Positions 1-64,000 of a stretch of 64,000 nt of DNA are shown here, piece after piece. Every line of letters begins with the position of its first letter. The stretch's first letter is position 1. The notes beneath the pieces are model-generated. The model was not told where the DNA came from. It worked only from the letters and a program-made list of their open reading frames with translations, and ran no database searches. Origin of the DNA: an uncultured cyanobacterium (GTDB lineage Bacteria; Cyanobacteriota; Cyanobacteriia; PCC-9006; JAAUQQ01). The translations under genes were made by a program, and so were the position numbers. Location: assembly GCA_963718615.1 (NCBI GenBank), contig OY970368.1:416001-480000 (forward strand). Reading direction: 5' to 3'.

Positions 1-547
1 CTTTATTGTCTTTAGTATGATAAAAATAAAAGCGATAAATTTCATCATACTTTGGAAAATAATCGTTTAAATAATAGTGCGATAAGCTGTTATATATGCC
101 AGTACCTAAGATGATCAGGTTGCTACTGAATGCTGAGTTTCTGTTGCTAACAATTTGTTTTGTTGGGCTAATTCTAATAGGAGCATCAATGGCTCTTAGC
201 TCTAAATTTTCTTGACCCAACCAGTCCTGTAGCTTTTTAGAAAACAGAGCAAGTGGTTTATCTTTCAGTTCATGCTGTATAAGTAGCGCACCATCATACT
301 CTAGTTTAGTAATGGCAGAGCCAACATAACCCTTGTCAATCTTTTCAATGCCTGATGTACCTCCAGGTTGAATATTCAAATTAGAAACGTAGATGCAAAC
401 ATTTGGATTAGAACTGGTGATTCCGAAGAAGCGTAAAATTCTATTTCTATTTCTCAAATATAAAAAGGCGTAGACAATAAAGCCTATTAATGCAAAGATC
501 AAGGCTGCAATTAGATTTGCTACGACATTAATTAATATTTCGTTCAT
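1..547 (-). CDS. Hypothetical membrane-anchored protein, 3'-partial (runs off window start)
   Basis: Not in ORF track; hand translation from ATG at 547 gives open frame MNEILINVVANLIAALIFALIGFIVYAFLYLRNRNRIL...NLIILGTGIYNSLSHYYL to window edge; N-terminal TM helix; AT-rich. Confidence 0.75.
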   Translation of the reverse strand, partial: MNEILINVVANLIAALIFALIGFIVYAFLYLRNRNRILRFFGITSSNPNVCIYVSNLNIQPGGTSGIEKIDKGYVGSAITKLEYDGALLIQHELKDKPLALFSKKLQDWLGQENLELRAIDAPIRISPTKQIVSNRNSAFSSNLIILGTGIYNSLSHYYLNDYFPKYDEIYRFYFYHTKDNK

Positions 548-595
548 ACAGCTACTTCACATCATTTTTATTTAAGTCGTTTTACTCATCTAGCT

Positions 596-1387
596 TTACG
601 TTGAGCCAAGACAAGATTGTTGCCATTTGTATAGGAAATTAATTAGCTCTTCAGGTGGTTTTATCCACATATCTGCATGAGTCAAACGTAACTGTTCACG
701 CACTAAGACATTTAACCCTCTTTGACTAAGAACTTTGAACGCATCTTCATCGGTATAGTCATCTCCCAAATAAGCAATTGGAACATTCTCTTCTAAATCC
801 TTGATAATAGAATTTACTGCTGTCCCTTTATCTTTTCCATTTACGCGAATTTCTATTCCACCATCAAAATCATGAACTTTTAGGTTTGATGACTTTTCTA
901 AATCTTGCCAATAATTTAAAACTTGCGCCTGAATAGAATCAGCTATATCTGATGACAGACCTCGCCAATGAAGAGCTAAGCTGACAGGTTTCTGCTCACA
1001 ATATTTTGTGAGTTTTAGCGATTTAATATGCTCTTTGGCTTGGGAAAGTGCTTGTCTTGTATGCTCATCAAGAGAAGCAATTACATAATTTCCATCAGCA
1101 AGATGTTCCCATCCATGAGATCCCCAAATCTCTGGCAGGGGATCTATATGAAGCAAGGGAACCAAATCTTGTACTGCCCGCCCGCTGATAATTACAACTC
1201 GCGATAGCTGATTGCGACAAATTTCACCTAACAACTCAGGAACACCCGTATATGGAAATGCTTGATCTCGCTCTACACGAAAAGGGGCAAGCGTACCATC
1301 GTAATCCAGCAATAAGAGGCGTCTCCTTGCCGTTGTGACTTTTCTAAAAAATGCCTCTATATCAAGACCTTTCGATAGGATCTCCAT
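596..1387 (-). CDS. otsB: Trehalose-6-phosphate phosphatase (HAD IIB)
   Basis: LLLDYDGTL motif I, IISGR, GSHGWE, DKG, YLGDDYTDEDAF motif IV. Confidence 0.85.
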   Translation of the reverse strand: MEILSKGLDIEAFFRKVTTARRRLLLLDYDGTLAPFRVERDQAFPYTGVPELLGEICRNQLSRVVIISGRAVQDLVPLLHIDPLPEIWGSHGWEHLADGNYVIASLDEHTRQALSQAKEHIKSLKLTKYCEQKPVSLALHWRGLSSDIADSIQAQVLNYWQDLEKSSNLKVHDFDGGIEIRVNGKDKGTAVNSIIKDLEENVPIAYLGDDYTDEDAFKVLSQRGLNVLVREQLRLTHADMWIKPPEELINFLYKWQQSCLGST

Positions 1388-1512
1388 CCATTTACGCCTT
1401 GCTTTAGATAACTTAGTTTTTCTCTTGTGAAATCTAACAGATTTTTGATGGGGTGGCTACAGCATTACAGATGGCTTCTCAGTTAAGCCTTAGCTGACCA
1501 TCAGAGCCGTAT

Positions 1513-1813
1513 AACAACTTATTCTCATGCACAATGCCTGATAACTCCCCCCTGCCGGTATTTTCAAGCGCCAACGCCGTATAATCCCCAGTCTCAGCCA
1601 GTTATCCAGGCAATCATGCTGGATAACACCCCCTGTTGGGTATTATCAGGCAAAGCTGCATGATAACAACCCGTTTCCAGGTATTATCCCAGCAGCGACG
1701 CCCGATAACACCCCTGTTCAGGTATTATCAGGCATGTCTCAGTATAATATTATTCTCTTCAACCCAGCGTAGAAAATGACAAAATCTTCACCAACAGCTC
1801 AGCACTCTAGACC
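1513..1813 (-). repeat. 301-bp non-coding element copy 1, attI-like region with phased GATAA/TTATC motifs
   Basis: Colinear diverged direct repeat of 11904-12204; shared sequence ends at AATAAGTTGTT on minus strand. Confidence 0.8.
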
Positions 1814-1922
1814 AGACCTCTTGCATGAATGCTAAACGACATTTTGGTCGAGTTCCAAGTTGTATAGGGAAGCAATCAGGTTGAAGCGCAAACCAAACCG
1901 CTTGCGACGATTGCGATAGCGC
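1814..1922 (-). mobile_element. IS5 family (ISL2/IS702-like) 3' end remnant with terminal inverted repeat
   Basis: Minus strand encodes RYRNRRKRFGLRFNLIASLYNLEL; TIR AGACCTCTTGCATGAAT at 1814-1830 matches inverted copy at 9232-9248 (16/17). Confidence 0.8.
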
Positions 1923-2063
1923 TAAGAAACTGGTGAAATTGATGCTGGAAGAGAGTTTTAGCCATCCTTACCTTTGGAGCACTACCAAATAGCGAAAAAT
2001 GCTTGAAACCCTTATTTGGGGGCACGTATAAAGAATCTGGCGATCCTTATTTCAGTGGCATTG
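1923..2063 (-). mobile_element. Possible IS4-like element 5' end remnant
   Basis: Begins CAATGCCACTGAAATAAG on minus strand, resembling cyanobacterial IS4-type ends; followed by short ATG frame MAKTLFQHQFHQF abutting the IS5 remnant. Confidence 0.35.
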
Positions 2064-2080
2064 AGCTTTAGTTTATTTCG

Positions 2081-2800
2081 CTACAGCAAATTCGCGGGGG
2101 GATTTTCAGGCACAACCCAGTAGTAGATCGTTCTGCCATCTATTTCTACGGTCTGATCGGGCTTCCACTCTCCCATATCAAACGCATGAGAAACAATGCG
2201 TGTACCTGGTTTTAATTCGCGCAGGAGTTTGGGACGCAGCTTCACGTTGAGTTCTGGCAACAAGTACAGTGTAACAACAGTGGCATCGCTGAAGTCAGCC
2301 TGAAACAAATCTTGCTGACGGAACTCAACAAGGTCACTCACACCAGCTGTTTGAGCCTTCTCATTCGCCTCTCGAATGCGTTCGGGGCTAATATCAATCC
2401 CAATTCCGCGTGCGCCGCGCTGTTGAGCTGCTGTAATCACAATTCGCCCATCGCCGCTCCCCAAATCGTAAACCAGATCATTAGATTGCACATTTACCAA
2501 CCGTAGCATTTCATTCACAACCGTCATGGGCGTTGGAACGTATATCACATCAGGTTTGCGGGTGGGAGATTCTGTTGTGGGGGTAGGAACGACTTGAGCC
2601 TGATCGGAAGAAGGAGCAGTTTGGACGTTAGCATCTGGACCTTGGGCCTCTGCTTCAAAGTTACGGAGTTGGGTACAGCCAACTCCCGCAAGACTAAAAA
2701 CGCCAATTCCCGCAAGACTAAGAGCGCTAATGCCAACCCGTAGCGATCGCAGCGTGGATTGAAGCACAGTGGATTTGAACAGCGTAGATTGAAGTTTCAT
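2081..2800 (-). CDS. Class I SAM-dependent methyltransferase with N-terminal signal/lipoprotein-like segment
   Basis: PDVIYVPTP, VYDLGSGDGRIVI, VVTLYLLPELN, IVSHAF motifs. Confidence 0.85.
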   Translation of the reverse strand: MKLQSTLFKSTVLQSTLRSLRVGISALSLAGIGVFSLAGVGCTQLRNFEAEAQGPDANVQTAPSSDQAQVVPTPTTESPTRKPDVIYVPTPMTVVNEMLRLVNVQSNDLVYDLGSGDGRIVITAAQQRGARGIGIDISPERIREANEKAQTAGVSDLVEFRQQDLFQADFSDATVVTLYLLPELNVKLRPKLLRELKPGTRIVSHAFDMGEWKPDQTVEIDGRTIYYWVVPENPPANLL

Positions 2801-2831
2801 GATTTTGATCTCCTAAAAAAAGAGGACTGAA

Positions 2832-4190
2832 TTATTCGGTACGACGGATAAAGGGAAGACCCAGTAATACGACGATGACTCCTGCGATTGCGCCGATGCC
2901 GGTATAAACCAGACTAGAGTAGAGTAAATAACCACAGATGGCGCAGAATAGGGTGGGAACAATCGGATAAAGCGGTACACGAAACGGACGGGAGCGATTA
3001 GGTTCCCGAATTCGAAAAACGATCAATGACAGGGTGCTGAGCAAAAAGAAAAACCAGAAGATGGGGGCAGTATAGTCCACCATTGTCTCGAACCCTTGAC
3101 GGGTCAAACTTCCCAGCCCAAGCAGGGTGAGTGCGATCGCCCCTTGCAACAAATAAGCGGTTGTGGGTGAACTGGGTTTCGGGTGCCATTGTCCTAGCCA
3201 GTGGAATGAAGACACATCCTGCCCCAGAGCAAAGCTAGTGCGGGCACCTGTCAAGAGGGTTGCATTGATTGACCCTAGCGTTGCAATCACAACCAGCCAA
3301 CTCACAAATGCAGCTCCCGGTTCACCCAAAGTCTGCCGCACTAAATCTGCTGCAACCGCTTGGGAGTCCGCCATACCTGCCACACCCAATCCCCGTAGGT
3401 ATGCTAGGTTAATCAACAGATAAATCCCCGTGATGATGCCAATGCTCCAGAGAAGAGATCGCCCGATATTCCGCTGAGGATTTTGGATTTCCGCAGAAAT
3501 GTAAGCCGCTTCATTCCACCCCCCATAGGACAGCAGCACAAAGACTAAAGCTAAACCCCAGGAGGGCGGAGAGGCAGAAGGAGCATTGGGAGCAACAGAA
3601 GCAGAGGTGGAAAAGCCAAGCCCCAAGAGGATAACCAGCAGTAATCCTAACAGGAGAAACACGGCTAACCAGTTCTGAAGTCCTTTGCTTTGGCGCAGTC
3701 CAATGATGTTAAGCGCAGTCAGCAGCGAGATCGTCCCCGCCGCATAAATGGAAGGCGAGTAGCCCCCTAGCGGCAATAGCTGCGAAGCATAATCGCCAAA
3801 GATAAATGCTAACAGTGCGATCGATCCAGGTTGAATCACAGTCATGCGTGCCCAGGCAAACAGAACTGCGATCGGTTGTCCAAAGGCTCGCTTCAGATAG
3901 TAGTAATTGCCACCGACATGGGGGTAGGCAGTCGCGAGTTCCGCATAGCACAATGCCCCCAACAGGGACACAATACCCCCTATTAGCCAGACTCCAATAA
4001 CACCGCCAACCGTTCCAGTATTGGCAGCGACTAGAGCTGGCGTTTCAAAAATACCTGCGCCGATCACCAATCCTACGATTAAGGTGATCGCATCAACCGA
4101 AGTAAGAGAAGGACGTGGAACTGTATTACCAGGTTGATTGCGCTCCAGTAGTGCAGAGTTTTCTAATCTAGTCACAGTTCTCCTTATCAA
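2832..4190 (-). CDS. APC-family amino acid permease
   Basis: IGAGIF, YAELATAYPHVGG, SYGGWN, RPFRVPLYP; many TM helices. Confidence 0.9.
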   Translation of the reverse strand: MIRRTVTRLENSALLERNQPGNTVPRPSLTSVDAITLIVGLVIGAGIFETPALVAANTGTVGGVIGVWLIGGIVSLLGALCYAELATAYPHVGGNYYYLKRAFGQPIAVLFAWARMTVIQPGSIALLAFIFGDYASQLLPLGGYSPSIYAAGTISLLTALNIIGLRQSKGLQNWLAVFLLLGLLLVILLGLGFSTSASVAPNAPSASPPSWGLALVFVLLSYGGWNEAAYISAEIQNPQRNIGRSLLWSIGIITGIYLLINLAYLRGLGVAGMADSQAVAADLVRQTLGEPGAAFVSWLVVIATLGSINATLLTGARTSFALGQDVSSFHWLGQWHPKPSSPTTAYLLQGAIALTLLGLGSLTRQGFETMVDYTAPIFWFFFLLSTLSLIVFRIREPNRSRPFRVPLYPIVPTLFCAICGYLLYSSLVYTGIGAIAGVIVVLLGLPFIRRTE

Positions 4191-4694
4191 TGACTAAAAG
4201 TTATGTCCAATGCCCAGCCGTAAGCCAACTTATGGTTTCCCCAAAAATCCAACATTGACCCCCGCATTGGCTGTGGGCTGAACCGTTAGAGGAACATGGA
4301 CACCGCCTTTCACCAATACGTACACAGTGCTTCTCTGCCAGTCGAAATGAAGGTTTCCCCGCCAGCGCAAGGCGTTAGGCTGATCCACTCATTGGCATTC
4401 AGACATTGGGATGACAGACTCAGACATCAAAGGCTTAATTTGCAAACTAATGCCTGAAGCATCAGCCATACCGAGTGCAGCCGATTGCCTGCTAAGTAAC
4501 GAGCAACATTTCTGCTAGACCCGAAATAACAAAGAATCGCTTGAAGCGTAGAGCATTCATCACAAAAATTTGTCAATGACAATAGCAAGATTTAAGTCTT
4601 ACTCTTATGGTCAACAATAAATGTGACTTAAAAGTGACAGGATTTAGGGATGAAGCATGATTTTGAACTTTTCTCAAATTCAAACCACAGTTCA

Positions 4695-5611
4695 GAGGAT
4701 ATTTGGAAAGTAAGAAAAAGCTCATGCAAGTCTACGTAGCATAAGTCTGATCATGGCAATGTGTATGAAAGCCTCAGAGGATTCGGACAAGCATTCATAA
4801 TCGACGTTGAGCCGACGACACCAACAAAGCCAGCCATAGGTTCGTTCGACCATCCAGCGCTTTGGCAGCAGCACAAAACCCTTGGCATGATCGGGACGAA
4901 GCACCCCTTCTAAAATCCAGCAAAAGTTATCGATAACCCAGCAGAGACAGTCTTTGCCTGAGAATCCACCATCGACTCAAATTCTAGCTAACCGTGGAAC
5001 GCGTTCTCTTTCGTCATCAAGCTTATGGAGCAATTGCTTGGCCCCTTCTCGCTCTGGAACATTGGCAGCGACCCCGTGGACCATAATCAATAATCCTAGG
5101 GTGTCGACGAGGGTAAAGCGCTTGCGTCCTTTGGTTTTCTTGCCTGCGTCATAGCCTACCTGATGGCGAACCATCACGGCAGTGGGAACAGTTTGAGAAT
5201 CCAGACTGCCAGCACTGGGACTGGGGTGTCGGTCTTGGTCAACGCGGCGGCACCAAGTAACGAGCTTGTCATGCACCCGTTTCCAAGTGCCATCATCGCG
5301 CCACTGACTGAAGGAGTAGTAGACAGTGGAATAGGGAGGATAGTCCTTGGGCAACAATCGCTAAGCACAACCACTGACCAGAATATAGAGGATGCCTTGT
5401 ATGACCCACTTCAGGTTGACTTGCCTGGGACGTCCCCCTGGCTTACTCGCCGCAAGCAGGCTCAATAGCAGCTCCCACTGGTCAGAGGTCAGTTCACTAG
5501 AGTAGGCTGCTGTCATGGCTTTTCGGGGGGGTGAGGTTGGGTTATTTCAACCTAATACCCAAGAAGCTTTTCTTCTACACTGGTGCTCAACGCTACTTTC
5601 TAAATATCCTC
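4695..5611 (-). mobile_element. IS5 family (IS1031 group) insertion sequence, complete ends, inactivated transposase
   Basis: TIRs GAGGATATTTGGAAAGTA (4695-4712) and TACTTTCTAAATATCCTC (5594-5611); TCA duplicated on both flanks. Confidence 0.9.
4722..5516 (-). pseudogene. IS5/IS1031 transposase with two in-frame stops
   Basis: Single frame MTAAYSSELTSDQW...LPKDYPPYSTVY...GYDAGKKTKGRKR...[12 protein letters not shown]; stops at 5361-5363 (TAG) and 4977-4979 (TGA). Confidence 0.9.
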
Positions 5612-5631
5612 TCAAGCTACAGTGATTCAAC

Positions 5632-6909
5632 TTACAGACGGTGTTCCACCGACAGTTGTAAGGAAAATTCAATTTGAAACAGTGAACCCTTTCCAACTTG
5701 GCTGCTCACCGTTAACCGTCCACCATGCGCTTCCACAATTTGCTGCGCGATCGCCAATCCCAGTCCAGCACCACCTTTCTCTCGTGTTCGTTCCTCATCA
5801 ACCCGGTAAAATCGATCAAAAATACGCAATAAATCTAGTTCTGAAATACCAACTCCCGTATCTTCTACCTGAATTAAAATGCAATGATATTGATTCACTA
5901 GCCGTAACCATACCGCTCCATTAGGTAAGGTATATTTACAAGCATTGATCAATAGATTGGTGATAGCTTGTTTTAGCAACTCAGGGTTGCCTTGGATAAT
6001 ACTATTCTCTTTAGGCAGTTCTAAATGAATGATTAGATGTTGGGCAGCAAATTGTATCGCTGAAGTGATGATCGTCTCTTCCAATAAGTTATTTAAGTTA
6101 ATTAATTGAACCGAGTTTGAGTCTAACTGCCCTGGCTGTCGTGCCAAAAATAGGAGATCGGTCACGAGCCGATTCATTAGCTTGGTCGCTTCAGCAATCT
6201 TTTCTAACCGAGTGTGTTTAGGCTTACCTGCATCAACTGGACTTAGTAAGCCAACTTGAGCATTACTGAGAATTGTGGCAAGGGGTGCTCTTAGTTCATG
6301 GGATGCATCAGACGTAAACCGTTCTAGTTGAGCGTAAGCGTCCCGAATCGGATACATCGCCAAACCACTTAGTACCCAACCGGTGAGGCTGATTGCTCCT
6401 AACGTCAGAGGGACTGCCAGCATCATCATGATGAGTAGGTCTCTGAGTGTATCTTGAGCTTCAGTTAGCGGAAGAGCAATCTGAAGGTAGCCTATTGTGC
6501 GTCCGTCGTAGTCAACCGGGAGCGTTAATTGGCGCAGCCATTCGGAATCTGATTGAATCGTTTCAAAAGCCGCGCTCGTCTGAATTTGATCGAGGGGCTG
6601 CACTCCATAAAACTGCCGTATTTTTCCGACCTTTGAGTACCAACGAGCGTAAACAATCTCACTATCTGAGGGAGGAAAATAATTTCCTAAGATCGGAACG
6701 TTACTGAGATCAAGGTGTTCTTTTCCCTGCTGCCGCTGGTAGCTGATATTAGCTGCCATGATTCTTGCTTTTTTGTAGAGTAGGCGATCAATCTCTTCCA
6801 GACGCTCGATTGATCGCTGGTAATAAAAAATGCTGGCAAACAAAATTAAAATGCTACCCATCGATAGCGTAAACCAATGGGCAAGATTACGGCGACTACG
6901 ATTGAACAT
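5632..6909 (-). CDS. Sensor histidine kinase, RppB/NrsS-like
   Basis: FTSDASHELRAPL H-box, N/G1/F/G2 boxes, two TM helices. Confidence 0.9.
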   Translation of the reverse strand: MFNRSRRNLAHWFTLSMGSILILFASIFYYQRSIERLEEIDRLLYKKARIMAANISYQRQQGKEHLDLSNVPILGNYFPPSDSEIVYARWYSKVGKIRQFYGVQPLDQIQTSAAFETIQSDSEWLRQLTLPVDYDGRTIGYLQIALPLTEAQDTLRDLLIMMMLAVPLTLGAISLTGWVLSGLAMYPIRDAYAQLERFTSDASHELRAPLATILSNAQVGLLSPVDAGKPKHTRLEKIAEATKLMNRLVTDLLFLARQPGQLDSNSVQLINLNNLLEETIITSAIQFAAQHLIIHLELPKENSIIQGNPELLKQAITNLLINACKYTLPNGAVWLRLVNQYHCILIQVEDTGVGISELDLLRIFDRFYRVDEERTREKGGAGLGLAIAQQIVEAHGGRLTVSSQVGKGSLFQIEFSLQLSVEHRL

Positions 6910-7576
6910 TTGGATTTAATCGATAACCCATGCCATATATTGTTTCCAGCCAATCAACAGCGCCTATGGCCCGCAATCGTTGTCGCAGCCGATACACTAA
7001 TGCAGTAATAGCATTACTCTCTGGCTCGCTGCCCCATTCCCACAAGGCTTGTTCAATCTGGTCGCGGGAAAGTACCTGCCGAGGATGACGCATGAGATAC
7101 TCTAGAAACTGAAATTCGCGAGTAGACAGTTGAAGACTCTGCTCACCCCGTTCTACTGTCAATGTCGATAAGTGCAGGGTTAGATCTTCAATGTGCAGCA
7201 TATCCCCTTCCCAGAGAGGTGATCGTCGTCCTAATGCCCGCACCCGTGCCAGCAATTCAAACACATCAGCAGGTTTGACGAGATAATCATCTGCTCCAGC
7301 ATCCAAACCGCTAATTTTGTCTGGAGTGGCATCTTTTGCGGTCAGCAGTAGCACTGGAGAAGTTTTTCCTAGTTGGCGATAGTGTTGACATAGGCTAAAG
7401 CCACTGACGTGAGGTAATAACCAATCTAGAATTAATAGATCGTACTCCCGCTTCGATAAGATCCACTGAGCGATCTCACCATCCTCCACACCATCCACAA
7501 TATGCCCTGCTTGAGAGAGGGCAGCCTGAAGCGGCTCCAGTTGACTCGCATCATCTTCTACTAGCAGGATTCGCAT
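6896..7576 (-). CDS. OmpR-family response regulator, RppA/NrsR-like
   Basis: MRILLVEDD, LLILDW, GADDYLVKP, ETIYGMGYRL; ATG at 7576 preferred. Confidence 0.9.
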   Translation of the reverse strand: MRILLVEDDASQLEPLQAALSQAGHIVDGVEDGEIAQWILSKREYDLLILDWLLPHVSGFSLCQHYRQLGKTSPVLLLTAKDATPDKISGLDAGADDYLVKPADVFELLARVRALGRRSPLWEGDMLHIEDLTLHLSTLTVERGEQSLQLSTREFQFLEYLMRHPRQVLSRDQIEQALWEWGSEPESNAITALVYRLRQRLRAIGAVDWLETIYGMGYRLNPNVQS

Positions 7577-7723
7577 TAGTCCAACTATAGTTCTGCACAA
7601 TGCATCATAGATGAAACGATTGAAGGGCAGCGTCCCCCAGAGGTGCGATTTAACTTACTGTATTGCTGAATAAAATTTATTTATTCAGTTTCCACCTCAC
7701 TCCTCCGATTCTCTTAAAATCCC

Positions 7724-8113
7724 ATGTTTGTTCCGCGCATACTACGGCTTCTCCATTGCACTGGCTGGGAATTCTGGCTGCCTCTGCCCTTTATTTCGGC
7801 ATTATTTTGGTTTACAGGTAACTTTGCAGTTGCAGAGATACTAAACCGCTCTTATGGATCTGTCATCAAACTCCAGGCAGATATGCAAATGGATGTAAGG
7901 CCTTCCCGGACAATCCTATCTATGAATGCAGAAATTGATCGCAGCCGAGGTGTGAGCACGATTTTTGTCAGAATCACCGATTTAACGTTGGGGGAATTAA
8001 AATATGAGTTCCCAGTTACCCAAGCTAGTGAAATAGAGACAGCGATCGCTCAGAAACTAGAACTATCTACTGAAAACATCCGCAAGCTGCTCAGGTATCG
8101 ACTTGTAGACTGA
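7724..8113 (+). CDS. Small membrane-anchored hypothetical protein divergent from the two-component pair
   Basis: 129-aa ORF, GWEFWLPLP followed by hydrophobic helix. Confidence 0.65.
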   Translation: MFVPRILRLLHCTGWEFWLPLPFISALFWFTGNFAVAEILNRSYGSVIKLQADMQMDVRPSRTILSMNAEIDRSRGVSTIFVRITDLTLGELKYEFPVTQASEIETAIAQKLELSTENIRKLLRYRLVD

Positions 8114-8260
8114 GTGGACTCAGTAAACGCATTCGGAACGGGCTAAGGTCGTTTCAGCCCATCAATGCCCAGTCTGTTCAGTCGTGGGGCGCATTTCGGT
8201 TTCGGTTTTGTGACACCGTGGGCATTCTCGACCCCCTGATATCAAATGTCAATTACTTTG

Positions 8261-8890
8261 AGTTCTTGGCAGCTTTGGGTGATCCTTTATAGAAAGCACA
8301 GTTGCATTTCCCCTCTAGCTCAACTGGAGAACAAGAAGCGTTTGCTCAACAAATCTAGACCAGCTCGACCATACATTTGTCGTTTGAGCATTTTTAACTG
8401 ATTGACCAGTCCTTCCACTGGCCCATTGCTCGTTTCCAAAGTCATGCTTGCTTTGACGGCTTCATAGTCCTCAAATAGCCTCTCGGCAAACCTTTGAAGC
8501 AGGTGTGCATCTTCTGGGTATCGATTTTCTTCCTTTTGCATGGTCAGATAGGTTACGCGTCGTGGGGTCAGTGGTGGATTTTGAGGGTCAATGACGTTCG
8601 GTAGCCCTTCAGTGGAAACTGAGCGCCTTGAACCAAGACTTTGAGCTTGGCGGATTCGAGGCAGGTAGCGTGTTAATGTTCGAGCACCTCCTGAATATCC
8701 CTTCTGTTAGAGGAGCTTCAATAACACTTGAGGACGGGTGATTCCGTCGTTCCACAATTGCAGCAAATAGTCTTTATAGGGATTGAGAAGGCTCAATCCG
8801 AAGGTATTCCGCCTTTTAGGTTCCGGTGTCTGAGGTTTTTGCGGATAACGTTGAACACTTTTTATACTCACTCCGACCCGTTGAGCAATC
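8261..8890 (-). mobile_element. ISL3-family transposase 3' remnant with terminal repeat
   Basis: LLNPYKDYLLQLWNDG, internal stop, SNGPVEGLVNQLKMLKRQMYGRAGLDLL; end-like AGTTCTTGGCAGCTTTGGGTGAT from 8262. Confidence 0.85.
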
Positions 8891-8933
8891 TCAGTGAGTG
8901 GTAAGTTTTGCTGATGCAGCTTCCAGATCTGTC

Positions 8934-9248
8934 ACATGCTCGATCTTGACCCGTAGCTTCCCTAACTCTCGGTTGTAAACTTTCTGCGTCTCACTCAGCT
9001 TACCCCCCCTGGGTTTCTTCACCGGGGTGAAGCCCGGTTGCCCACTCCGCTGACCCGCTTTGGGCAGGTGCGGGCGTAAGTCATTGGCTAGACGTTCAAA
9101 CGTCTCTGGCTTGATTCCGCTGTAACGACGAAACTCTCCAGGTTTGAGGGGTTTGAGTTGGCTGTAGTGCATGGCGATCGCAAGGTCACTTTCTTACTCT
9201 TCAACCCCAATTTCTCTCTCTCGCTCCGGCTATTCGTGCAAGAGGTCT
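8934..9248 (-). mobile_element. IS5 family (ISL2/IS702-like) 5' remnant, internally deleted
   Basis: TIR at 9232-9248; MHYSQLKPLKPGEFRRYSGIKPETF joined directly to PVKKPRGGKLSETQKVYNRELGKLRVKIEHV. Confidence 0.85.
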
Positions 9249-9461
9249 AATAGTGTCTTTTGATAGTGTTAAACCAGTTTTTTCCTATCCATATTGAAAT
9301 AGATGGTTGTGCTTAGTCCACACAACTAAAGCTAGATAACGACAAAGTTGAGCAGAAATGAGAGAACTCGAAGGTAGACGAGAAGATTGTGGATTGCCGC
9401 TCCAAAAACTGGTTCACTAGCAGCCCTTACCGAGATCTCCAACGTATAAATCATCGTGATT

Positions 9462-10895
9462 TTAGGGTTGGTAGCCGAGTTTTGTGAGGGCTGCTGCTGC
9501 ACTCGACCGCACTTCTTTATCCGGATCTTTGAGTGCAACAATGAGTGCTGGAACTGCTTCTTGAGCAGATTCCCCTATTTGACCTAATGCAATTGCTACA
9601 CTCAAACGTACCTCCTTATCTGGATCTTTGAGTGCAATGATGAGTGCCGGAACCGCAGGTTTCGCAGATCCTACAATCCCAAATGATTCAAATTTAAGCG
9701 ATTCGAAATCAACTAAGTATTCCGAGTCTTCGGGTAGAACTATAGGGTCAGGCACCTCCCTGGTGACTCCTGTTATATCATCTAATGCCGATTGTGCTTC
9801 AAATTGCACGAGGCTATCTGCGTCTTTGAGTACAGCAATAAGTGCCGGAACTGCTGCTTTGGCAGATTCTCCGATTCGGCCTAATGCCCATGCTGCACTC
9901 GAGCGCACGTCCAGATCTGGGTCTTTGAGTGCGGTAATGAGTGCCGGAACTGCTGCTTTTGATGATTCTCCGATTTGGCTTAATGCCCATGCTGCACTCG
10001 AGCGCACTTCCTTATCTGAGTCTTGGAGAGCCGTGGCGAGTCCCGGAACCGCCACTTTGGAAGATTCTCCGATTCGGCCTAATGCCCATGCTGCACTCGA
10101 GCGCACATCCAGATCTGGGTCTTTGAGTGCGGTAATGAGTGCCGGAACTGCTGCTTTTGATGATTCTCCGATTTGGCCTAATGCCCATGCTGCACTCGAG
10201 CGCCCTTGTGCCTCGGAGTCTTTGAGCGCAATGATGAGTGCCGCTTTGCCCGATTCTCCGATTCGGCCTAATGCTTCTGCTGCACTCGAGCGCACTTGTG
10301 CGTCAGGGTCTTTGAGCGCGATAATGAGCTTAGGAACTGCTTCCTTGGCTGGTTCTCCTATTCGTCCTAAAGCAATTGCTACGCTCGAGCGCACTTGTGC
10401 CTCGGGGTCTTTGAGCGCGATAATGAGCTCAGGAATTGCTTCCTTAGCTGGTTCTCCTATTTGTCCTAAAGCAATCGCTACGCTCGAGCGCATCTGTGGA
10501 GATGAATCTTTGATCGCTGTGATGAGTTCAGGAATCGCTGTTTTTGCAGACTCTCCGATCTCACCCAATACTTCTGCTGCATTTTGTCGAACACAGTTAT
10601 CTAGTAAAAATGAAATGTATTCGCATTGCTCTGGGTGTCTGAGTGCAAAGATAAGTTTAGGAACCGCTGTTTTTGCAGATTCTCCAATGTCGCCTAGCCC
10701 CTTGGCTCCACTCGATCTCACTTTTGAATCGGTTGAGGCCAAGTCTTGGATTAATTGCTTGATTTTCTGAGGAGCAATAATTTCTGATGACAAGGGTCGA
10801 AAAGGATCTGCTCGGACCACTGAAATCGGAACTACAATTTGAACCATAGTTACAAATACGATGGAGAGAAGTTTGTAGCGCAATCGCATCTTCAT
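9462..10895 (-). CDS. HEAT/PBS-lyase-like repeat protein with N-terminal signal or anchor
   Basis: Tandem 33-aa units DPDxxVRSSAAxALGxIGExxKxAVPxLIxALK. Confidence 0.9.
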   Translation of the reverse strand: MKMRLRYKLLSIVFVTMVQIVVPISVVRADPFRPLSSEIIAPQKIKQLIQDLASTDSKVRSSGAKGLGDIGESAKTAVPKLIFALRHPEQCEYISFLLDNCVRQNAAEVLGEIGESAKTAIPELITAIKDSSPQMRSSVAIALGQIGEPAKEAIPELIIALKDPEAQVRSSVAIALGRIGEPAKEAVPKLIIALKDPDAQVRSSAAEALGRIGESGKAALIIALKDSEAQGRSSAAWALGQIGESSKAAVPALITALKDPDLDVRSSAAWALGRIGESSKVAVPGLATALQDSDKEVRSSAAWALSQIGESSKAAVPALITALKDPDLDVRSSAAWALGRIGESAKAAVPALIAVLKDADSLVQFEAQSALDDITGVTREVPDPIVLPEDSEYLVDFESLKFESFGIVGSAKPAVPALIIALKDPDKEVRLSVAIALGQIGESAQEAVPALIVALKDPDKEVRSSAAAALTKLGYQP

Positions 10896-10972
10896 TGCAA
10901 ACCTACCTAAATCAAAAATTTTGAGTTGCCTAAATACAATCAGTTAAAGTTGCCAAATCGCTTTTACTAATT

Positions 10973-11052
10973 AGACTTCCTGCATGAACCGAAAACCAGC
11001 GACGTAGTCATAAGGATTTTAGCCTGCAAACATGGGTCTGTACAAAAGGTCT
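10973..11052. mobile_element. Possible 80-bp miniature relic with degenerate ISL2-type ends
   Basis: AGACTTCCTGCATGAA ... TGTACAAAAGGTCT resemble the AGACCTCTTGCA TIR seen at 1814 and 9248. Confidence 0.35.
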
Positions 11053-11139
11053 ATTGAATAAGCTATAGATCAAAAAAACCATGACAATCAACGTAAAAAT
11101 ACTTGTTCAATGACTGCTCCAATCTAAACGACAATTTCA

Positions 11140-11227
11140 AGCTAACGTTGCCCATCACCCGCTGTAGTCGACCTGAAATACAAACAACTAACCTTTGGAC
11201 GGTCGATGTGCATGGGCATTGTTCGGC
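11140..11227 (-). other. Integron attC-like recombination site
   Basis: Minus strand GCCGAAC-AA-TGCCCAT(G)CAC...GTG-ATGGGCA-AC-GTTAGCT: AAC/GTT cores, paired inner arm with one extra G, 14 bp after a stop codon. Confidence 0.75.
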
Positions 11228-11241
11228 TGCGTGTGTTAGTT

Positions 11242-11787
11242 TTATGCTTCATGATTTTCGGGAGGCTTACAGAAACGCAGTATTATATTCAAAGCAAGAG
11301 CTGGTAGAAGAGGTAGCTTTAAGAACCGACTTCCTCCTTTAACCTCACTTTCCCAAAATTTACCATTATCGTATCGCAACCGTAATGATTCCCCCTGAAG
11401 CAATAGTCCAGGCATCGAAGGATTGTACATTGCTGGCAAACTTGTACCTTTTGGAAAAATTCTGAGAAGATCCTCCGAGCTATTTACTTCTGCTTTCGAC
11501 TTTAAAGGAGGAATCAAGCGTTCTTTATGTCCGTCCACAGTACCAATTAGCCAATAACTCGCCAAACTATCCGAGCTAGAATCATACGTTCCATCTATCA
11601 CCATAAAAGAAACCGGACGATAACCTGCTGAATTCATATACAGCATTATTCGGTTACAGCTAGAAGGTAGACAGAGAATCGCCCACCACATCGCAAAACT
11701 TGTGGTTTTCTTTGCAAGACTGTAGATCCGCAATGGCGGACTTCTTAAAGCTGGACTCATAGGCTTTACAACTAAATCTTTTTGCAC
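11242..11787 (-). CDS. Hypothetical protein, putative gene cassette
   Basis: 181-aa AT-rich ORF between attI-like GTT and attC; start uncertain (ATG at 11760 possible). Confidence 0.6.
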   Translation of the reverse strand: MQKDLVVKPMSPALRSPPLRIYSLAKKTTSFAMWWAILCLPSSCNRIMLYMNSAGYRPVSFMVIDGTYDSSSDSLASYWLIGTVDGHKERLIPPLKSKAEVNSSEDLLRIFPKGTSLPAMYNPSMPGLLLQGESLRLRYDNGKFWESEVKGGSRFLKLPLLPALALNIILRFCKPPENHEA

Positions 11788-11903
11788 TGCATGTATGTCT
11801 ATAGACGACGATAAGACTTATGCAGAAATTTACGTTTTTTTACAAATCAGTAAGTACTTGCCATCGTTCTGGCTGCTTATAATGACGCTAAATTGAGTGG
11901 TCG

Positions 11904-12204
11904 AACAACTTATTCTCATGCACAATGCTTGATAACTCCCCCCTCTCGTCATTCTCAACCACCAGCGCCCCATAATCCCCAGCAATGGTACATTATCCAC
12001 GCAATCATGCTGGATAACACCCCCGTACAGGTATTGCCAGGCAAAACTGCACGACAACAACCCATTTCCAGACATTATCCCAGCATAGCCGCCGGATAAA
12101 ATCCCTATACAGGTATTATTAAGTATGTCTCAGTATAAGCTTACCCTCTTCGACCCAGCGTAGAAAATTACAAAACCTTCACCAACAGCTCAGCACTTTA
12201 GACC
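11904..12204 (-). repeat. 301-bp non-coding element copy 2, attI-like region
   Basis: Direct repeat of 1513-1813, same length and motif phasing. Confidence 0.8.
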
Positions 12205-12295
12205 GTGAAAAAACGCTAACAACTCGCTGGCTCTCGCGATCGCCCAAACTCCAACCAACTCCCCAACCACCCCCAACCCAATCCCCGCCATCATA

Positions 12296-12919
12296 TTAGC
12301 CAGCATTACCCGCAGCAGATGAGGATGACAGCTCAAACACAACTTCCTCATAAAATTGCTCAATCGGCACCACTAAGCTAATGCTTTTCAACTCAACGCG
12401 ATCGCCCTCCCGATAACTCAAAATCACCCATTCCCCCCCATCGTTTTTGTGATAAATATCGATCGCCATCTCATCAGAACTGACCAACACATAATCCACC
12501 AAATTCGGATTACGACGATACTTCTCAAACTTCTTACCTCGATCATAAGCTTCGGTGCTACTAGACAAAACCTCCACAATCAAACAAGGATAGGTAATAT
12601 AAAACGCATTCTCTCGATCCCGCTCATCACAGGTAACACTCAAATCGGGATAGGTATAGTTAGAAGTATTGAGAATGTTAACTTTTAAATCCGAATTGAA
12701 AACACGACACTGACCACCCCGTAAATGTGCCTTGAGCAAAGCACCAATATTTAATTGGATCGCACTATGATTTTGCGTGCCACCGCTCATCGCATAAACC
12801 CGACCCTCGATTAGCTCATGCCTTTCTAACTGCCCTTTCTCCCAAGCAAAATACGCTTCAGGCGTAAAGTACCGCTCGTTATCTCGTGCTGCAATCATCT
12901 CCCTACTCCCTTCATACAT
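12296..12919 (-). CDS. Uma2-family endonuclease-like protein
   Basis: RHELIEG.VYAMSGGT, YPDLSVTC, PCLIVEVLSSSTEAYDRGKKFEKY. Confidence 0.9.
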   Translation of the reverse strand: MYEGSREMIAARDNERYFTPEAYFAWEKGQLERHELIEGRVYAMSGGTQNHSAIQLNIGALLKAHLRGGQCRVFNSDLKVNILNTSNYTYPDLSVTCDERDRENAFYITYPCLIVEVLSSSTEAYDRGKKFEKYRRNPNLVDYVLVSSDEMAIDIYHKNDGGEWVILSYREGDRVELKSISLVVPIEQFYEEVVFELSSSSAAGNAG

Positions 12920-12940
12920 AATCTCTGGATATCTAACACC

Positions 12941-14308
12941 TTACCCCGCTAAAATCTCCTTCGCCGCCCGCAAGCCAGACAGATAAGCCCCATGGGCCGT
13001 ACTGAAATAATCCCTTTCTGACGCCTCACCCGCAAAAAACAACCGCTTCCCCACAGGTTTAGCCAGTTCCTGACGCATCGCAGGCATCGCCCCCACCGGA
13101 TTAAACGAATAAGAGCCTCGTGCAAACGGGTCCGAAGCCCAGCGCGTGATTTGGAAATCAAGCGGTTCAGGGATATTCTCTCCAAAGATCGTCCGCAAGG
13201 TTTGCATCGCGCTCGCCACAATGTCTTGATCCGACCAAGACTCAATCTCACGACCGCGATCGCCCGCATTAAACCCCAACAAAACAGGCAGATTTGCCAC
13301 CCGCATCAAACTCACCCACTCCGTCCATGCACCATGCTGCTCCGGAATGTATTCCAGCCAATCCACATCCGTCGACCAGAATGCCTGGGGAAAACGCAGG
13401 TAGCACTTGTTCAGAACTCCCATGCCTAGCTTGGCGATCGCCCCCCGTTTCGCAGCAGGAAGTTCCGGCACAAAACGCAGACTGCCCGCCTGCAAAACCC
13501 CGAGGGGGGCTGTGATTAACACCTGGTCCGCCAGAAACTCCGTTTTGTCAGTCACCACACGCACGGGGGATTGATTCCAATCAATTTGCTGCACCACCTG
13601 CTCCAATTCAACCGATAGATCGCGGGCCAAATACTCCGTAATCACCCGAAACCCATCCATAAACAGCGCATCATCTCCTTGAAAGGCTTTACTGTCATCG
13701 TACCAATGGGCAGACAATTCATTGGCACTGCCCGCGTACTCCTGCTCAAACTCACCACTCAAAATAAAGTTGAGAAACCGTTGATTTTCTGGAGAAGCAT
13801 TTGCCTTAAACGTCGCCGTCAAAACTTGCCGAATCGAAGCATCATTCTCCCGCTCCTGAGCTTTTTCCAGTGCCTTAAATACTGTATTTCGCAATGTTTC
13901 GAGACGATTCTCTTCGGCTTCAGATAGGGGATTTCCTGATGTGTTGTAGGTCATGCTGCTGTCATAGCTCATTAACCCTTGTTCGGCTTGGATCGCCTGG
14001 GCCAATTCCGTTAAGGGATTGCCCTGGACCCCATGGATCCAACTCGCTCCCAAATCCAAAGGCATATCCGGCCATTTTGTGCTAGTCCAAATTCGCCCAC
14101 CGATGCGATCGCGCCCTTCCAGCACCACCACCTCATGCCCTTGGGCCTGGAGCTCCCTCGCCGCCGCCAGCCCCGCCAACCCCGCACCAATCACTAGGAT
14201 CCGTTTCTTGCCCAACATAACCGCCCCTTCCCCATCAGGAATGGCCTGGGTCGCTGTACAACTGGTTAACAGTAAACCCAGGAATTTCAAAAGCGCGCGT
14301 CTATTCAT
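12941..14308 (-). CDS. Flavin monoamine/polyamine oxidase family protein, Tat/lipoprotein-like signal
   Basis: MNRRALLK...LTSC; VIGAGLAGL, RIGGRI, DLGASWIHG, FFAGEA, HGAYLSG. Confidence 0.9.
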   Translation of the reverse strand: MNRRALLKFLGLLLTSCTATQAIPDGEGAVMLGKKRILVIGAGLAGLAAARELQAQGHEVVVLEGRDRIGGRIWTSTKWPDMPLDLGASWIHGVQGNPLTELAQAIQAEQGLMSYDSSMTYNTSGNPLSEAEENRLETLRNTVFKALEKAQERENDASIRQVLTATFKANASPENQRFLNFILSGEFEQEYAGSANELSAHWYDDSKAFQGDDALFMDGFRVITEYLARDLSVELEQVVQQIDWNQSPVRVVTDKTEFLADQVLITAPLGVLQAGSLRFVPELPAAKRGAIAKLGMGVLNKCYLRFPQAFWSTDVDWLEYIPEQHGAWTEWVSLMRVANLPVLLGFNAGDRGREIESWSDQDIVASAMQTLRTIFGENIPEPLDFQITRWASDPFARGSYSFNPVGAMPAMRQELAKPVGKRLFFAGEASERDYFSTAHGAYLSGLRAAKEILAG

Positions 14309-14317
14309 AACTGTGGT

Positions 14318-14830
14318 TTATGCCTGTCTAACAAATGGTACTAAATGCATCATGTAATCTCGTTTTCCAATGGGAACACCAGCCATACGCAGAATGTCAT
14401 AAGCTGTGACCATATGAAAATAGAAATTTGGCATCAGAAAATCGTCCACATAGGCACGACCAGACAGCTCTGCATAGAGATTTTGGCCTAAGTCAATGCG
14501 CTGAACCTCTGCTAGCTTTGCATCTTCGGCAGTGATGCCTGAGAGGCGTTCCTTGGTATTCGCAATGTGCTCGTATGCCTGCGTTAGAGATTGGACTTCC
14601 GGATCCAGGTTATTCATGGGTTTGTCGTCACACCACAGAGCAAAGTTGCGGGGTTGATTGCAGGTGAACACGATCTGGGTGCCAAAGGGAAGCATGTCCG
14701 CCGCAATACGCTTCTGAAGGAACGCCTCGCTCCCCCTGAAATGAGTCTGAGCTGACGTTAAGAGGTGCTCAAGCGTGGTCAAACGGCTTTGGAAGAGGGT
14801 TTGGATAGAATCAATAGTTCGACTTGACAT
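14318..14830 (-). CDS. DUF1993-family (DinB-like) protein
   Basis: DMLPF..Q and PNFYFHMVTAYDILRMAGVPIGKRDY. Confidence 0.85.
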   Translation of the reverse strand: MSSRTIDSIQTLFQSRLTTLEHLLTSAQTHFRGSEAFLQKRIAADMLPFGTQIVFTCNQPRNFALWCDDKPMNNLDPEVQSLTQAYEHIANTKERLSGITAEDAKLAEVQRIDLGQNLYAELSGRAYVDDFLMPNFYFHMVTAYDILRMAGVPIGKRDYMMHLVPFVRQA

Positions 14831-15040
14831 TTCGTGACCTCCTAAAACTTAATCCGATCTTTTTGATCTTCATCTAATAAAGCATGACAGTTTACTAATG
14901 AAATCAAGTCTACCGAATATCTGCATGAGGCTGTGAAGTCCTTCTCCGCCAATTTTGCCATGCAGGCTCCAGTAACAATCCTCTCCATCTATGGTTGAAT
15001 AACAGCAGTAGAGCACTTGTTCTTCACTGCGCCAACCCCT

Positions 15041-16168
15041 ATGCCCACGCGACCCGCTGATATCCTTGCCCTGCTCCAAACCAAGCAAGCCGACTTCGCC
15101 AACTTTGATCAGACGACCCTAGGACTGCTGCAAAAGTATCGGCAGGGCCTGCGGCAACTGGTTGACCTAGAACAGGCAGGCGACAGCGCGGTTTTGGAAC
15201 CCCTGGCTTTGGCCCATCGAGGCATTATTCCCTTTGGTCACCACTGGAACAATCGCGAAGAAAGTCATGCCTGGGTGCGACAGCAACTGATGGGGATCGC
15301 GACATTCGCTGTGGATGGTTCCCAAATCTATCCCAGCAAAGATATCTCCATCCCTGTGGCTCTTGTCCAGGTGGGTTGGTTTGAAAACTTTCATCGTCCT
15401 GAGGGGTCCTATGAAAAAAACATTCGAGTCGATTTGATGACCCCAGCAGACCTTAAGGATTTTAAGGGAGATCTGGCCGATCGCCAGGTCAATATGCGCC
15501 GGTTTCAGATGGAGACAGAGCGCCTTGTGGAATACATCGAAGATCATTCTGGCGATCAAGAATGCCTAGTGTTTCTCGATGGCTCGTTAGTGGCCACATT
15601 CGCCGATGTTTTTGATCAGGATACGCAACAGTTTTATGTGGATTGTCTGCTGCGATTGCTTCAGGCGAGTGAAGATTGCCGCGTCCCGCTAGTGGCCTAT
15701 ATCGACACTTCCTACGCCCAGGATTTGGTAACCGTTTTACGGCGGGGATTTGGGTTGCCTGAGGTGAATTCGATTCATGATGCTCAGGTTGTGCGATCGG
15801 AGATGGATTGGGGCGATCGCACCCCCCTCTTCCGCTGCCAGCGCGATGTGCTCACAAAGTTTTACGGTCCCCACAAACAGCGCATCGCCTACACCTATCT
15901 CAAAACCAACGATGGCTATCCCGCGCGACTAGAACTTCCCCTGTGGATTTATGAGGACGGACGTCTAGAGCAGGTGCTCAACTGGGTGCGTGGGGAGGTG
16001 GTGATTGGTGGGGGGTATCCCTATGGAATCGAGACGGCAGATCAAGTGGCTGTATTAAAAATGGAAGATCGGAATGCTTTTTATCGGCTATTACAGGATT
16101 GGTCGGAGCAGCAAGGATTAAAGCTCAGGCTCTCGCGCAAGATGGTGAGTAAAGTGCGGCGACGTTAG
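15041..16168 (+). CDS. NurA-domain nuclease
   Basis: FAVDGSQ, FLDGSL, GYPYGIETADQ.AV motifs. Confidence 0.8.
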   Translation: MPTRPADILALLQTKQADFANFDQTTLGLLQKYRQGLRQLVDLEQAGDSAVLEPLALAHRGIIPFGHHWNNREESHAWVRQQLMGIATFAVDGSQIYPSKDISIPVALVQVGWFENFHRPEGSYEKNIRVDLMTPADLKDFKGDLADRQVNMRRFQMETERLVEYIEDHSGDQECLVFLDGSLVATFADVFDQDTQQFYVDCLLRLLQASEDCRVPLVAYIDTSYAQDLVTVLRRGFGLPEVNSIHDAQVVRSEMDWGDRTPLFRCQRDVLTKFYGPHKQRIAYTYLKTNDGYPARLELPLWIYEDGRLEQVLNWVRGEVVIGGGYPYGIETADQVAVLKMEDRNAFYRLLQDWSEQQGLKLRLSRKMVSKVRRR

Positions 16169-16238
16169 GGAGGAGAGCACAGGCTAATTGACTGGAACAA
16201 ATTAGATAGTTGCGGAAGCATAAAAGCTTGAGCCTGGT

Positions 16239-16643
16239 CTACAAGACGGGTATTAGACGCTCATGTTTTATCTCTGCCTCTACTTCATCCCAAAACGGAC
16301 TATGGCTGAGAATAATTGCAGAGCGGCTCAATATACCCAACTCTCGATATCGCTGTAAGTAATCATCTATCTCTATTTTATTATCTAAATAGAAGCCCAG
16401 CGCATCAAATACCTGAGCCGCCGAGACCTGATTGTATAGCATAGCCGGGATGTCTTCTGGTCGAACGTTATCCTGCCAGAGCGCAACTATGTCACGGATC
16501 GGAACCTTCGTGCCCATAATAATGGGTTCACCCTCTAGGACTGGCAGATTGGTTTGACTAAGTTCTGAGGACACACGAGTTACATATCGAGTCGTCGAGG
16601 GCGTTTTAACCATAATCGAATAAGACATGAAAGATGGAGTCAC
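16239..16643 (-). CDS. DUF433 domain protein
   Basis: GEPIIMGTKVPIRDIV, QVFDALGFYLDNKIEID. Confidence 0.8.
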   Translation of the reverse strand: MTPSFMSYSIMVKTPSTTRYVTRVSSELSQTNLPVLEGEPIIMGTKVPIRDIVALWQDNVRPEDIPAMLYNQVSAAQVFDALGFYLDNKIEIDDYLQRYRELGILSRSAIILSHSPFWDEVEAEIKHERLIPVL

Positions 16644-16715
16644 TACGATTCTAGCTTTTCAGAGAAAGCTCCTCGGGGAAAAAGTCTTCCACGCGTCGTA
16701 TTTTTCTCATTGGCT

Positions 16716-17696
16716 TTATCGCGTTTGAAAGATATTCTGCACCATGGTCTTGCCCACCGAAGCTGCGGCCTTGTCGAGCTCAATCACTTCCCCCTCGCTC
16801 AACCGCCAACCCAAGGCACCGACGTTTTGCTGCGCCTGGTTGAGAGTCTTGGCCCCTGGAATGGGAATCGTCCCCTTGCAAATACACCAATTTAAGGCCG
16901 TTTGCGCCATGGTTTTGTCGTGGGCTTCGGCGATCACTTGGATTGTGGCGAGTAGCGATCGCGCCCCCGGCAGCAGTTGCTTAAACAAGCGCTTACGCAG
17001 TAGCCCTGTCGGTTTGGGGCCATCCGCAGAATATCGGCCTGTCAAGAGTCCCAAGCACAGCGGACTATAGGCAATCAGTTGAATTCCCAACTCATCACAG
17101 AGATCTTTGACCCCCAACTCCGTCACCGGATAGGTCGAAAGCAGCGAGTACTGAACCTGAAGCGTCCGAATCGGGATATTTCGTTCTTTGAACCGAGGAT
17201 AAATTTGTTTGAGGCGTTTAGTCCCGAAGTTAGACAATCCCACCCCCTGCACCATCCCTTGCTCATAAAGCTCCGCTAGACCATCCAGCAATGCTCCCTC
17301 CTGCCAAGGGGCATAATTGGCCGTCGACCAATGCAACTGCACCAAGTCCACCCGACCCAGCCGCGCCGCCGAAGCCCGAAAGGCAGATTGAATCGAGCCC
17401 TTCGACAGTCGCCAGGGATAGGGGGCAAGCTTCGTGGCCAGACAAATCTGGTTTTGATAGGGTCCTTGGTAAGCCTGGGAAAACTCGCCCAGGAGCGCTT
17501 CGCTGCGGCCCTTGAGCTGACCCGTGCCGTAGGAGTCGCCGGTATCAAACAGCGTAACGCCCTGGGCAACGCAGTAGTCAAAGACCCGCTTGAGCTCCGG
17601 GTCCATGGTCTCGTCATAGCCCCACAGCAGGCGATTGCCCCAGGCCCAGGTGCCGCAGCCCAGGGTGGGTAAAGAAAGATGATGTTGCCCGGTCAT
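16716..17696 (-). CDS. Aldo/keto reductase
   Basis: GTWAWG, FDTGDSYG, DLVQLHW, VGLSNF, IAYSPL, PIPGAK. Confidence 0.92.
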   Translation of the reverse strand: MTGQHHLSLPTLGCGTWAWGNRLLWGYDETMDPELKRVFDYCVAQGVTLFDTGDSYGTGQLKGRSEALLGEFSQAYQGPYQNQICLATKLAPYPWRLSKGSIQSAFRASAARLGRVDLVQLHWSTANYAPWQEGALLDGLAELYEQGMVQGVGLSNFGTKRLKQIYPRFKERNIPIRTLQVQYSLLSTYPVTELGVKDLCDELGIQLIAYSPLCLGLLTGRYSADGPKPTGLLRKRLFKQLLPGARSLLATIQVIAEAHDKTMAQTALNWCICKGTIPIPGAKTLNQAQQNVGALGWRLSEGEVIELDKAAASVGKTMVQNIFQTR

Positions 17697-17762
17697 GCTG
17701 TCATCGCGATCGCGTTACCAGGCATACTGTAGCGTGAGAAGTGGGTTTCGGGGTTGGGAATC

Positions 17763-18569
17763 ATGGCGGGAGCCTTAAGTTTGTCCGGTCTTTACATTTA
17801 CCCAGTGAAATCGGCGGCGGGGATAGCGCTGCAAACGGCTGAGGTGGTGCAACGGGGATTGGGGGGCGATCGCCGCTACATGGTTACCGATCTCCAGGGC
17901 AAGTTTATGACCCAGCGCCAATATCCTCGGATGGCATTGATTCGGGTCGCCTTAGCCGCCAACCTCTGTCTGGATGCCCCTGGTATGCCGAGGCTTGTGT
18001 TATCAACCGATGCTCTGCCTTTGCCGGAACTGGAGGTTGAGGTTTGGGGCGATCGCACCTCTGCCCTCTCCGGTGGCGCAGAAGCCCAGGCTTGGCTGAG
18101 CGAGTTTCTTCAGGTGCCTTGCCAACTGGTCTACATGCCTGATACGGCCCAACGCCCCACAGCCCATGGCAAGTTAGGCGCGGATCAGCTGGTGAGTTTT
18201 GCCGATGCCTATCCTTTTTTGTTGATTTCGGAAGCCTCGTTGGCGGATTTGAATGGACGACTGGAGCAGGCGGTGCCGATGGATCGGTTTCGACCGAATT
18301 TAGTAGTGCGGGGGTGTGAAGCGTTTGCGGAGGATGGTTGGCAGCGACTGCGGATTGGAACGGTGGAGTTTGAGGGGGTGAAGGGATGCGATCGCTGTTC
18401 CGTTCCTGGGGTTGATCAAGCAACAGGAATGCAGTCTAAAGAACCGTTGTTGACGTTGGCTCAGTATCGACGGTGGCAGGGAAAGATTTGGTTTGGGCAG
18501 AATTTGGTGCAGCGCAATCTGGGGCAACTCCAGGTGGGGGATAGCATCGAGATTCTGGGATACAAGTAG
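17763..18569 (+). CDS. MOSC domain protein (YcbX-like)
   Basis: LYIYPVKS, FADAYPFLL, RFRPNLVV, CDRC. Confidence 0.9.
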   Translation: MAGALSLSGLYIYPVKSAAGIALQTAEVVQRGLGGDRRYMVTDLQGKFMTQRQYPRMALIRVALAANLCLDAPGMPRLVLSTDALPLPELEVEVWGDRTSALSGGAEAQAWLSEFLQVPCQLVYMPDTAQRPTAHGKLGADQLVSFADAYPFLLISEASLADLNGRLEQAVPMDRFRPNLVVRGCEAFAEDGWQRLRIGTVEFEGVKGCDRCSVPGVDQATGMQSKEPLLTLAQYRRWQGKIWFGQNLVQRNLGQLQVGDSIEILGYK

Positions 18570-18607
18570 GCTGGGGATTGAGCCACTTGAGGATTGAGCC
18601 ATTTGAG

Positions 18608-19198
18608 TCACTCCCCTGTGTCGATCTTCCCGCCCACAAACGGCGTCCCCCAAAATGTCCAGTTTTCTTTGTTGAAGGGCGATCGCCACTTGCGAATCAA
18701 CGCCGCCTCCAACCGCTGCCGCGCCCGCGTCGCCTGCGGCGCATGGGGCCAAAAGGCAATGCCCAGCTGCGTTGTCAGCCCATGGACATAGTGAATCTGG
18801 CGATAATTGGCCAAATAGCGCTTGCAGTCATGGACACCCTTCCAGCGCTGGTTGGACTTCACCGTTTCACCCACGTAGAGGAGGAGCGATCGCTCATAGT
18901 CGATGACAAAATACAGCGCTGCCACCCCGGCCTCATGAATCGGCGATTGCCAAAAGTTAATATTTTGTTGCGGTAACCCATAGGGGTCGAGCCGTTCCCC
19001 CTCCGTCACCGCATCCGCAAACAGCGAGCCCTGCTCCGCCTGGGGCAAAAACCTCACCTGGCGCTGATAATCTCCAATGCGCTCCTGCCAAAGTTCTAGC
19101 GCCGTCTGGCTCATGTTCGGCGAGAGCCCTTCCAGGGTTCGGCCCTGAACTTGCCACTGCTCTGTCGCAGAAAAAAGAGAAAGCTGACTAACAACCAT
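18608..19198 (-). CDS. GIY-YIG nuclease family protein
   Basis: ALYFVID...LLYVGET...RW..HDCKRY, WRSPFNKE. Confidence 0.75.
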   Translation of the reverse strand: MVVSQLSLFSATEQWQVQGRTLEGLSPNMSQTALELWQERIGDYQRQVRFLPQAEQGSLFADAVTEGERLDPYGLPQQNINFWQSPIHEAGVAALYFVIDYERSLLLYVGETVKSNQRWKGVHDCKRYLANYRQIHYVHGLTTQLGIAFWPHAPQATRARQRLEAALIRKWRSPFNKENWTFWGTPFVGGKIDTGE

Positions 19199-19280
19199 GA
19201 AGATCTTCCGGAAATTTGCTTTTCCTAGTGGCAAATCCAATATACCGTGAAGCCATAATGTTTTTGGCGATACAGCCAGA

Positions 19281-20258
19281 TTGACTGTGTTTGTCTTCTC
19301 TTTTCCCGCTAAATTGTTGAAATCCTGGGCGATCGCCGGACGCCAAATTAGCCTCAGTGCGTTATTTGGCCTGAGTCTCAGCGGCTGTCAAACGCTGCCA
19401 AGCGCCTTCGTCGCCAGGGATGGCCTCGCCTGGGCTGGAGTCCGTGATTTTGCCCCTATGCAACTGGAATATCAGGTTCATCAGCTACCCACGAGTACGG
19501 TTTATACCCTGCGGATTCCCCTGGGATCGCGGTTTGAGCTGCGGGTTGAGGCGGACCCCGGCTTGGCTGCGGTGGAAGTGTTAGCACAGCGGGGGGGAGG
19601 GGCGATCGCAGGCATCAACGCCGGTTTCTTTGACCCCGCCAATGGCCAAACCACTGCCTACATCATTCAGGAGGGTATCCTCACGGGCGATCCCCAGCAA
19701 AATCAGCAGCTCATGACCAATGCTGGGATTCAGACTTATCTCCCCCAGGTCCTCAATCGCAGCGAATTCCGGCGCTATCGCTGTGGTGAAACCACTCGCT
19801 ATGCCATTACGTCCCATGACACAGAGGTTCCGTCCGACTGCCTGCTCACCGATGCCGTGGGGGCCGGTCCCCAGCTTTTGCCCCGGTTGAATGCTGAGGA
19901 AGAGGCTTTTTGGCATGAAGTAGAGGGCAAAATCAAGCGGGATCCCATTGGACTGTATCGACCCAATGCCCGTAGTGCGATCGCCCTCACGGCCAACGGC
20001 GATGTCATCCTAGCCATGGCGGCCCAAATTCCCGGCTCCGGCTCGGGTTTAACGCTGCCCGAGTTGGCGGATTTTTTGCAGACCCAGGGAGCCATCAGCG
20101 CGCTCAATCTGGATGGGGGCAGTTCTAGCGCACTCTACTATTCCCCCACAACTCACTACGGCAAATTCGATACCGAAGGACAAGCGGTGCGTCGGGCAGT
20201 CAAGTCTGCCCTGATTGTTCGACCCCCTCAAGATCCTCCTCAAGATCCTGCGCCATGA
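19281..20258 (+). CDS. Phosphodiester glycosidase (NAGPA-like) protein
   Basis: INAGFFDP, GAGPQL, ARSAI, ALNLDGGSS; start uncertain. Confidence 0.85.
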   Translation: MTVFVFSFPAKLLKSWAIAGRQISLSALFGLSLSGCQTLPSAFVARDGLAWAGVRDFAPMQLEYQVHQLPTSTVYTLRIPLGSRFELRVEADPGLAAVEVLAQRGGGAIAGINAGFFDPANGQTTAYIIQEGILTGDPQQNQQLMTNAGIQTYLPQVLNRSEFRRYRCGETTRYAITSHDTEVPSDCLLTDAVGAGPQLLPRLNAEEEAFWHEVEGKIKRDPIGLYRPNARSAIALTANGDVILAMAAQIPGSGSGLTLPELADFLQTQGAISALNLDGGSSSALYYSPTTHYGKFDTEGQAVRRAVKSALIVRPPQDPPQDPAP

Positions 20259-22267
20259 TTCCCAACACCATTCCCCTCCGCCTGTGTTTGATTGTGCCCT
20301 TCGTGATTCAGACCATTGGCACTGTGGGATTGGTGGGGTATCTGTCGTTTCGCAATGGTGAATCGGCGGTTCAGCAGATGGCCAGCGAACTGCGTCAGGC
20401 GACGACGCAACGGGTTGAGCAACATTTGGAGGGCTTTTTGCAAGCCTCGGTCTCGACGGTGGAAACCAATGCGATCGCCGCCACCCTCGGTCAATTGCAG
20501 ATGGAAGACTGGGACCGCAGTCGACGCTATTTCCTCAAACAGCTTCAGGTCTTGCCGAATATTGATGGTCTTTACATTGGCAACGAACAGGGACAATTTC
20601 TCTGTGCCTGTGGCAGTGAAGAATTCGGCGTCGTCGAAAAAACCGTGGTGGAATCGCCCCAGCGGGAGCTTTATCGGCTAAACCCTGAGGGCGATCGCCA
20701 AGCCCTGCTCAAACTCGATACCTATGATCCCCGTCTGCGCCCTTGGTATCTCAGTACGCAACGCTATCAGGCAACGAACTGGAGCGATATTTATGCCTTC
20801 ACCGATGGCTCCCTAGGGATTACCGCTGCCGCCCCGATTTATGATCCGACCCACCAAACCTTTTTGGGGGTGGCCGGGGCCGATGTCCGACTCCAACAAA
20901 TCGGTGAATTTCTCCAGGCCCTGCCGCTCAGCGCCCAAAGCGAAATTTTTATTGTGGAGCGATCGGGGCTGTTGGTGGCTTCATCGGAGGAGCGGGGTCT
21001 GGAGCCTGCGGTTGCTTCCCCTGAAAACCCTGAAAGTCAGCGGATTGAGGCGATCGCCAGCCACGATCCTCGGGTCCAAGCCACTGCCCGGTATGTCCAA
21101 GACCATCTGCAAGGCTTTGGGGCGATTCGACAGCCCCAGTCGTTTGACTTTAATTGGGAGGGAGATATCCGTCATCCAGAGGCAACCGATCACCAGGGCG
21201 ATCGCCAGTTTGTCCAAATTTTGCCCTATCAGCATCAGCGGGGTCTTGACTGGTTGATTGTAGTGGTGGTCCCCGAACAGGATTTCATGGGACAAATTCA
21301 GGCCAATACGCGCACCACGCTCCAGCTCTGCGGTGCTGCCTTGGGGGTTTCGATTTTGTCCGGAATGATATTGGCTCGGTTGTTAAGTGCACCGATTCAG
21401 CGGTTCAGTCGCGCTGCCTACGCCATCAGTGCGGGGAACCTCGCGCCGGTCGAACAACGCAGCCGTATTCGAGAGGTGGAAATTTTGACCCGATCCTTTA
21501 ACCGGATGACGCGCAATCTCCAAGCCTCCTTTCAGGCCCTAGAAGAAGCCAATAGCCATCTTGAAGAGCGGGTGGTTCAACGGACGGCTGAGTTGCAAAG
21601 CGAAAAGGAAAAGTCGGAGCAACTGTTGCTCAATATCTTGCCGCGCAAAATCGCGGAACAGCTCAAAAATAGTCAGGAGCCCATTGCCAAAAGCTTTGAA
21701 GAAGTCAGCATTCTCTTTGCCGATATTGTTGGCTTTACACCCCTTGCTTCGGAATATTCCGCTACCAAAATTGTTCAGTTGCTTAATGAACTGTTCTGTC
21801 GATTTGATGCCCTAGCTGAACGGCATGGCTTGGAAAAAATCAAGACCATTGGGGATGCCTATATGGTCGCTGCCGGGTTACCCGAGGAGCGGGTGGACCA
21901 TGCAGAGGCGATCGCCACCATGGCCCTCGATATGCGGACAGCGGTCCAGGATTTTTCCCGGCAGGTGGGGTTAGACCTCGCGCTACGCATTGGCATCAAT
22001 TCCGGGATGGTGGTCGGTGGCGTGATTGGCAAGAAAAAGTTTATTTATGACCTCTGGGGCGATACTGTGAATATCGCTTCCCGCATGGAATCCAGCGGTG
22101 AGGCCCACTGCATTCAGCTCAGCGAAGCCACCTACGCCCGTCTGCGGCCCGATACGTTTCGCTGTGAGGCTCGGGGGGAGATCACGGTTAAAGGAAAAGG
22201 ACGGATGAATACCTATTGGCTCTTGGATCAGCCCTCGGTACCGGAGGCTCTTTTAGCGAGGGTTTAG
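20255..22267 (+). CDS. Membrane class III adenylate/guanylate cyclase with Cache and HAMP domains
   Basis: YDPRLRPWY Cache, HAMP, LFADIVGFT, EKIKTIGDAYM, YDLWGDTVNIASRMES. Confidence 0.92.
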   Translation: MIPNTIPLRLCLIVPFVIQTIGTVGLVGYLSFRNGESAVQQMASELRQATTQRVEQHLEGFLQASVSTVETNAIAATLGQLQMEDWDRSRRYFLKQLQVLPNIDGLYIGNEQGQFLCACGSEEFGVVEKTVVESPQRELYRLNPEGDRQALLKLDTYDPRLRPWYLSTQRYQATNWSDIYAFTDGSLGITAAAPIYDPTHQTFLGVAGADVRLQQIGEFLQALPLSAQSEIFIVERSGLLVASSEERGLEPAVASPENPESQRIEAIASHDPRVQATARYVQDHLQGFGAIRQPQSFDFNWEGDIRHPEATDHQGDRQFVQILPYQHQRGLDWLIVVVVPEQDFMGQIQANTRTTLQLCGAALGVSILSGMILARLLSAPIQRFSRAAYAISAGNLAPVEQRSRIREVEILTRSFNRMTRNLQASFQALEEANSHLEERVVQRTAELQSEKEKSEQLLLNILPRKIAEQLKNSQEPIAKSFEEVSILFADIVGFTPLASEYSATKIVQLLNELFCRFDALAERHGLEKIKTIGDAYMVAAGLPEERVDHAEAIATMALDMRTAVQDFSRQVGLDLALRIGINSGMVVGGVIGKKKFIYDLWGDTVNIASRMESSGEAHCIQLSEATYARLRPDTFRCEARGEITVKGKGRMNTYWLLDQPSVPEALLARV

Positions 22268-22316
22268 GGCTCGGGGATTAGGGTTCGGGGATTAGGGCTT
22301 GGGGATTAGGAATTAG
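22261..22316 (+). repeat. Short tandem repeat (14-bp unit GGATTAGGGYTYGG, STRR-like)
   Basis: About 3.5 tandem units between convergent genes. Confidence 0.7.
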
Positions 22317-22319
22317 AGG

Positions 22320-23042
22320 TTATTCGGCGATGGGGGCAGGGCGCGATCGCAGGATTTGTTGCTCTACCCCCACAATTTCATCAATTCGCGTTTGCAACTC
22401 CTGAATTTTTTGCTTGTAGGGATATTTGCGAGCCAAGGCCGCTCGGGCCAAGTCTTCCCGATTTTGTTGGAGGGCGGCTCGGGCGGTGCGATCCCAGGCT
22501 TCGGCTTCGTGGCGGGCCTGGTCAAGTTCCGCCTGTTGTTCTTGGTGGGCGGTTTGAATTTGGGCGATCGCCGCCTGCCAATAGTGACTCGCCAGGGTCG
22601 GATCCGCAGCGCTCTTGGCCTGCTCCATCAGTTTAGAGACGCCGTAGACCCCGGCAGCGGCGATCGCCGGAGCCGCAAACACGCCCCCCAGCAACATTCC
22701 CCCCAAAACACCCCCTGCTGCCGCCGCTGCCACCACCGTATCCACCTGTTCGCTGCGATGTTTCCCGGTTTTGCACCAGTAGGCAAAATGCTCACAGTTA
22801 TTAAAGACAATGTGATAATCCCGTTCCCCTACCCGGCTCATGGCACGCTGGACCACCACTTCCGGTGGATCAGACAAGGGGTAGGGTTTGACCCAAATCT
22901 CTTGACCCAGGGCAAAAAAGGGACGTGAACTGCGGGTAATCGCTTCCCCCTCGCGATAGTGAATTACCGTGCCATCACCACAGTCGATGCCGTGGTGGGT
23001 ATAGGCTCCCCGCGACACATAAAGATGATCGCCTTTGGCCAT
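22320..23042 (-). CDS. LRAT/NlpC-P60-type acyltransferase fused to PspA/Vipp1-like helical segment
   Basis: YTHHGIDCGDGTVIHY and NNCEHFA catalytic motifs; C-terminal WDRTARAALQQNREDLARAALARK. Confidence 0.8.
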   Translation of the reverse strand: MAKGDHLYVSRGAYTHHGIDCGDGTVIHYREGEAITRSSRPFFALGQEIWVKPYPLSDPPEVVVQRAMSRVGERDYHIVFNNCEHFAYWCKTGKHRSEQVDTVVAAAAAGGVLGGMLLGGVFAAPAIAAAGVYGVSKLMEQAKSAADPTLASHYWQAAIAQIQTAHQEQQAELDQARHEAEAWDRTARAALQQNREDLARAALARKYPYKQKIQELQTRIDEIVGVEQQILRSRPAPIAE

Positions 23043-23114
23043 GGCTGAAGGTCCTTAAGGAATGACAAAAATGGTTCACCCGGCTGGGCTTGACTGACCC
23101 TAGATGGTTGTAGC

Positions 23115-24044
23115 TTAGCTTGCGAGAGACTGCTCTTCCGGGGCGTTAGCCGTACGGTTGAAGTGTAAATCTCCGTCATTGCGGCCTAAAAACTGATCCA
23201 CACAGCGTTGATAGGCGATCGGATCTTCCAGCATCGGGAAATGGGCTGTGCCTGCTAACACTTCGTATTGGATCCGTTGGGGATTGACTTGGGCCGCATT
23301 GGCTCCCAGTTCAGGGGGAATGATAATGTCATGCTCGCCGGACAGCAGCAATGTCGGCACATCGATCGCCCGAAACCGACTGGGCATTTCTTCAGCAGCC
23401 TGCTGGCTCACCACAGAGTAAAGCGTTCCCAGGGCAGCGGCCTGATCGGCCATTAGATAATCTTCCAAAAAGGCTTGACTTTCTCCATCGGGCAAAGCCT
23501 GGTGCAGAAACCGCGCCATAAACATGCGATTGGCAAAGGGGATTTTGCTCAGCCAAGCGGGGCGCAGCTTGACGACATACCCACCAAACCGATGAAACGC
23601 TGCAAACGCCAGTTTTTCGTACTTAAAAATTCCACCACAGGTCAAAATCGCCTGCTCCACCCGTGCAGAATGCTGGGCTAAGAACACCGTGGCGATCGAG
23701 GTTCCCATAGAATGGGCATGAAGCCACACCCGATCTAGGTGCAACACCTCAAACAGAGCTAATAGATCTGCCGCATAGCTATCCACGCTGTAGTCTTTGG
23801 GATAGTTGGCAAAGGGAAAATCGGGCGTGGCGGCGGGCTTGCTATGGGAGCGACCAAAGCCCCGCAGGTCGTAGAGCAGGCAATCAAAGCGATCGCTCAT
23901 CCGTCTAGCGGTGGCCTCCCAGTATCGAGCCGATCCCCCCCAACCATGGACAAAGACCATCACCGGCTTGCCGGTCGGTGTTTCTCCCCGGCTGGTGATC
24001 CACTCATAATAGTGGGCAACATTGCGAACTGCGACGAAGGGCAT
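23115..24044 (-). CDS. Alpha/beta hydrolase
   Basis: VHGWGGS, YDLRGFGRS, AHSMG, HFPMLEDP. Confidence 0.9.
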   Translation of the reverse strand: MPFVAVRNVAHYYEWITSRGETPTGKPVMVFVHGWGGSARYWEATARRMSDRFDCLLYDLRGFGRSHSKPAATPDFPFANYPKDYSVDSYAADLLALFEVLHLDRVWLHAHSMGTSIATVFLAQHSARVEQAILTCGGIFKYEKLAFAAFHRFGGYVVKLRPAWLSKIPFANRMFMARFLHQALPDGESQAFLEDYLMADQAAALGTLYSVVSQQAAEEMPSRFRAIDVPTLLLSGEHDIIIPPELGANAAQVNPQRIQYEVLAGTAHFPMLEDPIAYQRCVDQFLGRNDGDLHFNRTANAPEEQSLAS

Positions 24045-24061
24045 GTCTAGATCCTCTTAAC

Positions 24062-25408
24062 CTAAGCCGACTCTGGCTTAGGCATGGATGAAGGATGCAC
24101 AATCAACTCTGCCGTCGATCGCTTCTCGACCATCTCCCTGGTAATCATGCAGTGATTGACATCCTTTCGAGAGGGGAGCTCGTACATGACATCGAGCATG
24201 ATCTCTTCGACAATACCCCGGAGTGCACGGGCACCGGTTTTGCGACGATAGGCTTCGCGGGCGATCGCCCGCAGGGCATCCGCCCGAAATTCCAAATGTA
24301 CATTGTCCATGCGCATCAGCTCACAATATTGCTTCACCAACGCGTCCTTGGGCTCAGTCAAAATCGCCGTGAGGGCGTCCTCGTCTAGCGGCGCAAGGGC
24401 TGCCGTCACCGGCAAGCGGCCAATGAATTCCGGAATCATGCCAAATTTGACAATATCCTCCGGCTCCAAATACCGGAGCAAGTCTGCCGAACGTCGATCA
24501 CGGGTCTGACCATCCCCTTGAATAAAGCCGATCGACTTCTTACCCATGCGTTGCTCGATCACCTTATCGAGGCCAACAAAGGCCCCACCGCAGACAAAGA
24601 GAATGTTGCTGGTATCAATTTGGATGCAGTCTTGGTAGGGGTGCTTCCGGCCCCCCTGAGGCGGCACATTGGCAATGGTTCCCTCCAGCATCTTCAATAG
24701 AGCTTGCTGCACGCCTTCGCCAGAGACATCGCGCGTAATCGATGGATTCTCACTCTTCCGAGCAATCTTGTCGATTTCGTCAATGTAAATAATGCCGCGC
24801 TGGGCTTCTTCCACATCCAGATCAGCAACCTGTAGAAGCCGTAGCAAAATGTTTTCGACATCTTCCCCTACGTACCCCGCTTCCGTCAGGGTCGTGGCAT
24901 CAGCCACCGCAAAAGGCACATCAAGCAATCGGGCCAAGGTTTGAGCTAACAGCGTCTTGCCGCTGCCGGTCGGCCCAATCAAGAGAATGTTTGACTTTTG
25001 GAGTTGAATCGGATCACTGTCAGTATTGGTACCCGCAGCGACCCCTTGATGGAAGCTCAGCCGCTTGTAGTGGTTATAAACCGCAACGGACAGAACTTTT
25101 TTGGCTTCATGTTGGCCAATGACATGCTGGTCGAGGTACTTCTTAATCTCCCGAGGTTTCGGGACTTGACTCATGGAGAGAGGGGTCGATCGCGTCTTCC
25201 GCTTTTCAGGCGGAGTTTCTCGACGGGGCGTTGGCGCAGGCTGCGAGGGCATCGTCCCCGAGTCAAACAGCTCTTCGTCGAGAATTTCATTGCAAAGGTC
25301 AACACACTCATCGCAAATATAGACTCCCGGCCCTGCGATTAGCTTCCGAACTTGCTCCTGCGACTTACCGCAGAACGAACATTTGAGGTGGGAGTCATAC
25401 TTGGACAT
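24062..25408 (-). CDS. clpX: ATP-dependent Clp protease ATPase subunit ClpX
   Basis: CSFCGK zinc finger, [18 protein letters not shown] loop. Confidence 0.98.
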
Positions 25409-25416
25409 GAGACCTT

Positions 25417-26157
25417 TTACTCCACGGGTGCGACGGCAACAACAGGCTTCGACAAGACACGGTCAATTAAGCCATATTCGCGAGACTCATCAGCGGACAT
25501 GAAGAAGTCCCTCTCCGTATCTTCTTCAATCCGACTGAGGGGCTGTCCGGTATGGCACGCCAGTAACTCATTCAACACACGCTTATGATAAAGAATTTCG
25601 CGGGCCTGAATCTCAATATCAACCGCTTGTCCCTGAGCACCGCCTAGGGGTTGGTGAATCATAATGCGGGAGTTCGGCAACGACAAACGTTTGCCCTTTG
25701 CCCCACCCGACAGTAAAAAGGCTCCCATACTAGCTGCCAATCCAAAGCAAATGGTTACCACATCAGGAGCCACCTGCTGCATGGTGTCATAAATCGCCAT
25801 CCCCGCCGTCACGGAACCGCCGGGACTGTTGATGTAGAGCTGAATATCCTTTTCGGAATCCTCCGCTTCGAGGAAGAGCAACTGAGCCACAATCGAGTCA
25901 GCCACGTTGTCGTCTACGGGCGTCCCCAGAAATACGATGCGCTCCCGCAGCAGACGCGAATAAATATCAAAGGCTCGCTCGCCCCGACCGGATTGCTCAA
26001 CCACCATTGGAACAATTGCCAAGGGCTGAACGAGTCGAGCGGGAGGCTGGACACTAGAAAACATGGAATAGGTCTGCAAGCCTCGCTGGTTCTCAGAAGA
26101 GAGACTCAAACTTGAAGCCTGGGAATAGAGGGGATCGGGAAACTGAGAAGACAGCAT
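25417..26157 (-). CDS. clpP: Clp protease proteolytic subunit
   Basis: [33 protein letters not shown]; start uncertain. Confidence 0.97.
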
Positions 26158-26342
26158 AGAGACGTGAAAAATGGACCGTTATAGCACCCAGCAAACTGGA
26201 ACCAGGGTTGGGCAATGCCAGCCCTGGACTTCATTATGCCTTAACTCACTCAGCACCGGTTGAACCGGGCGAATCTCTTATAACACCTCCCTGAGTCAAA
26301 TGCCCAGCGGTTAAACGACAACCTTGAGAGCACGCTAGGGTG

Positions 26343-27770
26343 CTAGGTCTCGTCATCCGCCACTTCTACGTCGACAGCCACCGCTTCTTCGTCATCCTCC
26401 TCGTCCTCGTCGTCCTCAGCGGCTGGAGGGGTAAGGGTACCTTCCGGAACCAGTTCGACGGTTGAATGCTCTTCTAGCCAAGCCATAATCTTGTCTTTGA
26501 GCAGATCTTCTTCAACGACGGCACGGAGACGAGACATATCCAGCTTGCCAGTGTCTTCCTGGGTGTTCTCCAAAACCTCGGCGACTTTGGCGTCGATTTC
26601 TTCAGCGTCGACTTGAATCGATTCTTGCTTGGCGATTTCTCCGAGGGAGAGGGTTCGCTTGAGGCGATCGATCGCATCCGGACGAGCCTGTTCACGGAAC
26701 TTTTCAACTAACTCCGCATTGAGCATCCGATTCACATCGATGCCCTGCTCACTCAAACTCATCATCGTTTGCCGCAGAATAAAATCGCTCTCCCGAGCAA
26801 TCAACGTTTCAGGCAGCTCGACCTCAATCTGTTCCGTCAAAGCGGTGTAGAACGCTTCTTCCTTATTGCGCTTGGTCCGTTGATCTGCCTCATTTTGATA
26901 ACGCTGTTCGAGGCTTTCCTGCAGCTCAGCTAAGGTCTCAAAATCACTCACCTCTTGGGCAAAGTCATCATTGAGCTCCGGCAGCTCCCGCATTTTGAGC
27001 TCCTTGAGCGTGACATCAAAGGTGGCGGCCCTGCCTGCGACTTCGGCTTGGGGATAGTCTGCTGGGAAGGTTGCTTGAATTTGCTTGTTCTCGCCCGGCT
27101 CCATACCCACGATGCCGTCGATAAACCCTGGAATAAACCGGCCCTCTGACAGCTCTACCTGGAAGTCTTCCCCCTTGCCGCCTGGAATCTCCTCAGGCTC
27201 TGCATCCTCAGGCGCATCTTCTGGGAGATCTAAGTGACCCACAAAGTCGATAATGGCAACATCGTCCAGTTGGGCCGCTCGCTCTTCAACGGGCACTAGC
27301 GTGGCCATCTGTTTGCGGTAATCTTCGAGGACTTTGTCTGCCTTGCCGGCTTCGGGCTGAATCTCTTCTGCTTGAATGGAGAGGCCCTTGTAGGTCTTTA
27401 GGGTGGGGGTGGGGGCTACATCGACTGAGGCGGAGAACGTCATGCTCTCACCGGGCTTAAAGGCTTCAATTAGCTCCTCAAAGGAAGAGCGCAGTTTGTA
27501 GTTGCCCAGGGCTTGAATTTCCTCTTGTTCGATCGCCTGATCAACCCCCTTCTGCACCAACTCTTCGATGGCGGAGGCTTTGACGCGAGCACTTCCCAGT
27601 CGCTGCACTAAGATATGGCGAGGGACTTTGCCTTTACGAAACCCAGGAAGGCTGACCTGACGAGCGAGTTTGGTCAGCGTCTGTTCGTATACTTGCTTGG
27701 AGAGGTCGCCAGGAACTTCTATCTCAAGTCCAAGCTGGCTATCTGGCAGTTTTTCCTGGGTGACTTTCAT
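26343..27770 (-). CDS. tig: Trigger factor
   Basis: PGFRKGKVP, FKBP domain FIPGF, upstream of clpP-clpX. Confidence 0.97.
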   Translation of the reverse strand: MKVTQEKLPDSQLGLEIEVPGDLSKQVYEQTLTKLARQVSLPGFRKGKVPRHILVQRLGSARVKASAIEELVQKGVDQAIEQEEIQALGNYKLRSSFEELIEAFKPGESMTFSASVDVAPTPTLKTYKGLSIQAEEIQPEAGKADKVLEDYRKQMATLVPVEERAAQLDDVAIIDFVGHLDLPEDAPEDAEPEEIPGGKGEDFQVELSEGRFIPGFIDGIVGMEPGENKQIQATFPADYPQAEVAGRAATFDVTLKELKMRELPELNDDFAQEVSDFETLAELQESLEQRYQNEADQRTKRNKEEAFYTALTEQIEVELPETLIARESDFILRQTMMSLSEQGIDVNRMLNAELVEKFREQARPDAIDRLKRTLSLGEIAKQESIQVDAEEIDAKVAEVLENTQEDTGKLDMSRLRAVVEEDLLKDKIMAWLEEHSTVELVPEGTLTPPAAEDDEDEEDDEEAVAVDVEVADDET

Positions 27771-28061
27771 TCAATCTAGACTCTAGCAATGGGCAACGAT
27801 TTAATCCAACCATATATATTAGCCGAAGGCGTGAGAACTGTACGCCGAGAACTGATATAAATGGTTGCAAGTCCTGCAAGCACCGTGCCTGAATACGGTA
27901 GCATTTACAGGAAGTCAAAGTCGCCTCAGTTGTTTCTCTGAAATTTCAGCATTTTGAGATAAAGATTTGTAACGCAGTTGTCAGTCTTGCCATGGTTTGA
28001 AAGCCGTTGTTTGGAAGCCGTTGTTTGAAAAAGTGTTTGAAAAGGTGAGGAGGCTATTCAC

Positions 28062-29099
28062 TTGTCGCAGTCCTATCGAGTCGCAGTTCTAGGCGCAACG
28101 GGTGCCGTCGGCACTGAATTGTTGGAACTACTGGAAAGTCGTCAATTTCCCCTGTCGCATTTGAAGCTGTTGGCTTCGCCTCGGTCCGCCGGGAGTGAGC
28201 TGCGTTTTGCTGGGGAGAGGCTAAAAATTGAAGCCGTGACAGAGATGTCGTTCAAAGATATTGATCTCGTTCTGGCTTCTGCGGGGGGGAGTACTTCAAA
28301 GCAGTGGGCTCCCGTCGCGGTCAAGGCCGGTGCGGTCATGATTGATAACTCCAGCGCGTTTCGGATGCAGCCAGAGGTGCCATTAGTGGTTCCGGAAGTG
28401 AATCCTGAGGCGGCCAAGGGACATGCTGGCATTATTGCCAATCCTAACTGCACGACGATTTTGATGGCTGTAGCGCTCTGGCCCCTGCACCAACAGATTC
28501 CCATTCGGCGACTGATTGTCTCAACCTATCAGTCTGCGAGTGGTGCGGGGGCAAGGGCCATGGAAGAGCTAAAAACCCAGAGTCAGGCGGTGTTAAACGG
28601 CGAAACGCCGCAACCGGAGATTCTGCCCTATCCCCTGGCCTTCAATTTGTTTCCCCATAATTCGCCCTTGAACGAGGCCGGATATTGCGAGGAAGAGATG
28701 AAGATGGTTAACGAGACCCGCAAGATCTTTGGCAATTCCACGATGCAGATTTCGGCGACCTGTGTACGGGTTCCCGTACTCCGTGCCCATTCTGAAGCCA
28801 TCAACATTGAGTTTGAGCAGCCTTTCTCAGTGGCTAAAGCCCGTGAACTGATCAACCAAGCACCCGGTGTCAAGCTGGTGGAAGACTGGCAGGCCAACTA
28901 TTTTCCGATGCCCATGGAGGCCAGTGGCCAAGATGATGTGCTGGTGGGGCGAATTCGTCAGGATCTGTCCTGCGATCGCGGTCTAGAGCTATGGATTTGT
29001 GGGGACCAGATCCGTAAAGGGGCGGCGCTCAATGCCATCCAGATTGCGGAACTTTTGGCCCAGCGACAATGGTTGACAGTCCCTGCGGCGATCGCCTAG
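28062..29099 (+). CDS. asd: Aspartate-semialdehyde dehydrogenase
   Basis: GATGAVG, IIANPNCTT, KGAALNAIQIAE. Confidence 0.97.
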   Translation: MSQSYRVAVLGATGAVGTELLELLESRQFPLSHLKLLASPRSAGSELRFAGERLKIEAVTEMSFKDIDLVLASAGGSTSKQWAPVAVKAGAVMIDNSSAFRMQPEVPLVVPEVNPEAAKGHAGIIANPNCTTILMAVALWPLHQQIPIRRLIVSTYQSASGAGARAMEELKTQSQAVLNGETPQPEILPYPLAFNLFPHNSPLNEAGYCEEEMKMVNETRKIFGNSTMQISATCVRVPVLRAHSEAINIEFEQPFSVAKARELINQAPGVKLVEDWQANYFPMPMEASGQDDVLVGRIRQDLSCDRGLELWICGDQIRKGAALNAIQIAELLAQRQWLTVPAAIA

Positions 29100-29187
29100 C
29101 CCAGTCCCCGCTCTCCATCCGTTTGCAGCCTTTCAGGTCTTTTCAGGGCTTTTCAGGTATTGTATAGACGTTTTAGTGAGGCAGTGA

Positions 29188-30081
29188 GTGAGTAACTTCG
29201 GACGTGTTCTCACAGCAATGGTCACTCCCTTCAATGGGGAGGGAGCCGTCAATTACGCAGTGGCTGAGGCGCTGGCCGATTATTTGGCTAACCATGGCAC
29301 TGATACGCTTGTGATTTGTGGGACGACGGGGGAGTCGCCCACCCTCTCCTGGGATGAGGAATATGAACTCTTCAAGGTGGTGAAAGCGACCGTGGCGGGG
29401 AAGGCTAAGGTGATGGCGGGCACTGGCTCCAACTCCACCCGTGAGGCGATCGCCGCCACCCGCAAGGCCCAGGATCTGGGGCTTGACGGTACGTTGCAAG
29501 TGGTGCCGTACTACAACAAGCCGCCCCAGGAAGGGCTATATCGCCATTTTCGGGCGATCGCCGAGGCCTGTCCTGACATCCCCATGATGATCTACAACAT
29601 CCCTGGACGAACCGGCCAAAATCTCCACCCTGAAACCACTGTGCGTCTGGCAGAAGTCCCGAGCATTGTTGCGATCAAGGAAGCGAGTGGTAGTCTAGAG
29701 CAAGCGACGCAAATCAGAAGACTGGCACCTTCTGAGTTTGCGATCTATGCTGGAGATGACGCGTTGACATTACCGATGCTCTCCGTGGGCAGTCAAGGTA
29801 TCGTTAGTGTTGCCAGCCATTTGGTGGGTAACCTAATCCAAGAGATGGTTCAGGCCTTTGAAACGGGTCACAATGCGACAGCGATCGCCATCCATCTCAA
29901 ACTCCAACCTCTCTACAAGTCTCTATTCCTTATGACCAACCCGATTCCAATCAAAACTGCGCTTCGATTGCAGGGCTGGGATGTGGGAACGGTTCGCCCG
30001 CCGCTATGGGACGACTCCGAAGACTTAGCGCAAACCTTAAGGGCGGTTTTGGAGCAATTAGGCATTGCCAGTAGGGTGTAA
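29188..30081 (+). CDS. dapA: 4-hydroxy-tetrahydrodipicolinate synthase
   Basis: [28 protein letters not shown]. Confidence 0.97.
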
Positions 30082-30566
30082 ATGCATCAGGTTTTTCATC
30101 CAAGTTTTTTTCAGCCGATTGGTTTGGGCAAATCTGCTTTCTCATGGCCCAAGCCTTACCTGTATGGGGTGTCAGAGTCCGTCCAGCAGGGAATCAACTG
30201 CGGGGAAATTGCAGAAACTGCGAAGAATTGAACGTTTATCACGATGCCATCGCCCAGTTCAGTCTTAGTCCCGCTTTAGCCCCACCTTCTAGCTTCTCGA
30301 CCAGCGCAAACAACGCTCTAGAAAGATCCAGACCCTAGTCAAACTTTATAAAAACAACCCTAGATTGATACCCATGACTTAAATCTAAATTGAACGATTT
30401 CCCTTAAAAATATCGAGCGTGTCGGAGTCCCAGAAGGGCCTCCACAAGCGACCTTGCCCCAGGTTTGGATGAGCGATCGCTCATCCCCACGGCGTCGCTT
30501 CCTCTTCATCCACGCCTACACAAGTTTCGTTTCCCATTGTTTGAGTTGAAAAAGCTAAGGAGATTT

Positions 30567-32447
30567 ATGGTTAAAAACGGTTCAACCCCCGCACTCAAAG
30601 TCATTCCGCTAGGTGGACTGCATGAGATTGGCAAAAACACCTGTGTTTTTGAGTACGGCGATGAAATCGTGCTGCTAGATGCTGGATTGGCCTTCCCAAC
30701 CGACGGGATGCATGGCGTCAATCTGGTTTTGCCCGACATGACCTATTTGCGGGAGAATCAGCACCGCATTAAGGGCATGATTGTGACCCATGGTCATGAA
30801 GACCATATTGGTGGGATCCCGTTCCACCTGAAGCAAATCGATATTCCGATTATTTACGGCCCTCGGTTGGCCATGGCTCTCCTGGCAGGCAAGCTGGAAG
30901 AGGCGGGCGTGGCCGATCGCACAGAACTGCGGACGGTGGGTCCCCGCGACACCATTCGTCTCGGCAAAAACTTCCTCGTGGAATTCATCCGCAATACCCA
31001 TTCCATGGCGGACAGCTTCACAGTTGCCATCCGTACGCCAGTTGGGGTTGCCATCCATACGGGGGATTTCAAGATTGACCATACGCCGGTCGATGGCGAA
31101 CATTTTGACCTGCAAAAGCTGGCAGAATACGGTGAGCAAGGCGTTCTTTGTCTCATCAGTGATTCAACCAATTCTGAGGTCCCTGGTTTTACGCCCTCCG
31201 AGCGGGCCGTATTTCCCAATCTGGATCGGGAGTTTTTCCGGGCAGAGGGTCGCATTCTCGTCACGACGTTTGCCTCCTCGGTTCATCGGGTCAATATGAT
31301 TCTGGAGCTCGCCGCCAAACACAAGCGCAAAGTGGCAGTTTTAGGACGCTCGATGCTCAATGTCATTGAGAAAGCCCGGAACCTGGGTTATGTCCGCTGC
31401 AAGGATGACCTGTTTGTGCCGCTTAAAACTATTCGCAATATGGAGGACAAGGATGTCCTGATCCTCACGACGGGATCCCAGGGCGAGCCCTTAGCGGCCA
31501 TGACCCGGATTGCCCGAGGCGAGCATCAGCAGATTCAAGTTCGGCAAGGGGATACGGTTATCTTTTCGGCCAACCCGATTCCTGGCAATACGATCTCTGT
31601 GGTCAATACCATCGATAGCCTGATGCAAAAGGGCGCGAAGGTCATCTATGGCAAAGACAAGGGGATTCACGTTTCAGGCCATGGCTGTCAAGAAGATCAA
31701 AAGCTCATGATCGCCCTGACCCGACCGAAGTTCTTCCTGCCCGTGCATGGTGAGCATCGGATGCTGGTGAAGCACTCGGAAACCGCTCAGAGTATGGGCA
31801 TTCCTGCGGAAAACATGGTCGTGATTGACAACGGCGATGTGGTTGAGCTCACCCCCAACTCGATTGGTGTGATTGGCCAGGTGCCTTCGGGGATTGAGCT
31901 GGTTGACGGTTCTCGCCAGGGTATGGTGGACGATCGCGCGCTCAAAGAGCGTCAGCAGTTGGCAGAAGACGGGATTGTGACGGCTGCGGCCCTGATCAAT
32001 CTCCAAGGCCAATTGGTTAGCGAACCCGAAGTCCAGCTACGGGGGGTGGTGACCAGTGCCGATCGCCAACGGGTCAAAGGCTGGGTCACCCGCGAGATCG
32101 AAATGGCCTTGCGGGATCATTGGTCCACGTTTAAGCAAGATCTGGAGAATGGTGCGGTTGAAGTGGACTGGGTGGGATTCCAATCCCAGGTAGAGCTCGG
32201 GATGCAGCGCCGACTGCGGCGAGAACTGCAAAGTAATCCCATGACGATCTTTGTCGTGCAGCCCACGGAGGCAGCGGGAATGCAGAGCACCCTTGTGCGA
32301 TCGAGCGATAGCCGGATTGGCAAGCCCATAGAAAAGTCTGCGAACAAGTCTGTTGAACAATCGATAGACCGAACTCCTATCCCAGCACCGAAAAAGACGG
32401 GACTACGGCGACGGCGGTCTTCTGCGACCAAGGTTGCTGCATCCTAG
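30567..32447 (+). CDS. rnj: Ribonuclease J
   Basis: GGLHEIGKN, THGHEDHIG, HVSGHG, PVHGE; ATG at 30567 follows AGGAG. Confidence 0.96.
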   Translation: MVKNGSTPALKVIPLGGLHEIGKNTCVFEYGDEIVLLDAGLAFPTDGMHGVNLVLPDMTYLRENQHRIKGMIVTHGHEDHIGGIPFHLKQIDIPIIYGPRLAMALLAGKLEEAGVADRTELRTVGPRDTIRLGKNFLVEFIRNTHSMADSFTVAIRTPVGVAIHTGDFKIDHTPVDGEHFDLQKLAEYGEQGVLCLISDSTNSEVPGFTPSERAVFPNLDREFFRAEGRILVTTFASSVHRVNMILELAAKHKRKVAVLGRSMLNVIEKARNLGYVRCKDDLFVPLKTIRNMEDKDVLILTTGSQGEPLAAMTRIARGEHQQIQVRQGDTVIFSANPIPGNTISVVNTIDSLMQKGAKVIYGKDKGIHVSGHGCQEDQKLMIALTRPKFFLPVHGEHRMLVKHSETAQSMGIPAENMVVIDNGDVVELTPNSIGVIGQVPSGIELVDGSRQGMVDDRALKERQQLAEDGIVTAAALINLQGQLVSEPEVQLRGVVTSADRQRVKGWVTREIEMALRDHWSTFKQDLENGAVEVDWVGFQSQVELGMQRRLRRELQSNPMTIFVVQPTEAAGMQSTLVRSSDSRIGKPIEKSANKSVEQSIDRTPIPAPKKTGLRRRRSSATKVAAS

Positions 32448-32471
32448 TTGTATCTCGCTAGACATAATTGA

Positions 32472-32518
32472 GAAACCCAGTCAACCAAGATTCCGGTCTA
32501 GTGTTGGTTGGGTTTTTT
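32472..32518 (+). terminator. Probable intrinsic terminator after rnj
   Basis: AAACCCA..CAACCA / TTGGTTGGGTTT imperfect stem followed by T run. Confidence 0.5.
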
Positions 32519-32520
32519 GA

Positions 32521-34713
32521 TTACAAAATCACTTGCCAGAACAAAGCGGTGAGTCCCAAAATCGTCGCCTGCTGGGGGAGGAGCGATCGCCAGCTCCGTC
32601 GTCCCAAGCGTTGTGTGAGCACGAGGCTCACTAGGGCTCCCAGGCAAAGAGTGCAACCTTGTAAAAATGTAACCACCGCTGGATGGGCAACCCAGCGCCA
32701 GGTTGTCACCGACGCCCCCAGGGAAGAGATGGATTGTAATGTGACCCCAGCAACCCCAATCACTTGCCCGCCTTCGGTCAGACCTAGGTCCAGATAATGG
32801 GCCAAGCTCGCTAGTAAGACCAAGGGTAAGTAGCCATAGGCCAGAGTGAGAAAGGGAATTTTGCAGACTTGGCGCTGGAGGATGGTTTGAACCAGCAGGG
32901 CGATCGCCCCCGGTACCGTCAAGGCGATAATCGATAGAGCTGCATGGAGTCCAAAATGATCCAACAGGCTGGGCTCCAACCCCGCCAATCCCATCAGCTC
33001 GGGCAAGCGATGGAGCAGTACGGCCCCCGCCAGCAAAAATAACAGAGCGATTTCAGAGAATGAAGGCTGATGCGTAGTCCAGAGCTCAATACCGGGAGGC
33101 CGAAGATTCAGTTCGACCGAACGATGGGGACAGGCCTTAAGACAGGTCATGCAGAGAACGCAGTTGCGGTTGTCCGTGAGCTGGGCGGGATGGGAATAGA
33201 CGGGGCAGCCGCCGGTCGCTTGGCCTTCTCCCTCCGCTGGCCCGCCCTTATAACAATGGTAGGTTTCGCAAGTGGCGGAGCAAATCCCCTGCTGGGCGCG
33301 CAGTTCAACCATGGAGAGCTTGGCAAATAGACCATTCATGCCACCAATGGGACAAAGATAGCGACACCAAAAGCGCCGCTCAAACAGCAAAGAACAAATG
33401 ATCGCGCCTGCCGTAATCAAAATCAGCAGCCAAGCGGACAGATAGGCCATATCTTCTAAATTCCAAAGTTCTTCCCAAAGCAAAATCAATGCAAACCCGG
33501 CCCACAACAGCCAGCCGCCCCAGCGATCGGCCCAGCGACGGGGCCAGGGGAGGAGCGATCGCGGCCAAAGCTTCAACGAGAGCCACTGCACCACCTCGCC
33601 ATAGATCATGAACGGACAAACCGCACACCATAATCGCCCCACAAAGGGGAAGCTCAGCAAAATCAGCGGCCACCACCAAGCCCAAAATAAGTTCAGCGCA
33701 AAGTTGGTGTCTCGCGTTTGGGGTCCCCAGAGCAAAAGGGCCACGGTCAGTGTATAAAATCCGAAGGTAAACCCGTAGTTGAGGCGATCGGGCCACCAAG
33801 GACCATTGAGAAAGTTCCGCAGGCTGGGGTAGGCATTGAGCAAATTCCAGCGAAAGCGTTTGGCTCGACTTTCCACAGACCAAAAGACATCGGCGGTCAA
33901 GATCGCAGCGTAATCGGCCTGGACCACCGCCCGTTCGACGAGGCTTTCTAACTCGGTCAAGTTGCCGGGAAAATCGTAACTTTGCAACCGTCGCAGGGCT
34001 TCGGGGGTGAGTCGGGGTTTGGCTTGGCCCGTTTTGCGACAAGCACCTTTGAGATAATAGTTGACTTGCAACTCAATGTCAGCCTTACGCACCCGCAGGG
34101 GCGGTACCTTGATCGACGTCGCACCTTGGGAAAAATCGCTCACCGCTCGTTCGGCAGTCATCAGGATCCACGCCGGACTCCATGGAGTCACAGTTGTAGG
34201 TAGAAGATTTTCATTGGGCGTCGCGTTTGGGGATGGGGTGGTATTCTTCTCGGGGCGATCGCTCCCCTCATACTCCCCCGTCTGGACCAAGCGCAAAAGA
34301 TTCGGTTTGAGAGCAGGGGAAATATCCTGTACATTGTTGAGCAACAAACTCCCGCTCCCCAAGGCCACCAGCAGCCCCGGTCGGTCCGATCGCCCCCACA
34401 ATGCTTCCACCTCCCAAGCCTTGGCACAGTCAATCTGAATCATCGGGGCTTGCCGCTGGGGCACCGAGGTATAGTGAATCAGTGCCGCGAGGTTGTCTTT
34501 GTTGAGGCCGGGTTCTCCAAAGATAAAGATGGGCGATCGCCGCTCCCGATTTTGTTCTAAAGCTTGGGCCTGCTGCTGACTGGCCTGGCGCACCTGCTGC
34601 CGCAACCGTTTGGCATAACGACTTTGACCAATGATCCCCCGCTGGATGCGCGGCACCAAAAACGGGCGTAGGGCCTGTTCATACTCCAGCTGAACTAACG
34701 CGCTTTCATCCAT
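32521..34713 (-). CDS. Degenerate sigma54-activator-type AAA domain fused to membrane 4Fe-4S (NapH/YccM-like) domain
   Basis: FGEPGLNK, YDFPGNLTEL; GRLWCAVCP, FWCRYLCP, CVLCMTCLKACP. Confidence 0.85.
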   Translation of the reverse strand: MDESALVQLEYEQALRPFLVPRIQRGIIGQSRYAKRLRQQVRQASQQQAQALEQNRERRSPIFIFGEPGLNKDNLAALIHYTSVPQRQAPMIQIDCAKAWEVEALWGRSDRPGLLVALGSGSLLLNNVQDISPALKPNLLRLVQTGEYEGSDRPEKNTTPSPNATPNENLLPTTVTPWSPAWILMTAERAVSDFSQGATSIKVPPLRVRKADIELQVNYYLKGACRKTGQAKPRLTPEALRRLQSYDFPGNLTELESLVERAVVQADYAAILTADVFWSVESRAKRFRWNLLNAYPSLRNFLNGPWWPDRLNYGFTFGFYTLTVALLLWGPQTRDTNFALNLFWAWWWPLILLSFPFVGRLWCAVCPFMIYGEVVQWLSLKLWPRSLLPWPRRWADRWGGWLLWAGFALILLWEELWNLEDMAYLSAWLLILITAGAIICSLLFERRFWCRYLCPIGGMNGLFAKLSMVELRAQQGICSATCETYHCYKGGPAEGEGQATGGCPVYSHPAQLTDNRNCVLCMTCLKACPHRSVELNLRPPGIELWTTHQPSFSEIALLFLLAGAVLLHRLPELMGLAGLEPSLLDHFGLHAALSIIALTVPGAIALLVQTILQRQVCKIPFLTLAYGYLPLVLLASLAHYLDLGLTEGGQVIGVAGVTLQSISSLGASVTTWRWVAHPAVVTFLQGCTLCLGALVSLVLTQRLGRRSWRSLLPQQATILGLTALFWQVIL

Positions 34714-34731
34714 AGGGCCATTTTCACCATT

Positions 34732-35925
34732 TCAAGACGCCAAGGACGAGCGCTCCTGTTGTGTCAACACCTTTCTGTAGCAGGACTCGGTTTGCTTGGC
34801 TAACTTCTTCCAGCTAAACCGTCGCTCTAGCTCACTATAGGCCCGTTGTACCAAACGCTGGGTATCCACCCGATTTTCCAAAACGTCCAAAATTCCTTCG
34901 GCGAGGGATTGTGCATTATTGCGCACCGTAACAATCCCCGTTTCTCGATGGCGGACCACCTCGGGTAGGCCACCGGCATCGGACACCACCACGGGAACCC
35001 GCGCGGCAAAGCTCTCGAGGGCGACAATGCCAAAAGGTTCATAGAGGCTGGGGAAGACCGCACAGTCGGCGATCGCCTGGAAGCAATCCAAATCTTCCTC
35101 TGACATAAAACCAGTAAATAAACAGCGCTCCCCAATCCCCAGCTCGGCGGCCTGTTGCTTGAGTTGTTCGGTGTTGCCGCCCCCAATAATGACAACCTTT
35201 GCCTTGCCCTGGAGCTGCGCCAAAATCATCGGTGCTGCATTCAGCAAAACGCCAATTCCCTTTTCATAGGTAATGCGGCCTACGTAGTAAACAATTTTCT
35301 CATCATCGTTGGCAAAGCGCCGTCGAAACTGTTGGACCTCAAAGTCTGGCTCTAGCCGTTTCTTCTCAGGACGAATCCCATTCGCCACAATGTCAATTAA
35401 ATGGTTGGAATAGTGATGGCATTGACTCACCTCCCGCACCATATACTGCGTACAAACGATCACCCGCCAAGAGCGATGGATCAAGGCCCGTTCCTTGTAG
35501 TCGACATAGCGCTGAGTATCGTTGTGTAAGCCGCTATTGCGGCCCTGTTCGGTTGCGTGGATGGTGCTGAGCAGCGGCAGGCCAAAATGGTGCTGTAGGG
35601 CGATCGCCCCATCCCCCACCAGCCAGTCATGGGCATGAATGAGATCAAAGGGTCCCTGTTGTAACAGAAGTTCTCCCCCCACATGGCCCATGCTTTGATT
35701 CATGTTGCCAATCCAGTGGAAGAAGTCATGGCCCCCGTCGACAGGTACCCGATAGACATGAATGCCTTCTACCACCTCATAGCTGGGCATGGGGGGAGAG
35801 GCTACAGTGATTAAGTGGATTTCATGGCCTAGGGCAACGAGTTCTGGATAGAGCTCTGCAACATGACGAGCAATGCCTCCCACGATTCGCGGGGGGAACT
35901 CCCAAGCCAGAACCAGAATTTTCAT
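34732..35925 (-). CDS. Glycosyltransferase family 4
   Basis: WEFPPRIVGG, HAHDW, FPSLYEPFGIVALE. Confidence 0.93.
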   Translation of the reverse strand: MKILVLAWEFPPRIVGGIARHVAELYPELVALGHEIHLITVASPPMPSYEVVEGIHVYRVPVDGGHDFFHWIGNMNQSMGHVGGELLLQQGPFDLIHAHDWLVGDGAIALQHHFGLPLLSTIHATEQGRNSGLHNDTQRYVDYKERALIHRSWRVIVCTQYMVREVSQCHHYSNHLIDIVANGIRPEKKRLEPDFEVQQFRRRFANDDEKIVYYVGRITYEKGIGVLLNAAPMILAQLQGKAKVVIIGGGNTEQLKQQAAELGIGERCLFTGFMSEEDLDCFQAIADCAVFPSLYEPFGIVALESFAARVPVVVSDAGGLPEVVRHRETGIVTVRNNAQSLAEGILDVLENRVDTQRLVQRAYSELERRFSWKKLAKQTESCYRKVLTQQERSSLAS

Positions 35926-36142
35926 GAGCCGTTTCTTCCTCTGCGTACACCCATTGGGACCAGACCAATGACGCCACACGCGACGTCAAACTAATGGGCC
36001 AATTTTTCCCCAAAAAGACGATTATCGAGCGGGATTCACAGAATGTTCCCATTGACTCGGTCAGGGTTCTTTCAGCTTACTCCCGGAATCGTTAATTGAT
36101 TATTAATTTTCAAGGGTTACCGTTCAAGTGTTGATGACTAGT

Positions 36143-37762
36143 CTAGGGGGTCATCTCGCCCAAAGCCTGACTCCGAAAGGGATCCCAGTATGCTAGGGCC
36201 TCGGGATTGGATGGTGCCTGATGCTGAAGCAGGAGCACACCATCAGCCCAGGCCGTGAGTCCATAGCTGCCATCGCCCAGAGCTTGGTCAATGAGCTGAA
36301 TCGAGCGGGTAAGATCGCCGCGATCGCCCTGAAAAGCAGGGGCATACCGACGAAACCGCCACAAGTCGACAGCGGCATAGTCCACATTGACAATGGCTTG
36401 GGCGTCATTGCGTACCTGGAGGGACATGGGAAAACGTACCAATTCCCGACGGTTGGAGAGGTGGGGGACCAGATAGGTCGTTGCGGAGACGCTGGCCTCG
36501 GGTGGAATTTGCCGGAGAATCTGCTGGGCTTGGGCGGCATGCCGCCACTGCTCTGGCAGCGACACATAAACGGTCGGGTTGATCGCATCGGGAATTAAAA
36601 ACGACAGGGTTTGGTTGGGATTGGAGGTCAGGGTGAAGAACAGCGAGAGTCCAATGCAAACGGCCCAAAATCGACGCATCCGCAGGGATTTGAACCGATC
36701 GGGTCGCTGTGCCCACCAGAGAATGACGCCATAGGCCAAACCGGGAACAATCGCCATGGCATAGCGAATGTTGATGGCTAGAACCGACTCGCCCTTGGCA
36801 ATTAACAGCTTGAGCAGCGGAAACCCCGCAACGAGCCAGGAGGCCGGGGCGATCGCCGGGATAAATCCAAAGGGCAGCCACTGCCCCAGCAAATAGCGCG
36901 TCGTCTTGCCGACCGGCGTCACGAGCTCTTTGAGCAGGAGGAAGGGATTCATGACCATGCCCCGAAGAATATCCAGCGTCGACGCCTCATCGCCGGTGGC
37001 ATATTGGCCAAACCGCTCCAACATAAATCGCTTGGAGACATCCGCTGAAAACTGAGGCATGCCCCAATTGGTCAGGATCAGCATGTAGGACAGGGCATAG
37101 CCACATAGCCCTAGCCCCAGCCAAGGATGGCGGCGACTGACGAGCAAATAGAAGCCAATGCTAAACAGAACGATCCCCGAATCTTCTCGCACCCAAGGAA
37201 TCAAAATCGCCATGGGGACATACAGCCACCACCAACGTTTTTCTAACCCCAGGAGCAGCGAAAAAACAAATAGTGGGATCTGGCAAATGTCGTGAAAATT
37301 GCCAATGGTGGGGCCAATGATAGCGTTGGCTCCGTAAAAACTGGTGGCGATCGCCGCTGCCGGTCCCGGCTCCAGATAACAGCGAGCCAGCCGGTAGAGC
37401 ACTAGCCCCGCTGCAGTTACCAAAGCCACCTGCAAGACCGACAGCGTCACCGGGGAGGGAAATAGACTATAGAGCGGTAGCCACAGCATCAGTGCCGGGG
37501 TAAAATGCTGCCCGAGCCGATGGTAGGCCACATCGGGAACTTCCCCCGCGTGGACCACATTGGTTGACAACTGCGACGAGAGCGAGCTTTGGAAAAAACG
37601 ACCGTGGCTGCTGTTCCAAAAAACCTGGTTAAAAATGCCCTGATCGTAGGATGCAGAAAAACCGTAATAGCGATGGACGGTCAACAGCAATGTGATGAGA
37701 AGGAAGGCGATCGCAACCCCCTTCAGCCAACGCATCGGGTGTGCTCGCAGCAGATCCACCAT
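36143..37762 (-). CDS. DUF2079-family membrane protein (GT-C-like)
   Basis: YDQGIFNQVFWN, LGQHFTP, FHD, REDSG, multiple TM helices. Confidence 0.75.
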   Translation of the reverse strand: MVDLLRAHPMRWLKGVAIAFLLITLLLTVHRYYGFSASYDQGIFNQVFWNSSHGRFFQSSLSSQLSTNVVHAGEVPDVAYHRLGQHFTPALMLWLPLYSLFPSPVTLSVLQVALVTAAGLVLYRLARCYLEPGPAAAIATSFYGANAIIGPTIGNFHDICQIPLFVFSLLLGLEKRWWWLYVPMAILIPWVREDSGIVLFSIGFYLLVSRRHPWLGLGLCGYALSYMLILTNWGMPQFSADVSKRFMLERFGQYATGDEASTLDILRGMVMNPFLLLKELVTPVGKTTRYLLGQWLPFGFIPAIAPASWLVAGFPLLKLLIAKGESVLAINIRYAMAIVPGLAYGVILWWAQRPDRFKSLRMRRFWAVCIGLSLFFTLTSNPNQTLSFLIPDAINPTVYVSLPEQWRHAAQAQQILRQIPPEASVSATTYLVPHLSNRRELVRFPMSLQVRNDAQAIVNVDYAAVDLWRFRRYAPAFQGDRGDLTRSIQLIDQALGDGSYGLTAWADGVLLLQHQAPSNPEALAYWDPFRSQALGEMTP

Positions 37763-37963
37763 AAGGCCAAGCTTCAGAATTGATAAAACACTGATCAAAC
37801 TACCGTAAAAACTCTCCCACAAATCATTGCTCCTACACCAATGGTTGCCAAGCTCCTGAGTCAATACTGCTTACACTCGTCCCAAAAACCCTTAAGATTT
37901 TCTTTATAAGCCGTTCGCTCCCAGGGACGATTGGGTCTCTACCGGAGAAACGATGGGGATAAT

Positions 37964-39121
37964 ATGGATATGAAGGAGGCCGTTCTAAACGAGACGCGAG
38001 ACCGGAGTCCCTTACGGCTCATGCTGTTTGTCACGCATCGTGCCAAGGCCGATCCCCTCGCGAACGAGATTCGTCAGGCCCTTCTGGCTTTGGCCAAAGA
38101 AGAATGCTTTCACTTGGAAGTTATCCAGATTTCTGATCAGCCGTTTCTGGTGGAGTATTTTAGGCTAGTGGCGGTGCCTGCCTTAGTCAAAACCTATCCT
38201 GAACCAGTGCAGGTTTTTACGGGCAGTCATTTGATTCAGCAGTTGTCCTATTGGTGGCCTCGCTGGCAGTTGAATTGGCAAGATACAACTCCGACCTCGT
38301 TAATTTCTGCTGAGCTCGCCCTGCCCCCAGCGCTGCTACCGCCGGGAATTTCGGCCCGTGTTTTGCAGCTTTCGGATGAGGTTTTTCGGCTCAAGCAAGA
38401 AAACGAAGCCCTGCAATCCCGGCTGCGGTTTCGCGATCGCATCATTGCTATGTTGGCCCATGACTTGCGATCGCCCCTGACCACTGCCGCCCTGGCTATG
38501 GAAACCATAGAAGCGGGGTTTAACCAAGCCGATCGCCGTCTCCCAGAAGCTACCGTGAGCCAACTGCTACGGCAATCGCGCAGTCAGCTTCGTAAGCTAG
38601 ATGACATGCTCAATGAGATGCTGCAAGCAGCCTGTGGCGAAGAAGAAGAATTTTTTATTCAGCCCCAACAGCTCGACCTCCAGCAGCTTTGCCACGAAGT
38701 GGTTTCTCAGCTTACGAAGCAAATTGCGGCCCGATCCCAAACCCTGATTCTCGATATTCCTACGGATTTACCGCTGGTTTGTGCCGATCCGCAACGGATT
38801 CGTCAAGTGCTGCTCAATTTGTTTGACAATGCCATTAAGTACACCCCCCAAGGTGGAGAGCTGAGCCTAGCCTGTTTGCACCGCACCAGCCAAAAAGTGC
38901 AAGTCAGCCTCTGCGACACCGGTCCTGGGATTCCGGAGGAAGCGGAGACCATTATTTTTGATGACACCTTCCGCCTTCCTCGGGATTATAAAACCGATGG
39001 ATATGGCATTGGTCTCTCCGTCTGTCGCCGCATTATCCGAGCCCACTACGGGCAAATCTGGGTGAGTCCACGCCAACCCCAGGGTAGTTGCTTTCATTTT
39101 ACGGTGCCGGTGCTGGTCTGA
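37964..39121 (+). CDS. sasA: Circadian adaptive-response sensory kinase SasA
   Basis: KaiB-like N-terminus QPFLVEYFRLVAVPALVK..P, MLAHDLRSPLT, GYGIGLSVC. Confidence 0.9.
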   Translation: MDMKEAVLNETRDRSPLRLMLFVTHRAKADPLANEIRQALLALAKEECFHLEVIQISDQPFLVEYFRLVAVPALVKTYPEPVQVFTGSHLIQQLSYWWPRWQLNWQDTTPTSLISAELALPPALLPPGISARVLQLSDEVFRLKQENEALQSRLRFRDRIIAMLAHDLRSPLTTAALAMETIEAGFNQADRRLPEATVSQLLRQSRSQLRKLDDMLNEMLQAACGEEEEFFIQPQQLDLQQLCHEVVSQLTKQIAARSQTLILDIPTDLPLVCADPQRIRQVLLNLFDNAIKYTPQGGELSLACLHRTSQKVQVSLCDTGPGIPEEAETIIFDDTFRLPRDYKTDGYGIGLSVCRRIIRAHYGQIWVSPRQPQGSCFHFTVPVLV

Positions 39122-39754
39122 TTTTGGGTAGCAAAAGTGACAGTTTATAGGGCAAACTAGGGAATTGTGATCGCGATCGCCCTAGGTCATCTCTGAAAGT
39201 TTCTACGTGCCTTCTGTTTGCAAGTATCTTTTTTGGGGTATGCTTACGTATAAGCGCCGCAATTAGGCTTGAGTTCTAGGGCGATCGCAGCCCTAAGCGG
39301 CTATTTTGCAGAAAAAACCGTGGTTATACGGAGCAGTTGAGGTTCTGTACTGCGCTTCAAAAAAACCTTAGCAAAGCGAGATCTGCGCGTTTACCGAATG
39401 TGGGAAGCAGAAGCTTTTCGCAGATTTCGATTTTTCTCCGAGCTCTCTCGGAAACCCCAGTATTTCTCGGGATACTCATTCCCTGAAACCTACGGAAATC
39501 GGGTGTTTTACCCGAATATTACGGAGTTTTGAGTTCCGTGGTTTGGCGGATTGAGACCCCCGGCGGGAGTGATAGTTTAGGCTTACGGGATGATTCTCTG
39601 GGTCCCCGTTAGATTCTTTGTTCCTTTTGTGTTCCCATTGATGGGCGATCGCAGCATTAATCTGGATGCTAACTGGCTTATAGGGTGCGATCGTCTCCGG
39701 TTTTAGTCTGTGAATTTGTATCTCCAACAGTTCTCTTCGTTCGGTTTTGATCTT

Positions 39755-40033
39755 ATGTCTTACGAATCGCTCCGGCAGCAAGACGACGTCGAAAGCATCG
39801 GTGTTTATGAGTGCGAAGTTAGCCTCAAATTTCGCATGATTGAAGAGAAGAGTGTGTTTCAAGATCGTGAGCAACTCTTGGAAGTTCTCCTTGAAGCCTT
39901 TGGCTATGGCTCGGACGAATATTTAGAATCCCTGCATGTCCATGCCCAAGCGCGACCCTTGGCAGATACCGATGCTTCTCCTCAGCTTCGGCGTCAGCTT
40001 ATTCGTCTCCGCAATTCCCGTGAGTTTCAGTAG
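39755..40033 (+). CDS. Npun_R1517-family small regulator
   Basis: GVYECEVSLKFRMIEEK...ASPQLRRQLIRLRN. Confidence 0.75.
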   Translation: MSYESLRQQDDVESIGVYECEVSLKFRMIEEKSVFQDREQLLEVLLEAFGYGSDEYLESLHVHAQARPLADTDASPQLRRQLIRLRNSREFQ

Positions 40034-40088
40034 GGGCAAGGCTTTAGGGGGTATTGCAGGCATTCTAGAAAAAAATAAATGTCAGGGA

Positions 40089-40118
40089 TTGACAATTGCA
40101 CCCCCTCCTTTTTATATT
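40089..40118 (+). promoter_or_regulatory. Sigma70-type promoter of tRNA-Glu
   Basis: TTGACA (40089) - 18 nt - TATATT (40113). Confidence 0.65.
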
Positions 40119-40139
40119 AAGAACAGTCAAGCAAGTCCG

Positions 40140-40212
40140 GCCCCCATCGTCTAGAGGCCTAGGACACCTCCCTTTCACGGAGGCGACGGGGATTCGAATT
40201 CCCCTGGGGGTA
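40140..40212 (+). tRNA. trnE: tRNA-Glu(TTC)
   Basis: GCCCCCATCGTCTAGAGGCCTAGGACACCTCCCTTTCACGGAGG...GGGGATTCGAATTCCCCTGGGGGTA cloverleaf; no encoded CCA. Confidence 0.97.
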
Positions 40213-40223
40213 TTTGCAAGGCT

Positions 40224-40265
40224 AAACCCTGTAAGCGTTTCAGCGTTTGCAGGGTATTTGTTTTT
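40224..40265 (+). terminator. Terminator after tRNA-Glu
   Basis: ACCCTGTAAGCG / CGTTTGCAGGGT stem with T-rich tail. Confidence 0.7.
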
Positions 40266-40576
40266 GGAATTTTTCTACCCTGTTTGCTGCGCTTCAATCG
40301 TCCAGATTCACGACAACTTGATTCTATAGAAAGAGTCTTGGGCGAAATAGTTTTATTTTGAGGAAAACAGGCTCGAAAATTGCCAGATCTTAATTAATTT
40401 GCATTTAGGTCTTTGATCTTTTCCAGGGACTTGGGCATACTGTTGGCACAGGAAGTCAGTAGCCCCATGGTCGGGGGCTGCAAGGCCCGGATACCCATGA
40501 ACAAGTATGGGTTGACCACTTGCTGACCACTTGCGGAGCAGGGTGCCCCATTAGGCTCCAGGCAAGGAAATGGTTT

Positions 40577-42013
40577 ATGAAAGACACCAGCTCGGCCCCG
40601 TGGAGATGTCGATGCCTCCCGCAATCGCTCCTCGAACCCGTGAGTGGATTGGATGGCTATTTGCAGCTTCGCGGCTCCACTGTGGAATGGTTTATCTACT
40701 TTCGGCAGGGGAAGATTGTCTATGCGACAAATTCCGTCGATCCACTAGAGCGGCTGGATCGTTATTTGCTAGGGCTGGGTCATGAGCTGCCCCGGCCTAT
40801 TCCTGAGATCAAAGTACTGGTTCGGTCCTACTTTGAGGATGCTACGGCCCCGAAGTCCCATCTCACGTCCGATTACCGAGCGATTGTGGAACTCGTTCGA
40901 CAAGGCATCTTGGATCGGCTCATGGCGAGCACCTTAGCCAGCAAAATGACGGCGGAAGTGTTTGAAAGCTATTTGCTGCTGCCGGAAGCGGAGTATGGCA
41001 TTCATCACGTCATCATGGCGAATTTGCCGAAGGTTTGCTCCCTCGAACCCAAGCATTTTGTGGAGCGGACTCAGACCCGGCTCAAACTTTGGCGTACGCT
41101 CTTGCCTCGGATTAGCTCGCCCTATCAGCGTCCTTACCTGGCGGGGGAAGCGATCGCCTACCAAAAACTCTCTCCCAAATCAGTCAGTGCGCTAAGCCGG
41201 TTTTTGATGGGGTCCAATTTTCGTCAGCTCGGCCTGCGGCTCAATCAGGATGAACTGGTATTGGCCAAACGTTTACTGCCCCTGATTAACAATGGCGTCG
41301 TGATCCTGCGGGATCCCGTCGCTCCCTTTGACCAGTTGCCCCGTTTTACGGTGCTGACGAAGCCGTCGACTGGTGCGATCGCCCCAAAACCCGAAACGAC
41401 TCCCGAAACGCTTTCTGAAGCAACTCCTGAAGCAACTCCTGAACCAGCGCTTGCCGAGCCAGTCCCCCCCGAACCTGCTCTCCCCGAACCTGCTCCCCAA
41501 GCAGCGCCAGATCTAGCCCCTGGGGTTGCTGTGCCCGAGGATCTCCCTGAAATCGCGGAGGTTACAGGGGGATTAATCAAACGTCCAACCACCTCGTTGG
41601 CCCCGCGACCGGTGCCGGTAACGGGTCACGAACTGGGCGATCGCGCCACCCTAGCCGATGAGATCCAAAAACATCTGGAGGACCAAGCGTTCTCGCTGGC
41701 CTTGATGGACGAGCCCGACGAAACCTTGCTTCGGCTCAGTTCGATGAACCCTGATTTTATTTTGCTAGACGCCACGACACCGGAGGTGGATGGTTACCGG
41801 GTTTGTTCGCTGATCCGCAAATCGCCGATGTTGAAGCATGTGCCCATTGTAATGGTGATGGAGCAGGAAGGATTGATGGAGCGGGCGAAGGCGAAACTGG
41901 CGGGGGCAACGGCCCATTTGCCCAAGTCTTTTTCCCAGGAAGAGCTTGCTCAGCTACTCTCCCGTCACCATGGCAAAACCAAGAAGGATGTGTTGATTTG
42001 CTTACTGCGCTAA
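40577..42013 (+). CDS. PatA-family response regulator (PATAN, Pro-rich linker, receiver)
   Basis: WFIYFRQGKIVYATNSVDPLERL, ISSPYQRPY, PDFILLD...DGYRVC. Confidence 0.85.
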   Translation: MKDTSSAPWRCRCLPQSLLEPVSGLDGYLQLRGSTVEWFIYFRQGKIVYATNSVDPLERLDRYLLGLGHELPRPIPEIKVLVRSYFEDATAPKSHLTSDYRAIVELVRQGILDRLMASTLASKMTAEVFESYLLLPEAEYGIHHVIMANLPKVCSLEPKHFVERTQTRLKLWRTLLPRISSPYQRPYLAGEAIAYQKLSPKSVSALSRFLMGSNFRQLGLRLNQDELVLAKRLLPLINNGVVILRDPVAPFDQLPRFTVLTKPSTGAIAPKPETTPETLSEATPEATPEPALAEPVPPEPALPEPAPQAAPDLAPGVAVPEDLPEIAEVTGGLIKRPTTSLAPRPVPVTGHELGDRATLADEIQKHLEDQAFSLALMDEPDETLLRLSSMNPDFILLDATTPEVDGYRVCSLIRKSPMLKHVPIVMVMEQEGLMERAKAKLAGATAHLPKSFSQEELAQLLSRHHGKTKKDVLICLLR

Positions 42014-42029
42014 AGCACAGGAGGAATTT

Positions 42030-42350
42030 TCAAGTTCTCAGCAGTCGCAACCCGCTGGCCATCGCCCCCACCGCTAAGCCAAATTGCCAAAGGCTGGTGG
42101 GACGCAGCATCACGCCGCCACTGACGACGACTAACACAATCGCAATTCCCATCACCCAGCCCCCGAGATAGCGGATATCCCCTTCTCCCAGAACCACCAT
42201 CAAGATCCCGATGATCAGCGTCAATGAGGCTCCCGCAGCAGAGAAGTCGCGCCACCAGTAAGGCGAAATCCGGGTGGCAAAGATGATGTTTTCACCTAAA
42301 AAATAAAATCCTGACAGGACCAGGGCTATGCCAAGGAGTCGGATGAACAT
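42030..42350 (-). CDS. Small integral membrane protein
   Basis: GFYFLGENIIFAT, four hydrophobic segments, LRPTSLWQF. Confidence 0.7.
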   Translation of the reverse strand: MFIRLLGIALVLSGFYFLGENIIFATRISPYWWRDFSAAGASLTLIIGILMVVLGEGDIRYLGGWVMGIAIVLVVVSGGVMLRPTSLWQFGLAVGAMASGLRLLRT

Positions 42351-42544
42351 AAGCGATCGCCAAACAAGACCTATTCCCAAGGCTACCCACGTTGCCCCTT
42401 CGCTTGACCAAAATTTCCACATAAGTTGCAGTTCTAGGAAAACAGATTTTGCTACTCGGAACATAGAAATCGCGCTTAAATCATAAGGTGGGTCTCTTAA
42501 TCGAGACACCAGCGCTCTATTTTCTGTTTGTGTTCAAGCTTTCC

Positions 42545-44662
42545 ATGATTAACCGTCTTGCTCAGGCTGCCAGCCTCTATCTGCGTAAACATGCTGAAAA
42601 CCCCATTGACTGGTGGCCTTGGTGTGATCAAGCCCTTGCTAAAGCTCAGGCGGAAGATAAACCAATTTTTTTGTCCATCGGTTACTCTAGCTGTCACTGG
42701 TGCACGGTTATGGAGGGTGAGGCGTTTTCGGATGGGGCGATCGCCCAGTTCCTCAACGAGCATTACATCGCCATTAAGGTCGATCGCGAAGAGCGCCCGG
42801 ACCTCGACAGCATTTACATGCAGGCACTTCAAATGATGGTGGGTCAAGGGGGCTGGCCGCTCAATCTTTTTCTAACACCAGAGCAACGGATCCCGTTCTA
42901 CAGCGGCACCTATTTTCCCCTAGAACCGCGCTATGGCCGACCCGGCTTTTTGCAAATTCTTCAGGCGTTGCATCGGCTTTACCACCAGGATAAAGCCAAG
43001 CTCAACACCATTACCCAAGAGCTCAGCGAGGCCCTGCGTCAGGAGGCCAGTTTAGCGCCAGGGACACTCGACCCCACACTACTCCCCCAAGGCTTAGGCG
43101 TCAGTGCGCGGATTATCCAATCTCGTGGTCAAGCGGGTGGTCAAGCGGGCGGGCAAGGGAACCGCTTCCCGATGATGCCCTATGCCCAAGCGGCACTCCA
43201 TAGGCTGCGCTGGCCCGAGGGGGCGGAGCCCGTCCGTCAAGCCTGCAAGCAGCGGGGACTCGATTTAGCCCTGGGGGGAATTTTTGACGCTGTTGCTGGG
43301 GGATTCCATCGCTATACCGTTGACTCCACCTGGACAGTGCCCCATTTTGAAAAGATGCTCTACGACAATGGGCAGATTCTGGAATACCTCGCCCATTTAT
43401 GGCAGGCCGGACTCCAAGAACCGGCCTTTGAACGCGCTATGGACCGAACTGTGGGCTGGCTCCAGCGGGAGATGACGGCTCCCGAGGGCTATTTCTATGC
43501 GGCTCAAGATGCCGATAGTTTTCCGTCGCCCAATGCCCCAGAGCCCGAGGAAGGAGCGTTTTATGTTTGGCGCTATCAAGAGTTAGCCGAGCGGCTTTCT
43601 CCCTCAGAACTTATGGCACTCACCGAGGCTTTTACGGTGACCGAAGCGGGTAATTTCGAGGGGACGAACGTTTTGCAGCGACGGCAGCCAGGGGAACTGA
43701 GTGCGATCGCGGAGGCAGCACTGGATCAATTATTCGTGGCACGCTACGGGCAGCCCTCAACCCAATGCTCAGTTTTTCCACCCGCGCGTAGCAATGCCGC
43801 CGCTTGCCAGGGCCAGTGGCCGGGTCGGATTCCGGCGGTCACGGACACCAAAATGATTGTGGCTTGGAATAGCCTAATGATTTCAGGTTTGGCGCAAGCG
43901 GCGGTCGCTTGGCAACGCCCAGAGATTTGGTATCAGGCCGCGAAGGCGGCGCAGTTTATCATTATCCACCAGTGGGCACCTGTCGCGACTGCGACAACGG
44001 CTCCGGCTAAGCGATTGCATCGGCTGAACTATGAAGGTGAGCCCCAAGTCTTGGCCCAGTCGGAGGACTATGCGCTCTTAATCAAAGCCTTGTTGGATTT
44101 ACAACAGTCTGCCTTAAATCTGTTGATTTCGGCGGAGGAACAGATCCTGGATTGGCAAGCAGAAGCTGTGCGAGTTCAATCCGAATTCGATCAACATCTG
44201 TGGAGTGAGGAAGGTGGTTATTACAATACGGAGAGGCGGGCGGATCTGCTGATTCTAGAGCGTAGTTATGATGATCATGCAACTCCTTCCGCCAATGGTA
44301 TGGCGATCGCCAATTTGGTAAGGTTGTCAGCCTTAACCGGAAAGATGAACTATCTCAACCGAGCCGAACAAGCGCTCAGTGCCTTTAGCACCGTCCTACA
44401 AATCACCCCTCAGCGTTGTCCGAGCCTATTCGTTGCGTGGGATTGGCTGCTCCATTTTGCCCAGGTTCGCGCGGAAGAAGGAGTGCTAGGGGCCTTATCC
44501 TGGGGCTATGGGCCAACGCTGATGCTCCAGGCGATACAGCCTCCTAGCGGCACCGTGGGATTTATTTGCACGGGCCTATCCTGTGGCAATCCCCTAGAGA
44601 CCCTAGAAGATTTACAGACGAGTCTACACCAGACTGATGGTTTGTTTTTGAGCATGAAATGA
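42545..44662 (+). CDS. YyaL/SSP411 thioredoxin-domain protein
   Basis: NRLAQAASLYLRKHAENP, SSCHWCTVME, VPHFEKMLYDN. Confidence 0.92.
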   Translation: MINRLAQAASLYLRKHAENPIDWWPWCDQALAKAQAEDKPIFLSIGYSSCHWCTVMEGEAFSDGAIAQFLNEHYIAIKVDREERPDLDSIYMQALQMMVGQGGWPLNLFLTPEQRIPFYSGTYFPLEPRYGRPGFLQILQALHRLYHQDKAKLNTITQELSEALRQEASLAPGTLDPTLLPQGLGVSARIIQSRGQAGGQAGGQGNRFPMMPYAQAALHRLRWPEGAEPVRQACKQRGLDLALGGIFDAVAGGFHRYTVDSTWTVPHFEKMLYDNGQILEYLAHLWQAGLQEPAFERAMDRTVGWLQREMTAPEGYFYAAQDADSFPSPNAPEPEEGAFYVWRYQELAERLSPSELMALTEAFTVTEAGNFEGTNVLQRRQPGELSAIAEAALDQLFVARYGQPSTQCSVFPPARSNAAACQGQWPGRIPAVTDTKMIVAWNSLMISGLAQAAVAWQRPEIWYQAAKAAQFIIIHQWAPVATATTAPAKRLHRLNYEGEPQVLAQSEDYALLIKALLDLQQSALNLLISAEEQILDWQAEAVRVQSEFDQHLWSEEGGYYNTERRADLLILERSYDDHATPSANGMAIANLVRLSALTGKMNYLNRAEQALSAFSTVLQITPQRCPSLFVAWDWLLHFAQVRAEEGVLGALSWGYGPTLMLQAIQPPSGTVGFICTGLSCGNPLETLEDLQTSLHQTDGLFLSMK

Positions 44663-44858
44663 TTGAGTCGATCTCTGGGTTTATTCTGTTGAGACTGGAG
44701 CCTAAGTGATCTAGTTCATCAAGTCTTGTATCACAAATGCCCTTGAGGCGTTAATTCTCTCCCCATTTCGGGAACAAATGATAGGTAGATCACGGGTCTA
44801 CGTTATCCCTGTTGCGGACCCATCGCCGTTGCATTGTGTGCAAGAGGTTCCCGATGTC

Positions 44859-46178
44859 ATGAGCAATTCTATTTCGATCGATCCTCATCAGTCTGTATCT
44901 GCTGCTCAATCCTTGCAATCTCTGCTAGGTCAAAAGGCAACAGGTGAATTTTTGATTACGGCGGAGCCTGCTGGCGCTGTAAACGCATCCAGCTCAGTCA
45001 ATACGGCTTGTCCCATCACTTGGCTGTTGTACTGCACCCAAGGACAGCTTAATTTTCTAACCAGTGCGGTGCGATCGCGATCGCGTCTGCAATACCTCCT
45101 TCAGCATTATGCGCCCAACCTGACCCTGCCCCAGTGGGAAACCTTTAGTTCAGATTACGATTACATGTGCTCGCTGTTAACAACCCAATCGTTGCCCCGG
45201 CAGCGGGTTCGCCAACTGCTTTCCATGTTTTCCGTAGAGGCGTTGGCCCAAATTCTGACGGCATCTAAGCTGACGATTACACCCTTGAGTGCCGAGGTTC
45301 AGCTTCAGCCGCTGCTGATTGCATTGAATTTTCAAGAGGTGCTTCCTCGGCTTCAGGATTTGCTGCAAGAATGGCGGACGTTGCATCCAGAGGTACCATC
45401 GCTCTTTCACTGCCCTAGGCTGAAACGAGTCGAAGCGTTGCATCAGCTTGTGGCGAAAAATCCAACACAACGATGGTTGCAACAATTGATTGCTCAGGTT
45501 GCTCCAGATCGTTGTTTCTATGAGCTTGCCGCTCGCGATCGCCAAAATGCGATTGAGCTAGCCAAAAAGGTTCAGCCCCTCATCCAGCGTGGTCTGGTTG
45601 AGCTAACACCCCCACCCCCAGCCGATGCCCAACAGGGCACGGTCTCAGCAAACATGCTGCCGACAACCAATTTATCTCCGCCTGAGACAAGTTCTGGGGC
45701 AAGTTCTGGGGCAAGTCCTGGGATCAGTTCTTTCGAAGGTTTTCATAAAATTTCCCTAAGTAACACCAGTCAAGCGCCTGCCAAGTCTTTCAAAATTGCC
45801 TGCGTAGATGACAGTCCTACCATCCTCAAAGAAATCGAAAATTGCTTAAGTGGGGGTGTCGATGAGTTTTCTATTTTCCCGATTGTAAATTCCGTACAGG
45901 CGCTGATGTGGTTGAGACGAATTCAGCCAGACCTAATCTTGATGGATGTGGGCATGCCCGGCGTGAACGGCTATGAACTCTGCCAGCTCATTCGCGGAAA
46001 TAAGCAGTTTGCCGACATTCCCATCATCATGGTGACGGGTAACACGAGTGCGCTCGATCGGGAAAAAGCAATGAAGGTTGGGGCGTCAGATTATCTGACT
46101 AAACCTTTTACGCAAACCGGCTTGCTAGAGATGGTTAAACGTCATTTGAATCTCTCAAATGTTGGCGTTGGCTGTTAG
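44859..46178 (+). CDS. PatA-family response regulator of taxis cluster
   Basis: PATAN-like N-terminus; IACVDDSP, LILMDVGMP, YLTKPF. Confidence 0.88.
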   Translation: MSNSISIDPHQSVSAAQSLQSLLGQKATGEFLITAEPAGAVNASSSVNTACPITWLLYCTQGQLNFLTSAVRSRSRLQYLLQHYAPNLTLPQWETFSSDYDYMCSLLTTQSLPRQRVRQLLSMFSVEALAQILTASKLTITPLSAEVQLQPLLIALNFQEVLPRLQDLLQEWRTLHPEVPSLFHCPRLKRVEALHQLVAKNPTQRWLQQLIAQVAPDRCFYELAARDRQNAIELAKKVQPLIQRGLVELTPPPPADAQQGTVSANMLPTTNLSPPETSSGASSGASPGISSFEGFHKISLSNTSQAPAKSFKIACVDDSPTILKEIENCLSGGVDEFSIFPIVNSVQALMWLRRIQPDLILMDVGMPGVNGYELCQLIRGNKQFADIPIIMVTGNTSALDREKAMKVGASDYLTKPFTQTGLLEMVKRHLNLSNVGVGC

Positions 46179-46222
46179 TTTAGCCTGCGATTGTTGATCA
46201 ATATTCATTCTGGAGAAAAACC

Positions 46223-46591
46223 ATGGCCACTGTTTTAGTCGTTGACGATACCCCTTCTGAACTTCAGCTCATGTGTCACCACTTGCGCCAAGCGGGATAT
46301 TTGGTGATTAGTGCCCAAAGCGCCGATGAAGGATTTACAAAAGCGCTGCAACAGAAACTGGACGCGATCGTGACCGATATTGCCATGCCCGGTAAAAGTG
46401 GGTTTGATCTTTGCCGCAATCTCAAGGCAGAACCCGCAACCCAAAATGTGCCGATTGTGATTTGCTCTAGCAAAAACCAGTCGATTGATAAACTTTGGGC
46501 CAAACGCCAAGGAGCAGCGGCTTATATTACGAAACCGTTTGATGGACAGAATCTCGTGGCTTCGGTGCAGTCTGTGCTAGGGCAAGGCTAA
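46223..46591 (+). CDS. CheY-like response regulator (PilH/PixH-type)
   Basis: VLVVDD, TDIAMP, DKLWAKRQGAAAYITKPF. Confidence 0.92.
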   Translation: MATVLVVDDTPSELQLMCHHLRQAGYLVISAQSADEGFTKALQQKLDAIVTDIAMPGKSGFDLCRNLKAEPATQNVPIVICSSKNQSIDKLWAKRQGAAAYITKPFDGQNLVASVQSVLGQG

Positions 46592-47187
46592 TGGACCAGG
46601 CAACTGTTACCCCCCGACAGGACAGTAATCGGCAAGGCAGTAATCGGCAAGGCAGTCGTCGCCAGGGCAATGCTCGACAGACCTATGTGAACTTCGAGAT
46701 TACGGCGGAGACACCGGCTCTGCTCTCAACGGTCTATGCCAAGGAAGTCGTGGATGTCCCATTTTCCCAAGTGACGGCACTGCCCAATATGCCCGCGCCG
46801 GTTCTGGGGCTGCTCAACCGCCGCAGCCGCGTTATTTGGTTGGTTGATCTGGCACAGTTGCTGGGGTTACCGCCTTTGATGCCCACGACCGAGGTCTATC
46901 GCGTCATTGTGCTCAGCGTTCATGGGGAGGATTCGCAGGCTTCAGCATCATTGTCGTCAGACCTACCCTTGAGTTTGATGGCGATCGCCGTCCCCACCAT
47001 TCGCGGCAGTGTCCGGATCTTGCCCGAGGCCATTCAGCCCCCCTCGGAACATTTATCACCCCTCTTACTGCCCTATCTCGATGGATGTTTATCGATCAAA
47101 CCTCCGCAACCTGAACTTCGCAATGAATTCACCCTCGTTCTCAACGCCAATCGAATCGCCACCTCACCGCTGCTGATTCAAGCTTGA
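46591..47187 (+). CDS. CheW-like protein
   Basis: [24 protein letters not shown]. Confidence 0.88.
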
Positions 47188-47218
47188 GTTCATTCTTGTC
47201 CTTTCCCAGAGAATCACC

Positions 47219-49546
47219 ATGCAGACCCAGGATCCCAATGTCCTTCCCTCTTCGCCTGCTGCCGCCCCTGACAATACTGGCTTTGTGAATTTAGGGGAGA
47301 TGGCTGGGGGCACCGTGCCAACCCCCTTGGCCCTAGACTCAACCCTAGATAGTGCTGGAGATCAAGCGGGTATTCGAGCGTTGCTGCGGGGCAATGCGCT
47401 GCAAAACCGCCTGCTGACCACCTTTTTGCCCACGGCGCTGGTTCCCCTCTTGCTCGCGAGTGCGCTGGGGTATGGCATCATTCGCAATCGCAACCAAGTC
47501 ACGGCCAAAGTTCAGCTCCAAAACCAATCGCTCTTGGCCAGTGAAGCCACCCAGGATTTTTTGAACGATGCCTTCAAAACTCCTGCGAGTGTGGCCAGCA
47601 ACCCCAGTATGCTCAACACCTTGCGCGCCAGTGCACAACAGGCGGAAGCGGAGAAGCTGCCGCAAAAGCCCCTAGAGCAACTTGAAGCAGACTTTGCCTC
47701 AACGCGATTGCTCAAGTTGGATCAAACCCTCAATACCACGCTGGATAAATTGGCAAAGGTGGGGGGATTGGCAGAGCTATTTATCACAGAACGCAACGGT
47801 TTGAACGTGGCCTATAGTCAGGCAACCTCTGACTTTGTCCAAAGTGATGAAGACTGGTGGAAAAACGGTAAGGCCCAGGGCCGCTGGATTAGTGACCCGG
47901 AGTTTGACGAATCTAGCCAATCGGTGAACGTCGATTTGGTGCAATCTGTAGTGGATGATCAGGGCCAGTTTTTAGGCGTGATCAAAGCGGGTTTGCCCTT
48001 CAATACCTTTAGCCGCATTGACGAATATCTCAACACTAAGAGTTTTAAAACCTCCGAGCAAATTCAGGTTCTGGATACTGGCGCAACTCAGTTGCTTAAA
48101 ACGGTGACGGTTCAGGGCGCTGGAACGGTGAAAGAGGTGACAGGGGGAGAGGCGATCGCCCAACTCTCCGCCGCCCTTTCCCAACTCAATCCCCAAACGG
48201 TGCCGGATACCACCCAGTTGCAATCCGAATGGGAACGGCAGTATGGCGTACAGGGCTTAACGTTAACAACGCTGGGTTCTGATGACTCGCAATCCGCAAA
48301 GCTCTCGGCAACATTTCGCCAGGGCGATCGCCAATATGCCATGACGCCCATTGTGGGAACAGACTGGGTGGCGATCGCCTCCCTCAAAAACGCAGATATC
48401 AACGCCGCTAGTTCGCAGTTGCTCTTGGTCTTTCTGGGAACAGCGGTAGTTCTGGGGGGCATTGCCGCCTTATTAACCCAGATTTTGGCGAAGCAACTCT
48501 CCTTGCCCCTCACCCAGGAAGTTCAGCGGCAGCAGGAGCAAACCGAAGCGATTCAAATGCAGTTGGTGGAGTTTCTCACCAGCGTTGAAGGCGCGGCCCA
48601 AGGGGACCTAACAGTTCACGCCGAGGTCAGCTCGGGGGATATGGGCACCGTGGCGGATTTCTTCAACCTAATTGTGGACAGTTTGCGGCAGATTCTGATT
48701 CAGGTGAAGCAATCGGCGGGTCAGGTGAACCAATCCGTTTCGGGGAATGAAGCCGCGATTCGCCAATTGGCCGACGAATCCCTCAAGCAAACGGAGGAAA
48801 TCTCGAATACGCTCCAGTCCGTGGAAGCCATGGCCCAATCGATTCAGATGGTGGCGAGTAGTGCTAACCGGGCGGCGGAGGTGTCGCGATCGGCAGCGAC
48901 TACCGCTTCAACCGGGGAAATCGCCATGGATAAAACCGTGGAAACGATTCTGAATCTGCGGGGTACGGTGGCGGAAACTGCGAAGAAGGTGAAACGCTTG
49001 GGCGAGTCGTCCCAACAGATTTCCAAGGTGGTCGCGCTGATTAACCAGATTGCGCTCAAGACCAACCTCCTCGCGGTCAACGCCAGTATTGAGGCGGCAC
49101 GGGCTGGGGAAGAGGGCGAAGGCTTCGCGGTAGTTGCGGAGGAAGTCGGGGCACTGGCGGAACAGTCGGCCACGGCCACCAAGGAAATTGAAAAAATTGT
49201 CGAAGGGATTCAAAAAGAAACCAACGAAGTGGTTGAAGCCATGGAGGTGGGAACGTCTCAGGTGGTTGAAGGCACCCGCTTAGTTGAGGATGCAAAAACC
49301 AGTTTGGTGGAAATCCTCAGCGTTTCCCGCCAAATTAATGAGCTCCTGCAATCGATTTCTGAGGCCACGGTGTCCCAGACCCAAACCTCCGACGAAGTGG
49401 CACAACTCATGCAAAAGATTACTCAGGTTTCGCGGCAAACGTCCGAATCTTCGCGGACGGTGTCGGACAATCTGCAGCAAACCGTGGAAATTGCCCAGGA
49501 TCTTGAAATCGCTGTGGGTCAGTTTAAGGTCGGTACTGAGATCTAA
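47219..49546 (+). CDS. Methyl-accepting chemotaxis protein with Cache sensor
   Basis: Two TM helices, [40 protein letters not shown]. Confidence 0.95.
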
Positions 49547-49580
49547 TTGGGGGGGTCTAATTTGGGAGGCCTAATTTGGC

Positions 49581-52481
49581 ATGGGACAAGCAACTAGACG
49601 GGAAATGGGGCGGGAAACCGAGCAGGAACTCCGCCTGCAATTTCTGGAAGAAGCCCAAGAATATCTCAATACGATCGAGCGCTTTTTGATGGGCTTGGCA
49701 GCACGCCCGTTGGACTCTGCCCAGGCGGATGGGGCGCTGCGGGCGGCTCACTCGATCAAGGGTGGGTCGGCGCTGATGGGGTTTCAAATCCTCAGTTCGT
49801 TGGCACACCATTTAGAGGATTTTCTCAAAATTCTCAAGGCTCGGCGTCAGACCATCCAGGTGGATGCGCCCCTAGAGAGCCTTTTGCTGGCGGCGTTGGA
49901 TCAGTTGCGCCAGGAGAGCGATCGCCAACGTGCCGGAAAAATCCTCAACGCCGAAGCCCTCAAACCTCAACTCCAGCCGATTTTCGGCGGACTGCGTCGC
50001 CGCCTGGGGACGCTGCAACCGGAGGACGAGAATGCGCTCCTGTCCGAGGCGAGCGGCACAGATGTGGCAGCAACGCTGTTTGAGCAGGAAGTGGGGGGAT
50101 TGCTGGATGATCTGGAGGCAAAGCTACAAACAGGCAATGAAGCGCTGATTGCTGCTGCCCTGACTGAACTGACCCAGGATCTGCAAGAGTTGGGCATCAT
50201 GCTCAAACTCCAGGCCTTTGTGCGGTTGTGTGAAGCCGTGGCAACGCAGGCTCAGAAGACACCAGAGCGGGGATTGGCGATCGCCCAAGCCGCCCTCAAA
50301 GCTTGGCGCAAGGCCCATGCCATGGTGTTGGTGGGGCAAGCGGAGAATATTACGAGTCAGTTGGAGGGCTTTGAGGCAAGGCCAAAGGAAAGGTCAGAGG
50401 CAAGGCCAAAGGAAAGGTTAGAGGCAAGGGCCATGGAAACCCCTGCCGACGCCCCACCGCCCAGCCCGCCAATTCGCGAAAAAACCGTTCGGGTGCCGTT
50501 GCGATTGCTGGATCAACTGAGTGATTTGTTTGGAGAATTACTCATTGAGCGCAATGCTTTGAATTTGCGTCTTGATCGCCTGCAAATCATGTCGGAGATT
50601 TTGCGCGATCGCGTCCAAGAGGTCGAACTATCCAACGATCAACTGCGACGCTTCTACGACCAAGTAGCAACGGAAACGGCCATTACCCTAAGCGGCTATC
50701 CGGTGCGCGGTCACCAGCTCCAAGGCCGCCAGCCAGGGCATCTGCAATGGGGCCAGGGCAGTGCCACCCTCGATCATCACTTCGATATCCTCGAAAAAGA
50801 CCAGTACAGCAATCTGCATCTGCTCTCTCAAGATCAGATGGAAAACGTCGTGCGGTTGCAGGAGGTCAGCACCGATATTGACCTGGGTCTCTCGGAAGCT
50901 CGCCAAGCGGCTCGGAAGGTCAACCAAACCATTAAACAGCTCCAAAACCGGGTTACCCAATCGCGGATGCGGCCCCTTTCGGAACTGGTGAGTCGGTTTC
51001 CCCGTACGATTCGGGAATTGTCGTTGCGCTATGGCAAAACCGTGGAACTAGAGGTGATGGGGGGCACGACGCTGGTGGATCGGGCGATCGTCGAAGCCTT
51101 GGCGGACCCGCTGCTGCATCTGCTGCGCAATGCCTTTGACCACGGCATCGAATCCCCTGAGGCCCGACGGGCAGCGGGTAAGCCAGAGACAGGACGCATT
51201 GAAATTCGCGCCGCCCACCGAGGTCGCCAAACGCTGATCCAAATCCAGGACGATGGGGCAGGGATCAATCTTGAGAAGGTCCGGGCAAGGGCGCTCAAAA
51301 TGGGCATTAGCGAAGCCCAACTGGCGCGATCCAGCGAAGCAGATTTGCTAGACCTGATTTTTGAACCAGGTTTTAGCACCGCTGACCAAGTCACGGATCT
51401 GTCGGGTCGTGGCGTGGGTATGGATGTGGTTCGCACCAATCTCAAGCAGATTCGAGGCGATGTTAAAGTCGAAACCCACGCCGGTCAAGGCACGACGTTT
51501 ACGCTTTCAGTCCCGCTGACTCTCTCGGTGGTGCGAGTGCTGTTGGTGGAGAGCAATGATTTGCTCATGGCCATGCCCACGGATGTGATTGCGGAGATGG
51601 TCCTGCCCCATCCCGAAATGCTGCTCAGTGCTGCGGGACAGACCCTGCTCAACTGGAATGATTTGATGGTGCCGGTGCTCAACTTGGGTGACTGGCTCCC
51701 GTTTAATTGCCCCAAACGAGCTCTGGAAAGTGAACTAGCAACTAAAATCAATACGCCAACCATTTTGCTGATCCATCGGGATAATAGCTGGGTAGGAATT
51801 CAGGTCGATCGCTTCCGGGCAGAACAGGAAGTTGCTATTCGCCCCATTGAGGGGCCGTTGGCATTGCCACCGGGCTGCACGGGCTCGACGATTTTGGGCA
51901 ATGGTCGCGTGGTGCCGATTATGGATCCCATACAACTCCTGGGCTGGATGACGGGCTGTGATCTTCATCCCGCAATGCCGGTGACTGCGAGGGGGAATTC
52001 AAGCTCCAATGGCAGTTCCAATGGCAGCTCCAATGGTAACGGCAATCTTGAGGCGATCGCCCCATTCCCATCCTCTACGACCTCCACGACCTCCACGGCC
52101 TCACCCCCCGTCGTTATGGTGATCGATGATTCGATCAATGTGCGCCGCTTCTTGGCCTTGACGCTCGAAAAGTCAGGCTATCGTGTGGTTCAGGCCCGCG
52201 ATGGTCAAGATGCCGTGGAAAAATTAGCCCAAGGGCTTACCGTTCACGGCATTGTCTGCGACTTAGAAATGCCCCGACTAGATGGCTATGGGGTCCTGAC
52301 CCACGTCCGTGAGCAATCCCAATTCAAGCGGTTGCCGGTCATTATGTTGACCTCTCGGAGCAGCGAGAAGCATCGGCAACTGGCGATGACCCTGGGGGCG
52401 ACGGACTATTTCTCAAAGCCCTATAACGAACAAGCACTACTCAAACGTCTGCGTTCTGCCCTGGAGACTGCAACTCGATGA
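49581..52481 (+). CDS. cheA: CheA-CheY hybrid histidine kinase
   Basis: RAAHSIKG Hpt, HLLRNAFDHGIE, GRGVGMDVV, CheW and receiver domains. Confidence 0.95.
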   Translation: MGQATRREMGRETEQELRLQFLEEAQEYLNTIERFLMGLAARPLDSAQADGALRAAHSIKGGSALMGFQILSSLAHHLEDFLKILKARRQTIQVDAPLESLLLAALDQLRQESDRQRAGKILNAEALKPQLQPIFGGLRRRLGTLQPEDENALLSEASGTDVAATLFEQEVGGLLDDLEAKLQTGNEALIAAALTELTQDLQELGIMLKLQAFVRLCEAVATQAQKTPERGLAIAQAALKAWRKAHAMVLVGQAENITSQLEGFEARPKERSEARPKERLEARAMETPADAPPPSPPIREKTVRVPLRLLDQLSDLFGELLIERNALNLRLDRLQIMSEILRDRVQEVELSNDQLRRFYDQVATETAITLSGYPVRGHQLQGRQPGHLQWGQGSATLDHHFDILEKDQYSNLHLLSQDQMENVVRLQEVSTDIDLGLSEARQAARKVNQTIKQLQNRVTQSRMRPLSELVSRFPRTIRELSLRYGKTVELEVMGGTTLVDRAIVEALADPLLHLLRNAFDHGIESPEARRAAGKPETGRIEIRAAHRGRQTLIQIQDDGAGINLEKVRARALKMGISEAQLARSSEADLLDLIFEPGFSTADQVTDLSGRGVGMDVVRTNLKQIRGDVKVETHAGQGTTFTLSVPLTLSVVRVLLVESNDLLMAMPTDVIAEMVLPHPEMLLSAAGQTLLNWNDLMVPVLNLGDWLPFNCPKRALESELATKINTPTILLIHRDNSWVGIQVDRFRAEQEVAIRPIEGPLALPPGCTGSTILGNGRVVPIMDPIQLLGWMTGCDLHPAMPVTARGNSSSNGSSNGSSNGNGNLEAIAPFPSSTTSTTSTASPPVVMVIDDSINVRRFLALTLEKSGYRVVQARDGQDAVEKLAQGLTVHGIVCDLEMPRLDGYGVLTHVREQSQFKRLPVIMLTSRSSEKHRQLAMTLGATDYFSKPYNEQALLKRLRSALETATR

Positions 52482-53017
52482 AAAATACCTTAGTTCGGAC
52501 TCGACGCCATCGCAAACGCGTTAAGGAAACGACAGTACAACTAATTACGTTTCAACTGCGCCAGGATTGGTTTGCGCTACCCATTACTGCCGTGGAGCGA
52601 GTGATTCCCCTGGAGGCGGTCTATGGCGAAGCCCATCAGTCGGGCATTGGCCTTACGGTTTACCAGGGTCAAGAACTGGTGGTCGTAGATGTGGGCCAGC
52701 GGCTTTTTGGGGAAGCGGGTCAAGCAGAGGGCACGTTGCTGCATCTGGATGCCTCCCAACAGGATGTTTTGGATCAGGTCCAGTTGCTGTTGATTCTCAA
52801 GGCTCCGACGGGGAAGCCCATTGGCATTCCAATTGATTCTCGTCCGGTGTTGAAACGGGTGGTAGCGGAGGCGATCGCCCCCATCCCCCACGAATACCAA
52901 ACCTCGGGGAAAATCCAATGTGTTAGTTCGCTCTCGGTCCAGGCGGCGGGCGAACCGCTGCTGTTTTTGCTGGATACGGAGCAGTTGTTTGAGGCGTTGG
53001 CGTTGAGCTTGGTCTGA
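52478..53017 (+). CDS. CheW-like protein
   Basis: LITFQLRQDWFALPI; last gene of taxis operon. Confidence 0.85.
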   Translation: MKNTLVRTRRHRKRVKETTVQLITFQLRQDWFALPITAVERVIPLEAVYGEAHQSGIGLTVYQGQELVVVDVGQRLFGEAGQAEGTLLHLDASQQDVLDQVQLLLILKAPTGKPIGIPIDSRPVLKRVVAEAIAPIPHEYQTSGKIQCVSSLSVQAAGEPLLFLLDTEQLFEALALSLV

Positions 53018-53105
53018 CGGGTGAATTTTTCCTGTATATCCAGTGTGAACCCAAGCATGGGCTTTAGCATGGGGACAGTGCTTGTCTTGGGGACTGGCTG
53101 GAACC

Positions 53106-55232
53106 ATGGTGCTGACAACAATCCTGATTTTGGCTGCGAACCCAAAGGATACGCAGAAGCTGCGCCTGGACCAAGAAGTCCGGGATATTGAGGAGGCGCT
53201 GCGACGGGCTCCGGCGGGACGCGATCGCTTTCAAGTCATCCAGTACTGGGCCGTCCGGCTGGATGATTTACGGCGAGCTTTGTTGGAGCATCAACCGCAG
53301 ATTGTCCATTTTTCGGGGCATGGGGTGGGCGATCGCGGTCTAGTTTTCGAGGATGACCAAGGCAACAGCCAACTAGCCGACAGCCAAGGCATTGCTAATT
53401 TGCTGCGGCTGACGTCCAGCCTTGAATGTGTGGTCTTGAATGCCTGCTATTCCGAGGTTCAGGCTGAGGCGTTGGAAGCAGCCATATCGGGTTGTCTGAT
53501 TGGCATGAATCAGGCGGTGGGGGATGAGGCGGCGCGGAAGTTTGCCATCGGGTTTTATGATGGACTGTTTTATGGGGAGTCCTATGAGCGGGCGTTTGAG
53601 TATGGCTTGACGGCGTTGGAGCTGGAGCGGTTGCCCCAGGTGCCGGTTTTGACTTGGGGACGGCGATCGCTCAATTCTGCCGATGTTTCTCCTCGGCGCG
53701 TTTTCATCAGCTACAAGCGCAATGCGCAACCGGATGCGGCCTTGGCCTTGCAGTTGGTGGAGGCTCTCAGCCACAATCACCAGGTTTTTATCGATCAGCA
53801 GATGGCGGTGGGGGTGCGCTGGCGCGATCGCATCGCCCAAGAGATTCGCCAAGCGGATGCCATGGTGGTGTTGCTGTCTGAAATGTCGGTCCAGAGCGAA
53901 ATGGTGGAGCTGGAGGTGAAGCTGGCCCAGGAGGGAGCCGCCAATGTTGGAAAGCCCACGGTGCTGCCGGTGCGGGTGCAGTACCGAGAGCCGTTTCAAT
54001 ATCCCCTCAGTGTCTACCTGGACCCGATCAACTGGGCTTTCTGGGAGGGACCGGAGGACACCTCGCGCTTGCTGGGAGAATTGCAGGCGGCGCTGCGCGG
54101 TGGCGATTTGCCGGTGGCGACGGCTCAGGCGAAGCAGGCCCTGCTGCAACCAACTGCGACTTCCACAATTCCGAGCCCCACGCCTTCGGCCCAGCCCCAA
54201 ACCCAAGCGGCCTGCAACCCAGCGACGCTGGAGCAGCCGGAGGGGACGATGGATCCGGAGTCGGTGTTTTATGTGGAGCGTCCGGTGGATGCAGTGGCGT
54301 TGGAAACCATCGCTCAGTCAGGGGTGACGCTGACGATTAAGGGTCCGCGTCAGATGGGGAAAAGTTCGCTGCTGCTGCGCACCATTGAGGCGGCGCGGGA
54401 TGCGGGAAAACAGGTGGTGTTTCTAGATTTTCAGTTGTTTGACCAAGCGGCGTTGCAGGATGCGGATACGTTCTATCGGCAGTTTTGCTATTGCCTGACG
54501 GATGAGCTGAATTTGGACGACGAGGTAGAGCAATATTGGGCGCGACCTCTGGGGAATCCGCAGCGCTGTACCCGTTACGTCGAGCGCCATATCCTTAAGC
54601 AAATTCAGGAGCCGATTGTGCTGGCGATGGATGAGGTGGAGCGGATGTTTGATACGCCGTTTCGCAATGACTTTTTCAGTATGTTGCGCAGTTGGCATAA
54701 TCAGCGGGCGATGAAGCCGCTGTGGAAGCGGTTGGATTTGGCCTTGGTAACTTCGACGGAGCCCTATCAGCTAATTGCGGATTTAAATCAGTCGCCGTTT
54801 AATGTGGGGCAGGTGTTGCGGCTAGAGGATTTTTCGCCGGAGCAGGTGGTGGCGTTGAATCTGGCCCACGGGGAGCCCTTTGGGGCGGGGGAGGTGCAGA
54901 AGTTGATTGGGTTGTTGAATGGGCACCCCTATTTGACGCGGCGGGCGTTGTATTTGGTGGCGAGTGGACGGCTGGGGCCGGGGGAGCTGTTTGCCACGGC
55001 GGCGGATGAGCGGGGGCCGTTTGGCGATCATTTGCGCTATCACCTGTTCCGCATGTATGACCAACGGGAGCTGGTGGAAGGTTTTTTGGAGGTGTTGAAA
55101 CGGCGGGACTGCGAAAATGAGCGGGTGTTTTTTCGGCTGAATGGGGCGGGGATTGTGATGCGCCAGGGTCATGATGTGGTTCCAAGGTGTCAGTTATATG
55201 CCGAATTTTTTGGAGACCATTTACGACAATAA
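53106..55232 (+). CDS. CHAT (caspase-like) + TIR + STAND/AAA_35-type NTPase
   Basis: IVHFSGHG and LNACYS; VFISYKR...SEMVELEV; GPRQMGKSS, LAMDEVE, SPFNVG, GHPYLT. Confidence 0.88.
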   Translation: MVLTTILILAANPKDTQKLRLDQEVRDIEEALRRAPAGRDRFQVIQYWAVRLDDLRRALLEHQPQIVHFSGHGVGDRGLVFEDDQGNSQLADSQGIANLLRLTSSLECVVLNACYSEVQAEALEAAISGCLIGMNQAVGDEAARKFAIGFYDGLFYGESYERAFEYGLTALELERLPQVPVLTWGRRSLNSADVSPRRVFISYKRNAQPDAALALQLVEALSHNHQVFIDQQMAVGVRWRDRIAQEIRQADAMVVLLSEMSVQSEMVELEVKLAQEGAANVGKPTVLPVRVQYREPFQYPLSVYLDPINWAFWEGPEDTSRLLGELQAALRGGDLPVATAQAKQALLQPTATSTIPSPTPSAQPQTQAACNPATLEQPEGTMDPESVFYVERPVDAVALETIAQSGVTLTIKGPRQMGKSSLLLRTIEAARDAGKQVVFLDFQLFDQAALQDADTFYRQFCYCLTDELNLDDEVEQYWARPLGNPQRCTRYVERHILKQIQEPIVLAMDEVERMFDTPFRNDFFSMLRSWHNQRAMKPLWKRLDLALVTSTEPYQLIADLNQSPFNVGQVLRLEDFSPEQVVALNLAHGEPFGAGEVQKLIGLLNGHPYLTRRALYLVASGRLGPGELFATAADERGPFGDHLRYHLFRMYDQRELVEGFLEVLKRRDCENERVFFRLNGAGIVMRQGHDVVPRCQLYAEFFGDHLRQ

Positions 55233-55243
55233 CCGTTATGCCC

Positions 55244-55271
55244 GTAGGGACGAACCGCCGTTCGTCCTTGC
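55244..55271 (+). repeat. GTAG-type REP-like palindrome
   Basis: GTAGGGACGAAC-CGCC-GTTCGTCCTTGC hairpin. Confidence 0.65.
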
Positions 55272-55322
55272 CAATACCCAAGCAGCAGCCAGATCGAGAT
55301 TAACCCAGGGATTAACAGCACC

Positions 55323-58300
55323 ATGAGTTCATCGATTTACACCACAGGCGGAACGGTCCAGGCGGGGGGCGGCATCTATCTGCCCCGCAAGGCGGATGAT
55401 GAGCTGTTGCAGCTCTGCCGGGAGGGGCAGTTTGCCTATGTGTTGACGCCGAGACAGATGGGAAAGTCGAGTTTGATGGTACGGACGGCGGAGCGGCTGG
55501 GGGAAGAAGGCGTTACGTCGGTGATTATTGACCTGACCAAGATTGGCACGGAGGTGACGGCGGAGCAATGGTATTTGGGGCTGCTGACGGAGATTGATGA
55601 TGCGTTGATGTTGGAGACGGACATTTTTGACTGGTGGGCGGAGCGGCAGCATTTGGGTGTGACGCAGCGGCTGACGCGATTTTTTGAGGAGGTGCTGCTG
55701 GCGGAGGTGGCTGGGCAACTCGTGGTGTTTGTGGATGAGATTGACACGACGCTGAGTTTGGATTTTACGGACGACTTTTTTATTGCGATTCGCTATTTCT
55801 ATGTGGGGCGGGCGAAGGCGGAGGCGTTGGGTCGGCTGTCGTTTGTGTTGATCGGGGTGGCGACACCGGGGGATTTGATTCGGGATCCGCAGCGGACGCC
55901 GTTTAATGTGGGGCGGCGGGTGGAGTTGACGGATTTTACGGCGGCGGAGGCGTTGCCTTTTGCCCAGGGGTTGGGGCCGCAGGGTGAGGAGGTTTTGGGC
56001 TGGGTGATGGAGTGGAGTGGGGGGCACCCGTATTTGACGCAGCGGTTGTGTCAGGGGGTGGCGGAGGCGGGGAGTGGTGTGGACGAAGGCTCTGTGAATC
56101 AGTTGGTGGAAAAACTATTTCTGGAGGGGGGAGAGCGGAACGACAATAATTTGTTGTTTGTGCGGGATATGTTGACCCAGCGGACGCCGAATCGGAATGA
56201 GTCGGTGTATGAGGTGTTGATGACCTATCGGGATGTGTGGTTGGATAGGCAACCCGTGCTGGATGAGGAGCAGTCGCTGGTGAAGTCGCATCTGAAGCTG
56301 GCGGGGATTGTGCGGCGGGAGGCGGATCGGCAAGGGGCGCTGCGGGTGAGCAATGGGGTTTACCGGGCGGTGTTTGACGAGGCTTGGGTGAAGGAACATC
56401 TCCCCACAAATTGGGTCAAGCGCTTGCAAAGGGCGCGGGCCGCTATTGCTGCATTGCTTGCGGTGACGTTGGTGGCGGTGCCGTTGGGGGTGTTGGCGGA
56501 GTATCGGCGGCGGGAGGCGGTGGAGCAGCGGGCGGAGGCGCAGAAACAAACGATTTTGGCTCAGGCTAATTCTTCGCGGGCTTTTTTGTTGGCGAATCAA
56601 CCCTTGGAAGGCATGGTGGCGGCGGTGGCGGCTTGGCAGAAGGTGGAGGAAGAAGATTTGAGTACAGCAACGATGGCAGCACCAGCAAGGACTGCCCTAA
56701 TGGGAGGAGCATACTATGAGCCAGGATTTAATCTGGGTCCTGTACAAGCAAAGCGGTTCTCTAAGCGTAGTTTTCGAGAAAAAAACTTTCTAGAAGGCCA
56801 TGGCGATAGTGTCATAAGTGTGGCCTTTAGCCCCGATGGAGAGACGATTGCATCCGCCAGCTTGGATCGCACGGTCAAACTCTGGGATCGGCAGGGAAAG
56901 CTACTCAACACCCTAGAAGGCCATGGCGATAGTGTCATAAGTGTGGCCTTTAGCCCCGATGGAGAGACGATTGCATCCGCCAGCGATGATCGCACGGTCA
57001 AACTCTGGGATCGGCAGGGAAAGCTGCTCAACACCCTAGAAGGCCATGGCTCTAGTGTCTGGAGTGTGGCCTTTAGCCCCGATGGAGAGACGATTGCATC
57101 CGCCAGCTTGGATCGCACGGTCAAACTCTGGGATCGGCAGGGAAAGCTGCTCAACACCCTAGAAGGCCATGGCAATTGGGTCATAAGTGTGGCCTTTAGC
57201 CCCGATGGAGAGACGATTGCATCCGCCAGCTCAGATCGCACGGTCAAACTCTGGGATCGGCAGGGAAAGCTGCTCAACACCCTAGAAGGCCATGGCAATT
57301 GGGTCATAAGTGTGGCCTTTAGCCCCGATGGAGAGACGATTGCATCCGCCAGCGATGATCGCACGGTCAAACTCTGGGATCGGCAGGGAAAGCTGCTCAA
57401 CACCCTAGAAGGCCATGGCAATTGGGTCAGAAGTGTGGCCTTTAGCCCCGATGGAGAGACGATTGCATCCGCCAGCTTGGATCGCACGGTCAAACTCTGG
57501 GATCGGCAGGGAAAGCTGCTCAACACCCTAGAAGGTCATGGCAATTGGGTCATAAGTGTGGCCTTTAGCCCCGATGGAGAGACGATTGCATCCGCCAGCT
57601 TGGATCGCACGGTCAAACTCTGGGATCGGCAGGGAAAGCTGCTCAACACCCTAGAAGGCCATGGCAATTGGGTCATAAGTGTGGCCTTTAGCCCCGATGG
57701 AGAGACGATTGCATCCGCCAGCTTGGATCGCACGGTCAAACTCTGGGATCGGCAGGGAAAGCTGCTCAACACCCTAGAAGGCCATGGCGATAGTGTCATA
57801 AGTGTGGCCTTTAGCCCCGATGGAGAGACGATTGCATCCGCCAGCGATGATCGCACGGTCAAACTCTGGGATCGGCAGGGAAAGCTGCTCAACACCCTAG
57901 AAGGCCATGGCGATAGTGTCATAAGTGTGGCCTTTAGCCCCGATGGAGAGACGATTGCATCCGCCAGCGATGATCGCACGGTCAAACTCTGGGATCGGCA
58001 GGGAAAGCTACTCAACACCCTAGAAGGCCATGGCAATTGGGTCATAAGTGTGGCCTTTAGCCCCGATGGAGAGACGATTGCATCCGCCAGCTTGGATCGC
58101 ACGGTCAAACTCTGGGATCGGCAGGGAAAGCTGCTCAACACCCTAGAAGGCCATGGCGATAGTGTCATAAGTGTGGCCTTTAGCCCCGATGGAGAGACGA
58201 TTGCATCCGCCAGCGATGATCGCACGGTCAAACTCTGGGATCGGCAGGGAAAGCTGCTCAACACCCTAGAAGGCCATGGCGATAGTGTCATAAGTGTGGC

Positions 58301-58601
58301 CTTTAGCCCCGATGGAGAGACGATTGCATCCGCCAGCGATGATCGCACGGTCAAACTCTGGGATCGGCAGGGAAAGCTGCTCAACACCCTAGAAGGCCAT
58401 GGCTCTAGTGTCATAAGTGTGGCCTTTAGCCCCGATGGAGAAACGATTGCATCCGCCAGCTCAGATCGCACGGTCAAACTCTGGGATCGCGACCCGCAGA
58501 GGCTACTGGCTTGGCACTGCAACTGGCTCCGCGACTATTTGCTCCACAACCCCGATGGGCAAAAGGCAAAGGCAGACGGCGTTTGTCGGGGCAGGCTCTA
58601 G
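55323..58601 (+). CDS. STAND/AAA_35-type NTPase + TM helix + 14 WD40 repeats
   Basis: TPRQMGKSS, VFVDEID, TPFNVG, GHPYLTQ; AAIAALLAVTLVAVPLGVLA; GH..V.SVAFSPDG..IASAS.D.TVKLWD. Confidence 0.92.
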   Translation: MSSSIYTTGGTVQAGGGIYLPRKADDELLQLCREGQFAYVLTPRQMGKSSLMVRTAERLGEEGVTSVIIDLTKIGTEVTAEQWYLGLLTEIDDALMLETDIFDWWAERQHLGVTQRLTRFFEEVLLAEVAGQLVVFVDEIDTTLSLDFTDDFFIAIRYFYVGRAKAEALGRLSFVLIGVATPGDLIRDPQRTPFNVGRRVELTDFTAAEALPFAQGLGPQGEEVLGWVMEWSGGHPYLTQRLCQGVAEAGSGVDEGSVNQLVEKLFLEGGERNDNNLLFVRDMLTQRTPNRNESVYEVLMTYRDVWLDRQPVLDEEQSLVKSHLKLAGIVRREADRQGALRVSNGVYRAVFDEAWVKEHLPTNWVKRLQRARAAIAALLAVTLVAVPLGVLAEYRRREAVEQRAEAQKQTILAQANSSRAFLLANQPLEGMVAAVAAWQKVEEEDLSTATMAAPARTALMGGAYYEPGFNLGPVQAKRFSKRSFREKNFLEGHGDSVISVAFSPDGETIASASLDRTVKLWDRQGKLLNTLEGHGDSVISVAFSPDGETIASASDDRTVKLWDRQGKLLNTLEGHGSSVWSVAFSPDGETIASASLDRTVKLWDRQGKLLNTLEGHGNWVISVAFSPDGETIASASSDRTVKLWDRQGKLLNTLEGHGNWVISVAFSPDGETIASASDDRTVKLWDRQGKLLNTLEGHGNWVRSVAFSPDGETIASASLDRTVKLWDRQGKLLNTLEGHGNWVISVAFSPDGETIASASLDRTVKLWDRQGKLLNTLEGHGNWVISVAFSPDGETIASASLDRTVKLWDRQGKLLNTLEGHGDSVISVAFSPDGETIASASDDRTVKLWDRQGKLLNTLEGHGDSVISVAFSPDGETIASASDDRTVKLWDRQGKLLNTLEGHGNWVISVAFSPDGETIASASLDRTVKLWDRQGKLLNTLEGHGDSVISVAFSPDGETIASASDDRTVKLWDRQGKLLNTLEGHGDSVISVAFSPDGETIASASDDRTVKLWDRQGKLLNTLEGHGSSVISVAFSPDGETIASASSDRTVKLWDRDPQRLLAWHCNWLRDYLLHNPDGQKAKADGVCRGRL
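56790..58490 (+). repeat. Intragenic tandem array of 14 x 123-bp near-identical WD40 units
   Basis: CTAGAAGGCCATGGC recurs every 123 bp from 56790 to 58389; last unit truncated. Confidence 0.97.
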
Positions 58602-58627
58602 CCATTTCCCCAGTCGCCGCTGCAGCC

Positions 58628-58921
58628 CTATTGATCAAATAATCGCTCTACATCTCGGGAGCCGTGCAAAATTCGAACAATCTCGATGCAGTTGGCTTGC
58701 ACAAAATAAAAAACAATATACGGCTTCACCGGAAAACTCCTCAGTTCTGCCAACAACTCGTCCCGAAGCTTCCCCATTTCCGGAAACTGCGCCAACATTG
58801 GCAAATGATCCAAGAGCTTCGCGATCGCCCGATCCGCTCCAATCTCATCCTGCTCAGCCAAATAAACCCAAATATCTTCCAAATCCTGCTCAGCTTCCCG
58901 AGAGAGTTGATAACGGTTCAT
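58628..58921 (-). CDS. parE: ParE/RelE-family toxin
   Basis: LSREAEQDLEDIWVY, FPEMGKLRDEL, YIVFY, IVRILHGSRD. Confidence 0.9.
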   Translation of the reverse strand: MNRYQLSREAEQDLEDIWVYLAEQDEIGADRAIAKLLDHLPMLAQFPEMGKLRDELLAELRSFPVKPYIVFYFVQANCIEIVRILHGSRDVERLFDQ

Positions 58922-59223
58922 GCTTGCTCTTGCCGAGCCCGACCTCGCTCCCGAATCTTTGCCGCCAAATCTGGCAACGTCTCATTCGTATACGCCGTAA
59001 ACTGACCTGCTCTAAGCTGCTCAACCCCAAGCATCAGTGCCTGACGCAACTCCGTCAACTTTGCTTGCTCCTCCTCCGACAAAGGTTTAGCCCGTAGCTT
59101 TTCTGTCAGAGCCCTGCGCTCCTCATCTGTTAACGCTAGGATAATCTGCGCCAGAGAATCCACAAGCTGGGTGTTTACAGGAGGGCCTCCACTGCTTGCC
59201 TGGGTCGCCGTGGCTTGAGTCAT
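58918..59223 (-). CDS. Probable cognate antitoxin (ParD-like C-terminus)
   Basis: ATGA overlap with parE; KLTELRQALMLGVEQLRAG. Confidence 0.7.
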   Translation of the reverse strand: MTQATATQASSGGPPVNTQLVDSLAQIILALTDEERRALTEKLRAKPLSEEEQAKLTELRQALMLGVEQLRAGQFTAYTNETLPDLAAKIRERGRARQEQA

Positions 59224-59328
59224 TGCTAATCCATCCTCAACGCTATCTTTAATTGTAGCTTAGTCGGCTAGCAGCCCACTCACCGGACGTAACAATACCC
59301 TGAGAGCTTCCGCCAATGGGTACGCTAG

Positions 59329-59360
59329 GGCAACACACAGGGTATGGCACAGACCGCTAA
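59329..59360 (+). pseudogene. Orphan 3' end of xisI
   Basis: 29/32 identical to 60340-60371 including stop codon. Confidence 0.75.
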
Positions 59361-59381
59361 TTCCACCATGACATCTGCCAG

Positions 59382-59453
59382 TGCAACTATTTACGCCACA
59401 ACCCCACCGGCCAACAAGCCCGCGCCCGAGACGTCTGCCAGGGCAGGCTCTAA
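59382..59453 (+). pseudogene. Orphan C-terminal tail of a paralogous STAND-WD40 gene
   Basis: CNYLRHNPTGQQARARDVCQGRL* aligns without gaps to RDYLLHNPDGQKAKADGVCRGRL* (58530-58601). Confidence 0.8.
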
Positions 59454-59583
59454 CCCCACCCCTCACCTCAGCCCCAGACACCGGGGGTTTTGGTCTCATC
59501 CTGAAATCTGCATCTCTCCCCCACCAAACTCCCGGCGTTTCAGCCTCCAACTATGAATTCAGGGTTTGCATTACACTAAAACC

Positions 59584-60000
59584 ATGCCAGCCAAAGACCT
59601 CTATCACGACGCTGTCAAATCAGCCCTGATTCAAGACGGGTGGACCATCACCGATGATCCACTCACCCTTAAGATTGGCGTTCGAAACCTAGCCATTGAC
59701 CTAGGAGCCGAGAAACTCCTCGCAGCAGAACGTGGGCCAGACAAAATCGCAGTCGAAGTCAAAAGTTTCATTGGTCCTTCCCTCCTCTCCGAACTAGAAA
59801 AAGCCTGGGGACAGTTTTTCCTCTACGCCCGAACCCTTGCACGGCAAGAACCTGAACGCAACCTCTATCTAGCCGTAAACAATACAACCTTTGAAACCCT
59901 CTTTCAGGAAGAAGCCGGTCAGATCCTCCTTCAAGAGCCAGGATTTCGCTTACTCGTTGTTGATGTCGATCGCCAGGAAATAGTTCTATGGAAACCCTAG
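59584..60000 (+). CDS. xisH: XisH family protein
   Basis: MPAKDLYHDAVKSALIQDGWTITDDPL, IDLGAEK, IAVEVKSF. Confidence 0.93.
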   Translation: MPAKDLYHDAVKSALIQDGWTITDDPLTLKIGVRNLAIDLGAEKLLAAERGPDKIAVEVKSFIGPSLLSELEKAWGQFFLYARTLARQEPERNLYLAVNNTTFETLFQEEAGQILLQEPGFRLLVVDVDRQEIVLWKP

Positions 60001-60371
60001 CCCAACCTCACAATTCCCCCAACACCCCAACGCCCCAAACCCTTGAGCAATGGTGTCAGGAAATCGAAAAGATTTTGCAATATTATGCTGATCTTCCCTA
60101 TCGCTACGGAGAGGTTACAACGAGCGTTGTTGTTAGTGGCGATCGAAAAAACTTTCTCCTCATCAACGAAGGCTGGGAAGGCAATCGGCGAGTCTACGGC
60201 ACCGTCGTCCATGCAGAAATCCGTAACGGAAAAATCTGGATTCATCACGACGGCACAGAGGAAGGCATCACCGAAGACTTAGTCGCAGCAGGTGTCCCAA
60301 AAGATAACATTGTCCTAGCCTTTCATCCCCCCAGCGTGCGGCAACACACAGGATATGGCGCAGACAGCTAA
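59988..60371 (+). CDS. xisI: XisI family protein
   Basis: GKIWIHHDGTEEGI..DLVAAGVPKDNIVLAFHPP. Confidence 0.93.
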   Translation: METLAQPHNSPNTPTPQTLEQWCQEIEKILQYYADLPYRYGEVTTSVVVSGDRKNFLLINEGWEGNRRVYGTVVHAEIRNGKIWIHHDGTEEGITEDLVAAGVPKDNIVLAFHPPSVRQHTGYGADS

Positions 60372-60399
60372 AATTTGGGTTTCTACGTATCAAAGCATC

Positions 60400-60921
60400 C
60401 TATCCATTAGGCCAAAATCGCCAAGGCAACGTCATCACCAGGGGATGAAACCGATAGAGAAACCCACCAAAGGCAAGGCTTGCCATCGCCATCATCGCCA
60501 AAATTAAAAATTGCGGCCAGCCACAAATTCGCGCCATTTGTAAATCAAATCTCGCCAGCAAAATCACCCCGCCAATCAACAACGCCTCCGCCACGATCGC
60601 CATGTGAATCAACAACAAAACGCTAAGAGAAGCGATCGCAATACTCGCCAAAAACATCCGACTATCCGACTCAAATACCCGCTTAAGCCAGCTTCGTCCC
60701 GCCGCAAAGGGCTGCGTAAACAACCCAATTCCAATCAGTGACAAACCATAGGCAGTCGGCCAAAAGCTCTGAGGATAGCGTTCAAACAGCCAATAGTTGC
60801 GCCAGGGCTCTTGCCACGAAGCCCACTGCCAGCCAAAAAACACATAGGCCACAATCAGGAGCAGCAGAGACCCCAGAATGAGATGACGCACCTTTGGCAG
60901 CTCTTGCATAGCAGGCTTCAA
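60400..60921 (-). CDS. Hypothetical membrane protein
   Basis: Several TM helices; LARFDLQ. Confidence 0.7.
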   Translation of the reverse strand: MKPAMQELPKVRHLILGSLLLLIVAYVFFGWQWASWQEPWRNYWLFERYPQSFWPTAYGLSLIGIGLFTQPFAAGRSWLKRVFESDSRMFLASIAIASLSVLLLIHMAIVAEALLIGGVILLARFDLQMARICGWPQFLILAMMAMASLAFGGFLYRFHPLVMTLPWRFWPNG

Positions 60922-60969
60922 CAGTGAGAATTAAGGATCAAAAGAAAAAGAAACAATTGCCACTAGACA

Positions 60970-61374
60970 TTATAAATTGGTCGAAATTGCCTGCACAGGA
61001 CAGGTGGGAATGCACTGTTCACAGACAATACAGCGCGATCGCGCAAAATTTAACCGCAAGGTTTCCGCATCCAAACTCAACGCCTCCGTCGGACACACCC
61101 CCGTACAAAGACCGCAGTGAACACAAACCTCCTCATCCACCATTATCTCCTGACTGGCCAGGGACACTTGGATCTCTCGCGATCGCATCCAGCCTAGCGC
61201 CGCATCCAATTCGTCAATATCCCCCGAAAGTTCCAGCACCAGCTTCCCCACGCGATTGGGAGCCACCTGAGCCCGGATAATATTAGCCGCCACATTGAAG
61301 TCCTTCGCCAACAAATAGGTAATCGGCATCTGAACCATACGACGGGGGAACGTCAGCATCACGCGCTTTTTCAT
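60970..61374 (-). CDS. NIL domain + 2[4Fe-4S] ferredoxin
   Basis: NIIRAQV..GKLVLELSG; CVHCGLCTGVCP, CIVCEQCIPTCP. Confidence 0.92.
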   Translation of the reverse strand: MKKRVMLTFPRRMVQMPITYLLAKDFNVAANIIRAQVAPNRVGKLVLELSGDIDELDAALGWMRSREIQVSLASQEIMVDEEVCVHCGLCTGVCPTEALSLDAETLRLNFARSRCIVCEQCIPTCPVQAISTNL

Positions 61375-61500
61375 AGAGTCCTTTCTGGGGGTCCTTTCTG
61401 GGAGGTCGTTTAGAGAGGAAAGGCTACGTTACAAGAACTTCGTTACAAGGGCTTCGCTAAACTGAGAAAAACCTAAGCGCAACATCAAAACAATAGACCC

Positions 61501-62139
61501 ATGCCTGTGGATTCTGCCTCCTCTGATTCTGTCTCCCCTGCGTCTTCCACCGCCACGCCACCCTCCGCCACGGCTGCCGCCGGCAGCAAACTGCGCAATC
61601 TGCTGATTGCCGTCAGCGCCATGGTCCTCAGCGTTCTGATTTTCATCGGGTTGCGGGTGCAAACGGCGGTGCCGACCCTCGCGACCCTCGTAGCCCAGGC
61701 CGTCCCCCTGGAAACCGCTGTCACCAATGGTAAACCAACGCTCATTGAGTTTTACGCCGATTGGTGCACGAGCTGTCAGGCCATGGCTCCTACGGTGGCC
61801 AGCGTTGAGCAAACCTATGGCGATCGCGTCAATTTCGTCATGCTCAACGTCGACAACGACAAATGGCTACCAGAAATCCTGGCCTACCGCGTAGACGGCA
61901 TTCCCCATTTTGAGTTTCTCGATCGCCAAGCCCAGAGCATCGGAGCAACCCTGGGCGAGCAGCCCTTGCCGGTGTTAGCCGCCGATTTGGATGCCTTGCT
62001 TCAGGCTCAGGCCTTGCCCCAATCCCAGGCAGTGGGGGCCGTGTCGACGATCCAGGGCGATCGCCTCAGCACCCCATCGAGTGGAACCCCAGGCCAAACT
62101 GATCCCCGCAGTCACGGAGCCCAAGTAAAAGCCCGATGA
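61501..62139 (+). CDS. txlA: Membrane thioredoxin, TxlA/HCF164-like
   Basis: TM helix, EFYADWCTSC, MLNVDNDKWLPE, VDGIPHF. Confidence 0.85.
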   Translation: MPVDSASSDSVSPASSTATPPSATAAAGSKLRNLLIAVSAMVLSVLIFIGLRVQTAVPTLATLVAQAVPLETAVTNGKPTLIEFYADWCTSCQAMAPTVASVEQTYGDRVNFVMLNVDNDKWLPEILAYRVDGIPHFEFLDRQAQSIGATLGEQPLPVLAADLDALLQAQALPQSQAVGAVSTIQGDRLSTPSSGTPGQTDPRSHGAQVKAR

Positions 62140-62155
62140 AAACCAGTCCCAATCC

Positions 62156-62605
62156 CTATCCCCGGTTTTTAATCTGCATCACCGCAATAATTTGCTCAAC
62201 CATCTCCGTGGGGATTGCCAAGGCCACTTGAAGTTCGTTGAGAAACTGCTGTTCTTCCTCCGCAAAGACTCCATCCGCCAGCACCAAATCTGCGGCCACG
62301 GCAAACGCTGTTTCTCGCAGTTCCTCGGAAAGCGCCTCCTGGGCCGAGTTAAACAACGCCGCGACGCCCTCTTTCTGGAGCTTCGTCAAGAGGCGATCAA
62401 AGAGCCGCCGCATTTTGTCGTCAGAATAGTGCTCATAGAGCTTCATCCGGGACAGGATCAGGGGAATGCTTTGGGCTTCCTCTTCGGAGAGATAGCCATC
62501 GGAGGCCACTGCTGCCAAGGCGATCGCCGCAAACGTATCCGCTGCGCTTAGCGGCTCCTGGGTATTCGTCCCTTGGGAGCCTCGCATTTTGTCTAATAAA
62601 CCCAT
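62156..62605 (-). CDS. TerB-family protein
   Basis: AVASDG.LSEEE, RETAFAVAADLVLADG, IKNRG. Confidence 0.88.
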   Translation of the reverse strand: MGLLDKMRGSQGTNTQEPLSAADTFAAIALAAVASDGYLSEEEAQSIPLILSRMKLYEHYSDDKMRRLFDRLLTKLQKEGVAALFNSAQEALSEELRETAFAVAADLVLADGVFAEEEQQFLNELQVALAIPTEMVEQIIAVMQIKNRG

Positions 62606-62792
62606 GCTCTCTTGCCTCGATAACGTTCGACGTTTGCAACCGATTTGCACCCTCATGGTTGCTCAGCGCATCACGCCTGTAATAAGCCTGACTTTTCCCT
62701 TTGATAATGGCAAGGAATGTCCCGTCCTGGCGAGGCTCAACCGAACGTATAGAGACTGATTTATAATTTTCTTAAGGATCACATGAGGCAAA

Positions 62793-63173
62793 ATGGCCAT
62801 GAGCGCTGGAAGATCAACCCGCCGGAAGCAAACCCCTGACGAAATGCCCAAAACCCAACCGGATACCGATAGCGCTGCAAATCCGGCAGCAGACCAGCCC
62901 ACGGCAGAGACCCATCAGCCTCGGATCACCTCGCGCACAGCCCGATCGGCCTTGGCCTTGCACCAGCATCCATCCCACAGCATGGACAATCGCCCGGTTG
63001 ACCCCAGCCCCATCCAAATCAGCCATACAGTGCGCATGGCGGGTCAGCGTCCCATTGGCGTTTCCAATCACAAAAACGGGGTCAATTTTTCCCAGTCCCC
63101 GTCGATCATGAATCGTCCCATCGCCCCGAATTCCACACCCGAAGACGATTCGCTGATTGAATATCTCGACTAA
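62793..63173 (+). CDS. Hypothetical protein
   Basis: GAGG upstream; repeated NRPV/QRPI/NRPI motifs; ends EYLD. Confidence 0.65.
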   Translation: MAMSAGRSTRRKQTPDEMPKTQPDTDSAANPAADQPTAETHQPRITSRTARSALALHQHPSHSMDNRPVDPSPIQISHTVRMAGQRPIGVSNHKNGVNFSQSPSIMNRPIAPNSTPEDDSLIEYLD

Positions 63174-63237
63174 GAATCTTTCGACGAATATTTCGACTAC
63201 GCGTATCTCAACTAAACCTTTGGATTAACGGAGCCCT

Positions 63238-63915
63238 GTGGCTGCATCGGATTCTACTCAGGTTTTGAAACAATTGCCCATTGCCGTCGGCATCCTCGGC
63301 GGTAGTCTGTTGCTTCTCAACCGTTTGCTGACCCCTACCCTGCTCAGCTCCCAGTCGCGCTCGGATGCCCTCGGGATCATCCTCAGCGCGCTTTTAGTAT
63401 TGACGGGTTTGCTCTGGCAGCAGGTGCAGCCCCAGCCCCCGGAAGCCGTAGACCTAGCGGGCTCCCAAGGATTTGATCTGGCAGAGGATTTGCCAGCGGA
63501 GGTGCGGGCGGAGTTGGCCTGGGCTTCGAAGCTGCTGCTCACCAATACGGTGACGGGATCCGTGGTGATTTGGTATGGCGATCGCCCCCTGCTCCGTCGC
63601 GGTATCCTGGGTCCTCAGCCCCTCAATCGGCTCGGCACCATCACCCAGCGAGTCTTGACGACGCAGAAGCCCATTTATCTAGTCGATTTAAAGCTCTATC
63701 CGGGTCGCATTGAATTTGATTATTTACCTCACAATACCCAAGGGGTGATTTGCCAGCCCTTAGGAGAAGCTGGGGTGATGATCCTGGGCGCAAACGCGCC
63801 GCGCAGCTATACTCAGCAGGATGAAAACTGGATTGAGGCGATCGCCGAAAAGCTCTCGGTCACCCTCAGCCAGGTTGATTCAGCCGTTCCATCAGGCAGT
63901 GAGGCAAGCCCATGA
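63238..63915 (+). CDS. Cofactor assembly of complex C subunit B (CCB2/CCB4 family)
   Basis: SQSRSDAL, ELAWAS, YPGRIEFDYLP.NTQGVICQP. Confidence 0.85.
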   Translation: MAASDSTQVLKQLPIAVGILGGSLLLLNRLLTPTLLSSQSRSDALGIILSALLVLTGLLWQQVQPQPPEAVDLAGSQGFDLAEDLPAEVRAELAWASKLLLTNTVTGSVVIWYGDRPLLRRGILGPQPLNRLGTITQRVLTTQKPIYLVDLKLYPGRIEFDYLPHNTQGVICQPLGEAGVMILGANAPRSYTQQDENWIEAIAEKLSVTLSQVDSAVPSGSEASP

Positions 63916-64000
63916 ACTCCAATAATCTACGGGGAATGCAACTCCGAGGTCTCGTCGTTTGGCTCGTGGCGTTGCTATTGCTGGTTGGCATAGGATCGAT
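63912..64000 (+). CDS. 5' part of a membrane or secreted protein (runs off window)
   Basis: ATGA overlap with previous gene; MNSNNLRGMQLRGLVVWLVALLLLVGIGS. Confidence 0.5.
   Translation, partial: MNSNNLRGMQLRGLVVWLVALLLLVGIGS

Follow-up and report, generated by a model that had tools for sequence, protein, structure and literature searches.

The window, 64,000 nucleotides of an uncultured cyanobacterium (contig OY970368.1, positions 416,001 to 480,000), contains two co-oriented genes, 90 bp apart, that encode homologous NTPases. We refer to them as gene A, the putative executor, and gene B, the putative sensor.

53106..55232, + strand: gene A, putative executor, CHAT-TIR-AAA_35 (A clade), 708 aa, without sensor and without membrane segment
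53109..53660, + strand: predicted CHAT (caspase-fold) protease domain; Pfam match E 2.5e-10, structure match 8TL0
53319-53321 and 53445-53447, + strand: codons of His72 and Cys114, the predicted CHAT dyad of gene A
53691..54107, + strand: predicted TIR domain; TIR_2 match E 2.8e-19, Glu270 codon at 53913-53915
54219..55229, + strand: A-clade STAND NTPase, with P-loop, GHP helical and C-terminal domains
54342-54368 and 54630-54635, + strand: Walker A and Walker B of gene A; Gln562 lies upstream of the PFN motif
55244..55271, no strand assigned: intergenic GTAG-led palindrome, a stable hairpin (z -3.6)
55323..58601, + strand: gene B, putative sensor, AAA_35 (B clade)-membrane helix-helical stalk-14 WD40 blades-Cys tail, 1092 aa
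55323..56417, + strand: B-clade STAND NTPase; Walker A at 55446-55472, Arg191 (55893-55895) before the PFN motif
56439..56498, + strand: predicted single transmembrane helix, residues 373-392, probably N-in/C-out
56493..56732, + strand: helical stalk of three long helices, from the membrane helix to the propellers
56790..58484, + strand: 14 WD40 repeats, each 123 bp long; homology to 2YMU suggests two 7-bladed propellers
58518..58586, + strand: C-terminal Cys pair Cys1066/Cys1088, a candidate disulfide

The intergenic palindrome, presumably REP-like, is not needed for the model presented below. A promoter and terminator scan of the locus returned hits at chance level only.

Gene A begins with an ATG at 53106 and stops at 55232, and the database copy is likewise 708 aa long. 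The CHAT model superposed on the SAVED-CHAT protease (8TL0) with a Z score of 21.3 and an rmsd of 2.6 over 181 aligned residues. His72, the histidine of an HG motif, and Cys114 lined up with the dyad of that enzyme. Gene A thus carries a His-Cys dyad on a caspase fold, and protease activity is predicted. The TIR model matched the SPARTA TIR (8IFL; Z 18.1, rmsd 2.2, 132 aligned) as well as that of SARM1, and its Glu lies in the catalytic position of the fold; NAD+ cleavage is predicted. A reading made earlier from the sequence only had considered these catalytic residues intact. Their conservation agrees with this, as His72, Cys114 and Glu270 were invariant in all 106 homologs aligned, out of 120 hits listed. 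A strict TIR motif was counted in 39/59 proteins, which is an artefact of the narrow pattern; the Glu was still visible by eye in 19 of the 20 misses. With its two effectors seemingly intact, this copy is a convenient model, but the copy itself is no discovery.

The NTPase of gene A matched Pfam AAA_35 (E 3e-109). In structure comparison of the model, residues 375-704 matched 2QEN (Z 19.9, rmsd 4.2, 305 aligned), 2FNA (Z 19.7) and CED-4 (Z 17.2). The closest solved NTPases are the archaeal 2QEN and 2FNA, which we take to be MNS-type STANDs. The MNS-type family is named in the accessible text of PMC8195603. As modeled, the domains follow the STAND order, in which the P-loop domain leads into a GxP helical domain and then into a winged helix. 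No hydrophobic segment was found in gene A, the best 19-residue hydropathy being 1.2.

The NTPase of gene B also matched AAA_35 (E 6e-32) and was 31% identical to that of gene A over 251 aa (E 5e-31). The PRQMGKSS, Walker B DE, PFNVG and GHPYLT motifs were present in both. Its STAND fold was assigned by homology to A and by a full-length match to Apaf-1. One hydrophobic segment was found upstream of the WD40 repeats (residues 373-392, hydropathy 2.55); the helix call is a hydropathy prediction only, with AlphaFold confidence below 50 at the helix. The division of labor proposed earlier was retained at this level: A has two effectors and no sensor, B has the helix and 14 WD40 repeats and no effector, and the NTPases are homologous.

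The membrane helix was kept in 74 of 78 B homologs as 20 uncharged residues. Net charge was more positive on its N-terminal side in 59 of the 74, while the Lys+Arg count alone was higher on that side in only 37, with 21 ties and 16 reversed. The modules that follow the helix in relatives are also informative. CHASE2 between membrane helices occupied the WD40 slot in 4 of 41 B tails scanned, and an Atlas search with a CHASE2 homolog confirmed clusters combining AAA_35 and CHASE2. At another locus (L082), a peptidoglycan amidase follows the WD40 slot. Both modules act on the outside. The conserved helix, the charge bias and these modules are consistent with the earlier suggestion that the helix places the propellers across the membrane, where an outside location is predicted. 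The B protein is probably located in the cytoplasmic membrane, with the NTPase inside and the stalk and two propellers outside.

The helix might instead only tether B, with the propellers facing the cytoplasm and binding phage proteins as in Avs and Apaf-1. The overall layout of B matches Apaf-1, and Arg residues occur on either side of the helix, including three downstream of it, where the outside would be. Phage proteins inside the cell are the ligands of characterised STAND sensors, according to the accessible text of PMC13581612. The cysteine distribution bears on both arrangements. Of 43 complete WD40 versions, 26 had exactly two Cys beyond the NTPase, and in these both lay in the tail; Cys1066 and Cys1088 are the only ones downstream of the gene B NTPase. 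With this pair excepted, Cys density fell from 0.63 per 100 aa in the NTPase to 0.15 after the helix, which argues against cytoplasmic propellers. Two helix-less B-WD40 paralogs at one locus (L088) still keep the pair, which weakened it as proof of export and would suit a cytoplasmic sensor. Given the conserved uncharged helix, its charge bias and the outside modules of relatives, we regard cytoplasmic sensing as an unlikely but serious rival.

The 14 repeats of 41 aa in gene B share 96% mean DNA identity, and the propeller matched 2YMU at 70% identity (E 9e-253). Neither the near-identity of the repeats nor the terminal Cys pair had been remarked upon in the sequence-only reading. Amino-acid differences among the repeats were confined to positions 6, 7, 9 and 25; three codons showed rare synonymous changes and four showed non-synonymous changes. 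In a fungal receptor family, WD40 codons 7, 9, 25 and 27 are under positive selection (Paoletti 2007, PMC1805685). Of the 12 variable DNA columns in gene B, 8 fell in codons 7, 9 and 25 of those four (P 2e-7). Across 14 repetitive homologs of gene B, the most variable positions were 25, 9, 7, 27 and 6. The WD40 top faces have diversified, as judged from sequence or model, and the near-identical blades are predicted to vary at the same surface codons as those of fungal self/non-self receptors. Such turnover of repeats, falling on codons of the ligand face, is in keeping with an arms race.

Co-occurrence of the two NTPase clades had been suggested as a check on the pairing, and the two were found together in most loci. 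Among 80 B-type loci from five phyla, picked solely by similarity to B's NTPase, 74 had an A-type gene near B. A preceded B within 500 bp in 62 of them and at a greater distance in 8; three pairs were divergent and one was in the order B-then-A. Of the other six loci, three are informative and have no A near B (L049, L055, L080), and three end at a contig edge. A B-type hit accompanied the A-type best hit on all 39 plasmids that had one, and in 25 the two were adjacent in the order A-then-B, as read by eye from best-hit coordinates. On some plasmids A and B were 8-43 kb apart, or B occurred alone. Plasmid alpha of PCC 7120 carries a distant pair. The A and B NTPases formed two deep clades. Their distances correlated over 70 pairs (Spearman 0.88, with 0/999 permutations as high), a covariation expected from operon inheritance alone.

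Natural fusions link the two clades. A+B fusions, in either order, were found in 11 of 150 A-clade representatives, and those in the order A-B could be gene-calling read-throughs. One protein (P0278) combines trypsin, TIR, A, B and a membrane helix in a single chain. Most tandem two-NTPase hits considered as A+B fusions were B-B duplications. In 141 of the 150 representatives the A NTPase was C-terminal, and hence without a sensor. Walker A Lys and Walker B Asp-Glu were kept in 69-70/70 of both clades, and the GHP motif in 66-70/70. The clades differed at position 191 (B numbering), which was Arg in 69/70 B and Gln in 69/70 A proteins. Judged by position only, Arg191 of B is the likely arginine-finger site, with Gln in A. 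A direct A/B complex is considered quite probable.

The nature of this contact may be considered in another way. Guard or brake logic has been proposed for some plant pairs, and resting B could similarly hold A inactive until a ligand or damage to B frees A. Tight linkage would suit a brake, with a gap of at most 30 bp in 45 of 70 A-then-B loci, and A is a whole enzyme-plus-oligomeriser without an autoinhibitory repeat domain. Sensorless B-TIR-A fusions (P0184, P0189, P0236) would fit a built-in brake. However, both NTPases retain their Walker motifs, certain A genes have no B in their vicinity, and tandem B-B proteins beside a separate A (L052, L062, L064) suit B as a platform that nucleates A. 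Release from a brake seems quite unlikely.

The family is broad. At E up to 1e-30, 5,754 clusters (50% identity) matched the A profile, a count that may include some B domains, and members were found in Cyanobacteria, Chloroflexota, Acidobacteriota, Myxococcota and Bacteroidota/Rhodothermota. Of the 70 A proteins from the loci, 66 had a TIR domain, as did 43 of 72 diverse representatives; further A effectors were CHAT, trypsin, PNP, EAD1/7 and bDLD1. Distant A members carried HTH, LuxR, kinase, cyclase or receiver domains, and distant B members carried histidine kinase, PAS/GAF or kinase domains. Sensor and effector modules are predicted to be freely swapped. No phage-encoded copy was found in 50,697 GenBank phage records, and no NCBIfam family scored above its cut-off. 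PADLOC 2.0 gave domain-level hits only (CHAT, TIR, PDC-S01, repeats) and no Avs profile, its library predating Avs7-21.

The regulatory domains of relatives raise the possibility of a general transmembrane signaling module, in which B would respond to a cue from the envelope or the environment and the output of A would be regulatory and non-lethal, as in development or motility. CHASE2, PAS/GAF, histidine-kinase and kinase domains on B, and the HTH, LuxR, cyclase, kinase and receiver domains on A, accord with this. So does the location of the pair, 88 bp past a PatA-CheY-CheW-MCP-CheA-CheW cluster on the same strand. The other neighbors in the window are ParDE and XisHI, and the window is not a defence island. 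However, homologs of MCP, CheA, CheW and PatA occurred at 0/80 related loci, so the chemotaxis link was discarded. ParDE and XisHI were not conserved neighbors across the 80 loci either, and no conserved third gene or protease substrate gene was found beside the pair in that set. The TIR with its catalytic Glu is a near-constant effector in the close family, and the repeat turnover also speaks against a regulatory role. We consider non-lethal signaling an unlikely but serious rival, and an immune or conflict output somewhat favored.

We propose that the pair is a split STAND receptor, with B as external sensor, A as executor and an immune output, and we assign this whole reading a probability of about 0.5. 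The ligand of the four variable positions per blade of B would be a macromolecule, foreign or altered and probably a protein, and repeat shuffling would change the specificity. Ligand binding would cluster or re-orient B and thereby switch its NTPase. Active B might then recruit A through NTPase-NTPase contacts to form a mixed oligomer, in which B would supply the arginine absent in A. Clustering would activate the TIR of A, producing NAD+ cleavage or a signal nucleotide, and the CHAT protease. The output would arrest or kill the cell, protecting neighbor cells. A broader view, which we put forward tentatively as somewhat less probable than not, is that these are widespread receptors in which a shuffled membrane STAND propeller detects an attacker before entry and seeds an inflammasome-like mixed ring. 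The attacker might be an injecting phage, a predator or a rival cell, upon which the executor would fire its TIR and caspase-like protease. A constant A/B NTPase interface would allow sensors and effectors to be exchanged. Should the sensor indeed lie outside and the executor be a separate partner, the pair would be a STAND receptor with transmembrane signaling and would parallel, in bacteria, the sensor/helper NLR pairs. Handles for tests are provided by the natural fusions, by the Arg191/Gln562 asymmetry and by the four positions that vary in each blade.

On sequence grounds, the pair is assigned to the putative two-gene STAND receptors of which Npun_R6612 (WRAP, PDB 2YMU) is the type. In Nostoc punctiforme, this protein is a STAND ATPase whose 14 WD40 blades arose by recent amplification (accessible text of PMC9218822 and PMC6805158). 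Pereira and Lupas, citing Dunin-Horkawicz 2014, report that its gene is coupled to one encoding a TIR-STAND protein, in some cases with an extra caspase domain, and Dunin-Horkawicz, Kopec and Lupas (2014) proposed a role in innate immunity (both from the accessible text of PMC9218822). The novelty implied earlier for this locus does not hold, since the operon and its immune role were already proposed in 2014. Npun_R6612 and gene B share a C-terminal 14-blade WRAP-related domain on a STAND ATPase, near-identical blades with few synonymous changes, and an adjacent second STAND with an N-terminal TIR, to which a caspase-fold domain is added here. They differ in blade sequence and host. The accessible text of these two papers makes no mention, for Npun_R6612, of a membrane helix or outside location, CHASE2/FGS/TPR swaps, non-cyanobacterial members, fusions or the Arg/Gln asymmetry, some of which the 2014 paper may cover. 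A literature search, with subscription journals outside its coverage, found no experimental test of any member and no statement on topology. Nostoc CHAB 5824, named in Fig. 2 of PMC9218822 (accessible text) for a close WRAP homolog, has a TIR-A gene followed by B, whose propeller scores 1351 bits against 2YMU (L006); its B and A are 52% and 60% identical to the genes described here.

Like nSTAND2 (Kaur 2021, PMC8195603, accessible text), the pair consists of two adjacent STAND genes, for which a hetero-multimer was predicted there. One of the nSTAND2 partners is inactive and has GT4 or HEPN attached; the partners described here carry TIR/CHAT or membrane-WD40 modules, and an inactive partner is ruled out by the Walker motifs in 69-70/70 and the lack of GT4/HEPN. 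The A/B pair is absent from the first 30 of 44 places in the supplement of that paper. Avs and bacterial NACHT STANDs share the STAND switch, a repeat sensor and a TIR, nuclease or protease effector, but are single three-part chains; membrane regions in some NACHT versions are thought to sense periplasmic signals. SAVED-CHAT is the closest solved relative of A's protease, with 29% identity and the same His/Cys, and the 8TL0 entry is an activated filament. However, it is activated via its SAVED domain and not by a STAND partner. In fungal HNWD proteins (HET-D, HET-E), too, the WD40 repeats are near-identical and vary on the propeller top face, the codons shared with gene B being 7, 9 and 25; codon 27 varies in homologs of gene B rather than in gene B. 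The fungal proteins are single HET-NACHT-WD40 chains, whereas the pair described here has its effector encoded by a separate gene and its sensor placed beyond a membrane helix.

The description of the locus as a paired NLR is well supported as to the split between sensor and executor and as to the conservation of the two genes as a pair. The NTPases belong to AAA_35, with no NB-ARC or NACHT match in A or in the isolated B NTPase, so the relationship is one of analogy. The three-part NLR chain of effector, NTPase and sensor is divided here over two genes, while relatives such as P0278 are single-chain. Plant paired NLRs and mammalian NAIP/NLRC4 likewise have separate sensor and executor STANDs, often linked, and their output is clustered TIR or caspase activity. 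They differ in using NB-ARC or NACHT instead of AAA_35. In the A/B pair the executor lacks a repeat domain, the sensor combines WD40 repeats with a membrane helix but carries no effector, and the genes stand in tandem.

The two genes lie next to each other in the same orientation, with a short palindrome between them:

53106-55232, plus strand: gene A, CHAT-TIR-AAA_35 (domain search)
55244-55271, between genes A and B: GTAG-led palindrome forming a strong hairpin (z -3.6)
55323-58601, plus strand: gene B, AAA_35-hydrophobic helix-helical stalk-14 WD40 repeats (domain search, repeats and model)

The gap between the genes is 90 bp, and their NTPases are 31% identical and have the motifs PRQMGKSS, DE, PFNVG and GHPYLT in common, as expected from the adjacent, co-oriented genes with homologous NTPase modules described in the sequence-only reading. 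The AlphaFold model of A had a mean pLDDT of 89. In structure comparison, its effector parts resembled SAVED-CHAT, SPARTA TIR and SARM1 TIR, and its NTPase resembled CED-4 and two archaeal ATPases (2QEN, 2FNA). Because of the NTPase homology and the matches to 2QEN, 2FNA and CED-4, A and B are STAND-type proteins of the Pfam family AAA_35; NB-ARC and NACHT were excluded. The protease residues His72 and Cys114 of A aligned with SAVED-CHAT and, together with TIR Glu270, did not vary across 106 aligned homologs, so the catalytic residues that had appeared intact are indeed preserved. The predicted transmembrane helix and 14 WD40 repeats of B were likewise present after its NTPase. The gene content of the window and the nearest homologs are cyanobacterial, and no further AAA_35 gene was found elsewhere in the 64-kb window. 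The palindrome, which we take to resemble a REP element, has one copy in the window and a single exact pattern match in another homologous locus (L025, 6458-6481). Both NTPase regions (53106-56570) are rich in G and poor in C at third codon positions (G3 0.55-0.63, C3 0.10-0.12), unlike the remainder of gene B with its stalk and WD40 repeats (56571-58601; G3 0.25, C3 0.34); the chemotaxis genes have G3 0.35 and C3 0.27. This difference suggests that gene B is a mosaic with an exchanged sensor.

Co-occurrence of the two NTPase clades had been proposed as one check on the pair, and it was borne out. GTDB genomes were scanned with an alignment of the B NTPase alone, and the best 80 of at least 598 confirmed relatives, a sample skewed toward near relatives, were analysed (by record title, 51 cyanobacterial, 16 Chloroflexota, 6 Acidobacteriota, 2 Myxococcota, 2 Bacteroidota/Rhodothermota and 3 without assignment). 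An A-clade NTPase was present in 74 of these 80 loci: directly upstream within 500 bp in 62, farther upstream in 8, divergent in 3 and downstream in 1. Of the remaining six, L069, L075 and L034 are interrupted by contig ends, and L049, L055 and L080 are true exceptions within the locus DNA covered, the B of L080 being truncated. In a plasmid set containing near-duplicate strains, 39 records gave an A-type best hit, and every one of them bore a B-type hit too, the two being neighbours in the order A then B in 25 (by best-hit coordinates); several pairs were 8-43 kb apart, and six records had B only. A long branch parted A from B in a tree of 101 selected domains, in which tandem two-NTPase proteins were mostly B-B duplications. 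The A and B distances correlated over 70 pairs (0.88), for which operon inheritance alone could be sufficient.

A and B are also naturally fused, with either one first (11 of 150 representatives, plus three hits from another search), and one protein combines trypsin-TIR-A-B-membrane helix. Such fusions point to a direct partnership without proving it. A partnership working as a brake, with the inhibition of A lifted upon sensing, seems unlikely. In Chloroflexota (L052, L062, L064) and many other hits, a kinase-TIR-A gene adjoins a tandem B-B-membrane helix-TPR-PD40 protein; a CHASE2 protein (P0172) has a triple B, and one plasmid (L088) carries three B genes and one A. Because of these arrangements, B-B contacts and unequal stoichiometry are suggested. 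Four sensorless B-(CHAT)-TIR-A fusions lack the membrane helix (P0184, P0189, P0236, P0242), and P0184 has Tyr instead of the protease His. In five loci (L018:17261-18394, L009, L026, L032 and L042), an extra gene close to the pair opens with a CHAT domain of the pair's own subtype. On a Nostoc plasmid (L082:4476-11368), Trypco1 and trypsin-TIR-A are followed by B-membrane helix-WD40-amidase, with a ParDE pair and recombinases nearby.

The NTPase forms the C-terminal end of A in 141 of 150 representatives. The N-terminal part of A contains TIR in 66 of 70 loci, frequently beside CHAT, or beside kinase, trypsin, ParA-like, EAD7 or bDLD1; among 72 more diverse representatives, TIR occurred in 43, CHAT in 7 and kinase in 7. 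B mostly ends in WD40, but its C-terminal part can also hold CHASE2, FGE-sulfatase, TPR, DUF2610, kinase, histidine kinase or PAS/GAF; the Pfam scan covered 41 tails. Walker A and B are retained in both clades, whereas the residue just N-terminal to the PFN motif is Arg in 69 of 70 B and Gln in 69 of 70 A. This site is presumably the arginine-finger location of AAA+ proteins, which would make the B Arg a candidate arginine finger.

HTH or LuxR occurs on A in distant plasmid members, and around the pair in the 64-kb window no defence-island context was found; a general signalling role for the pair is a less likely alternative. A complete PatA-CheY-CheW-MCP-CheA-CheW cluster lies directly upstream on the same strand (44778-53017), and was ruled out as a conserved partner since it does not neighbour the homologs in the 80 loci. 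The window also contains a second PatA-like gene (40520-42013), a minus-strand 477-aa HEAT/PBS-lyase repeat protein (9462-10895) and, directly downstream (58628-60371), a ParE toxin with a probable antitoxin (minus strand), then a XisH/XisI pair.

The 14 blades of B have 96% DNA identity, with amino-acid differences restricted to repeat positions 6, 7, 9 and 25. In fungal recognition propellers, Paoletti 2007 (PMC1805685) found positive selection at codons 7, 9, 25 and 27 on the top face and conservation at positions 8 and 26. With the same register set by Val8 and Asp26, these four codons hold 8 of the 12 variable DNA columns of B (P 2e-7, columns of the same codon being non-independent). Positions 25, 9, 7, 27 and 6 were also the most variable in 14 repetitive homologs drawn from 23 with at least six parsed repeats. 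Codon alternatives are two or three bases apart, lack intermediate forms and reappear in new combinations, suggesting exchange between repeats. That highly repetitive WD40 proteins of prokaryotes have variable hotspots has been reported before (PMC5587647). Many contigs end inside the WD40 array of B or have N gaps in it (L004, L007, L012, L019, L021, L030 and others); assemblies therefore often break up or collapse at this point, and a short array in a draft may be an artefact.

A hydrophobic helix follows the B NTPase in 74 of 78 proteins. In 59 of the 74, the N-terminal flank of the helix has the more positive net charge; counting only Lys and Arg, the N side was favoured in 37 and the C side in 16, with 21 ties. 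Some relatives have CHASE2, an extracellular domain according to PMC5587647, after the helix and then further closing helices, and others have WD40 and a peptidoglycan amidase. Of 43 complete WD40 versions, 26 have a tail pair as their sole cysteines after the NTPase, and so does B here. The stalk and propellers of B probably lie outside the inner membrane. Two helix-less B paralogs on L088 that retain the Cys pair, and the low AlphaFold confidence at the B helix, count against this location; sensing in the cytoplasm is an unlikely alternative. In the most likely reading, whose whole chain we put at about one in two, B would be a receptor in the membrane that binds a foreign or altered macromolecule through its propellers. 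The B NTPase would then seed the assembly of A and B into a mixed oligomer, in which clustering would switch on TIR and CHAT, leading to cell arrest or death.

The top structural and sequence match of the B propeller was 2YMU, the WRAP domain of Npun_R6612 (PMC6805158). According to PMC9218822, WRAP is the C-terminal end of a STAND ATPase, and the gene of this ATPase is coupled with that of a second STAND, which has an N-terminal TIR and optionally an extra caspase domain; the operon is conserved in cyanobacteria, and a role in innate immunity is proposed, citing Dunin-Horkawicz 2014. A strain named there has the same pair (L006). Because of the propeller match, this description and the L006 pair, A and B belong to the WRAP STAND/TIR-STAND system; PMC8195603 names a Npun2340/2341 family of Leipe 2004, with which they may also be identical. 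Within limited literature coverage, neither an experimental test of the pair nor a statement on its topology came to light. The pair is real, conserved and well formed, and already described since 2014; this analysis adds testable predictions on sensing outside the membrane, on the swapping of modules and on the asymmetry between the two NTPases. Of the NLR-like pair originally proposed, the sensor/executor design stands, with a probable working principle similar to that of sensor/executor NLR pairs, but with AAA_35 rather than NB-ARC or NACHT the pair is not a member of the NLRs, nor, judged by the PADLOC 2.0 profiles and by the Walker motifs kept in both partners, of Avs or nSTAND2.

What the first reader, a model, noticed from the sequence alone, without database searches (positions are those of the whole stretch)
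56790..58490. Fourteen WD40 repeats that differ almost only at four codons, combinatorially shuffled
Seen: three variable slots per 123-bp unit: GATAGT/TCTAGT/AATTGG (DS/SS/NW), ATA/TGG/AGA (I/W/R), TTG/GAT/TCA (L/D/S). Order: DS-I-L, DS-I-D, SS-W-L, NW-I-S, NW-I-D, NW-R-L, NW-I-L, NW-I-L, DS-I-D, DS-I-D, NW-I-L, DS-I-D, DS-I-D, SS-I-S. Elsewhere I see only about four silent differences. Alleles are whole-codon swaps that reassort independently. Known: fungal HNWD allorecognition receptors diversify in this way at propeller-surface positions; 14 units fit two 7-bladed propellers. Inference: a recombination-driven variable receptor generating new specificities.
Basis: partly seen in the sequence, partly recalled or inferred. 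Interest (0 to 1): 0.8.

Follow-up and report, generated by a model that had tools for sequence, protein, structure and literature searches.

The report
Near-identical WD40 blades of a cyanobacterial immune-type sensor
The fourteen almost identical repeats are real and encode the ligand-binding propellers of a cyanobacterial sensor protein of an already described family, thought to work like an innate-immune receptor and varying only at its predicted binding surface.

Summary
Fourteen in-frame 123-bp units (56790-58511) differ at four codons: 48 differences in 168 nt, all amino-acid changing. Elsewhere there are 4 silent differences in 1530 nt.

The array is the C-terminus of a 1092-aa protein: AAA_35/STAND-like NTPase, one hydrophobic helix, 14 WD40 blades, a two-cysteine cap. 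A CHAT-TIR-AAA_35 gene lies 90 nt upstream.

This matches the published WRAP family (WD40-family Recently Amplified Propeller). PDB 2YMU, a 14-blade double propeller from Nostoc punctiforme, matches at E=1.4e-250, and the same two-gene arrangement is in print.

Codons 7, 9 and 25 have the spacing of the published WD40 top-face hotspots. Codons 6, 7, 9 and 25 are also the four most variable positions within 37 other highly repetitive arrays of the family.

Multi-nucleotide alleles occur in all four combinations, and a 3-unit block is duplicated, so units recombine within the array. No donor copy exists elsewhere in the genome.

Population variation and assembly could not be tested.

Verdict: a new member of a known kind, and the fungal analogy is apt in mechanism. 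Possibly new: the propellers may lie outside the cytoplasm.

The parts
53082..55232 (+). Partner gene: CHAT (caspase-like protease) + TIR + AAA_35 NTPase, 716 aa from the TTG start. The real start is probably the ATG at 53106.
   Evidence: Pfam: CHAT aa 48-169 (2.5e-10), TIR_2 aa 207-322 (2.9e-19), AAA_35 aa 386-711 (3.2e-109). PADLOC chat, SAVED_CHAT and TIR models match. The hydrophobic N-terminus appears only with the TTG start; the G002 orthologue starts MAATKILILAANP.
55233..55322 (+). 90-nt gap between the partner gene and the sensor gene.
   Evidence: No promoter-like or terminator-like site was found in the gap by the consensus scan. This is weak support for co-transcription.
55323..56438 (+). 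Sensor N-terminal NTPase module (aa 1-372): AAA_35, with Walker A GKSS and Walker B VFVDEID, followed by helical and winged-helix-like parts.
   Evidence: Pfam AAA_35 aa 10-249, 1.4e-31. AlphaFold2 model with 37-row alignment, pLDDT 88.1, pTM 0.85. Foldseek PDB hits: SSO1545 2fna, PAB2304 2qen, Orc1/Cdc6, CED-4 (TMq 0.51-0.55), NRC NB-ARC, MalT.
56439..56495 (+). Single hydrophobic, transmembrane-like helix (aa ~373-391, AAIAALLAVTLVAVPLGVL).
   Evidence: Mean Kyte-Doolittle 2.55 over 19 aa. It is the only such segment in the protein. An equivalent segment is present in 106 of 119 homologues.
56496..56789 (+). Charged helical linker, ending in a non-repeated strand (FSKRSFREKNF) just before the first blade.
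   Evidence: Read from the sequence. The segment is conserved in the G002 and P0006 relatives. The 'velcro strand' reading follows the WRAP description in PMC9218822 and is inferred.
56790..58511 (+). Fourteen 123-bp (41-aa) WD40 units. Hypervariable codons in each unit are 6, 7, 9 and 25.
   Evidence: Pfam WD40 gives 14 stretches, E=1.5e-197. 2YMU matches at E=1.4e-250 over 566 aa.
57651..58388 (+). Duplicated 3-unit (369-bp) block: units 8-10 and units 11-13 differ at 1 nt.
   Evidence: block comparison. Units 2, 9, 12 and 13 are identical to one another, and units 8 and 11 are identical.
58488..58601 (+). Non-repeated C-terminal cap with two cysteines (C1066, C1088; CNWLRDYLLHNPDGQKAKADGVC), then the stop codon.
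   Evidence: At least 2 Cys in the cap in 94 of 109 homologues, against 0.12 Cys per 100 aa in the WD arrays.
58664..59223 (-). Neighbouring ParE-family toxin gene (58664-58921) and a small upstream antitoxin-like ORF (58918-59223). This is context, not shown to belong to the system.
   Evidence: Pfam ParE_toxin 2e-19.

Best explanation
The array encodes the ligand-binding WD40 double propeller of the sensor half of a two-gene, NLR-like system of the published WRAP type.

The sensor is an AAA_35/STAND-like NTPase joined by one membrane helix and a linker to 14 blades. The gene directly upstream encodes a paralogous NTPase carrying CHAT protease and TIR domains, the likely executioners.

Shown:
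- the domain make-up
- the conserved gene pair
- the near-identity of the blades
- the concentration of all amino-acid variation in four codons that match the known top-face binding positions
- recombination among units.

Inferred:
- The blades were amplified recently and are kept alike by unequal crossing-over and gene conversion inside the array.
- Selection keeps and reshuffles alternative residues at the binding face, so the receptor's specificity changes quickly.
- Ligand binding drives NTP-dependent assembly with the partner and releases protease and NADase activity, as in other STAND immune systems.

The ligand and the trigger are unknown.
For: Array and variation.

Domains.

NTPase fold is like SSO1545, Orc/Cdc6 and CED-4.

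Family: 2YMU at E=1.4e-250. The published description reads 'WRAP at the C-terminus of a STAND ATPase whose gene is coupled to a TIR (+/- caspase) STAND ATPase, conserved in cyanobacteria'.

Gene pair:
- 5 of 5 sensor-type ORFs in this genome lie directly downstream of a partner-type ORF on the same strand.
- The same pair stands in G002, G018, G039, G013, G032 and G040.
- Partner N-termini swap between CHAT, TIR, CHAT+TIR, cyclase+TIR and none known.

Binding face:
- Codons 7, 9 and 25 have the 2- and 16-residue spacing of the hotspots R1-2, R1 and D-1, and codon 25 directly precedes the tetrad Asp.
- Mean within-array entropy over 37 other arrays with at least 70% internal identity is highest at positions 25 (2.0 bits), 7 (1.92), 9 (1.90) and 6 (1.56).
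- An unrelated-in-DNA paralogous array in this genome varies at codons 4, 7, 9, 25 and 40, with no synonymous change in its repeated part.

Recombination: four-gamete sets with alleles that differ by 3 nt each, plus the block duplication.

Turnover:
- All window units are 100% alike in framework.
- The nearest relative by N-terminus (P0006, 83%) has a different 9-10-blade array.
- The G002 orthologue has 13 diverged units.
- A second assembly of that protein lacks exactly one unit, with 0 mismatches in 1016 aa.
Against: - No experiment exists on any member in the papers I could search. Searches gave only bioinformatic or structural work on the propeller.
- No strain or population data for this gene, so 'rapid change of specificity' is inferred from relatives.
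- Slot assortment is not free (Fisher p=0.08; 8 haplotypes).
- The one-unit difference in the G002 species compares short-read-type assemblies, and a collapsed repeat would look the same. PMC12222747 warns that such arrays are not reliably reconstructed from Illumina assemblies.
- My own model of the WD region was poor (pLDDT 53), so the two-propeller fold rests on homology to 2YMU.
- AAA_35 matches no PADLOC model and no curated NCBIfam family for the sensor, so a defence role is by analogy.
Confidence: 0.7

Rival explanations
1. Pure 'young repeat': one blade was amplified very recently, and the differences are ordinary point mutations that happened to be tolerated at surface positions. There is no ongoing recombination and no selection for diversity. 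This is the amplification-and-differentiation view of the WRAP papers, taken alone.
For: Near absence of synonymous change (4 in 1530 nt), as in Npun_R6612. Close WRAP homologues are reported to have been amplified independently. All window units are closer to each other than to any unit of the G002 orthologue.
Against: - At least 14 nucleotide changes are needed to link the alleles at 12 sites, against 3 to 4 events at 111 other sites per unit. That is far above a uniform rate.
- Alleles that differ at 3 of 3 nt occur in all four combinations, which recurrent mutation does not explain.
- The same four positions are the most variable in 37 other arrays.
- Two of the three silent variants (col 9 T, col 54 A) equal the commoner state in the G002 orthologue. 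That fits incomplete homogenisation, though it is weak evidence.
Confidence: 0.2
2. Assembly artefact: the unit order, the unit number or some variants are products of collapsing or mis-joining near-identical repeats.
For: Units 2, 9, 12 and 13 are identical, and units 8-10 nearly equal units 11-13. Published experience shows that such arrays cannot be rebuilt from short reads. No reads of this organism could be laid.
Against: - The genome is one 6.10-Mb contig rated 100% complete, which suggests long reads (inferred).
- The array is in frame without indels.
- It has 14 units, the modal number in the family (58 of 119) and the number in 2YMU.
- Two other 123-bp arrays in the genome are also intact.
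Confidence: 0.05
3. Not an immune receptor: a membrane signalling or scaffold NTPase, for instance tied to the chemotaxis-like genes just upstream. Surface variation among blades would then only tune binding to several cellular partners.
For: An MCP, a CheA hybrid kinase and CheW stand directly upstream on the same strand. Family members swap the WD40 part for CHASE2, and an orphan AAA_35 carries GGDEF, both typical of signal transduction. No defence-library hit for the sensor.
Against: The chemotaxis neighbours are not conserved in the G002 locus. The conserved neighbour is the CHAT/TIR partner, whose N-terminal domains are swapped as in conflict systems. Array turnover between close relatives is not expected for a housekeeping scaffold.
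Confidence: 0.12
4. Targeted mutagenesis by a diversity-generating retroelement or a similar templated system.
For: Such retroelements diversify putative sensors in multicellular bacteria, cyanobacteria among them (search listing: PMC10907252, PMC7517822; abstracts only).
Against: No second copy of the unit (a template repeat) exists anywhere in the genome. The changes are not confined to one template base: they include G>A, A>T, T>G, T>C and more.
Confidence: 0.02

Closest known systems
[quoted passage not shown] Sources: Dunin-Horkawicz, Kopec & Lupas 2014 (not held, known only through citing papers); Afanasieva et al. 2019 (passages); Pereira & Lupas 2022 (passages).
   Same: - 14 near-identical 41-aa blades at the C-terminus of a STAND-type ATPase.
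- The upstream gene encodes a second STAND ATPase with TIR (+/- caspase-like) domains.
- Almost no synonymous change.
- The one recurrently variable Npun position (Trp/Arg) aligns with the window's codon 9 (I/W/R).
   Different: Npun has 10 point mutations, 6 of them at one position. Here four codons carry 2-3 alleles each, most of them multi-nucleotide, in 8 haplotypes, with recombinant combinations and a 3-unit block duplication. The blade framework differs from 2YMU at many aligned positions (by eye from the alignment; not computed).
Fungal HNWD / high-internal-conservation NLRs (het-e, het-d, nwd of Podospora anserina).
   Same: WD40 repeats 80-100% alike, with variability at four codon positions on the interaction surface. 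Also unequal crossing-over, repeat shuffling and a double propeller.
   Different: The fungal proteins have NACHT and an N-terminal HET domain on one polypeptide, are cytosolic, and exchange repeats between paralogues. Here the NTPase is AAA_35, the effectors are in a separate gene, there is a membrane helix, and no paralogue shares the unit.
Highly-Repetitive (HR) prokaryotic WD40 proteins (Hu et al. 2017, PMC5587647).
   Same: A class defined by high internal identity, half of it bacterial. Diversity is noted at the predicted interaction hotspot sites.
   Different: That survey gives no gene-pair context and no recombination analysis in the passages I read.
Apaf-1 / CED-4 type STAND receptors and bacterial Avs / bNACHT pattern-recognition STANDs.
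   Same: An NTPase-helical-winged-helix module followed by a repeat sensor. The fold search hits CED-4 and NB-ARC. WD40 sensors in bacterial STANDs are noted in PMC13581612.
   Different: Those are single polypeptides and cytosolic, with diverged repeats. Here the sensor and effector are split, there is a membrane helix, and the blades are near-identical.
Toll-like receptors (works-like comparison only).
   Same: If the topology prediction holds: an outside repeat sensor, one membrane helix, and inside signalling that ends in a TIR domain.
   Different: No homology of the sensor (WD40 versus LRR). TIR is on a separate NTPase partner. The topology is untested.

Membership tests
WRAP-type STAND gene pair (Lupas group) | WD40 blades with very high internal identity (above 60%, near-identical in the type case). 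| tested here: met
   Mean pairwise unit identity 0.93. Framework identity 100% over positions 1-33 without the four slots.
WRAP-type STAND gene pair (Lupas group) | Sequence relationship to the solved WRAP propeller; 14 blades forming two 7-bladed propellers. | tested here: inconclusive
   2YMU matches at E=1.4e-250 over 566 aa, ungapped, and there are 14 units. However, my own single-sequence model was unusable (pLDDT 53), so the two-propeller fold is by homology only.
WRAP-type STAND gene pair (Lupas group) | Propeller at the C-terminus of a STAND-type ATPase. | tested here: met
   AAA_35 at aa 10-249. The model (pLDDT 88) is most similar to SSO1545, PAB2304, Orc/Cdc6 and CED-4.
WRAP-type STAND gene pair (Lupas group) | Adjacent, same-strand gene for a second STAND ATPase with N-terminal TIR, sometimes also a caspase-like domain. 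| tested here: met
   CHAT+TIR_2+AAA_35 gene ends 90 nt upstream. The pair recurs 5 of 5 times in this genome and in six relatives.
WRAP-type STAND gene pair (Lupas group) | Few or no synonymous differences between blades. | tested here: met
   4 synonymous differences in 1530 framework nt.
Fungal HNWD NLRs | NACHT nucleotide-binding domain. | tested here: not met
   Pfam on aa 1-489 at E<=1 gives only AAA_35, AAA_22 and AAA_16.
Fungal HNWD NLRs | N-terminal HET (or other) effector domain on the same polypeptide. | tested here: not met
   The NTPase starts at residue ~10. The effector domains are in the upstream gene.
Fungal HNWD NLRs | Hypervariable codons confined to the propeller's interaction surface. 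| tested here: met
   Codons 7, 9 and 25 correspond to R1-2, R1 and D-1 by spacing and by the tetrad Asp, with family-wide entropy peaks at the same places. This is mapped by position, not on coordinates.
Fungal HNWD NLRs | Repeat-number and repeat-order polymorphism among individuals. | tested here: inconclusive
   No second copy of this gene exists in public data. In the G002 species, two assemblies differ by exactly one unit, which could also be an assembly collapse.
Fungal HNWD NLRs | Exchange of repeats between paralogous genes. | tested here: not met
   Apart from the array itself, the only match in the 6.1-Mb genome is a 50-nt stretch at 85% identity.
Diversity-generating retroelement targets | A template repeat near a reverse transcriptase; changes at template adenines only. 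| tested here: not met
   No second copy of the unit. Substitution types are mixed. Reverse transcriptase genes were not searched for.
Bitopic membrane receptors (N-in, C-out) | A single transmembrane helix with positive-inside charge bias and an extracytoplasmic C-terminal domain. | tested here: inconclusive
   - The helix is present in 106 of 119 homologues. Net charge is +2.5 on the N-side and +0.07 on the C-side. K+R is higher on the N-side in 68, equal in 26 and lower in 12.
- Paralogues carry CHASE2 in place of WD40.
- A conserved Cys pair sits in the cap.
- The window protein's own K+R count is 4 on each side.
- No topology predictor was run and no experiment exists.

The most novel reading that the evidence does not exclude
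The hypervariable propellers are not cytosolic, unlike the sensors of NLRs and of fungal HNWD proteins. They would be displayed outside the cytoplasmic membrane. The family would then be a transmembrane STAND receptor:
- periplasmic or surface WD40 (or CHASE2) sensor
- one membrane helix
- cytoplasmic NTPase
- recruitment of a TIR / CHAT-bearing NTPase partner.

In layout this is a bacterial counterpart of Toll-like receptors. Its binding face would be diversified by intragenic recombination, and it could sense phage particles, secreted toxins or neighbouring cells before anything enters the cell.

Basis:
- a conserved helix with charge bias
- CHASE2 in the same position in two paralogues of this genome
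- a conserved cysteine pair in an otherwise cysteine-poor C-terminal region.

I found no statement of this in the WRAP papers I could read: 0 occurrences of 'transmembrane' in PMC9218822, and 'membrane' only in the reference list of PMC6805158. The founding 2014 paper is not held and may say it.
Probability: 0.45. Interest if true: 0.7.

Novelty: new member of a known kind. Interest (0 to 1): 0.45.

Why it matters
The family links three hallmarks of eukaryotic innate immunity (STAND NTPase, TIR, caspase-like protease) to a sensor that seems to renew its binding face at high speed. No member has a known ligand or a tested function in the papers I could search.

This copy is a good test object. 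It has a clean, complete array with only four variable codons and 2-3 alleles each, clear recombinant units and a recent block duplication, in a closed genome that carries four further pairs of the same system for comparison.

It would let one ask directly whether bacteria generate receptor diversity by intragenic repeat shuffling as fungi do, and on which side of the membrane such receptors sense.

As a finding, though, it repeats what is published for Nostoc WRAP proteins and for highly repetitive prokaryotic WD40s.

Tried and rejected
1. Public reads: the search listed six runs, the best holding 0.09 of the sampled words, and no RNA holder was listed. Laying four of them at 90% likeness gave only short 90-95% fragments of relatives' conserved parts, and nothing spanned the array. 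This says nothing on assembly, expression or population variation.

2. Strain variants by protein search: the window's protein is a singleton cluster, and the nearest hit has 75% identity over 80% of the query.

3. Structure of the WD region from a single sequence: pLDDT 53.4, pTM 0.38, unusable. No tool returns coordinates in any case.

4. Complex prediction of the two NTPase modules (sensor aa 1-372, partner aa 380-716, own alignments): no verdict. Median score 0.36, against 0.23 for the best control. This is no evidence either way.

5. Donor copies elsewhere in the genome: none. The diversity-generating-retroelement idea was dropped for that reason.

6. Literature on AAA_35 / PF14516 by name: the search term collided with unrelated strings and gave nothing useful.

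7. Dunin-Horkawicz et al. 2014 is not held, so its content is known only through citing papers. Supplements are closed; the supplementary alignments of the WRAP and HR-WD40 papers may bear on which positions vary.

8. Earlier notes of this scan near the place: nothing shown.

9. Linkage to the upstream chemotaxis genes: not conserved in the G002 locus, so not pursued.

10. Silent variants as ancestral states: two of the three silent variants match the commoner G002 state, but chance with a transition bias is not small, so I give this little weight.


Full report
**1. The observation**

Tandem Repeats Finder finds one array at 56790-58489 with period 123, 13.8 copies, 96% matches and no indels. 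Cut in register from 56790, there are 14 units that lie in frame in the ORF 55323..58601 on the + strand, 1092 aa.

All amino-acid variation sits in unit codons 6, 7, 9 and 25.
- Outside those codons there are 4 differences from the consensus in 1530 nt, at three columns, all synonymous.
- Inside them there are 48 differences in 168 nt, all non-synonymous.
- The binomial probability of this concentration is 1e-43.
- Unit 14 leaves the repeat after codon 33 and continues into a non-repeated tail.

Two details need softening.
- Allele pairs differ by 1 to 3 nucleotides, so not all are whole-codon swaps.
- The slots are not independent. DS goes with D in 5 of 6 units and NW with L in 4 of 6 (Fisher p=0.08). 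Only 8 haplotypes occur, and the W and R alleles of the middle slot are singletons.

**2. The gene and its neighbour**

Pfam finds 14 WD40 stretches in the protein. In the N-terminal 489 residues it finds only AAA_35 (PF14516, aa 10-249, 1.4e-31) plus weak general P-loop models.

An AlphaFold2 model of aa 1-372, built with a 37-row alignment, has pLDDT 88.1. Its best matches among solved structures are the archaeal ATPases SSO1545 and PAB2304, Orc1/Cdc6, CED-4 (TMq 0.51-0.55), plant NRC NB-ARC modules and MalT. That is the STAND / Orc-Cdc6 corner of the AAA+ world.

After the NTPase module come a single strongly hydrophobic segment (aa ~373-391), a charged linker, the 14 blades and a 37-residue cap with two cysteines.

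The gene that ends 90 nt upstream on the same strand encodes CHAT + TIR_2 + AAA_35. The consensus scan found neither a terminator-like nor a promoter-like site in the gap.

Further upstream stand an MCP, a CheA hybrid kinase and CheW. Downstream, on the other strand, lie a ParE-family toxin gene with a small partner ORF, then XisH and XisI.

**3. It is a member of a described family**

The WD region matches PDB 2YMU at E=1.4e-250 over 566 ungapped residues.

[quoted passage not shown] It has 14 practically identical blades that form two 7-bladed propellers. It carries 10 point mutations in 563 residues, 6 of them Trp to Arg at one blade position, and no synonymous substitutions (passages of bioRxiv 10.1101/723619, and of PMC9218822).

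- WRAP is the C-terminus of a STAND ATPase whose gene is coupled to another STAND ATPase with an N-terminal TIR domain.
- In other cyanobacteria the partner may also carry a caspase domain.

That is the arrangement found here. In the alignment, the recurrently variable Trp/Arg position of Npun aligns with the window's codon 9 (I/W/R).

Two other papers had already noted related points. Hu et al. 2017 observed that highly repetitive WD40s, half of them bacterial, are diverse at the predicted hotspot sites. Dyrka et al. 2020 observed that bacterial NLR-like WD and TPR repeats with 80-90% internal identity might diversify as the fungal ones do.

**4. The variable codons are the binding face**

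The WDSPdb paper defines the top-face hotspots of a WD40 blade as R1-2, R1 and D-1. These are the 16th, 18th and 34th residues, and D-1 directly precedes the Asp of the Asp-His-Ser/Thr-Trp tetrad.

In the unit LEGHG[DS]V[I]SVAFSPDGETIASAS[L]DRTVKLWD, codons 7, 9 and 25 have exactly that spacing (2 and 16), and codon 25 precedes the Asp at 26. Codon 6 is the next residue in the same loop. This is a mapping by position, not on coordinates.

As an independent test, I built an HMM of the unit and cut the units out of the 120 proteins. Units with indels, and arrays with fewer than six 41-residue units, were left out.

In the 37 other arrays whose units are on average at least 70% identical, the mean within-array entropy is highest at positions 25 (2.0 bits), 7 (1.92), 9 (1.90) and 6 (1.56). 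Positions 27 (1.2) and 2 (1.07) follow, and the core positions are near zero.

A paralogous 10-unit array in the same genome has no DNA similarity to this one. It varies at codons 4, 7, 9, 25 and 40, with no synonymous change in its repeated part. A third array of about 14 units varies at the same places.

**5. How the pattern arises**

All window units are identical in framework. Every unit of the closest orthologue with the same gene pair (G002; 62% identity in the N-terminal 489 residues by my alignment, 63%) differs from the window consensus at 15-32 of 123 nt. The array has therefore been amplified or homogenised within this lineage.

Three things point to recombination inside the array.
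- Alleles DS/NW and D/L differ at 3 nt each, and all four combinations exist. The same holds for NW/SS with L/S. Recurrent mutation is an unlikely source.
- Units 8-10 and 11-13 are a 369-bp duplicate with one difference.
- In the G002 species, a second assembly encodes the same protein minus exactly one 41-residue unit, with 0 mismatches in 1016 residues. This may also be a collapsed assembly, a known problem for such arrays.

No other place in the 6.1-Mb genome holds the unit. Exchange is therefore intragenic, unlike the inter-paralogue exchange described in Podospora.

Linking the observed alleles needs at least 14 nucleotide changes at 12 sites, against 3-4 events at the 111 other sites of the unit. 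So the four codons are either under strong diversifying selection or they preserve older alleles through homogenisation. The Ser allele (TCA) and the Asp allele (GAT) at codon 25 use the same codons in G002, which is compatible with the second reading but is weak evidence.

Array turnover is fast relative to the rest of the gene. The nearest relative by N-terminus (P0006, 83% identity) has 9-10 blades of a different framework, with mean framework identity 0.78. The more distant G002-type blades reach 0.97.

Fourteen is the modal unit number in the family (58 of 119; 13 in 21).

**6. The system**

In this genome, 5 of 5 sensor-type ORFs lie directly downstream of a partner-type ORF on the same strand. 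The pair also stands in six relatives examined.

The partner's N-terminus is swapped from case to case:

| Locus | Partner N-terminus |
|---|---|
| L035 | TIR |
| L036 | CHAT |
| L037, L038 | nothing known |
| window, G002 | CHAT+TIR |
| G018 | nucleotide cyclase+TIR |
| G032 | TIR |

The partner family is large, with 5453 representative clusters at E<=1e-30.

Constant NTPase cores with swapped death-type domains are the signature of conflict systems (criteria quoted from PMC7159879). By analogy with other STAND receptors, I infer the following sequence:
- ligand binding to the propellers releases the sensor NTPase
- the sensor NTPase assembles with the partner's paralogous NTPase
- TIR and CHAT are thereby activated.

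None of these steps is shown.

**7. A point that may be new**

An equivalent hydrophobic segment lies between the NTPase and the first blade in 106 of 119 homologues. Over those 106, three measures of the flanking charge were taken.
- The mean net charge of the 15 flanking residues is +2.5 on the N-side and +0.07 on the C-side.
- K+R is higher on the N-side in 68, equal in 26 and lower in 12.
- In the window protein itself K+R is 4 and 4, with acidic residues 1 and 4.

Two of the five sensor-type paralogues of this genome carry CHASE2 in place of the WD40 part, flanked by hydrophobic segments. CHASE2 is known as an extracellular receptor domain, as stated for a cyanobacterial metacaspase-CHASE2 protein in PMC3501461.

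The C-terminal cap holds at least two cysteines in 94 of 109 homologues, and exactly two in 86. The blades hold 0.12 Cys per 100 residues, against 3.28 in the cap.

Together these suggest an N-in, C-out protein whose propellers face the periplasm. That would make the system Toll-like in layout rather than NLR-like. I found no such statement in the WRAP papers that I could read, but the 2014 paper is not held. I put this reading at about 45%.

**8. Verdict**

The object, however, belongs to a family described since 2014, and the hotspot variability of highly repetitive prokaryotic WD40s has been in print since 2017.

What this copy adds:
- a particularly clean case of four-codon, multi-allele variation with direct signs of intragenic recombination
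- family-wide numbers for the variable positions
- the topology hypothesis.

Variation among strains, the assembly of the array, the ligand and the function remain untested.

Noticed in passing
window 9495-10694: A second tandem array, period 99 bp, about 7-10 copies at 62-84% identity. It also appears as a 99-bp array at genome 425816-426492. The 33-aa period would fit HEAT or a similar repeat protein (guessed from the period alone). Neither strand nor frame was looked at.
   Followed up: no
window 1504-1813 and 11895-12204: Two direct repeats (88 nt at 83% and 212 nt at 84% identity) with the same spacing of 10391 nt. They bracket the region that holds the 99-bp array, which suggests a duplicated gene end or a segmental duplication.
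   Followed up: no
window 58664-59223 (- strand) and 59566-60371 (+ strand): A ParE-family toxin gene overlapping a small upstream ORF (antitoxin-like; only a weak ELP3_N hit), followed by XisH and XisI genes. These small addiction-type modules sit right beside the sensor pair.
   Followed up: partly
window 44778-53017: A chemotaxis-like cluster directly upstream on the same strand: response regulator, MCP with a Cache domain, CheA hybrid kinase (Hpt-HATPase-CheW-REC) and CheW. CheW overlaps the CheA stop codon by 4 nt. This neighbourhood is not conserved next to the pair in G002.
   Followed up: partly
own genome C1:2754297-2758237 (L037) and C1:4178384-4182825 (L038): Two further pairs of the same system, in which the sensor-type NTPase carries a C-terminal CHASE2 domain instead of WD40. 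The partners have N-terminal regions of about 140-195 aa without a Pfam match.
   Followed up: partly
own genome C1:4328306-4330225 (L039): An orphan partner-type AAA_35 protein fused to a C-terminal GGDEF diguanylate cyclase domain, with no sensor-type gene beside it among the ORFs scored.
   Followed up: no
own genome, many places: The genome holds dozens of other long-period tandem arrays with 86-98% matches. Periods are 102, 120, 126, 138, 144, 174 and 240 bp, for example 5071332-5072842 (102 bp x 14.8) and 3116992-3120277 (240 bp x 13.7). Highly repetitive repeat proteins appear to be a general trait of this organism. Only the three 123-bp arrays were examined.
   Followed up: no
L030 (G018:C1:17000-34000): Two tandem sensor genes (1167 and 1168 aa) share an identical stretch at the N-terminus and further on differ at scattered positions. 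Their 14-blade arrays are quite different and diverged. They are followed by a convergent cyclase-TIR-AAA_35 partner gene, so one partner may serve two sensors.
   Followed up: no
P0009 and P0010: Two proteins from different sources that look almost the same outside the repeats differ in length (1166 and 1135 aa), in an insertion in the NTPase module, and in the content of the blades. This may be another case of array rearrangement between close strains. They were not aligned.
   Followed up: no
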